From Lingula anatina (taxonomy: Eukaryota; Animalia; Brachiopoda), in the NCBI GenBank assembly GCA_051362555.1, contig CM120645.1, forward strand, positions 8,866,001 through 8,930,000: a stretch of 64,000 bases of DNA, in the 5' to 3' direction. The notes beneath the pieces are model-generated. The model saw only the letters and a program-made list of their open reading frames with translations, did no database searches and was not told where the DNA came from. Below, piece after piece: positions 1-64,000 of the stretch. How positions within the stretch are numbered: the stretch's first letter is position 1; each line of letters opens with the position of its first letter. The position numbers and the translations under genes were made by a program.

Positions 1-716
1 AAATCCGTTAAGAAGTAGCCTTTAAATGTCCCGGCAAATAACTTTGCGATGGCTCAGAGAGTTCTAGAATGAATGACAAGCAACGACATTAGGGTTAATA
101 ATAGACTAAAAACTATCAGAGTGTAGGCCTGTCTTAGGCCTACTTCATTTCTAAGGCCATCTTGTGATACGAGTCATGCTACACTATGATTTAATACAGG
201 GATACCATCGATAGTATATCAATAGAAAATCGCAATCCTCAAATGTTTTTTAATTCATTAAATATAAACGGTCTTTTCTCGTACAATGGGTCTGGTATAG
301 TTGTATTGGCCTATCAGTTGGAAACACGTGGTTCGTCTACAATTGCAAATGGCGGAGGTGCCGTGGTAGTTATTGTCGTAAAATTAGCTGGATACGGTGC
401 ACGTGAGAAAATTATTCATTAAATTTAGTTTTCGAGCGTCAGCTTAATCTGGTAATATGCGAGACGAAAAAAAATCATAGATAGAGCCTTATGACCCACT
501 GTAGAATGATGCCGAATAATACATCAACGACGTAGTTTATCGGCAGATAAACGTGTTTCCATTCTCGGCTGACTGAGGAAAGTTTTGAGAGAGCATTTAA
601 AGAAGAGGCGGTCGAACCAATAGTGAGTAGGAAGTGTGCTGCAATCAAGACGAACAATACCGATCATAAGTGGACAGCTAATAACCCCTAATTAAGCCCG
701 GGTTACGCGCTGCTGT

Positions 717-870
717 GTTGACTCCTTGCTGGGGAGCGGGAGCGGCCTCCTACTGCTGTGAGTAATCACGCATTGTCTTCTAACCTGCGGCTTAGTTGAC
801 TCCTTGCTGGGAAGGGGTAGCGGCCTCCTACTGCTGTGCGTATTCAAACATTGTCTTCTAACATACGGCT
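717..870. repeat. Two-copy imperfect direct repeat, period about 78 bp
   Basis: gttgactccttgctggg...gcggcctcctactgctgtg...cattgtcttctaac occurs at about 717 and again at about 795. Confidence 0.85.
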
Positions 871-2764
871 ACACGACGGTTGCATTGTATTAATAAAGTA
901 ATACCTATTCATAAGGAAGGGGGCGGATGGTAATTTTACGAGAATTAAATCAGTTACCGATCATACGCGTACCAATAGTCGTGTTTTTTTTTAGCTATAC
1001 GGTACATGTAGTAAATAAAAATGTATATATTAGCTTGATTCTTGTTTAAAAATCAAAACATGGAAAATGACATTTGCTCATTTTCTAAATGACTTCACAG
1101 CTTTTATAACTTTTGCTTTTTAAAGTTTGGATAAGTCCAAAAATATGTAACAAATAAAATCATAGCAATACACATTTGTTTTGTTTAAAATGTTTGTTGA
1201 AATAGATAATTAAACAATTGGTGAACACTAAATCTTAAAAAGAAAAAAGATTCAATCTATTTGTAAAATCCAAAATGACTCTTTAGTGATATAAATGAAA
1301 ACAAAGTAAATAGATACCATTAGCTACGAATATACAGTGCCTCCTTTTGCCTTATGTTATGTTCATGATTCTGAAGGATCTACAGGACCTGGTACATTAT
1401 TGTACTGCGGGACGCATCAGCCACAGCGCAAACTACTGTACTAAATTTGATGATAATAATGTAAAATAATAATGTTAATTTTGCTACCAGTAGTTTAAAC
1501 AAAAGGGTGTGTCTATATTACCCTTCATTTTGGCCACTTCACAACGATCCTTCTGCATCGACAGGAGGTCAGAGCCATGTTCTGGGATTAAGTTAAAAAA
1601 TGCACTTTAGAGCATTCTTCAGTGTACTGATATCTCAATTATTCCTCTCGCTTGACTCTGTTCATTCTTAACCAGGTATAGGGTACTACGAGTAGTACAC
1701 GTATGTCACTGGGAAGGTTCAAAATGGAGGCCTAGGTGGTACAGGTACATGTACTGTACATGTATATATGGCATAGTGTTCTGTGGTGCAAGCACTACAT
1801 ATACATTAAAATTTGCATAGCAGCACATGTATTTACTGTTCAAAATAATGCTGATATTTTTTCTGCAAAGATGAGCTATTTCTGTCGTTCAATATTACTA
1901 TGTATGGATAAAATAAAAATGGACCACATAGGATGCTTAAATCCGAAATTCAAAAACAATATCCGCCTTGTCGCACGTGTAGTTGTTTACATTTATTTAC
2001 TGCCAATCAGAAATAGAGGAAAAGTAGGTCATCGCTGCGGGATGAACTTGGCGGGAACATACGTCAACAGTTAGTCATTCATCGGTCAGTTGCAGATGTC
2101 CGGCCGTTATCCGTATAAGTGTGGATGGGGAGTTTAGAATCTTTTTTCAGGTGAGTATTAAACTAGATTGCGTATAATGGAGTTAGATAAATTAAGATGT
2201 TTGTTATATGGCTTGTGATTGCAGTGAAAACTGGTAGCCGGCTCCCGGGGAAAGAGGTCACGCACAATGTCAACAAAACAAAAGAATTCCACAGATTGCT
2301 TCCATCAAGAGTAACTTTTCAGAAGCTTTTGATGGTTTCATTTTATATAGGCAGGTCGACAATCTCATCTTGTCATTTATTTAATGCGCACTTCTGTTTC
2401 GCGAGCAGGTATACGTTCTTAATGTTTTGGACACCAACCAACCCCATTTCATTCGTTTACTTCCCCCTTCTGTCCATCATGTTTTTTTTTTTCTGCTGAT
2501 CTCATTTATTAATGTAGTTTTTTTCTTCTGATTTCCCCATGTCTTTACTTGCAAACAGCCCACAACTAACTGTTCAGTCGAGCATATTTTTTTTTATTTA
2601 ATTACGTTTTCTTGTCATCCATTTGTACTTTTTTTAATTGTTATATACAGTAATTGCATTAGAAGCAATTGCCATGCAGCAAACATGCAGCCAACAATGT
2701 TTACACGCAATTTCAAAAGATTATTATTATTATAAGCTACATGTGTTCTTCAGTACAGCAAGTC

Positions 2765-4620
2765 ATGGTGCTGACCAGATCAGAGTACAGACATGTCTAC
2801 CCCTCAGACAAGGGTCCCAGGGGGAAGAGAACTGCCAGAAATCCCGCCAACACAGGTGGAAAGACCTCCAGGAGAGGTAAAGATGGTAGAGACTTTTCAC
2901 GAGTTGATGGTGGATTTAGTGGTGCTAGTAAAAGCCCCAGGAGTTCAAGAACCCAGTTTTTACGATCCACACCCAACAAGTGTGCTTTGCAGGATGACAC
3001 AAGTAAGGCAAAGTTATGGTTTATAGTTTCTTCATCTGACAGTTGAACTCCAAAGTTTCCTTTCTATTATTTCATTGCATAGAGTTTGCTGTAAGGCCAG
3101 TGAAAAAGTCAGTTAAATGTGTTTGTTAATTCAGAAATAATCTAGAGGCATAGTTTTGTGTTGCATTTACATCATTTGCATTAATTTATTACAAAGAGCA
3201 GACCTGCTATGAAATTCTTCCAATTATATTTCCACTTTAATTTTATTCCATAGAAGAGCAAACTACAGAATCAGTACCAGAAATCCAAGAGACTGATGAC
3301 AAAACCAGCCTCAGAAACTGCAAGAGACAATCAGAGCCAGAAATGGAGTTTGCTTTCCAAACCCCTCCATATAAGACATGTAAACTGTCTCCCTCTGGTG
3401 GCAGTTTGGCTCAGGCAAGCAGAGCATTGTTTGGCACAACTGAAGATGGCACTGCAAGACAAGACAATAGCCCCTTTAAACCTCTGCCATTACTTGATGT
3501 AGATTTAAGTCCAAGCAGTTCAGTACATGGCAACCCCCACATGTCAACAAGTAATACTCATTTTACAGGACAGAGTGCTACATGTTTTTCTCCAGCAAAA
3601 TCAGATGATGGAATTTCTTGCAACTTTGACTTGAGTCCAAATCGGGGCACAAAAGTTAAATTTGACACTCAGCGCCAGTGGAGTTTTTCCTCAGACACTT
3701 TCCTAGAGGAAACTGTTCACTGTTGTTTTGACTCTGACCCTGAAGATATCACTGTGTCCCAGTCTAAGACACTCAGTTTTTGCAGTGATGATTGTGATGA
3801 TAACCGGATGAAGTCTCCATTGTTTTTCGGTACACAAGATGGCTCCTTGGCTCTGATTGACTGTAAAACACCAACAAAAGGCCCTGGGTCAGGTGTAAAA
3901 AAAGCTCGCGCTGAGTTCAAACGCCTCTTGGATCCATCACTCAATGCTCAAGCAGACACACATGACATTGTTAACACAGAAACAGCTTCAGAGAAATTAA
4001 AGAAAACTTTCTCAACGAAGGCGCCCATTTCCTCCAGAAGAACAAAGTGCACCATATCCAGTCCCGAGGGAATTAGAGTAAAACAAGAACAGAGTTCTGG
4101 TCTGCAAGCAGAACCAAATGGGAAAAAAATTATGCCTTTAAATCTTGACATAGTTCCAGAACAAAAAGAGACACGTAGTGAGTTTTCATGCATCTTGGAA
4201 GGCAACTACCCTTTTAGACCATTCAACAGTGTGGTTGTGAACCAGGAGAGAGAAGTCAATGTGACTAGTCTTGGTGGAAACCGAACATCCTCGGGTGAAA
4301 TGAAATTGAGAAATAGATTTATCACGAAGACCCCTCTGTCTGAGGGACTGTTGACGTGTGATGAATCGGTTATCGGTTCTCTCGGTTCTTTCGGCAGTGT
4401 TTCTCCACAATGTGACCTAGATAAAAAAAATCAATTAAACAATCAGAAGACAGTTAAAACAGTTGGAAGTCTCTTTGGTGTTGGTAACGTGAAAGAAGAA
4501 GCTGACTCTTCTGACGTAGGGAAAGTTGGACAAACCTCAAAAGAAATGTGGAAAATTGTTCCAAAAACAGAGAATAGAACTAAAGGGGCAACAGTTTTAC
4601 TTGTAAAGGTGGTAAAGTGA
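2765..4620 (+). CDS. Uncharacterised Ser/Lys-rich, probably disordered protein; coding exons 2765-3002 and 3254-4620 (possibly extends to 4835 if frameshifted)
   Basis: ATG at 2765 (MVLTRSEYRH...); donor GTAAGG at 3003 and acceptor TAG at 3251-3253 are phase-compatible (phase 1) and join into the 425-aa ORF; candidate 5' UTR donor CAG|GTGAGT near 2150. No recognised domain. Confidence 0.65.
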
Positions 4621-6494
4621 AAGATGATAATACCCTGTGTTCTGGAGATATAGTAGTAAGAATATCTCAAGGTCACATGCCTTTTCTCTTGAGGCCACGT
4701 ATTGGCCCTTGTATACATCCTAAGCTCCATTTTTTGAAAAATTTCCCTGAGACTCTGGGATCTGCTTTGTCTTTGAAGTCTGATTTGCTAAACAGATTGG
4801 TGCATAGCAGGCCTCCTTCAGGTGTGTATATGTAGACAGCCATTGTAGAATCCTTCTCTCTTGGCAAATTTCGGTGCCTTTTGTGCTGGTGTATCTTCCA
4901 ATGTCTACAGTACATGTTCAAGCACAGAATCTTTAAGATTAGCCACATTAAAGATAAAGTGAATGCTATGAAAACAGCTCTGTGGGTATTGTATTTATAT
5001 CCCTTGGAACTCCCATAGAGAACTGTGTGCCACTGGTGCTTTCATTTTCCGATTTTTTGAAAAAGGTCCACTCTAAACTCTAGACTAACATGAAATGTGC
5101 TCTTAAAAGGCATTAGTACATGTTAAAGAAGAGCAGGTTTTGGTTTAGAAATATTTGCAGAGTGTTTTGCTTTATGTTTTGATTTATTGCCATGGTTTCA
5201 ATACCATAGCTATTTTATCATGGGGAGAATACCTCTCAGATAAACAGCCCATCTTTACAATTCTTTTGAGCCTTTTGAAGTATCATTTTCAATGTGCGCT
5301 GTTCATAGAAATGCACTTTTTTTATGTTAAAGCAAACTTTTTGGTTTTATAGTGTTGCAATGTCTGAAAATCACTCTATTTTGACACATCTTTTATTAAT
5401 ATATATACATGTATTTTTTTTTTCGAAATTTTGCGATAAAACCTTTCCCGTTCTGTTTTCGTTTATGGAAATCTACACAATTAATTATCGGTGATTACTA
5501 ATAGCCTGACATGTTTAGTGCAGATTATATTTATATGTATGTAGTTAAGATTATATAAACTTGTTTCTATAAGCCAAATTTATAAAGAATAAAAACCTTT
5601 GTTGCAAAGAAATAGCGTGCAAGCTATAAATTTTAAGTGAACCTGATACAATTTCACCAAAAATCATGTATCAGCACAGTTGTGCACTTATATTGGGAAG
5701 AGTAATTCTTAATTATAGTCGTATTTTAAGACTTTATTGTATTATATTATAATATAATTACATAGCACATTAATCATTCATTTTGCACTGGATACTGATA
5801 CATCATCCTTTGAGATCTTTGCTTTATTTACTATAAAACTATGATAAAAGTCTGACTGATACAGTTAATGATGAAGGGGTGTATATCGTGTTATTACAAT
5901 GTTAAGTTGATTCTAGTCACTTAGAAGCAGTTTTTCAAATGAGAAATGTGTTCAAGAAAACTATTTTTTTATTCATAATTTTTTTTTAAAAGACTGTAAA
6001 AATGAGTGTAATTACACACTCTTTGTTTATGTGATTAAGATACTTATAAATATGACTGTCCAATTTTAAATTTTAGTAGATTTTAGTTACTTGAGCTCTG
6101 TAAAATTATTTTAAATCTTGAAATATCAGTGCAGTTGTTGTATTTTATTAACATTTTAAGTTTTTTTTCATTATGTCATTCTTTATTTCCTTGTCTGGTC
6201 AATTAAAATAAAATCCAGAGCTACTGTTTAAAAAGTTTAAAGACAACAACTAAGGAGTTAAGGCCCTCCTGCAAACATAAATATATCTTTAATACCACTT
6301 CACTGATGTTTTGATTTATTTTATATTCTCAAATAGGTTGCAAAATAGCAAGTAGGTATTTAAATAGAACTTATAAAAAGTATATTAGTGGTGCAATGAA
6401 ACTTATACCAATTGTTCAAAATCAAAGAAAATGCTCAATTGCTAATAAAGCCAGCTCTGAAGAAAAATGCTTGGCGGGTGTCACACATGAAATG

Positions 6495-9400
6495 CTATCT
6501 ATCTTCATCAGTTTTATCCTTATCCTTGTCACTGGTATTCTTTTCTCCCTCGATTCTATGTTGTTTCTTTCTATCTCGTAAAGTCTGCTTTCTCTCCTCC
6601 ATGATTGCTTTCCTTTGCTCTAAGTCAGTCTTATCTTTTTCCAATCTCCCCTGCAGAATACTATCTGAGGTCAAATTTTTTATGTTCATTTCCACTGCTT
6701 CCAGTTTTTGATTTATTTGGCCATCCACATCTTCAGCATTGTCAACATTTTCTAACATCACCCGTGCTCTCATTGATGGGACTTCTTCTCCAGGTATGAA
6801 AGCTCCAGCCACATATCTGCCTTCTGAGACTAAGAAATTATACAAGGGTACGGCACGATACTGAAATAAAACAGATATCCCACTTTTAAGGTATTAAAAA
6901 CGCTACTAACTGATACCTGTCACATCAATCATTGAACCATGATAAGAGATTAGTACACATGATATACTATACTATTTATATACTATATTAATTATATTAA
7001 TATATGTTTATAACAATAATAATAATAATAATAATAATACTTAAAAAAAATAAAAGACAAAAAAATGGGACTGAGTGGGAATCAAACCTACTCCGCCATG
7101 ATTGGCAGCCAGAACATTACCACTTGGCCAGCAAATCCTGTTATCTGATGTAGTGTTATTGACAACTTATGATACCTGTCACACATGCCGAAGCTTTACG
7201 GAAATTGTCGAAGGCTAGAAAATGCCTTCAAAATATTCAAAATATACTTTTAACAGTTAAAAGAGATGACTGCAGACTATAGAGGATGAAAAAGAAAAAT
7301 ATACCACAGTAGAAAATTTAACAGCACAGAGATGAAAATATTGCTCTGTCTTGGCTTCTTTCGCATGCATGATATTCTAGATGTGATTTTCCAGTGTTCC
7401 ATGATGTTTAAAACACTAAAGTGCTTGTCATGTACAAATTCCTTTAATTATTATTATTATTTTTTTTTTTGGGGGGGGGGTCATATTTTGTGAATGTATG
7501 AAATACAGTACCAATGTTTTCAAATGTAATGTCCTTTTAAAAGTTGAAATTTAAACAGTAATTCTAAAAACTTTCCTTACTTCAAGGATAATCATCATTC
7601 TAAAATTTGAAAAAGAAAAAGAAAATCTTATTTTTTAAATAGGTTTTTACAGAGGTTCTTTTCGGCAAGTCTAGTATTTGAAAATACATCCACTTTTACA
7701 TTGGACAGATGTAATACTTACTGTAGTAGTAAATTCCACTCCTATCCTTTTTTTCTTGAGATAATTTATAACTTTCAGATCAACTTGACTTCCCTCATCA
7801 CCGATACCAAGCACCAACATGTCTGAAAAAAACAAAAAAGAAAACATTTTAAATCATATTAAGCAAAGAACTTCACATTTACATGTTATCAACAAAATGG
7901 GTTAATTTCACATCAGATTTTATTTATTTATTTATTTGTTTAATCTTATTTAATGCCATTTCAGTTTGTTTCATAAAACAGCAAAAAGTATAGATTGAAT
8001 TTAGCTTAGACTTCTATGTTTAAATAGCCAACTTTATAATGCCATCATCAGTTGCAATATTGGACTATGATGATCATTTCACAAATAATACCTGATGACA
8101 TGAATAAATAGCCCAGTCACTTTTAGTAAACATCAGTGTCAAGATATAATTATCAAATATGGACTAAAGTATAAAAAAACTGCAATCAGTGAACCTTTCA
8201 AAGTTGTCTTTTATAATACTTCAGCATACCCACCCAGTGATGGCTGTAAGTTAACAAATAAACTAAGTGATTCCTCTGTGATTTCCTGGGGACTGTAAAC
8301 CTAAAATATAAACAGGAGAATTCAATACTCAACAACTTTCTTTCTTCACAACTACCAGTATGTAGATTTATGTGTCTCATTACTGAAGTTGCATCTAGCC
8401 TGATAATGTCTACTCTTGCAACTGACATTAAATTAGAATTTAGATATAAAAAACAATAAAGTGTCACCTTTGAACAAGAGAACCACATTCTTACTAGTAT
8501 ACACTCATGACCACACACACACACATTTTCCAACATACTTTACTTACCCACAATCAACATAAAGACACAAAAAATCATTTCAACTCCTTAAATGTACAAA
8601 TTCGTGAGCTTTTACAAGGACACAGAAAAAAGTAGTTATATCTCCAAAAATAGGGAGAAAATAGGAGCCTGCTGCAGTTAGGCTGAATTGCGCAATACAC
8701 TGCACACTGGAAAAAACACGTCCATTTGCAATTAAACAGAAGCAACGGTCATTCCCAATAGGCTGATATAAAAGAAAACTGTATTTCTAGGTAATTAAAA
8801 TTGTTGATATAACTTAACAATTCAGCAAGTCGGGTTGGCAGTCATGTTGGCGAGTGGCTCTTCTTGGAAATATTACCTGCCAAAAGGAGCCACTCACCAA
8901 CATGGTGGCCAACGCAACAATAAAATAAAATGCGAGTTTGTCGAGTTGTATCAACTATTTTAAGTACTTAGTTATGTATTTCGCTTTTATATCATCCTAT
9001 TTGTTTGAAACTGCCCTTTCCTCGTGTTTACTTGCATCTGTACTTGTTTTTTTTTCAAGTGTTTTTTTCGCTGTATTGCAGTGTACTGTAGAACTCGGTC
9101 ACACCCATCCTGCGGTAAGTGTTTAACAAATATTATTATTATGACTACTATTCCAATGGTACTTACATTCCAGTGAAGTATAGTCTTGGGGAACATTGCA
9201 ACTGAGCCCAGGACCCTGATGCCATTGTTCAGAATAAACCCCTGGTTGTTGAACCCTTTAATCATGAGAAAATCTTGGTTCAAGTTGATAATTTCTTGGG
9301 AGGACCTCCACTCTTGACCATCCAGGTCCAAATCGCTCACGTGTCCCCTGGACATCATGCCTACACTGCCAAGAGTATCACGCCTGGATTGAGAGATCAT

Positions 9401-9840
9401 ACTTTTTAATTTCAAGTTTAAAAACATAAGCTGCCTTTGCAAGAAAAAATATGAAATCCGCAAGAAGGTGCCAGTTTGCTGTGATGAGGCATCGTTGAAC
9501 TGCACTTGTTAACAACGTAACTGGTCTGTTGAACCGTTATTAACTTAATTTTTAGCTTGGCTTTTATCATGCCTGCACTGAAATGTCATGAATTCTCTGG
9601 ATATTTGACGCTGAACCTTCATCAAATTTTCAGTTTCACTTGCAATTATTAGCAATAAAAGGCACTTTTCCCGTATGATCTTGATGGTACGTAAAGCAAT
9701 ACTTACGGTGAGCTATAACATCGCACATTATGCTGTAGTATTTGTCGTCGAAATGCTGCAAGCGTGCACAGCACTGTTTTTCCTTTGCAAAGCGGCATCT
9801 TATGCAAGGCGAGAACGAATCTCATTTTGCAGAAGATCAT
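6495..9840 (-). CDS. NDUFAF3: Mitochondrial complex I assembly factor 3 (Mth938-like domain); exons 9840-9707, 9383-9167, 8300-8234, 7822-7722, 6860-6495
   Basis: All introns GT-AG and phase-consistent. Basic N-terminal presequence-like peptide, then GFILNNGIRVLGSVAMFPKTILHWN-VYSPQEITEESLSLF-DMLVLGIG-YNFLVSEGRYVAGAFIP, matching the remembered NDUFAF3 motif order. Confidence 0.9.
6911..7183 (-). mobile_element. Degenerate tRNA-like (Gly-GCC-like) sequence or SINE in a NDUFAF3 intron, flanked by a 14-bp direct repeat
   Basis: Minus strand about 7138-7066 has A-box-like TGGCCAAGTGG, CTGCCAA loop, B-box-like GGTTTGATTCCC, then a T-run; stems are mismatched; tgatacctgtcaca at 6911-6924 and 7170-7183. 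Confidence 0.5.
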
Positions 9841-11807
9841 GCTTTGCCCAAGACGAGCTTACGACATACCACTCAACACAGCAAAACGCCGTAACACTAT
9901 GTACAGTGACACAGCAAGCGCCGTAGCACAAAGACTCGTTATTATAAAACAAATATTTTCTCCTTGTACTTTTCTTTATCTCCTATGTGGTTAGCCTTTC
10001 TCTTGCATGATTTCGGTCAACTTTGACATTTGACATTATTTCATATGATTGGCTTCAATTAACGTTAATTACTTTACTTAAAGTTCCATTTCTATTACTT
10101 CTTTTTCTTTTCCAATTTGAAGATGCAAAAGAAAGAGGTTTTACTTTCTGAGTACATTTTAATAACGCTCTTTGCATATCAGAATGTATAAAACTCTGGT
10201 CCTAACAAGGAATAGGAGCAACTTTCTGGCATGCCAGTATTTTGTTCTCATTCCGAACCCCGAGTTTCGGGGGGGGGGGGGGGGGGGGGGGGGGTCAAAT
10301 ACATGTAAAACAACGGAGGTACATGTGCGAATATCAGCTGGGTGTATAAGCCTATGGGTAGCAGAAAGGCCAGTCTCCAGTGTTGCCTGAAACTCGGGGT
10401 GAATCCTTAGGCCTATACGTTCTAGATGTGTACCCTACAGTATCTCTCTCTCTCTCTCTCTCTCTCTCTGACACCCCGCATCAGCAGGCACGATGCAAGA
10501 GCTGGCATATAAGGTTTCATAACATATAGGTCATTAACTCCTGGACATAAAAATTATTATGTCCAAGATTAACTGGTTTAAAATTTAAGACCGAATATTC
10601 TAATGTAGTAAGATCAATCCACGGGCGTCAATTAAAAATGCGATATTGGGGTGGAAGGCAAAAATACAGGTGTTAAACACGTACATTTCGTGTAAGCGGA
10701 CGGCCGTAGTTTGAGCAATATTGTTGTTCTTGTTAGTTGTTGTTTTATCTTCCCGTTTGTAATAGTGCTTGTACTAGCTCATTATGGTTAATATTATATT
10801 GTTCTTTTTTATAAGGCTAGCTGGCTCCAGTGGTCAGAGATCTATAGTAGGCCTATATGTAAAATAAGAAAGCCCATCATAGCCATCTACACTGTACATA
10901 TCAAACACTTGTTTTCACCTAGAGTTCGATTAGCAATGAAATTGCAGTGATTAATTAGACTGGTTTAAATGACAGAACACGTTTGACCAGAAACATGGAT
11001 TTATTTGTCAAACACCTGACTCGAAATATAAAAGAGGTAACGAATTTTGCAAGTTCTGCAATCATGAACAATCATTATATAAAAATTAAGCCGCTATTGA
11101 GTAACATTTTACAAAGATTTATTTTAACATTATTAAAATAAAAATTTAAACTAAGTTTTTAAGCAATCATCGAGAATCAAGATCAACCACCAAGGCTTTT
11201 ACTGGGCTTAGGGTATTGAATTTCATTTGTTTAAAACGATTTTTACTAACAGGCCCAAAAAGCACTCTAAGAAAGGGTATACTTTGACTGAAATGGGGGG
11301 AAATGAACATTTGAGTCTGAAATATGGAAAAGCACCACAAAAGTTGCTAGATCGTTCTTGATTTTCGTGGAGTAGGCATTTACTTAAAAAAATAATTAAA
11401 ATTCTCCCCTCTTGCGATGTTTAAAACCACCCATTCTTAAAGTTATATACTGAATTGATGTTTTTTTTATAGTAACGTAAATATCACTACACAGCTTGTG
11501 AACGTATCAATTAACATAACACAGCAATCTTTGTAACGTAACACTTTTCAACTGGCCAGTACAAGCTTTGCCTTATATAAATGGAGGTGGTTAACTAAAT
11601 TCTAATTGATACGATGAATCGTAAGTTAACCGACCCTTCACCTTCGAATTCCTTATTCGTTTGATACCGACTTTCGGCGACTTAGGAGATATACATGTAC
11701 AAATGTAGGGCCTATTAACAAGTACATAACCTCTTGTGTTGGGTCTTATTCTTACAGAAGACAAATTTTGCTAGGCAATTTAAAGTAGGCTTTGTCGTTC
11801 GTTCAGT

Positions 11808-14345
11808 TTAAACCGGATCTTTTGCTAGACTATAAGGCGAATCGTTGGCTGGATTTTCGGTCGGATCATCTGGTTGACTGTCACCCGGATCATTCTGTAG
11901 ATTTTCAACTGGAACTTTTGCTAATCTGCGGGGCAAGCTACCTCTGACGTTAGGGCTATTCTCTGCTTTCAGCGTCTGCTCACCTTCACGATGAGACAGA
12001 GGCGTCTCGTACTCGCCCGCACTTCCCTCATATTGTCCCTCCTCCGCCACTGGGCTGTAGTATACGTTACCGTCTTCCACCGCGGAACTTTCCTCTTTCT
12101 CGCGCGGGTTTTGTGGCGTCTCATCACTGGTATTGACAATGTGGTCGTAAGCGTACTCGTCGGGAGGGTCTAAGGTCGCGTACAGTGGGTCGTCGTATTC
12201 GTCGTGAGGGTTGTAGTAGGCGTTGCCGTCGCTCGGCTTGTACAGGGAGTTGTTTTTAACCAGAGTTTTGGCCCGACTGGATTCTATGTGGTTAGGGTTG
12301 TAAACCGAACCTTCATTGGTAAAGCCGTGGTCGTTTGCCTGCTGACAGAAAAACTACGTATGCATGAGTTATATCTAATAAAAAGGAGTCCATTCAACAG
12401 GAAAGTTGTTTAATAGGGCATATTACATGCCTAACATAATCTCTAAATGATAACCATGCAGTCAGAGGATTTTTTAAAATTTCTTTTAAGATTTTTTATT
12501 TTCCGGAAATTAACTAAGACTCGCTATATATCAGTGTATTACCAAAAAATTTAACTGGAACAGATGATTTGTTGAACGAATCAAAAGGAAAAGGTATTCC
12601 AGTAATCAGTATATCCCGAATCAGAAATATTCAATTTCGCCGCAAAATTTATACGTGCAACAAATCACCAGTAAACTTATTTCATCATATACAAGTCAAA
12701 ATGCTTTAAAAAGTTTCTCAACTCACCGTGTCTGCTGAACGCTTCTTGGTGACTCGGTTCCAGATACTACAAAAAGACAGGTTTTGAGAAATAAAATGAC
12801 GTAAAGGTATAGTAATACATAAAAATTATCTAATTCTAAAAACCTCTTTTATTTATCCATCTCCTTGGATAGAGACATTTACATTCTATTACCCATGTGG
12901 GTTTTTATATGGAACATCCAGTCTACCACCCCGGGGAGGCGAGAACGTGGCCATCATTTCACCTTGCCTGGCTAGTCATGTATGTGTATCTTAACCAGGT
13001 GTCTATTCTATATCCATTATATACAAATATATCTCTCACGTACAAATTCATCCAAGAATTGCAATGGCGTTATAAAGTTATTATTATTTTTATTATTAAC
13101 AAGTGTTAAGGGAAAGCAAAAGTTCATTAAGACCTGTTTCTAATAAGTTATAGATCTAACAATAATTATTTTTATTATTATTAAAATTTTAAGGTAAAGT
13201 TATTATTGTTATTATTATTATTATTATTATACCTGAGCAAGAGCTCTCTTTTCCTCCACCATAAAACCCCAATCACGAGAACAACAAGAAGGACGAGGAG
13301 GACAACGATGACAATTGCCGCAATGGCGCCACCGTCTGTACCACCGCCACCAGCGCCCCTAGCGTCAACACCTGGGCCAGGGGGAGAGGAGCTGGCATCA
13401 CCCACCACCGGCGGGATTAAACCTTTAGAGACTGTTGTAGCAGTAGTAGTGGTGGAACCTGTGGTTGAGCAATTTGTCTGTTGGCAATAGTGAGGTGCAT
13501 CTGATTTGCAGCCAACCCCAGAAGAACAGTTATGTAGCGTCCAATTGCCGCCAATGCATCGAAAGAAGGTTTCACAGTTTGCCGGGTTTGGTAAATACTC
13601 GGTTTCTTTTCCAACAGTGTCACAAGTGTAATTAGTGTATCCACATGGAAGTGAATCTGAAATAAATATTACTCAAATATGATCATACAACCATAAGTAA
13701 TTTTGCACATATATTTTAATAAAACCACGGCTATCAGAACTTAAAGATATTTGAAATCAACCACATATTTAGAAGAAGAAAAAAAAAAAAAAAACAGCAT
13801 GACCAGCGAAAAGTGAAATCTGCTTCTTTTTCGTTTACCAGATCTTCCTGTTCAAACATGTTACAGCACGTTCTCCTGACCCACCCTAACAACGTGACAA
13901 AAACGCGCGAGTTTCTATAAAGTATGGACCCGGCCTAGAGTATTTGTATGGTCCAGGTGTTAGGGATACATTAGAAAAGAAATCCCGCAATACAAAGTAA
14001 CTGCATGCAGTCTCAGACCCTTTCTCATATACGTTGCCATCAAATGAAAGGAGCGCAAACGCACGCGTGATTTGTGTCAAAATAACCCCTTGAGCTGTCG
14101 GCGAACTCGACTCCTACCTCTGCTGTATCGACCCAATTATGAACCTTACTGATGAATATAAATAAACAACAGTAGCACGATTTATAAATGTATTTAAGTA
14201 CATCTTCAATCAAAATCAATGCTTGCAGAAATTTATAGCTTACTTTAGGAGACTTAACTTTCGTATTAAATACTACAGGTGCATACTCACCAGTTGATTC
14301 TGCAAAGAAAAGAACAGCTAACGCCACGGCCAGATACCTGTACAT
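11808..14345 (-). CDS. Paralog A: type-I membrane protein with signal peptide, chitin-binding type-2-like Cys domain, Thr stalk, TM and Tyr-rich tail; exons 14345-14291, 13656-13233, 12766-12727, 12341-11808
   Basis: MYRYLAVALAVLFFAEST; PCGYTNYTC...PANCETFFRCIGGNWTLHNC...; TM GGAIAAIVIVVLLVLLVVLVIGVLWWRKR; tail with KNNSLY and about 13 Tyr; intron phases 1/2/0 consistent. Confidence 0.8.
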
Positions 14346-15074
14346 GTTTATGTCACAAGAAGTGATTAAGTGTCCCATGACTAACGATCGATGGCTTGCC
14401 TCGATGACACTGCCTGGCTTGAAACATCAGTCCAGTGAGAACATCTTGATGGCCGTATATTGTCACTTTTTAATCTACGTGGCGTTATGTTTAAAAGAAG
14501 GTTATGAAACTTTTGAAGCGTACCTTGAGTAGCTCACGCTGTCAGCACCGTCGCCATTTTGCACTATTATGTTTGTGCAACGCAGGCCAAGTCTACACAA
14601 TAGGTTATAGAAATTGTATAGATTAAGGGACTTCTTGAGCATGTGAGTAATGTTGTATATATAGATTATTTGTGTCGTGAAGTTCTGAAGCGTCGGAGAT
14701 AAGTTTTTATTTATAAGGTGCTTGGGCGATCTGCTGTTGTTTTAGGGCCTACTTGAGATAAAGACCGACGTTTAAAATATTGAACGCTTGAAATGAATGG
14801 GGAATCTTGGATGTGTTATTCGGATATATTATCGGCCCTTCAAACTTTTGTTCGAGTTGTTAAAAATAATAACAATGTATTCTACGCAGGTATTTGGGTG
14901 GTTCACGCAGCAGGCGGATCAATTGGATTTATACAGACTCATGGTTACTTTTTCATATCAACTGTTTTAAAACATATGCATCCGATTTTTCTTTCTTTTT
15001 TCCCTTAAATTTTACGATGTTTGCCATTATAATGCGCTATTTGATACCAGAGTAAATGTAAAATGAGAGGTGCA

Positions 15075-15175
15075 TTATCTGACACTTCTTTATGCATTTC
15101 CGGAACGAACGACGACCCTTCATCATTATCTGACGCTTCTTTATGCATTTCCGGAACGAACAACGACCCTTCATG
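15075..15175. repeat. Two-copy direct repeat of about 51 bp
   Basis: attatctgacRcttctttatgcatttccggaacgaacRacgacccttcat occurs twice in tandem. Confidence 0.8.
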
Positions 15176-15428
15176 TTCGACCTGTAAGCGTAATAAGAGA
15201 CACATCTGCTCCGTGAAAAATGCGTACCCATCCTGTGTCAATCAAAATAGTCTTCTTATATTGAATAAAAAGCATCAATTTTGTAAAATTAACATGAATT
15301 TTCTTTCGGTCGAAGCAAGGAATATGACCAAGCTAATGTAGACTGCTCTTTCGTTACCAAGGGGCGAGCGTTACCATGGAACCGGCGTATATAATCAGCA
15401 AAGTCTGTTCTCTCACACTTAACGAGGT

Positions 15429-15486
<58 letters not shown>

Positions 15487-16285
15487 GCTCACGGTCTGGT
15501 TATAGCTATGTTAGATATAATTTTTCATCCAGCGAAATTTCGTACTGAGTCGTCTTTATTTGTCGATTTATTATCTGGATTATTATCTGAATCTCAAAAT
15601 ACCAAGATTTTAAGCTACAGTGTATAACGTCGAAGTTAGGATTTCATATTTTCAAAACTGTATATAACTGTATATAAATCGGACAGACATTAGAACAATT
15701 GTTACAGTCAATGGAATGTCTCAACTTAATAGACTGAAATATAAATACATATAAATATCTGCAACATTTTACTAATAAAAACGTGTGCCAATCTGCTTAG
15801 AACAAAGCACCTCGCAATTTTGTGATATGGTATGTGTTGTAGGTTAGAATATTACTTTTACCAAAACCTAAATACAAAAGCTCTTTCAAAACTTTGTAGT
15901 AAATTCCACGGATAAACTGTGATGCGGATTTTAACATGAGAACGGAGTGGTTTTTATACTCATTTGATCAAGGAAAATCGGGAACTTTTGATGGAACCTT
16001 TTTCAAATAAATAAATATGATGTCGTGACGTAAGAAAAAGCCATACTTGCCCAACATTAGAAAGTACCATAGGCCTATCTTTTTCACAGATTAAGTTGAT
16101 TTAAAACATAAAAAATTTTCACAGACAAAGTTAATTTGAACTATATCTCCTTTCCAAATAAAGTTAATTTAAAATGTACCAGATTCCTCCTTTACAGAGT
16201 TTTTTATCTTTATATATAGAGTTTATTAAGTTCGTTTACTGCTACATGTAAGTATAGGGGGATCATACTTTTAAACTCATTGTGG

Positions 16286-18254
16286 TTAAGTTTTATAATG
16301 TGCGCACTCTGCCGGGTTCTCCAATACATAATAATGGGACTTCTCCGACTTTGATCGCTCTTGGTTCTCGTCACTATTTCTGATATTTAGATTCACCTCC
16401 TCGTAATTATGCGGCAAATTCTTCTGGTCTCTTGAAGGATTTTCTAATTGCAGAGAAGCACTTGCGGTATCCGAGTCCGTTTCTACAGGAACATCGTCGT
16501 AATGCACAGTAGTCTCTGGAATTTTTGACAAAGGCTCCACTTCTTCATAAGGGTTCGGCGCTCGAGTCTCTTCGGTAATTTTAGGAAGAGTTTCCACGAG
16601 GTAAATGGGTTCTGCCTCACTCGGAGAGTATAACGAGTTCTCTTTGATAACTATAGATTCTGTAGTCGGTCTTTTAGCGTCGCCTTTTATTGGACGGCTG
16701 TAAAGTTGACTTAGGTCCTTTTCCTTTTCGTCTAGTTGAGCATTATGTATATCTTGTGTTTGCTTTAAAAATGGCGTCTGAAGCATGTCTGAGTCTTGAT
16801 ATGTTGGATCGTTCTAAAATAAAATTTCAATTTAGGACAACTTATAATTGGATGAAACTATACCTCCATCAGTTTCTACACTAAGTAGATAGTTACCCAA
16901 ATCGTTTCGTTGTGCCATATCAGCAGACGCACGATGTGGACATTTTCTATATTTTAAAAATACTTTTAAAAACCGCTGGTTAAAACCATCAGAAAAGCGC
17001 TAATCAAAGCCACTTGGAATGGCCTTTTATAGTTTCATCGTATTTACTATTCGGTTCTGCTGCGAAATTCTGACTTCAAAGCTAAGATTATTGGGACCAC
17101 ATGTAGAACTAAACGTATTTAACTGCATCCCCCGCACCGCTAGCAGTAGAGACAACGTCTGACCCTGAGGTCTAGTTCACAGACAGCCGTTCATGCAACT
17201 ACATAGATTATTGACAGCGGCTTACAACTGAAGGCGACTACCTCCCTCATTTAAACGACTAAATTGTTTCAAATAAAAGGGTGTCCTTACCATGTCAACG
17301 TTACCTCCGCTTTTGACCCTTTCTTTCTTCTGCCTCCTACAACTTAAAAAAGTAAGAGAGGCAGATAATTAGATAAATTGTGTAAATTATTTGTATATAT
17401 CATAATTTCATTTCCTAAGGCAACTTGGATATCTCGCCTTGTTTCCAGCTTGGGGCCCTTTAAACCTAATGTGATTTAAGTGAGATTGGAGGACACTGGT
17501 TTCAACGCAGCGGTTTAACAGTACTATTTTGATAAACAGAATAATGTTGCTTTTAGATCCAAATCACGGAAAATATAGATAAAAGTGATGGAATCTTTTG
17601 TCCCTGCCTCCATGAACCGATATCAATTTCTAATATCAATCGAAACAAGTTTCTGTTAAATTCCGGCTACCCTGCAAGCAATGTTTATTGATTTGCAAAT
17701 TTATACCCTAAAGACTTAAGTGCCGTGGTGGGGGTGGGGGGGGGGGGCGTAGCCTCTTACACACACTGTTGACAACAACTTCAGTCATATAAGCGCAGGA
17801 AACATGGGGTCAAGAGGAACTCCCCTTCATTGATAATTGTTTTTTTTTCTAAATGAACCCACTAAAATTTGATTCTAGATAGACAGATAGATAGATAGAT
17901 AGATAGATATTACCTTGACATGGAGTGTCCCCTCGAGCACCTGCAAACAAGCTCCACTAATACAATAGTCACGACTACACCGCCTATCACAGCTCCAGCC
18001 ACCACCCCAGGAGCCAGTGCACCTTCCTCTTGGGCTGGAACTTAAATATGAAACGAAATTATGATTTGGTTAGATTATTGAAAAAATGAATGCACTATTG
18101 CATTGAAAGAATTTATATCTTCGCAATAGTAGCCGAAGTGGAGAGAGAGAGACTGGTAGCCATTCAGTGAGTGTCGCATCAGACTAAAAAACAAACGGAC
18201 TGCAGGCATACAAACAAAATAATGACGACAGACAGACAAAAGGAAAGCAGATAA

Positions 18255-18291
<37 letters not shown>

Positions 18292-19736
18292 GAAAGAGAG
18301 AGAACAAACCTAGATTGGGTGTCGTAATGTCACTCATCGACGTCGTCGTCGACGGCTCAGGCAGCTTCACAACCTTCGTCTCATACCCCCGGTAGGGTAC
18401 GAGCACACAACCCCCCGTCACCTGTCGACATGTACGCGTACGCCTCTGTACGCAGTCCCCGTCCAAAGCCAATGGATTATTGATCTCAAACAAGTACGGA
18501 GTGTCCGATAATTGCTCAGGGCACCATTTCTCCGTCCAGCGCCATTTCCCCGCCGTACCTGTGTCTTCGGTAAACCTGAAGGCACATATGAAGAACCGCC
18601 GACAGTCTCCGGGGAAGGCCACGCGTTTGCCATTGAGATCTTTATCACAGTTTAAGTCAGGAGAGCCACATGGCCGTCTGTGATCTAAAAGGTGAAGTAA
18701 TGCAGATTTTTTTTATCAGAAACCATGGGATATATGTCACACGTATTACATACTATTTACATACTTTTTAAAACACTACTGTATATCGGCAGTGGCGTTT
18801 ATAATTGTCACGCCATGGATTTTATAATATAGGCCTATCTGCCGAATTATCAACGCACTTCCACGGTTTGTATTGTGAATATGTGAGTTTGTAATGTATA
18901 TTTACCATGTGCATTTACCGGTGATGACGGTTCGGAAACGCCAGATGCAGGGCTCGTGGAGTGAACGGTAGAGGGGCTGGCAGGGCCATTCTGTGCTAGG
19001 ATTGTGGAACGTCTTACTCCTTCCTCTGATAGAAAAAAAAATGATGAATTTATTACAATAATAGTAGTATAAAATGTAGATAGAATACATAATGTACGTC
19101 CACAATTTTGAAAAAAAGACTTGAAGTGTCACAAAAAATGTTACTCACATCCGAAAACATAATCTGCCACTACAAACAACCAGTTAGACATCACCATCAA
19201 TGACCCCCAACCACCCTCTCTTTCTCTCTCTCTTTCTCTTTTTCTCACACTTACAAACACACAGAGTGCATAATATCCCCCTTCTCTCCTCTCTTTTTCA
19301 ACTGTACGTGTTTTTCACATATATCCTTTTGTACCATTACAGCCGTTTCATACCCGCATGGCTCCATTAATAAGTTACGTGATACTACCTTACACGTCAG
19401 AATCAATAACGAAGTTCGTAACGAGCACAGCATTTCTATTTTACATCAATTCAACGTGGCTGTGGATGGAATATGTAATTTTGCCAGAGATCTCTATTTA
19501 ACCACCCCACGTTTACCGACACAACACACACAAATATAGATAAAAAATTGAAAACTTTTATCATTATCGTGTTGAGTCATCTATGATGATGAACACTAAT
19601 AACCAACTGTACGTGTACCTGTGGTCGTCAGAGTGGTTGTATTCTGCTGTCCACTAGCCATAAAACGTACAATGAGGACCAAATAACATAAGAAAGGGCC
19701 AACGTGTTTGTGGAAACCCAACGCTATCCTTGCCAT
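16286..19736 (-). CDS. Paralog B: same receptor-like architecture; exons 19736-19619, 19025-18906, 18684-18310, 18040-17914, 17336-17291, 16813-16286
   Basis: Signal-like MARIALG...LVLIVRFMASG; PCGSPDLNC...AFPGDCRRFFIC...W.W.EKWCP; TM GVVAGAVIGGVVVTIVLVELVC; tail NDPTYQD...KENSLY...YEEV, YDDV; all GT-AG and phase-consistent. Confidence 0.8.
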
Positions 19737-20973
19737 TTTCACGACGTCGACCAACACCGGCTAGTTAAAGATGGAGATGTGGACGCAGAGAGAGCTTTTA
19801 CATCACCATTTTTATCTCAGTCTTGTTGTATATGATGGCCCGCGAGCGGCTGGCGTCGATTTGTGTGTAACACCGTTGAAATCATACCATTCCACGTGTT
19901 TCCTTGCCCGGTAGCGCAACTCTTACAACCTATATCGCCATTTTTGTCATACTTAGCAGCGGGCGCTGACCCAATTCATATTGTAGTAGCTTAAAACGTT
20001 AGTCAACAAGATTACTCACGCGTAGACTACGCTTACCTGTATGGCGTCTTAACAGAGTCAAAACGTGCGTAGCGCTTAACTGTAGAAGCACGGTGACTCA
20101 ACGGGTTTTGTGTGAAATGATTCTTTGTGTTTGATGTGACAAAGGAGAACAAAACAAACAAGCTGATCGTTTTTATGTCTACACTGCTGATACAACAGGC
20201 AGACAAATAAAGGTTAGCGGTGATCTTACTTCGAATCATATCCCGTGTTCAAATCAGAACACCCTGTGGATGCTTTCTATCCACACTCGTGCGTCTTAAA
20301 ATTAAAAGGTCTCTAACAGCTCTTTTTTAAATATATTTTATTCAAAATCATGACGAAAAAAATATTAGAATAATTCCAAATATTAGTAAGTGCATTTTAA
20401 GACATACATACATATATGTATATAATCTATTACATGTATATCTACACAACATGGCAGTGGGACTTTGTACGATAAAATCGCTGAGGGTGCATATACTATT
20501 GATACTTTTGTCAGCTTGTGAAGAGCCCTAAGTCAATGGTTCGACAGAAAGGAAGTCCATTGCGCTATCTCCCATAAACCCTGTACTACATGTACGTTAA
20601 AAATCAGTCCGGCGCGCGACCTGTGTCACGGGGGAAAGGCATGTGAAGTCATAAGCAAAAGATCTAAAGGCAGGGACTAAAAAGGAAGATCGATTTATAT
20701 TCCTTGAAATATATTGATGATTTGACAAATAGAAAATGGCTAATAAAATTGCTACCACTAATCGATTATTATGGAAAAAAGTATTGTAAGTTATGAAAAA
20801 TTACTGGACACACCTTTATAAACGGCTCTCAAAAAAAAAAAAATCTTATCAATATGCCCTGTTTTTATAAGGTATAAAATCCCAATGTGACCAGCACGTG
20901 GTATAAAATTATTTTCTAGTAATATTGGAATGTATGAATGGAAAGCAAATAATAGTTCACCAGCCGGTGAAAG

Positions 20974-23184
20974 CTAAGCGACGCTGCTTTCTTTTAACTG
21001 GGCAGTATTTTCATACACCTCAGTTGAGCGTTCTAGTTCACTGTACGGGTGAGGTTCAGATGCAGCCACTACAAGATGGCTATATCCAGATTCATCCGTA
21101 CTGCTTTGTTTACGCAGAACCTTAGCATATGGAGGATGTTTCGGTTTCGTTTTCAGCTCAGGTGTCATAGATTTAGTGCCCGTGTCGTGTCTTTTGATTG
21201 AATATCCAGCTAAAGTTTCAGCTACCGTATCATAATACACGTCATCTGATCCCACGTGACCTGCCAGGTCATAGTGCGCTTGCGCGGAAGTGTTGTCGTC
21301 TGCTGGAAAAGCAGGATTGTCGTTTGACGCCAAAGAGTATGTTGGTTCTGACTGGGGGTCATCGGCAAAGTGATATACTGGTTCTTCTTCGCCATTGTCG
21401 TTGACGGAATACAATGAATTAGCTCGGTGCACAAAAGCTGGACTTTTCTGCACTTCATTGTTTTTGTGAGCTGTTGCCAAGATCGTGGCTTTGGTTCTGA
21501 GAGGTTCTGGTTGCGAATCGTTGGCGTAAGTTTGGTCAGGCAGTTCTGTGTAAATATCCTCAGAATCAACGATATACGTGGGTGATTCTATTCCTCTTTT
21601 CTCGGAGTCCCGGTACATCGGATCGTGCTACGGAGTAAAAGAAAAAAAATGTCGAGAATTAAAGGCTTAATATCAATTGCAAAAACCCCACATTGTTTTA
21701 TATTCAAGTTAAAAATATTTTCAAAGAGTTTTTTAATGTTTCAGTTACTCAATACTTCACTAGACGTCTTCTTCCTAGATTTTATCTAGCAGACAATTTA
21801 GAAAAGTAGGGGGCCTACAATACATATGTAACACATGTTACAAATTAATATTATCAATGGACATGGTTAATGAATTACAGAAACAACACACCTGAAGCGA
21901 ACATATGTTTATGCAATATTTAGTTAACATATGGAAAATAAAAAATAAAAATTACCATATCAACAGCGCCTCCCTTGTCCTTCAGTTTCAATCTCTCGAA
22001 GATACTGAAAAAAAAAGAACAATACGGAAAGGGCACTTTTATGCGTTACTGGTTTCACATTTTATTCAAAGTCCATAAGAAATAGCTGAAGAAATAGCAT
22101 CAATCTCTAGCTGATGCAAATAGCCGTAGGTTGTGACGCATATGCTTTCTCTGTGGCGTCATGGATTAAATAGTAAGTAGCTATCTTTATTGTACTTTAT
22201 TACACAAGCCCAATATCCTATCTGAAAAGACAAATCAATGCAACTGTAGTCTTGTAAACAGCATAACAGAAAAACAAACACCTTGGAATATATACATTAT
22301 ATATACCTGAGAATGAAAGAAGACAACTAGTTTACCTTAGCACCCATTCCCTCCTCCGCCACCAAAGAAATCCCACCAAGATCAAACCCAGCACGAGCAA
22401 GGAGCCGATCACTCCGCCAGCGACAGCACCGCCATCTACACCGCCGGTTTGCTTCTCTGTTCTTTCGGGAAAGTTTCCTGAACTGTTGCTTGGTAACGGA
22501 GATATACTTGGACTGCTTGATGGAGGGTCTGAAGGCGGTGTTGGAACAGACGTTGATGATACTGTAGATGTTGATCTGGGTGTTGGCGTTGTTCTTGGGG
22601 TGGTTGTGGTCGGAATGGTGGTTCTTGGCGGTGGCGTCGTGGTTGGCGTCGTAGTTGGTGTGGTAGTTGGCGTGGTGGTTGTTGGCGTTGTGGTTGTTGG
22701 CGTGGCGCAAGGTACGGGAGAACAATCCGCGTTCAACTGACAAAATCCTGTGAGACCGTAAAGCGGGACGAAAGCTCTTTTTCTGCCACAGTTATTTTTC
22801 TCCCATGTATATGTCCCATCTCCGGTGAAGACGCATCTGAAGTATCCCAAATAGTTAAGATCAGGTCAGAACCTATGTATAAGCAGGGTAAACACGTGCT
22901 TAGGGCGCCACGGCCAAGGGAGGGGGGGAGCTATTGGAATTAAAAGGTCAATCAAATAAAAGTGAAGATGTTTAATAACAAATAAAAAATATTAATTTGG
23001 ATGTCAGATAGAAAAGAACAAAAGCATGGAAGAATATACGAGAATGTTGCCGTTTTAAAGGTTCCTGAAAAATTGTCGTGTAGAGAGTACCTGAAGTACT
23101 TCCGGCAATTGCCTGGAACTGCGAATTGCCCTTGCGTATAGTCTATGGCAGTACATACTCTACTGTTGTATCCACAAGGCCAGT
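20974..23184 (-). CDS. Paralog C: same architecture; exons 23184-23091, 22836-22336, 22004-21956, 21627-20974; signal-peptide exon unresolved (candidate near 24715-24767)
   Basis: WPCGYNSRVC...FAVPGNCRKYFR|CVFTGDGTYTWEKNNC...CSPVPC; long PTTT mucin stalk; TM GAVAGGVIGSLLVLGLILVGFLWWRRR; tail HDPMYRD...RANSLY...YSHL-x9-YSEL. Confidence 0.8.
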
Positions 23185-24476
23185 CTGAAAATTTAAAACG
23201 ATGTTGGTTCTAAAAGTATGAAACTCAAATGTTATCTCTCATTTTCTTTTATCCGATAACTTAAGGTATCAAAAATGATCATAATTTTTTGTAGTAAAAT
23301 GCCTTGAGTTATTTGTAAAAATATATCTCATTTATCTCAAAATATTCTTTTCCCTACAAAAAAAGTAACTAAAGATCGCTATATAATTTACGTCTCTTGA
23401 CTTTTTAATTATTTATTCATCTATTACACTGCATTTTCATTTTCATCATCCGTTTCAATCCATGAATCAGGACCACAATTGATTACACATGGGAACACCA
23501 TTCCCTTCCGAAATTAAACGTTTTGCTGAGCAACTTGATATAAATCGCAAATAAATGAATAGACATAAAATCATATGACACGGATTATTTTCTATTTGAG
23601 ATAGTGTTTCAGTCTCTGTTTAAACAGGGCACGGTGTGTGTACATGGAATGTTGACATAATTACAATATAAGGCGTCTGTTAGGACGTCATACAAGTGCC
23701 CGTCATCGAACTAGTATTGGACAAACGGTATAGGCTCCCCTGTAAACTGGATTTATTTGCAATGTTGTAGATGCTTATTCGGCATGAGATCTGGTCAAGT
23801 CACAAACAAAATAATATGTATTGTTATATAGAAAATGTTTAAAAGAGAATGATTATATATACAACTACATGTACAGCAGTAAACCGCCATGGGTTTAGTA
23901 AGCCATCGTTGGTTTTGTAAGCAAATACTAAACGAGCCAATTCACGTAACGTGAGGCGTATTAAACCATTCTAGTTCTTTTTGTTTAAATATATAAATGA
24001 TGAAATATGCATGAAACGGAAATTAGTTTACCATCTCGGGTTTTAGAAATGTCAAATAAATAAAATAATGCCGGCAAAAATTAAAGGAAAAGTTAAGAGT
24101 AATTGGTAAAATTATTATGTTTTACTCTTAAAAGGAGGTACAGCGGTTGGATGAAAGCTTTTTAAAAACCGTTTATTTCCTCTAAAAGGCAAAAGTCTAT
24201 ATTTGCATGGGAGAAATTTAAAAAGCTCATCAGCAGGATGAGTAATATCGTTCATAATATTTCGGTTTTGGAAGCCACCCTTTACATGTAAATGCTTTTA
24301 AGAGAGGGAGATCCAACCTTACGATTCTTCTGCACTTCTCAGTAAGTCCATTTTATTTATGAATATCCTGCACTGTGGTTCGTCCATACAAAATTGTTAG
24401 GTAGGGCATTTTGATGGACTAATTTTAATAAGTCGGCAGTAGAATATTGCTGCAATCTGACAAGAAGCTTCACTCT

Positions 24477-24511
<35 letters not shown>

Positions 24512-24537
24512 AACACACTTACGCGCTCTCTCTCTCA

Positions 24538-24576
<39 letters not shown>

Positions 24577-27276
24577 GTTCTCTCTCTTTCTCCTTCGATG
24601 GCATCGGATTTGAATATAAAATCTTTATTGCCATCTGGGAATTCTTAGCTGTTAAATATAGTAATTGGTTAAAGGCATAAAGATGAAAAGATATAATTTC
24701 ACTAGAATTTCACCTATCCACGCTCCAAAGCGCCCAAACCATGAATACTCTCAACCTTTGAATCATCTTTTCTCTTGTTGCAAAATGAAGTCTGTCAACT
24801 GGCGACCATGCTTCCACCGAAGTAATTATTATCATTAACTTACTTGCCGTTGGTAATTATATGTATATGATATCTTGTGGATGTTGGTGATACACTGTAT
24901 GTAGATGTCATTTTTTGTAAAATTAAACGATAGCAATATGGACCCAGTATATAAGCTATGCGCCATCACATTAACTGTACTCGAAGAACCTACATGTATA
25001 TATATATATGTAACTTTTAAGAGTAACTCACACTTAGCTGTGTCAGGTTAACTGCAGTCTAGCATTAAATATATGCGTTGATGGCGGTGACATAATAACT
25101 GCACCTTGTGTAAAGGATCAATAAATGTACAGGTCAGCTTATACATACTATAGTATAGATTAACCGGATTTGCTGACCGGGAGAAAAGACCCTTGAATTT
25201 AGCCCTGGTATCAAATGACCAGCCGGAGTAATGTTTTTATGGTTTGTTTGCAGCCAAATTTTCAAGTTTGTCAGAATGTGAGAATGGATGATATGAGAAA
25301 GAAACAACTATGAGTAAAACAGCATCCTGATCGTCCGCGGTTGTACCGTGCCTTTATGTTTATATGCGAGTGTGTGTGTGTGGTGTGTCTGTGCTTTAAC
25401 ATTAAATCTTTTGCGGTTATCACGTTAATTGTTAAAAAGAATGAAATACTGTAACACGATTTTGGGTGTTTTTAGTTTAAATTTTCATTTAGAGAAACAT
25501 GCCCTAGAGGCTAAATATGTATATATATTGGAACGTAATATACCCGTGTAACTCCACAAATATGCGCCTTTTGTAGAGACATCTGAGTATTAGTCTGTGT
25601 ATTCACCTGTACAACCCTACTATACAATGACATACACTGTGCAAGTGTCGACCATGTCAGACACACTTACCTTGAGCGTTAACGGTGGTTGATATATTCC
25701 ATAGAAATAGACAAATTACTCCACACAGCCTGGTAAACCAGTGCAGAGATCCGCGTTTTAATGTCATCATCGGCATGAGGCATCCAGTGCCTTGTTATAT
25801 AAAAAATTATGTTTGTATGAAAGCCACTGAGGAGTCTAATTCTTTTCCCTAACGTCCACAGCAACAATAACTAAGAAAATGATATTTTCATTCTGTTCTT
25901 AAATAAAAACATGTCCCATCTTCGACAAATAAGGTTGTGACCAACGGACGTCTTGTGGTCAGTCTTCAACCGCCCATCGTAGTGGTCAAATATGCCCAAG
26001 CAAGATAATGGTGGCCGCACACTGTGGCCCAAGTGTTTACTCACTGATTGTCACGTGATCGGAGACAAAGACGCTGATTCAAAGGTAAACAATTATAGGG
26101 GCGCGGAAGTGGAAGTTTTGACACGCTGCTGCAGTATAAAGTCTATTGGGTTGGGTCATAATGTCATAAACAGATACAACGGGTCACATTCTTTGCGATT
26201 TCTTCGCTGGAAGAAGGTAGGAATTATACCGGTGCCCCTACACAGTCCTAAAGTACCGTGACTTCGCAGTTATTTTTTCCCGAATAGAAAGAGTCTGACA
26301 CGAAAATACCTGTAGAAAACACGGCCTACAATGACATACTAGTACGCTAACGTTAGTTATGACGTTAGTTTAATTATAACATTTTATGGGCAGTTTGACA
26401 ATATTTTCGTTTATACCGTATAAGGCTGTTGACAAAAAATACCTCTACTTTTTAAGTTTTTCCGAAAAGATAAATAAGGTGACAAGTCTCCTTTCGGCAA
26501 GGAATCTGCAGTATTTTTCTATTTCTTTTTAAGATTAAATAACAGAACTGGGCATAATGAACCTCGGGTCAAAACAAAATATTGTGTTTCACTTGATTTT
26601 TTCCTACGGCAAATGTTTTAGCAAGTGACAGCTAGGTTTTGGAAAGAAAAACGCACCAATTTATAAGACCATCGACAAAAATACATACAATTTTTTCTGT
26701 TGGCACAATTGCGCCAGTTTTACTCGAAAAGGACCTGCGAGTTATTTTAAGTACAGGCGATTTCGAATATATGTGCTAATAATAATAATATTATATCTGC
26801 GCTAATAATAATAAAAGTGCACTCACGTTTATTCAAGCAGGGCTGTATTAGAGATAGACCCTTCTCAAGTGTATTTACTCATCTTGACCTACTCTGTTTT
26901 AAATTCACTTATCTTATAATTCGAACTCAGGATTAATTTGCAGTTAGTCTTCTTATCAATGCTGACTCAACTTAAAAATTAGTTCTCTAGAAAAATTGTC
27001 CCCCAACGGTGAATATTTTATTATAACAATAATAGAAATACAGTTGTCAGGCTTAAGCATATAAGTATAATACAAGATTTAACTATCACAGATAGTTTTT
27101 CTTTTGTTTTATTTCAGAATTAAAGAAAGGAATTCACCGTTCTGTGATAGTTAGACCAGTTGTTTCACTCGCTTGGCATTGCATATAACCGGTAGTAAGC
27201 ACTGATAGTCTTTTTGCAGATTAATATAAAATTCAAACTCGAATGTCATGTCATCGTGTTTATTGACACACACACA

Positions 27277-27324
<48 letters not shown>

Positions 27325-27384
27325 CACTCACACAAGCACAAGGTCATTATGCACATATAATATCAAACTGAAAATTAAAATAAA

Positions 27385-28831
27385 TTATTTTGAAGTTGGT
27401 GTATTGTAACTAATTAATTCTAAATAACAAGGTTCTGTCTCGTTGATATCTGCCAGACCAATTTTCTCGTATTTCATACCCTCAGAAATCCTGCTGTAAT
27501 AAACATCACCATCCACGTGCTCACGTGACAGATCCTCATATTCGCTCCCATTTCCACACTCTTTAAACCGCGTTCTGTCCAACGCAGAGTTTTGGTGCGA
27601 GTACGCATAGGAATACACGTTGTTACCATTTTCCCCCTGGGTGGGAGGAGTTATTGGGACATGGTATATTGGGCTCTCCGGTCCACCTAGGTAGAGGGAA
27701 TTCTCTCTCATTTCTACTGGTTCATTGCCCTGTCTGGCCTTATAAGTTTGTGCATACGTCCCCTTTATATTACCCTCTGAGTCATCCGACAAAAGAACTG
27801 CCCGACTGTCGGTGCTACTTCTCCGGTCATCTCCGCGGCCATAAAGGGAGTTGTCTTTCAAATGTAACTGATCAGAATTATTTTTCTTGTCCACAGGAAG
27901 AGCGGTGTGGTAAAGGGGGATATTTTGGTAAGTGAGTTCTGCCATATTTTTGTCCTTGGCAGATGTGTTGTGTCTTTGCTGTGTGGTTTCTCTGGGACTT
28001 GGTTCGTTCATTTGGTCATCTGTCAGCTTTAGATCGGAGAAAATGACTTCAGATGGGTTTTGATACGTGTTACGATCCTAGAAATAATGAGGTGACAAGG
28101 CAATATACATGTAACTCTGTACAAAATAGTTACTGGGATTTTCTAGTAGAACAGAAAACATAAAAGTTCTTATCTGTACTGATAATATCCATTCCTCATT
28201 CATACAGTATATATAATATTTCGTTTAATTAACAAAATAGTAAGATTTGTGAACTGCAACTTTCTAAAATTCATTGGATTATAATATTTTAACTGAAACG
28301 TTTATTTTATGCAAACTTACATGCATCGGGTCTGATTTTGCAATTCCCTTTCTCTTGGTTGAACATTTAAAAATCCTGAAAAGAGTAATACAAGTAGATG
28401 GGTCAAGGTGTACACACACACGCACGAACACACACACGCACACACACACACACACACACCACACACACTGTAGGATTTGTCTATAGGGTACCTGTATATG
28501 TAAAACTGGCTGAAATAGATATGTACATCGAGTGGGTCAGGTTAATAAAGTAAAAGAAAAAGATATGTGACCCTCACAAATGTGTTTGCTGAAGATATAA
28601 ATGTTTCTCGAGTTACAGTCACGACTGCGGTTAGGCTGGGATCATAAAAGGCAATGGAACAAATACAATTGTCAGGCATTAGCATATGGGTAGAATATTA
28701 ATTTGGTTTTCTTTTTTATTTGTTTCAGAAATGAAGAATGGAAAACTTTCTTTTATAAACCACTACCGCGCGGTACTAAACTCCTTTTTGCAGATTAACA
28801 TAAAATACAAATGTCATGCCATCGTGTTTAT

Positions 28832-28901
<70 letters not shown>

Positions 28902-29212
28902 AATAATGATAATATTAAAATGAAAGTGAAATTATTTTGAAGTTGGTGTATTGTAATTCATAAACTCTAAATAACAAGGTTCTTTCTCGTTGTTATTTGC
29001 CAGCCGTTTCTTCAGTACTATTTTCTATTAGTAGGCCTACACTGATAGCGTATGGAACGAGTGGTTTCTCTATAAACGGTAGACAAAGTAGGCCTGTTTA
29101 AAATTTTTGATTATTATATGTTCAACGAGCATTGCCGCTTAATGTTAGAAATGGACGGTGCTTAAATCCAGTTATGTTTTTGAGGAGAAGAACTGTTAAA
29201 TCCACAGTATGT

Positions 29213-29243
<31 letters not shown>

Positions 29244-29355
29244 GGGGGGGGTTAAAACATAAAAACAACAGCATTAATTTAAGTTTTTCCTGGGGTCAAT
29301 CGTAAATTTCTCCCGCTTACCAAACCGATACCCAATGCATACAAAAAACAGGTGC

Positions 29356-29415
<60 letters not shown>

Positions 29416-30788
29416 TGGGCCTAAATTAAAAAATAATAATAGGGGCCTAAATTAAAAAAATCTGAGTTCCTCAATACTAGTGTCAGTCGCGCTCGTCCAC
29501 CAACTTCTCAATTTTGGCTGACCAAATCACAAAATGAACACCTACTTCTTGACGTGCTCTCGTTTTTTCCACCAAAGCACTGCAAACATTGTGAGTACTG
29601 CAATGAAGAAAGCGGTCAGCACTCCGGCCACTATGGCAGCGCTGGACGTTCTTACGTCATCTGACGTAAGCACTGGTGTAGTTTCGTTGCCAGATGGCAC
29701 TGCTGTAGGCATGTCTGGGAGAAGTGACGTAATGGAATGGGATTCTGAAACTGTTATAATAACATTTATGACGTGAAACTGAAAAAAATAAAAATAAAAA
29801 AATTAGTAAACCAATTATAGGCAAACAAAAGCCGTACGTAGAAAAAAGTATCGATATTGAATCTGTCTGTAAAATAAAGGCACAATTAACTTTTACTTAG
29901 GGCCATAAATACAATTTTATTTTGATTTCATTTGTGTTTTGATATTAAGAACACACGAATCTTCACGTAACACACGCGCACACGTATCCTAACTAGATAT
30001 CAGAATACCGATACGTACTGGTGGTTGTGGCTGAAGCTGCCGTGCTTTCTAAAGTTGTTGTAACTCTTGAAGTAGTTGATGGACGTACTGTTACTGTAAC
30101 CGATGTCCTTGGTTGTCTTGTTGTTATTGTTGTTGTTGCTGCTGCTGTTGTTGTAGTTGTTGTTGTTGTTGTTGTTGTTGTTGATGTTGATGTCGTCGTC
30201 ACACAAGTCACGGGACTGCATCTAAAACCCTGCCTACAGCTCCCTCTATAGTTGCTATGGCTTATGATAAAAGCGGACTGCCCCTTACATCTACGTTCCT
30301 TCCAGGAGTAGCTTCTACGGTCTCTGTTTTGTGCACAGACAAAGTATTTTCTACAGTCTCCAGGAAAAACGAAATGGCCTTGTACATACTCCTGGGCACT
30401 GCATGCTTGGCGGTCATAACCACACGGCCATTTCGCTGGAAATAAAGAAAAATGTAACCAAATGAATTTTCTGGATGGTTAGGCCTATAGAAAGTCCTGT
30501 TCCAATTTATTTTGAGCTGACAACGTGCTTGAAATGGGTATAACATTTAAATGTATACAGCTACAGACAAAAAAGAGTCATGCATGCCCTCTTTAACGTG
30601 GTATCTCGACAACACTGGCATATTGAAAATCTTGCCTTATTTTTCAAAGTAATATTAGGGAATTTACTGAGGTCAGCAATTTCTAAAGGACTTTATTTAT
30701 TTTCTGAAGAAGTAAAAATATGTACCCAGTAGTTGATCATACAAATTGAGAAACGGCATAGAGCGTGGAAAACTCCCCCCCCCCCCCC

Positions 30789-30836
<48 letters not shown>

Positions 30837-31656
30837 CCGTAGGGTCCGGTGAATCTAACGTTTGGTTTTATCTTGTGTGGGTCTTATCACATACACGGGG
30901 AATTTCTTACTGATATACGTTATATGCCTTTGCCTACGAAAAGGATTCACTGAATCTGCAATGTTATCGCCAGTTTTCACATAGAGCTACGTATACGTTC
31001 GTACATAATCGTGACATTAAACATTTCAAATAGCAAACCCTGCACTTTGCTCTCCATAGACGACTGACTACATATAAAGTACATCCTTCATACAAAAATG
31101 CGGTTGATGAGTGCTATAAAAATAAATCACTTCAGTGTTGCAAGGTCAAGTTTTTTTTAATCTTATATCAGCCTAGCGTGTTAACAAGTACTTGTGGACA
31201 TCAGTAGGGCATAAACGATATCAAAACGACAAATAATACTTATAGCCTACATGTACTGGTATATGCACTTCTACTTGACTCATGTTTTGGGAAGAAGTCC
31301 AATTTCTAGCATATATGTGCTCGCACAGTATACATCATATAGTGTGTATACACGTAAAATTCTCTCTTTTTTGATTATTTGATTACACCCTCTCCAGACT
31401 GAAATTCTTCTTTTTCTCATCGCAAGGACACCTTATATACATTCTACCGCCCTCTTAAAATTGTTAACTATGAATGTGTGAAATACTGTAGATGACCTGT
31501 CCTACATATTGAGGATGAAATGTAAGCCACGAAAAGAACGTCAGTGTTGAGGAATCCAAGCATTGCTTGCTTCCTGTCTATGAATAAAAAGGCATTACGT
31601 CGGGTCATGTTAAAGGATTAAAACCTTAGGCTCGATTCCATGTTTAATGCAAGTTG

Positions 31657-31695
<39 letters not shown>

Positions 31696-31931
31696 AATAA
31701 TTCAAGGTTATTTCATAAGTCATTTGTTGTAATTATTACTACTACCAAGCAAGGAGTGTTCTGTAACTTTTGACAGAAAGTGAACGACCAGTGCATATGT
31801 CTGTTTTACATGTACCACCCCCTCTCCCCCCACCCCCAGGCACCCACCCCTACACACAGACCCGACTCACCTTTCTGCATGGTGACCACCGCCGAAATAA
31901 AGAACACTTGGAAATAAACAGGGATATTCAT
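27385..31931 (-). CDS. Paralog D: same architecture; exons 31931-31871, 30435-30019, 29750-29546, 28635-28578, 28077-27385
   Basis: MNIPVYFQVFFISAVVTMQK; KWPCGYDRQAC...FVFPGDCRKYFVC...YSWKERRC...CSPVTC; poly-Thr stalk; TM AAIVAGVLTAFFIAVLTMFAVLWWKKR; tail with KDNSLY and RENSLY; phases consistent. Confidence 0.8.
28700..29005 (-). pseudogene. Diverged duplicate of the C-terminal codons and 3' UTR of paralog D, lying inside an intron of D
   Basis: Encodes LANNNEKEPCYLEFMNYNTPTSK* versus LADINETEPCYLELISYNTPTSK* at 27385-27455; shared UTR blocks and AATAAA. Confidence 0.75.
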
Positions 31932-33125
31932 GGCAGCTCAATGTGTCGTTTGTCACTTCTCTGCCCGCCCAGGTAACCAGAATTCCTCGCTCGTTAAGTC
32001 CTATCATTTATAGAATAGGGTAATTAATCCATCTTGTCTCATAAATTTCCCTGTGATTACATACATATACATGTACGAGCTCCTTGGCGTATCTATTAAT
32101 TCAAGTTTTCTGCCGTCTATATGATGTTGGCATTTAGTCGGCAAATGTCGCAACACTTTTCGTGTTGTTTTCTAACCTAATCAATTGAATTCTAGGGTTT
32201 CAATATAAGACTATACGTACGAGTATGTGTAGGTCTGTGTATATAGTCCCCCAAAACTGACAGCGTCTCTTCAAAGTACCTCCGTTTCTTCAATCCAGGT
32301 CGATGAAAATAAGGTAAAAAAGCTTGTGAAACTTATTTTATCACACTCCATGCCACTCAGGTAAATATTTCACATCCACGTGACCATACATAAAGAAGAT
32401 GGCCCCATTTTTTACCATTGTCGGTATATAACTGGTGTGAAAAGCCGATAAAAGTGTCAACGAAGGTCATCGTCTTCTTCCGCAATGAGTTTGAAATCTA
32501 AAAATACCACGATAAGGACCGTCTCGATAAGGACATCAACTGGTATCCCTGGATACGGTAAATGAAAACACAGCCTCTTGCGTTAGACCATTAGAATATT
32601 ATTCGTCGGTAAATTGCTCCAAAAAGACCCGTGTACAGCTTGTTCTAGCCTCAAAGTGCTGCGTACGTCTTACTCATAGCAAGGACTTATGAAATAATGA
32701 TAATGTGTGCGTCATGTTCAGAGTGGGAGTTCACCTTAAGCAGAGCGCGTTTTAACGAATGGCGGTCTGTAGAATAAGGAAGTAAGCGGAAGAGAAAACA
32801 AAACAATGCGTTGTGAAAGATGAAACTTGGGTTAAAACAACTTATTAGTCATGCTTGAATTTATTGTAGTGGGCATGCAATGGAATAGCTGTGAAAGTGG
32901 AAATTCGGTTTAAAACAACTTGTAAGCTTTGACATTAAATAAAGTACTGTAACTACACCCTCTACCAGGAACACAGATGCGTTTTTCGCCAGATATTAAC
33001 ATTAAATGTTTTTCTGTGGCCAACTCTGTGCTTATCTTTGTGCTGTCCACCAAGAATTTTTTTCACAGGATTTCATTAAAAAATAAAACGTTATCACAGA
33101 GCTGACTTCTGGTAGGGATTAACAG

Positions 33126-33350
33126 ACTAAGGGCGCATTCCCATAGATTTTAGATCGATCTATCCCCGTGGGAAGTCTCACTAGATTACTGTCAGCTAAT
33201 CTGGCTTAAATGTCCGTCCCGCCTACTACAAGCTGTAAGGGGGTAATTAACTTTCGTGCCCGCTCGGCTGACAGCTATTTAGCGTGAACCCCCAGGGAGT
33301 TAGGTCGATCTAGATGGATCGATCTAAATCCATGGGAATGCAGTCTTAGT
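33126..33350. mobile_element. MITE-like element with about 35-bp terminal inverted repeats (possibly PIF/Harbinger-type)
   Basis: Left end actaagggcgcattcccatagattttagatcgatc versus reverse complement of right end actaagactgcattcccatggatttagatcgatc; related copies at about 51030-51275 and 62085-62270. Confidence 0.65.
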
Positions 33351-33793
33351 GTGTTAATCTGATTTCATTCAAAGAAAGACAGCCCCAGTGTTAGTTAGGT
33401 CGACACCTGTAACTCATTCTGAACGGCCCCTTGTTTTTTCAATAGCAGAATTGTGTACACAAAACGTAAATAAATCCACTTCTTACGTCTACTTCGAAAT
33501 TGATTCGGTTGCCAAAATGAACAAACTAAACAAGGCATGCTGTTTATTAGAACAAGCGAAGGACACCTGTAGCGAAAATTGTTAGATGACTTGAGTTTGG
33601 TGGAATGTTTTGACGACTCTCAATATAATGTCTACATAGGCCCTATTATGCAATTATGAATGAACATGCAGCCTCTCCCCCCCCCCACCAACCCGTTGCA
33701 TGTTCATACAATGGACAAATGAATACAAAATAGATATGTTCAGGGGCGGATCCAGGATATCCTATGGCGGTCATTTTTTCACCGCCCCCCCCA

Positions 33794-33846
<53 letters not shown>

Positions 33847-34690
33847 ATTAAAATAGTAAATTGTAATAAGGGGACAGACCAATTTAATATTAAGTAAATA
33901 ATAATTTAATATACAAAATTTAAAGAGTCATCAACCTTACGGGATAGCTAACCCTGGATGTAACTGAAATGAAGATTCTATAAATGACTAAAATATTACA
34001 AAAACATCAAACAATAATGACCTGCGGCAAAAGACGTCACAAATTTCTTTTTCAATTTTTAAAAGCCAGATGACACCGCGAACGTTGCTGCAATCTATTT
34101 TTTTTGCGTTATAAAAAATTAATTAAAATTAAATTAAAAATTAAAAATAAACTACATCGTTTGAGATTGTGCTGCGAGCAACAGTAACAATGGTTTAATT
34201 TTTAGTCCGTTTTTTTTTTGTGTCAGAACAGTAATTTTTTTCTAGTAAATTTTTGCAGTAATTTAAGATGCTGGACTGATGTGAGTAAAATTTCACTTGG
34301 ACAAACAATTTTTTTCTCTCGTTAATTCTTCTTAATGAATTTTTTAAATATAAAATGAACCTATAGGCTGAGAATCAGTGAGTGTTCTCAGACAAGACAA
34401 GTCCAAGGTTCGATTTTCAAACTGATTTAACGGGACAGAAATTCCCTCAGGATAGAGAGTCCGCTTCCCATTCATTTGTACAGGTGAGGCTGGCGCTAGA
34501 TTTTGACCCACGTGCACTGTAGGACAGGCTAACCCTACCCATTATTACTAAATTAAGTGCAGACTTTCCCTGAATCTATTTGTATTTTATCATTAGTAAG
34601 AAGTACTATCAAGTTTTGAAGGATTCTTTCAGCTGTGAAAGGATCGAGTAACTTTATTTATTAATTTCCCAAGATAAAATTGGTGTTAGT

Positions 34691-34939
34691 TATTACCTCC
34701 GCCAAGGAGGTTATGTTTTCACCCCTGCTGTTTGTCTGTTTGTTTGTTTGTCTGTCTGTCATCAACATAACTCAAAAATTTATGGATCGATTTTGATGAA
34801 ATTTTCAGGAACTGTCAGAAGTAGACCAAGGAAGAGATGATTAGTGTTTGGTGGTGATCCGGATCAATAATCAATCAATAATTAATAATAATCAAATATC
34901 GCTGCCTTGGTCTGCGCTCTCGGAGTGCTTTTCTAGTTA
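34691..34939 (+). mobile_element. Non-autonomous Helentron/Helitron2-associated (HINE/DINE-like) element
   Basis: Starts TTATTACCTCCGCCAAGGAGGTTATGTTTTC, has an internal (GTTT/GTCT)n microsatellite and GATCCGGATC palindrome, and ends GCGCTCTCGGAGTGCTTTTCTAGTT; recognised from memory. Confidence 0.65.
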
Positions 34940-36802
34940 TAATTGTGTTTCAATGTAAGTCTCTTGTAAATGTCTTAATTGGCTTCAGCACCTTTTTCTG
35001 TAGGAATAACTTTGTTGAGTTTTTGTGCCTCATTTTAAGTTAAGTATATACGGAGAATAGTTTGCAGTCACGAGAGAGACTTGATTCACACCATGCTGTC
35101 TAAAAGGGGACGACATTCTTGAACTATACGGCGCCGTGCCAATAAAAAACTTATGTTATAAAGTCTGAAGTATCCGAGCGTGAGCGCTTTCCCAGCATTC
35201 CCCACGAAGGGTTTAGACGGGTTTTCCCCACGGCCCGAGAACATCGGGTACCAGCTTCCGACCACAATACCTGCATTATCAGACTGTCAAAGTTCAGATG
35301 TTAGATGATGAAGACAGGAATGGAAAACGTACTTTGTCAATTTGTTTTAATAATTAAAACTAACAAAAATTATTCTGACATATATTTCTAGTCAAAAGAC
35401 GTAACATTCATACTTTTAATCTTCTCAGTAATTTTAACCATTAAAAGGCGATAGGGGCGGTGTAAACTTCCAAAACAGGGTCAAATGCACGACTGCAATT
35501 TTATAAAAATAAACAAATTATAAACACACCTTTAATGTTCACTGATAAATAACCATACATTTAACTTTTTATATACATGTAGCTAGTCTGACCCAAAAAT
35601 TGAATTTCTATCTGAACTGATTCAGCCGAATGGGATTAAGTAAACATACGATATTCACACCTCTTAATTTCATTTCCACAACGAACCTTTTATCAGGTTA
35701 ACGTTAAAAAACAATAACATATTTGTTCGACAGAGAAATGCTTACTAGTGGATACAACATGTATGACGGCGGTCTTCTTTTCAACATTTCACAATTCAAA
35801 ATGCCCCAGAGTACTAGTCAACGATAGTTCTAGACCGTTGACGGCTGTATTCTGACTGCCAAACTAGATAATTAAGCACAAAAAAAAAAAAAAAAAAAAA
35901 AAAATGGACAACAAGAATAAGTTCATAGACGATGCTGATGGTTGCTGATGATTGTTTGCCATCTTTGATGTTTTACATATTCAAAATTCAATATTTTTGC
36001 TGTTATAGTCAATTTTAATCTATCATACCGAAGATAACAATGAAATACAAATGAAAAAAAAAACAACAAAGATTGATAAATATTGGTTCAATTGTATGCT
36101 ATGAATATTTTATAACATCATTGTCAAGAGAATGGATTTCACGACGATCGATTGTCATTCGGGCCTCGTGTACTCCCCCGAGGATTCCACCCCAGAAAAC
36201 ACAGCCCTAGTGATCCAGGTTAACTGAAGGCGCCGCCAGATGGTAAAAAATGGACCATAGACGAACAATATCAGTAACAGAATAATTCATCTTATCTTTT
36301 TTACCAAACGTTAACTGAATCTGAATCACCAGAAACATATGCTATAGAATCAGACCATTTTGCAGCCCTTTTTTTTACTCATTCCAACTTGTTTGGGTGT
36401 CAGTTTTGATTTTAAAGGTTTCGTGCTGAGGTAAAATCATTTGTTTTTTATCTTCTCTGTCGGTATAAATGTTCACTGGAGAACAAAACACAGATTTTCT
36501 GTCGAGTTACGATTTTTTTTTCTGTTTGCGCTCATGGATTAGCTGCCGTCTGGGAAAGTATTCAACATCTGGGCGGTACGCTTGGCTATCAAGCTAATTT
36601 TTGCTATCTTGGCTATAAAAGTCGCACTTCTGTATCATCAGCTACATGAAAACATATCAGCTTTAGCATGTAGGCATTTTGGTCATTTGAGTGAAAATGA
36701 GACATCCTCATCCAATGTTTTATCTCCGTTTAGGACGTTCGAACTTCAACCCTGTAGTGATCCAAATCATCATCGTCAACGCCCTCTACCTCTTTCGTAT
36801 TT

Positions 36803-38544
36803 TCAGTCAACCTTTTTTATCTTCATGACAGCCCAACGAAGCAAGGCGTTCTCATTGTCGTTGTTACTACCAGGCAGGCCATTGTGCTTAAACCACGGCC
36901 AACAGTCCTTCTTGCATTCTCCTGGAACGGCCATTTTGCCGGTGAGAGAGACCATTGCGCAAAAATTGTACCACCAACCTCCGCGGAATTTTTCGCTACA
37001 ACGTTTACCATAGGTTCTGTCATTAGTAGAAAACAACATGTCGAAACTATAGGACCAAAAGTTCCCTTCAGACAGGCTTCCAGATCCGCGCAAAGATTTG
37101 TGCAACACATATTTCTTCGATTCCGGGCCTATGCGAAAACCGTGATGGATTTCCCAGTAGTAATTGTCAGTGAGCAAGCTCCTTACTTCGACCATTAAGG
37201 AGTAGTTTCCCTGGTTGGTGAGATGATGAAACGCTTCCAGTCCCAGCCAGTGGTCGCCGGCAACGTCATCGAATCCGTTACGGTAATCGACCCAAGGCCT
37301 ACAGTGTATATGAGTAAAAGTCAAAATAAAACTATGTCGTCTTTTATTTATCTCCAAAATCAAACGTGAGCCAAGCTAAAGCACTCTATTACACAATGTA
37401 TGTAAATTAAGATATTCTGTTCTCTCCCTTATCTATTTTATCTTCGAAATTTAAGAAAATAAATTGGAGAACACGAGAAGCAGGGTTGAGTAGAATTATC
37501 GTCATTAACATGAACGTTTACCGATCATTTACGTTAATTGCTGTACTAAATAATTACATACCACTCCCCTTATAAAAGAAAAAAATGATTTTTTAAAGAT
37601 TCACATCAAGACAAAACTGTTGCCCTTTTGGAATCTTTTTGGTTAAATCCGGCCATACCTGTTAAAGTTTAACTCAGGTTCTGTTCTGCGCATCAGAACC
37701 GTCCACCCTTCCTCACATGATACCCGGAGTTGTCTATTCATAGAGTTGACGTTAATACAGTGAACGCCATCCAACCCAACTGGAATTAAAATGACAGAAA
37801 TCATAAGGAGACCAACGGACATTATAAGAAAAAAAAAACGGAATGATGCAAATAGAGACAGAAAGAGAGCCATGGAGATAAAAGGAAAAACACACATCAC
37901 CTTCACAGAGAGATTAATAAATGGAATGGAACATAGGTACCATTTAGGTGTATTATCTCAGTGATTTTTTAAAGTATCCTATAAATGTGCACATTAAAAT
38001 AAAAACTTACTATAATTACCGCAGTCGTGTGGGACCTAAAACAATATGAAACAAGATATTAGCGAACGTTCTGCGGGCGTTAATGAGAACACAAAATCAT
38101 AATATAATGATAATAATACAGATTGCCTCCGTACTGTTTTCTTCTTCGTGTATAAAGTTAAAAAGGTCTTTGAACCTTGGTAGTGCGACATAAGAAGACT
38201 ACTGGTACGTTACATACCTTTGTGTAATATCGACTGGCGCTATCGTCACTAAGGGCCATTTTGGTGGGTGTGAAATCAACTGCGGAATTCAATTCACACA
38301 CGGTGTTGTCAGATCTTACGTTGAAAGACTTGCACTCTGGGTTTGCCTCGCATTCCGCTGCGCATTCTATCCTGCTTATTCCTCCTGGTTTTTCTCTGCT
38401 TTCTAATACAGCATTGGGTAAATACTTTCCTGGTGTACCATAAAAAATGTCGGGTCTTGCTGTAACGCCGTTTTTCGTGCCCGTGTTTAGCCCACAAGCA
38501 ATCGTAATGAAAATAGAGAAGCGAATAAAAAGTGTTGATCGCAT
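36803..38544 (-). CDS. Secreted PAN/apple-domain + fibrinogen C-terminal domain (FReD) protein; exons 38544-38218, 38035-38020, 37779-37659, 37298-36803
   Basis: Signal peptide; PAN motif SRIECAAECEANPECKSFN...CELNS; FReD motifs GWTVLMRR...FNR.W.DYRNGF...HWLGLE...FSTND...C...GGWWYNFC; phases consistent. Confidence 0.88.
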
Positions 38545-39014
38545 TTCTGTCATGACTGCTTGCATACAGCTTTTAGTCAGAATGAGAATGACACAAAAAA
38601 TCACCCAGATATCTACCGCTATGGAAATGTATATGATTGATCAGTAAATTGGGAATTGTTGCTAGGTAACTTCAGTCCATGATTGAAAAAGCCTTACGTC
38701 ATATGTCTCCATGTTTGCATTTCCCACATAGCTAATGAATAAAGCTTAAAAATGAAAAATTACTGTACTTATCATATTACATTTGCCTCGACACGATATA
38801 CGAGAAGGTAAGTATTATTCGCGCATACATGCATGTATTCAAATTATTAGGAATTTTCAAAAGAAATTCACACTGCTTTTTATTTTTCGAATCCACAATT
38901 AAAGGAATCCGTAGTCCGTTTCCCATTACCTTCGTCCTTTACAGTTTCCATTTTCTCCACTTACTGAGCCCGATTTGTACTTCTGGTTAACCCAAACCAT
39001 TGAAAATTAACACT

Positions 39015-39375
39015 GTAACGCCTCAAAACCTGGAATTAACTCGCCCTACATGTCACCTCTTTTAAACTCAAATGGACTCGAGCCACCTGTCACCCTTCAG
39101 ATTCTGGAATGGACTGACACCAGCTGTCACCCCTCAAAACCTGGAATCGACCCGTCCCACCTGTCACCCCTTTCTAACCGGAACGTACTCGTCCCACCTG
39201 TCACCCCTTTCTAACTGGAAAGTACTCGTCCCTCCCATGCCACCCCCTCAGTCTGATATGGACTCTCCCCATCTAGCAACCCCTGAAACGTGGAATGAAC
39301 TCGCCCTATCAGTCACTTTTGAAACCTTGAATAGCCTTGCCCCACTTGTCATCCTTCAAACTGGAATGAACATCC
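39015..39375. repeat. Degenerate minisatellite, unit about 35 bp
   Basis: Recurring ctggaa...actcg.cccacctgtcacccc units, roughly 10 copies. Confidence 0.75.
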
Positions 39376-41627
39376 CCTTTCTGCTTTCTGTCCAATATTT
39401 GAATAGAACTTTCTTACCTCAGCCCTAAAAAAAAAAAAAAAAAAAAAAAAAATCACGTCGTCAAATAATAAAATGATTGAGGGAGTTGAACGGGCTGAAA
39501 ACAGGATAAGATTTATTGCACCTTTACAACTGTACAAGAAAATTTGAAAAATTATTTAAAGATATATTTCCAAGTCGTGACATAATACATATCCTGACAG
39601 AGATGTCAGGACTGTCAATTCCAACTATTTTGTTTTTCATATAAAAAAGCCAAAATAATTAAAATGCATTATTTCAAACCGAGAAGAATGCATGGTATGA
39701 TGTACAGGTACGATTATGGCGAGAAATTATTATTCAAGTATATAACACTGCGTGTGAGGGAGGAGGGTATAGATGCCCCCCAGACAGCCGCAACGAAGAG
39801 CAAGTTTCGCGTAGTCAAACGACATTTTAAGGCGACAACAGTCTCCAGAAATTGTTTACGATAGTGGGGCTATATAACAAAAGCGGCCTTGTTTGGCCAA
39901 ATCTCGAACAACCAACATTCTATGTTCCCTCCCTTCTTGTTTTAAATGGGATTATGAAAGTTTGTGGTACACTGGGATGGAGATGCTATGAAAGAAGGTA
40001 GAAGTAGAGGAGGACAAATGCAAGACCGGTGTGGGCGTGCATGCTTTCCAGTGCACACCATATTTGACCCACGGATCAGTTAGTCCTTGGATGAACTTGT
40101 GTGTGAATGTAGCCCTTGATATATTATCACGTGCTTCATCTCTTGTTAACCAGTAGTACATATGAATAATAGACTGCCTTTCTTGCATATAAAAATCTTC
40201 CATTCTATTCTGTCAATGCATTCAACAATCCCCTTGAAAATATTTCACGCCCCATCAAAATAAATCGGCTATCTAAAACGCCCCAAGTAGTACTTAATCA
40301 GTTAACGGAAAAAATGACAAACGCAACATGTTGGTTAATTGTCTTAGGCCAGTGAAGGTCGTTTTTATTTCTGCCTAACCCAAATGAGACTTATATAATG
40401 ATTTTCTTTCAATTAATTGACCCCAAATTGTAAGCGTCCAGCGAGCAGCTGTTATAAACGTCATGACATTTTACTTTTTTGATTGTGAAATCAAACAATT
40501 AACATAATCCTGGAGACATGAATAAATTCGATTCTTGTCTAATACAGAGTACAGTTCTGCACTACAGGCATTTAATCTACTTCCTAACAAAATTATACTT
40601 GCAGTTTAAAGTTTTCAAAATTCTAAATAATTGAATTTGAATAAAAATTATGCTAATTTGCGATTAATAAAACGGTAACCGTATTTTTTTTTTTTTGCTT
40701 TACAACATGACAAATGCACAACATAATACATTCACAACATTTAAACCTTCAAATTCTTTAAAACGGATTAGAATGAATGTCAAATTACGCAAATAACTAA
40801 TCATAAGCCTAGATTACATTTGTCATGCGATGTCCTTACGGTGCAGCCATACTGCCCGCAAATCCATATTCGTTCCGCGTCTGAACGGAGGCAAGCGGCG
40901 ACCTTGCAAAATCTTGTGGAATTCACGGTAACCATAGCCTCTACGATATTGTCAACTAAAAATTTCGTCAAATTTTGAATATCGCAAGCACGTCGGCCGT
41001 GACAATACCACAGATATCTTTGAACATTTCCCGTATGGGTATTGCTCCGTGGACTAGCGGTGATCGTGATGATGGCTGAACCTGTTGTTGGGCTTTTTCC
41101 CTTCCGCCTTTGGTGGTTTAATCGGGCATAACAATAGTAAAAATATCAGAGAAAACTTTGTGTTGATCACTTTCACGAATTTCTAACCACATCGGTGCCA
41201 ATGATCGTAGGGTGATGCACCGACAGCGAATCGATCTTCAAGGAGGCCGCAAGGAAGACGTATGGCAACTGCACTGAAAGGGCTCTGAGCCCCCACTTTT
41301 TAATTTAAAAACTGTTTTTTTGCCTACTTGACCTCAACTTCATGTCGGAGATATGCCAAGGCATCGGCACGAAATGCAAACGTCCTCGCCGTAGCCCGTA
41401 AACACTTACAATCGATGTCAAAAAAATCATAATAAATAAATAAATAAAAATTGCAAAGAAAATCGTATACGATTTCATGGTACTTCGCCGGTGGCAAATG
41501 TAACCTAGGCTTTTACAAAGAACAAATAAATCCTTTCAAACATTGCGTAGAATAATAACATGATCTTCTTTTCCTATTTTAATAAAATTAATATTAATGC
41601 TTAATCTAACTAAAATCATGAAATGTA

Positions 41628-41868
41628 TACACACTGGACAATAGAAGTGTCACCCCCTGAATCAGAGTAATCAAAGTTATTAACCTGAAGAGGCGGAATA
41701 TAAGCAATGTCAGAATATCGATATAGTTTAGTTGTTCAGTCAGAACCGTTTCTTTTGTGAAATTTGATGTTAATAAAATGATACCAGGAGCATATCATTC
41801 CACAGTCATTTATCTCCCCCAAAGTATTGGTTCAGAAGGGGTGACACTTCTATTGTCCAGCGTGTGTA
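41628..41868. mobile_element. MITE with about 28-bp TIRs and TA flanks (Tc1/mariner-like)
   Basis: tacacactggacaatagaagtgtcacccc ... ggggtgacacttctattgtccagcgtgtgta. Confidence 0.75.
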
Positions 41869-42357
41869 GATTACTTGAAATTTACGAATTACACGAATTG
41901 TCAAATGGTCACTTAATCTTTCATCAACGCACGGTGTACCACGGATGATAAAACTCATACAACTTGGTCTGATTCTTAGAAACTCAAAGTCCCATCGATA
42001 CTCGGTTCATACATATATATGTACCTTTCATCGAATAAAAAATCGCTACCATAATATAATCTATTCTAAGTTGGCCCATTTCTGACTTATCCTGAAAAGT
42101 TTATTACTATTAAAGTTAGACTGCTCACTAACAAACAAATCAAGGGTAAAAAACCAAACCTCAAACAACTATTTGAGACGAATTTTGATAAAGCTGTAAT
42201 CGTTTAACCTTATAATAATCAAAACTTAACAACAGGTTAAAACGTACAATACCAATGTATAGCTTGATCAGCCAATGTATCAGCCAATGATCAGCCAATC
42301 AGCCTAGTAGCATCTAATCCTACCTGTATTTCTTTCTTGTAATGCTCTTACCCAGAG

Positions 42358-45300
42358 CTAGAAATCCCTCACCGCTGCCACCGTCGCCATTAACACCAAA
42401 AGCCAAAAGTTACCGTTGTGACCGTTTCCTCGGTTCTGCTTCGGGGTTGAGAGCGTGGTCGAACCATAAAATGGAGTCACAGACCCGAGGTGCGTGGCGT
42501 TCTTCATGCAGGCAGAAAACGAACCTGAACGTATACCAACTGGTCCTCCGGATATCTCCAACTGCTCGTTTTGCAGAGACCCCTCCATCCACGCTTGTAC
42601 CTGGGCGAAATATTTGCGACTTTCCTCGAAATGGGCTAGTCTCAAGCGCAGAGTGACCGCTGTGTTAACGACAAATGTGATGGACGTGTTTTTCGCGCCG
42701 AGTTTCTGACTACAGAAAGTAGCACCTGCCTGAACAGCACTCCGTACAGCTTTCAATCGACTATCTCGTATGATATCATAACAGTCATCTCTTGGTGTTG
42801 GAAGCCAGCCACAGGGTTCAAAGTGCAAGGAAACGACTGACTTCACTACTGTAAAGTTGTACATAACGGGGCGGCAGTCTTGGCCATCGGGAGCAAAACC
42901 AGGGGGGCACAATATCTGTTCGTCTTCAGGCTGGAAAAAAGGCACTTGTGCAGAAGTATATGCATGGCTTTATGATTTACAATTTAGGGCGGCAATTTAA
43001 ATAATTTAAACCAGGACAGAAACTGTTGACAAAAATTACATTATAATATTGACATGACGTGCAGAAGAGCATATTCAAAGTAATGATACCAAACATTTTT
43101 ATCTATATTCAACTTTTATAATATTCCTCATCATTATGAAGATATATCAGTTCGTTTTCTCACCCTAGTCATGACGCCATCGCTCTGCTTCCCGTCTTGG
43201 TCTCCCAAGTACAATAGGGCGCGAAAAGAAAGACCGGGGAATCTTTCTGGCGGCGGTGTTTCATCCTGATCTGAATATAAGATTTTAATATATTGAATTA
43301 ATTAGAGGACATGTGATCCTGGCACACAAGATGAGCTAAAGTTCCTTAACTGATCTTGTTGTTGTAGTTTAAACTCCTAAAAATATTCGTTTAAGTGCGA
43401 GGGGGTCAAAATCAAGCGCGTTTGTCATCGCGAGTCTTGTGAACAAGGAGAACCAACTGCAGTGTGGCAAAAATAAAACCAGTTCGAAGAGCTATTGTTA
43501 TCGTACACTTATCTTTATCTATTCAGTAGACTTTATTTTACATGTATCCTACACACTATGCCTTAAATAAAGATTTTTACTATTTATTGTCAGTATAGCC
43601 AACTTAAAACTTCGTCACTCCATTTGCACGATTTGTGAAAATGACATTTATAAATGTCGCTGTTATTCCCACAAAATTAATTTCCTGGCACAATTTCTAA
43701 AAGTAACAAATGGTGGATGCATTATTCATCAACATTGTTGATTAAAATATTTATTGCCCATACGATAATTTTATACTTATTCAAAATAACGATGTTTCTG
43801 ATCTTTTTTTGGCCAAGTAAATATTAGTCCAGGTTCTTCGTCATGATAGTTTAGAAATGTACCATATTTATGTAACACATATCAAAGCTACGACTAAAAA
43901 AAATAAAAATGAGCGAGTTTATTGTAAAAAATTATTCACGCCATTAATGTACGATTCTGCAAAATTTTACATTTCAAGTTTCTAATATAAAACGCTCCAC
44001 TCACCTTCACAGAGTGTTAAATCAGTGTGATAACAAAGCATGCAGTGGTAGTTCTTGAAACTTTCATCAGAACCGCTAATGACAGGGTTGTTATATGCCA
44101 TGCAGGCATCTCTTAGGGCTGAGTGCAGGGGCCGTGGCCGAGGTACAGGATGCAAGCTTCCATTGATGAAAGTCAACTTACAAGGACCAAAGTCACGGTC
44201 CTCAACTTTCCGGAAGCAAGTTCTTAAATTCCATTCCGGTTTTGGCACGAAAATACCATTACAACTGAGGTCCTTAAACTTTCTTAAAACACAGTCCGAG
44301 GAGTTGCAATTTGCAAAGTCGTCAGCTAGTCCCCTACGGCAATAGACAGCAAGTTCCCACGCTTCCCAGCCGTTCTCGATACCATTACAAGCTGCACAGT
44401 ACTTGTTTCTGAAGGTGATCATTGTATCTGGGTCGGTGACTGGCTGGTACACGAGCGTGTCTTCTATAAGGTCAGTGTTTGAGATATTAGTGCACTTGGT
44501 ACGACTTTCCTCTTCCAGCCAAGACGACGGACACTGGTCCACCATCCAAATGCTCAGTCCAAAATTGTCCATATAGGGTAAAATGGTTTGTTGGTTTCGT
44601 GGAAGTAATGTTGGACTTCTTCTACAGGAGCTTTTATGTGCCAGAGCAATAGACACAGGGTCGACTTGTTCACTTTTCCTCATCCAAGATGATGTTTTGT
44701 TAGGAGATGCGGTCGAATTGGTGCTGTTACTCTGAGTTTCTGTTAAGTTGGTTCCAGGAAATGTTACGAAATCCGAGGTACTTTGCGCCTGTATTAATCT
44801 GACAGACGCACTGCACACTGCCGTTTTTTTTGTAAATCCATAACAGCAGTCTTTATACAGGAAACACAGAGGGTCGCAGTTGCAGTGGATTTTAATGTTG
44901 ACCTGCCTCGATCCGGCCCTGGCACAAAGCCATCGATACGGCATGAGAGTCGCGTCTGTAAGAGAAGTTGGCTCCACTGTTTCAACTGACTCGGTCCTAT
45001 TTGTCGATCCCTCGCGCGATGAATCCTCTTGATTTGGAATCCGCGGAGTTCCCTCGAACATCCTACCTTTTGTACTGGTAATGAGAGATTCTTGTGTGAA
45101 ACCTTCGTGTATTCCACCGTCCCTAATGGGCGACTCTTGTGTGGTACCCTTCTGGATTCTACCCTCAGTAGTGGGCGACTCCTGGGCGTTTCCCTCTTGA
45201 ATTCCACCCTCAGTAATCGGCGCTCTTGTAGTGGATATTTCTTGCATTCCATCTTTAAGATGTGATTCACTCGCGTATCCCTCAACCGTCCAAATCTCTA

Positions 45301-45391
45301 AATCGGGCGAGTTTTGAGTTAATCCGGCAGATTGACCAGTCGTCTGCTGAGCAAAAATCAAAGCGCAGAAAATAAGGTAGATGATCATCAT
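42358..45391 (-). CDS. Secreted or GPI-anchored somatomedin-B + Cys-rich protein resembling the ectodomain of invertebrate SMB-type Methuselah-like/adhesion GPCRs; exons 45391-44005, 43270-43164, 42930-42358
   Basis: Signal peptide MMIIYLIFCALIFAQ; SMB motif CNCDPLCFLYKDCC; PVTD...FRNKYCAACN and FKNYHCMLC motifs; hydrophobic C-terminus FWLLVLMATVAAV; phases 1 and 0 consistent. Confidence 0.8.
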
Positions 45392-46527
45392 GTTGCTGAA
45401 TACAAAAAGCTGTGTTGTTGCAGCACAGAAGTGACGCAGATCAGCGTTTGCTGGCCATTTATACCTTTCCCGCCCTTCTTAAGAGGCAATTTGTTGCCGC
45501 TGAGCAAGAAATTACCTACCTAAACTCGTCGGCGGTCTTGCATAAGTCGTGAGGTATACACTAGAGTAGCGTGCATTGAGAGCTTGTAAACTAGAATACA
45601 AGGAGTCACGGTAGGACATGTCTCTGTAATAGTCACGTTTATTGGGATAATTAGTTTGTTATTTCGAGTACTCCACGTCAACAAGAGTTCCACGGGTAGG
45701 AGATCACTGGCGTCTTATCGATTGCCCAGTGTGTTTTTATACGCAGAATAATACATTGGAGAATTCCAGTAGCGATTGATTGGAACGCCACTCTCTTCAT
45801 CATCCTATGTATGCCGTTGATCATGTATGCAATGAAAAAAATACTCTGGAATGAACCTGATCTGTCCGTATACGACCTCCACAAACAAGTGGAACCGAGA
45901 TGGCATTGCAAGTAAAGTTTATGGTTAGCAAAAGTTATTGGGTTCTTTATATGGGATACAAAAAGGTTTGACTTCATCATTTTTATGTGTTGATCAATTT
46001 AAATTAAAAGTTCAAAAACGTAAGGTCCTTGTGACGAAACTGTGAGCACGTGTAATCTTATCATGTAAAAGTCCAATCTTCATTACCTTGACGGTCAAAA
46101 TCTACCAGCAGGGCGAGGCGTACCTGTACAAATTAATTGGGTTGTGATTTCTATTTACAAATCCTTCTACTGTTACTTGCAGTACAGGACTTTGTGACTC
46201 CCCAAAACTTGTAAATCCGCCTATAGTCAGAACAAATATCATTACTGTTGTTAGCACCAACACCATCCAACAAGTCGGAAATCCGCCAATAGTCAATAGG
46301 TTCTCATCCCTGCCTTCGTGTCCTTGGCCCATATAACTTGTTTTTATAAAATAAAGATGCAATAATTTGTTATTTCTAATCACCAGACTTGTCGAACTAT
46401 TAAACTTCAATTAATGTTAGCCCATAAGCTACTACAAAGAAGTCTCAAGTTAATTTCTAACCGGCGTGAAAGCTGCTGCACATAGTAACACTACAAAATT
46501 GGTATAGATATATATATTTTATTACCA

Positions 46528-46607
<80 letters not shown>

Positions 46608-47271
46608 CACGCACGCACAATATTTAACACTGGACCCTTATTTTGGCTCAATGACATTAAGTGACTTCAGGTATACTGTATGTACCTTAGAGCCTTTGTT
46701 GCCCACTTTTGTAGACATCTCTTCCCATAAAATTCCTTCTGGCCTCAAGATGTTGGATTGGTGTTTTTCGATTAAAAAGCAGGATACCATTTAACAATAT
46801 ACATTGCTGTGCTGCACAAAGGCCTGAACGGATGTTGAGATTGTTTTTCTACCATTTAAACAATCCTTTTTTTAACTAATGAATGTCTTAAATTTCTACG
46901 AGAATTTAGAGCCTGTTAATGATATTTTCATAAGATATTTCCCGTATTCACCAAGTATACCCCCACAAACCTGTGATCTTCAAAATACATATACGATTTT
47001 TCATTTATTTTGTCCGTTATTTATTTATTAGTTTTGGTTGGCTTTAATTGAGTAAAACTGACTTGCAATGTTAGTATCAGTTATATTTCTTTGTTATGAA
47101 TGCTTTAGACTAAAAATCAGAACGTGTCCTTTTTTAGTGACGTGCGCGTTCACCACGTCGTGTATTAAACTCTCCAACTTGAAGCTGTTTTCACAGTGTA
47201 GTGTACTTAGATGCCCATGTTCATTACGCTCACAGCAGTAGCACAATCAGCAGCACTATTCGCGGAACGGA

Positions 47272-47555
47272 GATAATTTTGCTGAATTCTTTATATCATC
47301 ACAAGCCAGACACTTGTGAGCGGAAGCGCGATAATTTTGCTGAATTCTTTATATCATCACAAGCCAGACACTTGTGAGCGGAAGCGCGATAATTTTGCTG
47401 AATTCTTTATATCGTCACAAGCAAGACACTTGTAAGCGGAAGTGCGATAATTTTGCTGAATTCTTTATGTCATCACAAGCAAGACACTTGTGAGCGGAAG
47501 CGCGATAAATTTGCTGAATTCTTTGTATCATCACAAGCAAGACACTTGTGTGAGC
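47272..47555. repeat. Tandem repeat, 58-bp unit x about 5
   Basis: gataattttgctgaattctttatatcatcacaagccagacacttgtgagcggaagcgc repeated head-to-tail without spacers. Confidence 0.95.
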
Positions 47556-48955
47556 GCTTCCTAACTTTTGAAATCCCACAGGGCTCGACATAGCTCGCTA
47601 TCACAAAAGCGAGATAGTTTGTCAAACCGTCACTATAAACTGAGGCCGGGAAGCCACTTTTTTATGTACAGGCGCATCGTGTGTAATGTTAATTTTTCAC
47701 ATATTTGTATTTTGAGGGTACGGCTTTGAACTTCTATGGGCCTGAAGCCCTTTTCAAATTACACAAATAAATAAGCAACACAGTTACATAAAAAATATTA
47801 AATAGGCATTTACTTGCCTTTTACTTCACCCGTCCAACGCAGACGGCCGGAACAGTCTCGAATGAAAACTACTGGTCTCGCTATTCCTCTTATACTAATG
47901 CGCAATACTTAATCTGCGCATCTCAAATTCCCCACCCTATGAACTCATTTTCTCAACCTGACTTGCTTCTCTAACATATTTACGTTGTCTCGTTAAACGA
48001 CAATAAATTCATGTATCTATTGATGTCATATTTTACAGGGAAAAACAGCGAAATTGGAGAGATAACGACGGATTTAGAGACACGGGTGTCTGGCCGAATG
48101 GATTGAAAACATGTCTATGTTCAGGTGGAATAAGGAAGCCAGGCGTCCCTAAACTACCTCTTGTAACAAAATTAATTAATGTAATCTGTTTTATTTTTAT
48201 CATAACTGTCCAGTAAGTAGCGTTAAAAAGTTATATTTATCCTTCAAGTGTTGGTAGCAATCCAGTCAGCAGCTTTCAATGATAGGCCCCTATCGTACTA
48301 TTTTTGTTTTATTATGCTCTTTAAAAGTTCTTGTATATAATCTTGTACTAAATAAAGTCATTCAAATCAGTCTAAGGTTGTTCAAGGTAGTTTTCAAATT
48401 TATGCACCCGGTTTTAAAATCATATAGCAATTTTACGACAATCGTTTACTATCCAATCAAGGTGACAGCCGAGCGTGGGCTCATCCTGTCGGTGTTCTGA
48501 CTGATAATCCGAAATGCGATCTGACACACACCTTGAAAACAGGTAGTGTGGTCCGATATACCGGTTAATTCGGGATCCTTATGTGCCGAATCTGGTAGTT
48601 GGGTGGGCCTGATTATTGCACAGCAAATATTTCGAATTTTTTCAAACAACTCGTTTTGAATGACTTGGCTTTGTCAGAATAATACGTAATAGTACTGCAT
48701 TGAAATTATACTCGATTTAAAGAAACAAAATCTCTGTTGACTGCATTTTTTAAAGTTAACATGCCCGTTGTTGTTTTATTTGGCTTTGTACTTAATGTTA
48801 ACTGCTGTAGTTATGAAGGTATTTGGAGTGCTTTTCATGCAAGCTCTCTTATACACGGGTGGGGCTCCAATTTGAACACGACGTGCCTCGTCATAAAGTG
48901 GCGCGTTTCCCTGTCGCCATTTGCCAAGGGAAGACTTTTCAGATGAGCGAAAGTT

Positions 48956-49423
48956 ATGGAAGCCTCTTGCTGTCATATAACACATTTGGTCTTGTTGCTG
49001 TCTTTTACAGCCTTAGGAATGGGCCAAAGGCTGCGCAGCAATGTTACTCTAATTGACAACGGCTACGAAGGACTTCTCATTGCAATCGGGCCAGACGTAT
49101 CTGAAGATCCTAAACTTATTCCAAGAATCAAAGTAAGTATATAGGACTGTTGTGATTTTGTAAAGGTTGAACGTTTTTTTATGTATTAAGATCATACAGA
49201 GTTTAAAACCCAGTTTACTTGGATTAGGAAAATCTCTTTGTATGCCTTAGACTCTTTTTAGAATATTATTTGGAGAAAGGAAGATAAGGTCATTGTGGGG
49301 ACATGATGGCGGGCGACTGTACTTCCTTGTTGACGCTTATTTGTTAATGTGCTGATTCGCATTTTCTGAATTGCTGAGTTACATTGAAAGCACCACCAGG
49401 TTTATACATATACATGTGTGCGT

Positions 49424-49502
<79 letters not shown>

Positions 49503-52500
49503 TTTCTTTGCATCGATTCGTCTTAACAGTTGTTCAGTTAGATTATGATACATGCTTGAATCCACCAAATTACCGAGTAAGTTTTATTTAAAAATAACGA
49601 TTAAATGTATATAAATAACAGGGGATATGTAGGTTTGGTCATGCAGTAATCCTCTCATTGCTTAAATTAGAATGTGGCATGGGCGAGGAAAAAAGACAGC
49701 GGGCTTCGAAGACTGCATTTATGTTACATGGGCTTTTAATCAATTATATTGCTTTTCGCAGTTACCCAATGTTTACCCCATTACACTTCCTGGTCTGTCA
49801 CAAAGCGTACATTCATTATTAATTGACCCCGATGGAAAATTGGAGGTCAGGTGCAGGCATAGTTTGCGGTCGTTATCATAACACAAATTACCCAATTTCT
49901 TCGTTTTGATTTTAAACCTCCGTTGTAATCTTGGTTAAATCATTCTGTAAGCGTATTGATGTCTTTTCAGTAAGGCCGAGGGTTTCATTTTATCAAGTTA
50001 CTATTGTGTGAAGTCATTCATAGGTTAAAAAAGAAAGATTTAACCTTGCGCTCCTTGTCAAATGAAACATTGAAATGCTTCCCCGTGTGCACTCGTTTTG
50101 TTAGTGCAGCAACGCAGTTGACGCAGTCTGTATTATTTGTTATCCTTCCATAGTAGACATCAGCAACAAACGACTCACGTAGAATTGTTTAAAAAATCCC
50201 AGTCGCTTTATATGCTACCTTAAATTCAATTATATTTCATACCATACCATGTATCTTATACCTGTGCTCCACAGCGACACAACCCACCGTGTACTAGTAT
50301 CTGAAGAAATATTAAATTACGATTGTCGTGCCCGAATCATGGCATATAAAAATAAAGATGAAAAAGCCTCCAATTCAGTAAAATGCACTTATACCAGGCT
50401 ATCGTTTCTTTCACTTGCTCATTTAATAAAAGTCAAGAAAAAAACAGGATTGAATGAAATAAAAAAAATTCGATTTAAACCACGTGGTTTATCTGAAAAA
50501 GACAATACATGATACTGAAACTATTAAAATTTTTATTGGCAAATAACTTTTTTAAAATTAATTCTGTAGGAATACTTCATCGAAATGTCACAGTTACTTT
50601 TTACTGCTACGAAACGTCGAGCCTATCTCCGGAACATCACGATTCTCGTTCCTAAAACATGGGCGAAAAACTCCACGTACGAACAGGCAGGAATTGAAGC
50701 CTTTGAAAAAGCCAATGTGATCATAGACAAGCCAAATGATGTACAAGGTGACAACCCATACGTCAAACAGAAGGGAGAATGTGGACAGCAGGGGACGTTT
50801 ATGCACTTGACTCCCAAATTTGTACTAGACGATGCCGTTGCAAGGCAATATGGGACGCCTCCTGGTAAGTCCATTAAAAACTTTTGTAAAATATAAGAAG
50901 AGTTCTAAACGTGTGATAAATCTGCTTCGAGTGGTGCAATATGCACACTGTCATAATCTAGAAAAAATACATAAATATGACAATCTATATTGAAATTGGT
51001 ATGAATTTTGATGATACTAGTATATGACTAGGTTCCCATACCAAGATCGATTTAACAGGATCGATCCACCTCCACGGGGTTTCTCGTTAAATTGCGTTCA
51101 GGTTAAGCGGCTAAGATGCCTTGTACGCCCATCAAAACTGTTAAAATAGTTAATTACCCCCTAACAGTTTCAGTAGGAGTGCCGGATATATAAGCCTCTT
51201 CAGTTGATTGCAATTTAGTGAAAATTCCCTTGGGAATAGATAGATCCACAGTTAGTGCGATAGGGTCTGGAAATAGTCACTGTGAATAAAATACAATATT
51301 TCCATAAAAAAATTCTGACAGGGGTGTCTGACAAATATATAACATAGACAAAGGTATATTTTGTCACTGTATCTTTAACACTATATCTTTCATATTTCAG
51401 CCAAGACAGTCCTCCATGAGTGGGGACATTTGCGCTGGGGTTTGTTTAACGAGTACCCGGTGGACGAAAATGATGCTCATTTTTACCACGATTCTATATC
51501 TGGAAGAATAGAAGGCGTGCGCTGTTCCAGGGGAGTGACGGGCAAGGAGTATAAGACAGTTAACGACGGTTTAGTGTGGAATTGCAACCCGGGTAATGAA
51601 ACCAACCTCCCAGAAAGTGCTTGCAGGTTCGCCCCTGATGTATACAACAACGAAGGGGCCACCTCTATCATGTCACACCATTATGTGACATCTGTAAGTG
51701 CAGGACGGTACCACTTTGTCTTTGACCATCCCCTGCGAAAATATGTCTCACTTACGGTTCTCAATCTATAACATTTGGTGTATTTTTTTACAGTTCTAAT
51801 GTTGTTCTGTAATATATGTAATAGTTTGATAACTGTTTTTGGGAAGTCCTGTCCTAGAACAGATTAAGGGCCTTTTTCATTAAAAAGAAAAAACATGTTC
51901 TAGAACAGATTGAGAACCGTAAGTGAGCGTTAAATGAGACAAATTTTGGCAGGGGCTGGAATAAAGATAAACATATCATGCAACTCAAAAAGGTCAAAAG
52001 CCAAAACATGCTTAGCATATAAAGGTTTTTAACAGACACAAGAAATGTATCTGAAACCTTTTTTCTCTTTTGCACATCTGTCCATTGAGTCAAACGCATG
52101 GTCGACTGATGAAACATTTAATTGTATTATAATTGGATGGAAGAAATGGGTACAGGGGAGATATGTTACATCTTCATTGACTGTTTGAATGAAAATGATA
52201 TTTTGGTTATTAAATCGGTAAGATGTTATAATAAGTAATATTTTCAAAAGAGGATATATCTATAGTACTATGTACTATTTTTGTTGTGTTTCTACACCCA
52301 CCCAGTGGTGTCAAGATATTGATCGAGATACGCAATTTTTACTGCAGGTTATCGGGTTCTGTGACAATAATAAGACAGATACATTTGACCTACATAACGA
52401 CCAGGCTCCTAACAGGCAGAATAGACTGTGTGGTGAAAGGAGTGCATGGGAAGTCATGAGGGAGCACGAAGATTTTAAGAACAGTAAGGTTCACGTTCCA

Positions 52501-55500
52501 TTATTCGTAAAAGTAATAGTAATAATGACAATCCACAAAAAATCATCTATGACTTTTGTGTTTAGAATGAATATTGCTTGAAAATAGTTCAATTTCTGGA
52601 ATGAAAAGATAAAATGGTTTTTGTTTAAAAAAGAAAGAAGACACAGGTATACTGGTACGTTCGCCCGGTAATTGTAAATAGCATTTCAAACATAATTAAT
52701 ATCCAGCTCAACTGAAAAATAATGATTTACTCATCAAGCAGAATATTAATATAGCGGTATATATATATTACATTAATTTAGATAATAACCCTCCCGTACA
52801 AGGTGATATAGATACAACTCCCACCTTCAAAGTGGCACAACAGCAGCCCAAGAGATATGTACTGGTTCTCGACGTATCCGGAAGTATGGGGGGTGTAAGT
52901 GTACTATGTCTTTTGGACTATGTAATTTATTTCTTGGAAGGTCAATATACAGGACACAAACATAGGCACAAAATTTGTTCATTAATTTTACTGTTAGGAA
53001 TCCGTTAAATTAAATGTATTTATCAACTCTCTATTAATGTATGTGCTAGATATGTACTGACAATTCTTTCAGTTTTCCAATAGACTCGATCAGTGCTGCC
53101 ATAATGCGAATTTAGGTATGACGTCACACTTGCTGTGTTCAACACTCAAAGTCCTGTGACCTCGACAGTACGGATACAGCAAAAAAATAATTAATTCCGT
53201 AGATGAATTAGTAGATTAACTGATGGATAAAGAAATAAATAATTAAAACTACCTGAAGAAAGATTTAATCATTACAGCTGTTAGCATAAACTGGATTTCA
53301 TTCAATATTTTAGAGCAGATTGGAAAACCTTAAGAAGGCGTGTGCCGAGTTTCTTCTCAACACTGTTGACGAAGAGAGCCAAGTCGGCATCGTAAAATTT
53401 AGTGGAAGAGCTTCCACTACCATAATGAAGCATCTAACGACAATGAGTTCTAGATCAGTGAGAGAAAACATGGTTTCTATTGTTGATGGACTAAGCGCCG
53501 GGGGAGGGACATGCATTGGTTGTGGTCTCCAAGAAGGCATAAATGTAAGTCGATACCATATTCTGTTGTATAATTAGGCGGTTTATACAAGTATATAGGG
53601 TTATATCAAGTATTGATCATAGTTTTAAAAATGCAACCAGTGCATAATAACGGGCACAAAATACCATGGCCTCGTTGTGATGTTGTCACTATTACCCTTA
53701 CAATTTTTGTCTTCTCATTTACCTGTACAATTATGTTCAAATAAAGTAATTTATGTTTTTTGCATCCAATTTGAATATCTCATTTATAGTATCTGTGTAT
53801 GAGACACCGGTATTGATATTTAAATATACACGTACACGTATATATCTGAATATTTTTTATTTTTCCTGCTCGGTCCCATCTACTTATAAATGCTGACTTG
53901 TATTCTAGGTGTTAGAAAACAACAACATGGTAGCAGCTGGTGGCATTTTGGTCGTTGTTAGTGATGGAGGGGAAAATATTAGTCCATACATTTCTGAAAT
54001 GAAGCCAATCCTGAAACAGAAGGAAGTCTTAGTGGATACCTTACTTTTTACGGCTTCGGCTGATATAAAACTGATATCGTTAGCTAAAGACACTGGAGGC
54101 CTATCGTTCTTTGAATCAGGAAATGCTTTATCTACGTCTTTAACGGATTCCTTGTCTAAGACCATTTCTCAGAGAAACAGCGGCCAGAAAGATGTTCTAG
54201 TCCAGGTAAAGAATATGTCATAAATAATGATAAATAACCAATAATAACTTAATTAAGAATTGCAACCCATTGGGTTGAAGTTGTACATAAAAGAAAGAAT
54301 AAAATGGATGCCTAGGCCTCGTCACTTCTGGACAAGATACTGACTGGGTCGGTGGCGGATCCAGAGATATTTTCTGACAGTCTTCCAAATTATCTTTATT
54401 GCGCCATCCCCCATTTTTGACCGTCTTCCGACAGAAAAAAATAGATACCCGTCTATGTAAACTTGAAAATCTGACCGTCTTCCGGAAGACCCAGAAGACG
54501 ACCTAAATCCGCCCCTGGGTGATGAAGCTCTTGCCTTCCTGGGGAGGATTCAGCGCGGCTGCCGTAAGCGCTCAGAGCTAGCAAACAAGCGATGTATTTT
54601 ATCCTTATATTAAGAATATCTAAAATTTCATTATCAATTAATTGCTGCAGTCCTAGGCTATTCTTTGATAGGTTCAACTGCTCTCAATATGCTCCCAAAC
54701 TGCCTTATTGACTTGCATGGTACTTCATCTCAAAATATATATTTCAATTTCAGATATTGTCAGAATCGTTTACAGTTCCCGGTGGAGGTAGCTCTTTTCA
54801 AGGTTCCATATATATTGACAGTACTATTGGAAACAACACACGGTTTTTATTCACATGGAGCACTGGTTCGATCACTGTGACACTGATAGCACCTGACAAT
54901 GTGAACATAACGCAGGACAGTGTGTCTGGAGTACTGAGTATTGATATTAACGGCACTACGCAGGTAGAGCTATATACCAAAATGATGAAATATCTCAGTT
55001 TTAATAAAAATTATGCGTATTGCTGTTTATTCTCGATTGACATACACAAAAAATAATTATGAAAATAAAAAATTGTCAGAGACGGTGACTTGTGAAAATG
55101 GGATGATTTTAAGTTAAAGGGATGACAAGTCTTTATTTTGGGCGGAAAAAGTGCCAAAAAAAAAGGATTTCCTGGAGCAAACACGAACTTTCCCATACTT
55201 GCAAATGGTTAATGAATCCGTTTCCACATTGGAAGTAAGTCCAAGATGTTTAAAAATTTCAGTTCGTAGGGGAGCCATCTATAAAGTCCACCTGGTCCGA
55301 TGGCAAACATAGATTTCATAATAATTGCTCCTAAGGCCGTTTGGTGGTAAAATTGAATTTATTATATTCATGTGTTATTTACAATGTATTTATTGTGGAA
55401 TTTTACATCTCATATAGAGCTGATATTCCAAAAGGGACCCATCCCAAGAAATCGAAAGTAAAAGAGGTCAAATGTTCATGTTTTTTGTAATACTTTGCCA

Positions 55501-58500
55501 TCTGATAACGCAACATTCCCATAAAGTACATATACTTCTGTAAAAGAGGTGTTTTTCGCCAAAATTGCCTTTTTAAACAGGTCGGGAAATGGCTCTATAC
55601 TGTCACCAGCTCGGGTTCCGGAAACGCAGTAGTCCAGGTGCAGGTCTCGTCACGCCCCTCTTCAAACGCCGCACCCATTGTACTGAGTGCCAGTGTGAGC
55701 AGTGATACCGTGGATATTGCAGGTAAAGGTGGTATTTATCTTTCCAAACTAAATGCTGCGCTTATTTGGGGTGACACAAGCACGCACGTCCTCATACGGG
55801 TCAGCACAAAACTAAGCTTCAAGGGATATCAACTGTTCATTTTGGCCAAAAATGGATTTCCATGGGGTAAACGGCAATTATTCCCATACTTACTTATGGT
55901 TAATGAACCCATTAAATTAGTTTTCTCTTTCTCCAAATGTCCTTACAAAATTTCTCTGAACGTAATTTCGTATCAAATGATAATAATCATGATAATGGTT
56001 TCTGTTTACATGTATTAAGTATATACAATCCAGATTTCTCACCTCAAAATAGAAAGGTGTTCAATTGACGATAAAAGCTTTGAATGATCTATACTTATAC
56101 ATAACAACGAGAAATAAAAATGCCAATATTTTATATATTTCAAGGAGATTTTCATTGTTTTAAATCAGCACAAAAAGAGATGCAATAATGAATAATCGGG
56201 TGCAATAAACATCCCATTTGTTGCTTTTGTATGATAAATAACCCCTTACAGTATTCTTAGCCATTCAAAAAGTATTATGACTGATGAGGCTTAACAACTG
56301 AAGACTAAAAGTTCCGTCAAGCACCCTTTTCCCCGCTCCTACGCTTATCCTTCATTCTCTAGTAACATGTACAAATTTCGCTCCAGATCCCAGTTTGTCC
56401 CGCATTGCCATATACGGAGAGGTTAGTCAAGGCTACACACCGGTAGTTGGCGCCACTGTGATGGCTTATGTTGACACAAGTAGTGGGAGTACCCAAATAC
56501 CACTACTTGATAACGGGGCAGGTGAAGAAACGTATTTGCTGTTTCAGTTTGAAGACAATGCTTCCATGATTATAATTTCGTTTAATTAAACCCTGTCGGT
56601 ATTTCATACTTTTTTGATAGAAAATACGTTACAAGCATACATTGCTCGAAAAAGTGAGTGTATCCTATTATGAAGCGCTCCAAAATTTACATAAACTGCA
56701 ATGGACTCTGTTGGCATAAAACATATACGACCTCTTAACCCAAATAAAATTGAGAGTTCCAATTTTCACGTTCATGCTGGTCCTATTTCCCTAGGCTTGC
56801 TATTTAAACCTTGCTTAGTTGCACACATTATAGTTTTGGGAAATAATTAAAAATATGTCTTACATGTCAGTCTTTTGTTTTTCACAGAGGCGCGGATAAT
56901 ACCAAGAACGATGGCATCTACTCGGCATATTTCCTGAAATTTGAAGGCAACGTGGAGCATTCTGTTCGAGTTGTAGTGAAAGGCGAAGAAGGTGTTTCAG
57001 TTAAGTCTGTAGTTGGTGGACAAAGGTTACCAATCATTACCAACACAAGTAAGCTATAAACTCGTTCTGAATATTTTTAACTTGCCTAATGACCATTCGT
57101 GCTAACGTCAACATTAGTAAAAATTTCCTGTCACCAGAAATAACCACGTGTAAGTCTCCTTCTCGTTCTGTGTTTCAAGTATGTTTAATCATAACGTACA
57201 ACGTTCTTTTAGATCAATTCTGATATAATACGCAGATTAACCGTAATGCAGTGTTAATGCACAAGATAGCGACAACAAGCAATATGACAAAGTAATATGT
57301 TTGCATGTATACATCTAAACCAGTAGTTGTCATTTAGGCAAATCTTTCAGTTTTATATTTATTTGCTCTAAAGAATTGAGTCATTGCGCAATTTGAGAAA
57401 AATACCTGCAATTTGTGATTTTACAAACCTTTTGGCAAAATTGCTGACATTTTTAAGCTGCAGCAAATGCAGCGAAGCTGGAGGTTGTGTACACACCAAT
57501 AGAACCATTCGAGCGTTCCGACAGCGGTGGTTTATTCACCGTTAAGAATTTTCCAACTTCGACGCCTGGTTCAGAACCACCTGACCTGTACCCTCCTGGC
57601 AGAATCTACGACCTGGCGATGGTAGCAGTTAACACTGATGACAAAAGTGTTACACTATCCTGGACAGCGACTGGTGATGATCTGGACCAAGGAAATGGTA
57701 AGTAGAAAATTGTTTGCGTTATGTCTCATATTGTTGCATTCAGACATTAACAAGGCCTAAGTGCCATATCTTATTGTTATGCAAAGTTACGTGTATTATA
57801 TGTTACACTCAAAAATCCGTATTTTAGAATAAGTAAAGCACTTATGTATTTACTTGCAAATCAAAGCGATTATCCTGAAGGCCTTGTCGATAACGCTATA
57901 GGCACAACAAAGGATAATCACTTCACGTTTCATGATATATATTTATAAATGCAAAAAATCTGATTCAGTATTTCAAACCACTTTTCAAAGACGCTAATAA
58001 AGAATGTTTTATTACAAAGTAATTTTTTTCTCCGTCTAAAAGGGTCGTTGATTTTATATGTAGTTTTATTTTAAGATTGAAGAGTTTCGTAATGCATTGT
58101 ATGATCAGTATACAAAGCAAAACCTTAACATCCAGCTTGCCCTATATTGATTATTCTTATTCATTTATTTACCTTCTTTCAGCATCGAGTTACATTATTC
58201 GCTACAGCACCTCAGTCTCACAACTCCGACTTAACTTCAATAACACCTATAAACTCCTTGACAAGGATCTTATCCAGGGGAAACTTGATTCACCCTTGCC
58301 AGCAGGCGCAAGAGAAATTTTTCGCGTCCAATTCAACCAAACAGTCAATTCCAACATCACGTATTTCATTGCGCTTTTGGCCTCAGATGACAAAAATCAG
58401 ATAGGACAAGTGTCGAATATCGTCTCGGTATCTTTTGTCTACAGTTATCCGTTACCTCCAACAGAGCCAGTAACAAGTACGGCAGCAACCACTAAAGCAG

Positions 58501-59726
58501 CAACCACAACAGCTGTGTACACGACCCAACCTAATACAACACCTTTGTATACCACGACAACCAGCGCATCACCAACAAACACGGACAGTTCCAGGGTCTC
58601 TTCCGTTCAACAAATCGCCATCGGTAGTGCTTCAGCGGCTGTGGCTCTGCTGATTATTGTGGTGATAGCAGCTGCTTTCATAGTCTGGCCTGACATAAAG
58701 AAACCTAAAGGTGGCCACTTCCCTAATCCTCGTGATGATGGAGTTCAAGATCGCCACAACATCCACGGCTCTCATCCAGTTAACCCTTACGAATTCCGAA
58801 ATTACTGGCATCTCCCACACGAGGACAAAACAAAACAGCCCTATGTTCATCAAGCCAAGCAAGACAAAGTTAAGTCAGACTTCGGCTCTGCTCTTGCCTC
58901 TTACCCTCAACCAAATAGATCAGGATACCCCTTTCCGGATGGCCCAAAGAGAATCGTGTCGAATGACTATACGCCAGGCCAATTTAAGGAGGATGTCAAG
59001 CAAACTGAAGTGCCTCGCCAGCATGGCTATTACAACTTCAGAAACGATCCTGAGCTGTGGAACCAAAACGTATCAACAAGGGCCAAAGGGAATACATACG
59101 TCAACCTTGCAGTGGATCAAACACGTCCTCCTAATTCGCTATCAATGGATGCTACAGAACATGGTACGCCTGGCGTAAGACGTTCTGGGGAATATAACAG
59201 ATATGCCCCAGTGGAACAGGCTGGAATTGCGTCAGAATCGAAGCCTTACTGGAAGGCTGACTACCAAGATGGATGGAACAGGAACCCCCAACACCCAGAA
59301 CGGAAAAAGGCTACACTGAACCTCGGTGCAGCTACGGCGATGATACCAGGATACGAAGAAAATATTTATACAACCAATAATCTAAGGCGTACGAACCTGC
59401 AACCTACCCCTCATAACTCCTCTTCTTTCGTTAACATAGTGGAACCCCTGCACAGTGGTTTCAGTAACCAGAATTACCAACCGACTGGATACACGCCAGG
59501 CGTGTCGCAATATGGAAACAGGGACTCGCAAGACTGGAGGGGTGTTAGAGAACCGCAGGCTTCTACTAGTACTCGAAATAACGCTCCACCAATCGTTGAT
59601 CGGACAACAAAACCACGCATGGTGGTTCCGCAGGTGGCCCTCAAGATGCCCCTAGCACACCTGACTGGAAGGAACTATCCATATATGGAAGAAAATGAAG
59701 CACCATGGTACAGTATTTATAAGTAA
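48956..59726 (+). CDS. CLCA: Calcium-activated chloride channel regulator (CLCA) family protein; exons 48956-49132, 50570-50864, 51401-51693, 52348-52483, 52782-52894, 53314-53544, 53909-54205, 54754-54963, 55581-55722, 56387-56521, 56890-57048, 57458-57697, 58183-59726
   Basis: NGYEGLLIAI; HEWGHLRWGLFNEY (HExxH metalloprotease); HN..APN.QN..C..RSAWEVM; VWA MIDAS VLVLDVSGSM...GGTCIGCGL...VSDG; LLDNGAGAD..KNDGIYS; PPGRIYDL...LSWTATGDDLDQG; C-terminal TM. Confidence 0.95.
51030..51275. mobile_element. Degenerate copy of the 33126-33350 MITE family, opposite orientation, in a CLCA intron
   Basis: aattaccccctaacagtttcagtagg matches the reverse complement of cctactacaagctgtaagggggtaatt (33222-33249); ttccca...gatcgatc-type ends. 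Confidence 0.5.
54350..54517. mobile_element. Short element with inverted GGCGGATC/AATCCGCCCCTG ends (MITE-like)
   Basis: ggtggcggatccag...aaatccgcccctg; related end caggggcggatccagg at about 33741. Confidence 0.4.
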
Positions 59727-61468
59727 TCTCTATTTTACGAGCTCGTCAAAAGGTCTGTTTAACATCGAGTTCGAGTAAGCCTAATGGACATGCCTAATGT
59801 CTGAAGCAAGAAAACGGTATAAACTGTAAAGTAGCTTTGATAACAAATAGTAGACCGAGCAGCCATATATATTTTCTAGAAATGTTATAGTATTGGACAA
59901 AAAGTTGTATTATCGAAGTTAATTTTGATGCAAAATCAGTATGTTTTGCCTTTTCTAGAGTTCATTTTATTTTTATGATCGTTTTGCGGAAATGTATTCC
60001 GGATGCAAGTATCATGTGTTTGGAGAGCTAAGATAATGATCACGTGATACTATTTATATCATGAAGTATACAACGTATGTGGTATTCTGTTTTAGTTGAA
60101 AGGTTTATTGCCTTGTTACTATGCTAACTCGTGACTCCACAGAAGACAGATGTGTTAACACAAAACATACATTTTATTTCGTATCCGTTTATTATTAACG
60201 CATATGTGTAACATGATAGAAATGGCTGAAAAGTTAAACTGATTCACAATCACAGAAATCATGGCATATAATAGTTGGAAAAACGGCTTATCGTTATTTT
60301 TACAAAATTGAGAGCATGGAGAAGAAAACCCAAGAATTGGATACGCATATCGTATTCCCCAGTTCTGTTTGGTAACCATATATTAGACAATATATCCCAG
60401 GAACCCAACTAACTAATAATAATGTTATTTACTTTTTGGGGCTTCAATTTGCATATCTCATGCAAATGAGAATATTAAGTTAACTACTGTAAAGTACAGT
60501 ATATATGCTTCTTGAGCATACGCCTACAACAGAAGAAAAAATCTACACATATACACAAAATTGGACAATTTATTGAAGCTAGATTAAATATCATAATCAC
60601 AGTAACGACGGACCTTATTATCAATATATACTTGTGAATACGTATAATACATGCTATGCACTTTATAAATTAATTAGTGATAAATATATGCATAGATGTA
60701 AATGTGTGCATTAATGTAGCCTATAGAACAATTTGCCTGACAGTTAGCAATTCACTCACCGTTTGAATGGTATACGACTGAATTATTTCAGATTGAAGAA
60801 AGAAGAGTTTCCAATAAAATTTATGCTTTCCAGATCTTTATCACAGTGTCATTGCGTTTGTATAGTAAAAATGCATATTGTTTTGCCCATATGAGAAGTA
60901 ACGCGTATCCTGAACCCGAATGTTCAACGAAAATATATTTCTTGGCAGGACAGGTTTAGTGTTTCTCTGGAGGAAATACAGATGTCGGTTTTATGGTCAG
61001 GATTGACAACAGGTGATGCAGTATGGATCACAAGTTTCACGTTTTGGTAAAAAACAAGTTAGACCTTTACATTTGACTCACGTATGTGTTCAGCAAGAAA
61101 TTGAGCAATAGTCTCTTTAAGATCCGGAACAGGGTGGAATATGACCCTCTGATGTTTTTGCTCATTATAGCCCAAAACCAATATGGATATCCAAACTTCC
61201 ACAAAAGACTGGTGCTAATTATCGAATTTCAAAATATTCTGATTTTCACCCGTAGTTACATACTGGAAAAAATTGTACACATTCTGTACATGTCGCTGAA
61301 CATGTACAGTCGAAATTGATGTTAGGCCTATAGCCCCACAAACCTATAGCTGCTGCGGCAATCAGTGAGTTTTGCAGCTATTTCTTACGTCAACGAGTGG
61401 CGTTTATTAATATAATACCAATCGTCTATATGTGGTATCGAAGGTTTTGCCTCTTAACAACCCTCTAC

Positions 61469-63900
61469 TTAAACTATCGGCTCAATTTGTTTTCTTCGGC
61501 GTGTCAGTCTGCGAAATTTGAGAATGATGTACTCGAAAAACTCTATGAATGTGAGCGCACTAAAACCCATGAATAACCCCAGCTGACCTCCGATATCACC
61601 TGAAATAAACACAAATATCTTAACATATTTCTTTTGCAATAAACTGAAAAACAAGGAAAATTGAATAATAAGATGCCTAGTCTAGACTTCAAATCAAAAA
61701 TAGCCATATTCGTCTCTCATTTAATATTTACAGTACTTGCTGCTTAAGAAAAGTGAGATCATGTCTTGTACTCCTATAATGCAACCTCTCGTGTTTTTCA
61801 CCAACGCTACTATTAATAAGTGAATTATCCCCCAAAAATGAAAGCATCGTTTTGTGTGAACTTACTTAAAAGCCCCGACTCTTCCACCGCCTTCTTCTGT
61901 TCCATGGACTCAAGGTTGAGTTCTTCGTAATATATATCAAGTGCCAGAAGATTGTCCCTGCAACATAACACAGTTTAAGTGAATTTCATAATTATTCGCT
62001 TTGCTCGAAACGAGACTGTACGACCTGATACCCATGCAGGTCACCAACAGCTGCAATGCTGATACGCAAAATACACGATTCATAGGTCTCATTCCCAATG
62101 AAACTATGGTTCTACGTAGATCGATCCAACTCCGCAGGGCCTCTCACTGAATGCAATCAGTTTAACAGATTAGCACGCCTCTTCTTGTTTCCAGCGGACT
62201 CGTATAATTACCAGTTTTTCCGTATTCGACTCGACGCCAGGGGAAATCAATGTGCAATCAGCGATCAATCTACGCAGAACGAGCTCTAAAGCACATATTT
62301 GTAATTGGTGGATGACTAGTGAGGCCTACGTGAATAACCTTCTCTTTAAGGACGTCCGTGACAAAAATGTTTTTGTCAATTAAGTCAATGGGTTTTTCTC
62401 CCCGAGGACCTGAATCGCATATCAAATAGGCAAGGTCGAGTCTTTTTCAAAGCGCTCATTTTGTCTGATAGCTCTGTAGCCTTGATATATGGCCCAGCTT
62501 CTAGTTAATGTACGTGATCACAGCATGTCATGGGAATGTTAGTTGAGGTATCGTGTTTTTTACCTTTCAAAAGACAGGGTAATTTCAAATGACCGAAAGA
62601 AAATATGTAAAATTATATGTGCTTTTTTCTTTTAATTTCACCTCGTTACCAACGGAAAATTCTCTAAGACGTAACGCAAATACTTAGTTTGTATGACCCA
62701 TTTAGAAATTACGATTTCAATTAAAACGTCAATGGAATAACAATGACAATGATAACAATAGTAATAATAATAAATATTTGGATTATAATATACGGTATGT
62801 ACAATGGATTTACGTATAGGGTATGTAGGCCTACTTGTAAGGATACACATATTAATGTATAATGGATGGTTAACAGATAGATTAATAAGCAAATACACCA
62901 AACACCCTCACACTCACTGACGCACACACTCACGCAAGCACACATACATGCATACGTATATACTAAAAATATTAAAGATATAAAAAGCAAAGTCGAGTCT
63001 CTTTGAAAGCGCTTGACTAATAGCTTTGTAGATAACTGGATGACTAAGTGAATAAAAAAGACAGACAACGGAAAAGACACGGGTACGTACTGTATGTAGT
63101 CTCCTTGATACCCTGTTGGAATAACCTGCTGGCCATACTTATGGTGCAATGTAGCATTCCGTAGGGCCACGTACGACAGCTGTATGTTGTAGTTGGTACT
63201 GTTACATGGCACGGTGCACCCGGAACAATGCTTCGAGAAGTCCTGGTTAATGATACCTGCAACATATATGCATGACTGTATCAACTTTTAATTAACTTTC
63301 TAGGAGGAAAAAGGGAACGAAAAGAATTAAAGAGAGAGGAGAACTGGAGAACTGGAGAAGCAAAAAAGCAAAGGAAGACGAATGGGTACATTGTGTTAGG
63401 TGTAGAGAAATGTAGAGAGCGAAATAATAAGTAATGTGTGGCAAATGATACAGATATAAAGCTTAGTATAGAAACGCCGATTGTTAAATTTATTTCTGTG
63501 TGTGTGTGTCGCGTCGTTTCTTTAATTTCAAACCTATAACATTGTAAAGTGACTTATTCTTATGGCGTTGTTAGAATTCCCTTGGCATCCAGCTAAAACA
63601 ACACCATAATATATTTCAAAGAATTAAAAGTGATGACAATCACGACTAAAATTGCGAAGTATCGTTTCGAAAGTTTCTCTGCCTTTACGCCCAGCTTTGA
63701 TCACTCTTCTATTATTAATATTATAATTATAAACTTCCATATATGCTGCTTCAGCTTATCAATGAGATAATTGGAGTTGATTTTTAAAATTATCATTAAT
63801 TAAACTCATACAAAGATCGTATTAGTAACTTTAATCAACTCACGCATTTGTTCTCGTACACACTCGTGTATTATCTGCGGGCTGCATACGGGATGGGAAC
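61469..63900 (-). CDS. DEG/ENaC (ASIC/FaNaC-like) channel subunit, 3' exons 63900-63844, 63256-63091, 61957-61866, 61599-61469; 5' part lies beyond the window
   Basis: Cys-rich thumb CSGCTVPC; NLLALDIYYEELN; pre-TM2/TM2 SDIGGQLGLFMGFSALTFIEFFEY; phases consistent. Confidence 0.92.
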
Positions 63901-64000
63901 CTGGAACAATTAACCAACAGTATAATAATCATATCGAGCTGCTAGTCAAATACATATTAAGAAATGAAACTGATGTTTCCAATTCTCTGTATGCTGAGAT

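Follow-up and report, generated by a model that had tools for sequence, protein, structure and literature searches.

Four neighbouring minus-strand genes of the brachiopod Lingula anatina, with products of 350, 439, 467 and 476 aa, are on balance probably members of a Lingula-lineage family of non-catalytic tyrosine-motif recognition receptors based on a repurposed CBM14 fold. This reading is favoured because a predicted fold of chitin-binding type is combined with tyrosine motifs and with variation of gene 4 in its predicted binding part. The genes lie in a 64-kb stretch of DNA (the window), in which neither tblastn nor HMM searches detected a further paralogue.

The positions, strand and exon logic proposed for the four genes in a first-pass annotation were borne out by their reading frames, GT..AG introns and intron phases, and the translations contained no internal stops. 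Among the joints listed from raw RNA runs of the same species (three samples, from a diverged population), at least 12 of the 16 introns were present (2/3, 3/5, 4/4 and 3/4 for genes 1 to 4, respectively), supporting a spliced ectodomain, transmembrane segment (TM) and tail architecture. Two joints were offset by a few letters from the modelled introns, since the reads stem from a diverged population. All four genes were co-expressed in each of the three samples, and chance open reading frames were rejected because the genes are spliced and expressed.

Gene 1 (11808..14345, minus strand; RNA joints, translation, Pfam CBM_14) has a signal exon (14345-14291), an exon with the Cys domain, stalk and TM (13656-13233), a short exon (12766-12727) and a tail exon running from 12341 or 12338 to 11808, whose two acceptors, 3 nt apart, are both in use. 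Its TM-juxtamembrane intron lies within a skipped repeat, where the joint was not seen in RNA. Gene 2 (16286..19736, minus strand; RNA joints, translation, RefSeq match) comprises exons 19736-19619, 19025-18906 (extra Ser/Pro/Thr), 18684-18310 (Cys domain), 18040-17914 (TM), 17342-17291 and 16813-16286 (tail), and its product is 99% identical to RefSeq XP_013394659.1 (L. anatina, "uncharacterized"). The RNA support for its stalk-TM intron is a loose end, and its TM-juxtamembrane joint is present in the RefSeq protein, though not among the RNA joints listed.

Gene 3 (20974..25776, minus strand; all four joints in RNA) comprises exons 25776-25671, 23184-23091 with 22836-22336 (split Cys domain; stalk and TM), 22004-21956 and 21627-20974 (tail). 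Gene 4 (27385..31931, minus strand; RNA joints, translation, RefSeq match) comprises exons 31931-31871, 30435-30019 (Cys domain and stalk), 29750-29546 (TM), 28375-28321 and 28077-27385 (tail). Its product is 95% identical to RefSeq XP_013394660.1 (L. anatina, "uncharacterized"), in which the stalk-TM junction is the same; in RNA this junction appeared as an approximate joint with 3 reads. The third intron of gene 4 holds an incomplete copy of the gene's own 3' end, covering its last 26 codons (69% aa identity) and 3' UTR (28784..29012, minus strand), and the absence of RNA depth on this copy led to its rejection as an expressed alternative last exon.

A common exon plan was found in the four genes, with a phase 1 intron before the domain exon, a phase 2 intron after the TM, juxtamembrane exons of 40, 52, 49 and 55 nt (genes 1 to 4) and a phase-0 tail exon. 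The shared plan needed two corrections: gene 3 has its domain split by an extra intron, and gene 2 carries an additional Ser/Pro/Thr exon upstream of its Cys domain, its version of the Thr/Ser/Pro stalk common to the array being short. The 254-nt intron within the gene 3 domain (22837..23090, minus strand), supported by an RNA joint, is missing from the three paralogues. An 8-nt direct repeat is present at its ends, compared with 0-3 nt in the other 15 introns. Each product has a signal-like N-terminal exon and, by hydropathy, one strongly hydrophobic internal segment, and none of the four tail exons matched a Pfam family above the cut-off, indicating a type I topology with a non-catalytic cytoplasmic part. 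The claimed architecture of ectodomain, stalk, TM and tail is thus real and spliced, and receptor kinases or phosphatases were rejected as the catalytic domain is absent.

The four ectodomains share the scaffold PCG-x5-C with P(G/A)xCxx(Y/F)FxC, as had been proposed, with a spacing after PCG of five residues throughout rather than four or five. Domain identity between paralogues was 27-43% (pairwise shuffle Z 4.9-21). The gathering cut-off of PF01607 (CBM_14; 22.1 bits) was passed by gene 1 only (23.8 bits), with scores of 20.2 for gene 4 and 13.7 for gene 2 and no match for the halves of the gene 3 domain, encoded by split exons; these matches span only the first 22-37 of the 53 profile positions. 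No ectodomain exon matched an Ig family in Pfam. In Foldseek, the top 11 matches of the gene 1 model (pLDDT 53) were all CBM14/peritrophin-A chains, the best being CHIT1 (probability 1.00, TM 0.56, E 0.024); the top seven fold-search matches of the gene 4 model were all CBM14, as were the top five of 11 VIA matches. All these fold matches score weakly: E was never below 0.001, and TM and Z reached at most 0.56 and 3.5. In the ESM Atlas the domain came nearest to CBM14 clusters at 0.87, below the 0.9 bar, while a whole-protein search there gave no usable match and PDB sequence searches gave none under E 0.1.

The domains resemble CBM14 (PF01607; CHIT1, tachycitin, Der p 23, EHEP) in the N-terminal P.xC..[YF]F.C, the Cx14-15Cx5C spacing and the predicted beta-rich fold, and differ from it in having eight Cys, altered C4-C5 spacing and no aromatic residue after C5. 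None of the four fits the six-Cys spacing Cx9-24Cx5Cx9-19Cx10-14Cx4-14C. In a control set of 312 repeats fitting that pattern, from 49 of 55 other proteins, the extra PCG-x5 position was a Cys in only four repeats, and 43% had an aromatic residue at C5+2 (Trp465 in human CHIT1), compared with 0/4 array domains. The C4-C5 spacing is 5 or 15-22 in the array, the 12-13 spacing being kept in none. Furthermore, each array protein has only one such domain, joined to a TM and a Tyr tail; an internal TM-like segment was found in 0/55 other proteins examined. The top fold matches and the Pfam match of gene 1 support the proposed CBM14-like fold as a prediction, but in its C-terminal half the domain departs from canonical CBM14; the ectodomain is predicted to be a CBM14/peritrophin-A-like, eight-cysteine variant without the canonical chitin-binding tryptophan motif.

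According to the available part of PMC5459812, the hevein-type binding face of CHIT1 is formed by a Pro-x-Gly-Leu pocket and a Trp two residues after C5. This face is lacking in all four domains, with a Pro after C4 in gene 2 only. The chitin sensing put forward in the first-pass annotation was not borne out, given the six-Cys pattern in 0/4 domains, the missing aromatic residue at C5+2 and the variation in the binding half described below. Peritrophin-A domains without chitin binding exist, such as EHEP and Der p 23, and chitin-binding residues vary between CBM14s, as stated in the text available of 10.1101/2023.06.04.543649.

An unlikely alternative is that the proteins anchor cells of the mantle, chaetal follicles or gut to chitin made by the animal itself, for adhesion or sensing of this matrix, with a cytoskeletal signal through integrin-like NxxY motifs. 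The CBM14-like predicted fold would suit such a role, Lingula has a chitinous shell and chaetae, its chitin synthases number 31 and it may have a peritrophic matrix (PMC4595640, in the part available), and shell proteins of lophotrochozoans repeatedly contain ChtBD2 domains (PMC13425148, likewise). Domains that have lost the CHIT1 motif may still bind, because chitin-binding residues are not conserved between CBM14s (10.1101/2023.06.04.543649). Against it stand the lack of a Trp465-like aromatic residue and of the 12-13 residue C4-C5 spacing in any domain, and the enrichment of ITAM and ITIM-like motifs in the tails; moreover, an invariant self ligand does not predict a gene 4 divergence of 18% centred on the binding half.

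The tail exons of genes 1 to 4 encode 177, 175, 217 and 230 aa with 13, 10, 15 and 17 Tyr, matching the tyrosine-rich tails previously claimed; over their combined 799 aa there are 55 Tyr but only 7 Phe and no Trp, and identity between paralogues is only 23-30% (pairwise shuffle Z 1.1-5.5). Strict ITAMs, defined as Yxx[LI]x6-9Yxx[LI], were found in gene 1 (YxxL-x7-YxxI, residues 227-241, 12138..12182, minus strand) and gene 3 (YxxL-x9-YxxL, residues 432-448, 21034..21084, minus strand), two compared with 0.11 expected (P 0.007). Relaxed ITAMs numbered four, compared with 0.19 expected; gene 4, with four tandem Yxx[LI], has the relaxed form and gene 2 has neither, carrying instead three Y[DE][DE]V and two ITIM-like motifs. 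ITIM-like motifs ([ILVS]xYxx[ILV]) occurred in all four tails, eight compared with 1.9 expected (P 0.0009). NSLY was present in five copies across the four tails (0.03 expected), and [KR]xNSLY also in five (0.00 in 10,000 shuffles), although the choice of motifs, NSLY among them, was partly post hoc, after the sequence had been seen. Against a signalling role, short linear motifs are frequent in disordered tails, and the tail scan found no NPxY, hemITAM or YxxM. The ITAM, ITIM-like and [KR]xNSLY motifs were enriched over shuffles, in agreement with the phosphotyrosine-motif tails described at first pass.

YxxPhi motifs, which also have an endocytic role, numbered 17 in the tails compared with 9.3 expected. 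Together with the lectin-type fold on top of a mucin stalk, this excess would fit endocytic or scavenger lectin-like receptors, which would take up particles or glycans by way of YxxPhi motifs used mainly for AP-2 and lysosomal sorting, kinase signalling being minor. We regard this explanation as quite improbable: the tails have neither NPxY nor an acidic dileucine, and sorting would not seem to need 10-17 Tyr per tail, the tandem spacing of ITAMs or the conservation of [KR]xNSLY.

Divergence was concentrated in the gene 4 Cys domain (residues 22-99; 30200..30433, minus strand). Comparison of the two sequences of this gene, as protein only, showed 14/78 residues of the domain to differ from the RefSeq copy, in contrast to 5/392 elsewhere (Fisher p 2.4e-8), with two substitutions in the stalk encoded in the same exon. 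Within the domain, the C-terminal half (Cys70-Cys98; 30203..30289, minus strand), where CBM14 has its hevein-like ligand face, differed at 9/29 residues, compared with 5/49 in the remainder (Fisher p 0.03). The minimum pN was 0.082 in the domain and 0.0055 elsewhere, and the 15 changes in the domain compare with 2.9 expected if it were fully neutral at the published heterozygosity of 1.6%. Both copies retain the eight Cys and the aromatic residues of the core. Gene 4 thus appears, as far as two copies tell, to vary strongly and chiefly in the predicted binding half. In contrast, the gene 2 domain looks constrained, because 0/93 residues differ from its RefSeq copy and the diverged RNA population showed four non-synonymous and five synonymous codon changes among the 45 variant rows classified, taken from 40 of 167 and 40 of 609 listed. 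The rapid diversification claimed for the family is supported by paralogues 27-43% alike and by a hypervariable gene 4 domain.

Reads of the diverged population were thin on the gene 4 domain in two of three runs (depth 1.1 and 2.8, compared with 5.7-11 on the flanking exons), as expected if other alleles diverge there too, although a skipped repeat confounds this measure. These reads count, with that proviso, against a non-adaptive origin of the divergence (gene conversion by a paralogue not seen here, introgression of the tract, relaxed constraint or an error in the reference model) in a family of ordinary lineage-specific membrane proteins, as do the retained Cys and aromatic residues, the single-base nature of 13 of the 14 differences and the scarcity of stalk substitutions in the same exon. 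With only two gene 4 copies compared, the second as protein, a local rearrangement in the partial duplicate of its 3' end, and genes 1 and 3 not found in protein collections, such an origin keeps a very slight probability. Hardly more probable is that fertilisation or conspecific recognition, not microbes, drives the fast change: the gene 4 divergence is restricted to the domain, a pattern also typical of gamete-recognition and allorecognition loci, but each RNA sample contains transcripts of all four genes. Allorecognition of the colonial type is unlikely because Lingula is a solitary animal.

A profile search of 1.84 billion representatives, with a family-biased profile, returned 55 matches, two of them Lingula genes. 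No orthologue outside Lingula was present among the 20 of these 55 looked up by name (two Lingula, 11 named arthropod or salamander proteins, the others unnamed or "hypothetical"). No homologue of gene 1 exon 2 was found among 5,783 candidates, the search with the gene 4 domain gave no candidate, and neither gene 1 nor gene 3 turned up in the protein collections searched. A mixed-alignment search of 7,993 candidates recovered P0003 only and missed its positive control, P0002, hence it was insensitive. We found no paper naming the six accessions or describing such a family; the accessions were also absent from one supplement of PMC13425148, which may use other gene ids. The array thus matched no named receptor family, in keeping with the first-pass annotation, and likely represents an undescribed one.

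Membrane or immune use of a chitin-binding module is known from FIBCD1 and LYSMD3, both animal chitin receptors, and from the secreted VCBPs; unlike the array, FIBCD1 is fibrinogen-like, LYSMD3 has LysM and VCBPs combine Ig with CBM14 in secreted form, and to our knowledge none of them has a long ITAM/ITIM tail. Closer in organization, judging from the parts available of the sources, are the Botryllus fester co-receptors (FcoR), where FcoR7 has a polymorphic extracellular region and ITIM/hemITAM tails (10.1101/2024.10.16.618699), and Hydractinia Alr, with a comparable pattern (10.1101/2022.03.04.482883): type I membrane proteins encoded in clusters, whose tails carry ITAM, ITIM or core Yxx[ILV] and diverge more than the ectodomains, with one polymorphic locus among monomorphic ones. 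However, their ectodomains are Ig-type in Alr (and labelled Ig in FcoR) rather than CBM14-like as predicted here, they number tens of loci compared with four in this window, and the allorecognition setting is theirs. Homology is not expected, and the resemblance would be one of way of working. The Biomphalaria GRC/PTC1, PTC2 and LG5R regions are, like the array, lophotrochozoan tandem clusters of poorly annotated TM1 genes; in the text available of PMC4361660, non-synonymous divergence of GRC TM1 genes is 5-10%, compared with at least 8% in the gene 4 domain, though not in gene 2. Unlike the array, these clusters encode FN3 (chitinase-similar), EGF/Tie2-like or unknown domains and diverge over whole proteins, whereas the divergence of gene 4 stays within a single domain of 78 residues; the text available on them mentions no Tyr tails.

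Under the recognition-receptor reading that we prefer, the ligand of the domain, which is predicted to derive from CBM14, would be variable and foreign or non-self. A glycan or protein that varies is a likelier candidate than chitin alone, since the variation concentrates in the binding half and so favours a variable ligand over an invariant polymer. Binding would cluster the receptors on their stalks, a Src-family kinase may then phosphorylate the tails, and these would signal via recruited SH2 and PTB proteins. The tandem Yxx[LI] pairs of genes 1, 3 and 4 may recruit Syk/Shark-type kinases, the ITAM-less, YxxV-rich tail of gene 2 SHP-type phosphatases or Nck-type adaptors, and the common [KR]xNSLY site may be bound by an adaptor of PTB or FERM type. 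In that case some receptors of this small array would activate and others modulate, gene 4 having the binding face that is diversifying.

More tentatively, and as a possibility rather than an expectation, the array could be a brachiopod-own paired immunoreceptor system derived from a chitin-binding module, with ITAM (activating) and inhibitory or modulating tails and a former chitin-binding face made hypervariable by balancing or diversifying selection. If true, a further independent ectodomain scaffold would have been recruited to ITAM/ITIM signalling, after the Ig, C-type lectin and EGF-type ones, in an animal group whose immunity is little studied and from a domain known in animals mainly in secreted and matrix proteins. 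It would also touch on the question of whether chitin or related glycans are sensed in animals by signalling receptors built on CBM14. Since the two natural gene 4 versions are almost identical outside the binding domain, a direct comparison of specificity is possible, making these 78 residues an expressible test case of how invertebrates without adaptive immunity diversify recognition.

Four minus-strand gene models with GT..AG introns (gene 1, 11808..14345; gene 2, 16286..19736; gene 3, 20974..25776; gene 4, 27385..31931) were built in the window, which is animal DNA; they encode 350, 439, 467 and 476 aa with no internal stops. The common exon logic that the first-pass annotation had described for four same-strand genes was recovered in all of them: a phase-1 intron lies ahead of the Cys domain and a phase-2 intron past the TM, followed by a juxtamembrane exon of 40-55 nt (annotated as 40-58 nt) and a phase-0 tail exon. 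No fifth copy was found within the window. The suggested RNA-seq check drew on seven runs carrying the same species label and confirmed 12 of the 16 introns as joints, including all four of gene 3; the short reads thus chain its signal exon to the domain, the TM and the tail, although they do not establish a single whole transcript. Four runs were thin and ~99% like the window, while most joints came from the other three. These three same-species-labelled runs were only 90-95% identical to the window over 12050-32049, suggesting that they come from a strongly diverged population or a cryptic species (hereafter the diverged population). In the gene 1 tail exon, two acceptors 3 nt apart (12338/12341, minus strand) were both joined in RNA. 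An intron specific to gene 3 (22837-23090, minus strand), inside the Cys domain, carries an 8-nt direct repeat at both ends, compared with 0-3 nt in the other 15 array introns, and seems to have been gained through insertion or repair. Within the third intron of gene 4, a partial duplicate of its last codons and 3' UTR (28784-29012, minus strand) is 76% alike over 250 nt, with 26 codons still open, and is unexpressed.

The annotation had proposed a CBM14-type ectodomain, an assignment that the predicted fold favours at weak scores, whereas the Cys pattern is not the canonical one. Against Pfam CBM_14 (cut-off 22.1 bits), gene 1 scored 23.8, but genes 2 (13.7) and 4 (20.2) fell below, and, of the 53 positions in the profile, the three matches spanned only the initial 22-37. 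AlphaFold2 modelling reached a pLDDT of 74 for the domain of gene 4, from a six-row alignment, and of 53 for gene 1, from a single sequence. CBM14/peritrophin-A domains ranked first for both models, occupying the best 7 structure-search matches for gene 4 and the best 11 for gene 1 (human chitinase CHIT1 at probability 1.00, TM 0.56), as well as the top 5 of 11 in the VIA structure search (Z up to 3.5); the scores are weak, but the searches agree consistently. Each array domain has eight Cys (spacings 6, 14-15, 5, 9-20, then 5 or 15-22, 5-7, 4-6), and the six-Cys pattern matched 0/4 of them, whereas 49 of 55 other proteins contain repeats that fit it, 312 in total; the C4-C5 gap was 12-13 residues in all 312 control repeats, under a pattern that itself allowed only 10-14. 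According to a portion of PMC5459812, Pro451, Leu454 and Trp465 are most important for chitin binding by CHIT1. At the position corresponding to Trp465, 0/4 array domains but 133/312 controls have an aromatic residue, which lowers the likelihood of chitin binding; binding may still occur, because binding residues vary between CBM14 members, and EHEP and Der p 23 are CBM14s without chitin binding (excerpt of 10.1101/2023.06.04.543649). Lacking both the six-Cys pattern and the CHIT1-type hevein face, the array domain appears from its sequence to be a non-canonical CBM14, a derived variant rather than a plain member. Chitin itself is a doubtful ligand, and adhesion to, or sensing of, the animal's own chitin matrix by these genes is unlikely.

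The four tail exons (799 aa) contain 55 Tyr, 7 Phe and no Trp, and no Pfam family was above cut-off in them, in agreement with the Tyr-rich, non-catalytic tails first described. Compared with 10,000 composition-preserving shuffles, strict ITAMs were observed twice (genes 1 and 3; 0.11 expected), relaxed ITAMs four times (the extra two both in gene 4; 0.19 expected) and ITIM-like motifs eight times (1.9 expected), whereas YxN was not enriched (5 versus 3.8). The gene 2 tail lacks an [LI]-type ITAM, its motifs ending in Val. Five copies of [KR]xNSLY (0.00 expected) were distributed over 4/4 tails that are otherwise 23-30% alike; this motif was noticed first and tested afterwards, the evidence being its presence in all four, and it resembles the NxxY sites at which PTB domains dock, for example RET Tyr1062. 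Genes 1-4 are judged likely to be tyrosine-motif signalling receptors of some sort. YxxPhi occurred 17 times (9.3 expected), and NPxY, hemITAM, YxxM and dileucine motifs were absent from the four tails; endocytic uptake by these genes is considered improbable. In the diverged population the gene 2 stop codon (16286-16290, minus strand) is replaced by a sense codon, and Phe stands in place of one Tyr of the tail, indicating turnover of tail ends.

Rapid diversification, also anticipated, was evident among the paralogous domains (27-43% identical) and in gene 4. Gene 2 is 99% identical to Lingula anatina XP_013394659.1 and gene 4 is 95% identical to XP_013394660.1, both named 'uncharacterized' at NCBI and carrying consecutive locus numbers. 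Genes 1 and 3 (11808-14345, 20974-25776) were not found among the protein collections searched, and may be unannotated, in a gap, or subject to presence/absence variation. The RefSeq copy of gene 4 was assumed to be allelic, given the 99% identity of its tail and a locus number next to that of gene 2; conversion from an unseen paralogue may alternatively be the source of the difference. In this two-sequence comparison, 14/78 domain residues differed versus 5/392 elsewhere (Fisher p 2.4e-8; minimum pN 0.082 versus 0.0055); the Thr run contains a 6-residue gap, and every Cys is retained. The Cys70-Cys98 stretch, the predicted position of the CBM14 ligand face, holds nine of the 14 differences (9/29 versus 5/49, p 0.03). 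At the 1.6% heterozygosity given for Lingula in part of PMC4595640, a fully neutral domain would be expected to show 2.9 changes (Poisson, ignoring variation in coalescence time), against at least 15 present. An ordinary family with non-adaptive divergence is considered the least probable reading, and gamete or self recognition is only marginally less improbable. In the diverged population, the domain exon of gene 4 was covered at depths of 1.1, 2.8 and 5.3, versus 4.6-11 for flanking exons; this drop in two of three runs fits further divergent alleles, although a skipped repeat confounds it. Gene 2 showed 0/93 domain differences from its RefSeq copy and 3/345 elsewhere. Among the variants listed for the diverged population (45 classified, from lists giving 40 of 167 and 40 of 609), codons of the gene 2 domain showed at least 4 non-synonymous changes and at least 5 synonymous ones, and those of its tail at least 12 and 5, plus the lost stop, which counts against a general arms race.

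Elsewhere in the window, a multi-exon gene at about 50570-59726 (plus strand), which we take from its motifs to be CLCA-like, ends in an exon that encodes a TM preceded by a Thr-rich stalk and followed by a tail of ~340 aa, which contains 22 Tyr and is longer than the tails known from vertebrate CLCAs. Exons with PAN (E 7e-8) and fibrinogen C-terminal (E 1e-20) Pfam domains (36803-38640, minus strand) lie 5 kb from the array and probably belong to a single gene for a secreted lectin-like protein. Other minus-strand features are a gene with a weak somatomedin-B match (E 0.009), Cys-rich regions and a hydrophobic C-terminus (42358-45478), another with weak DUF498 (NDUFAF3-like) matches at both ends (6495-9508), and a weak amiloride-sensitive channel (ASC) match near the window end (62721-63287). 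About five 58-nt units that are 93% alike stand in tandem at 47262-47550, and a 340-nt imperfect inverted repeat of 68% lies at 8711-9052.

When 1.84 billion representatives were searched with a profile, 55 proteins passed, among which only the two Lingula proteins combined a single domain, TM and tail; an internal TM-like segment was seen in 0/55 other proteins examined (53 profile matches and two cluster members), and word-index searches, which are insensitive, gave no further homologues. The annotation had recognised no named family, and neither a description nor the accessions were found in the published literature searched, which took in a minority of subscription journals and not the supplementary files of the preprints or of the paper on the Lingula genome. 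Going by partial accounts, Botryllus FcoR, Hydractinia Alr and the snail GRC/PTC2/LG5R clusters work like the array but have different ectodomains, so the array belongs to none of them. The family is real and undescribed within the literature and databases searched, and apparently of narrow taxonomic range.

Gene structure, splicing and motif enrichment are established for genes 1-4, and domain-restricted divergence for gene 4. ITAMs bind Syk/Shark and ITIMs bind SHP/SHIP (excerpt of 10.1101/2022.03.04.482883). By analogy with established immunoreceptor biology, a ligand would cluster the stalked receptors, a Src-family kinase would phosphorylate their tails, and SH2 and PTB proteins would relay activation from genes 1, 3 and 4 and modulation from gene 2; on balance, we lean towards a role of these genes in non-self recognition.
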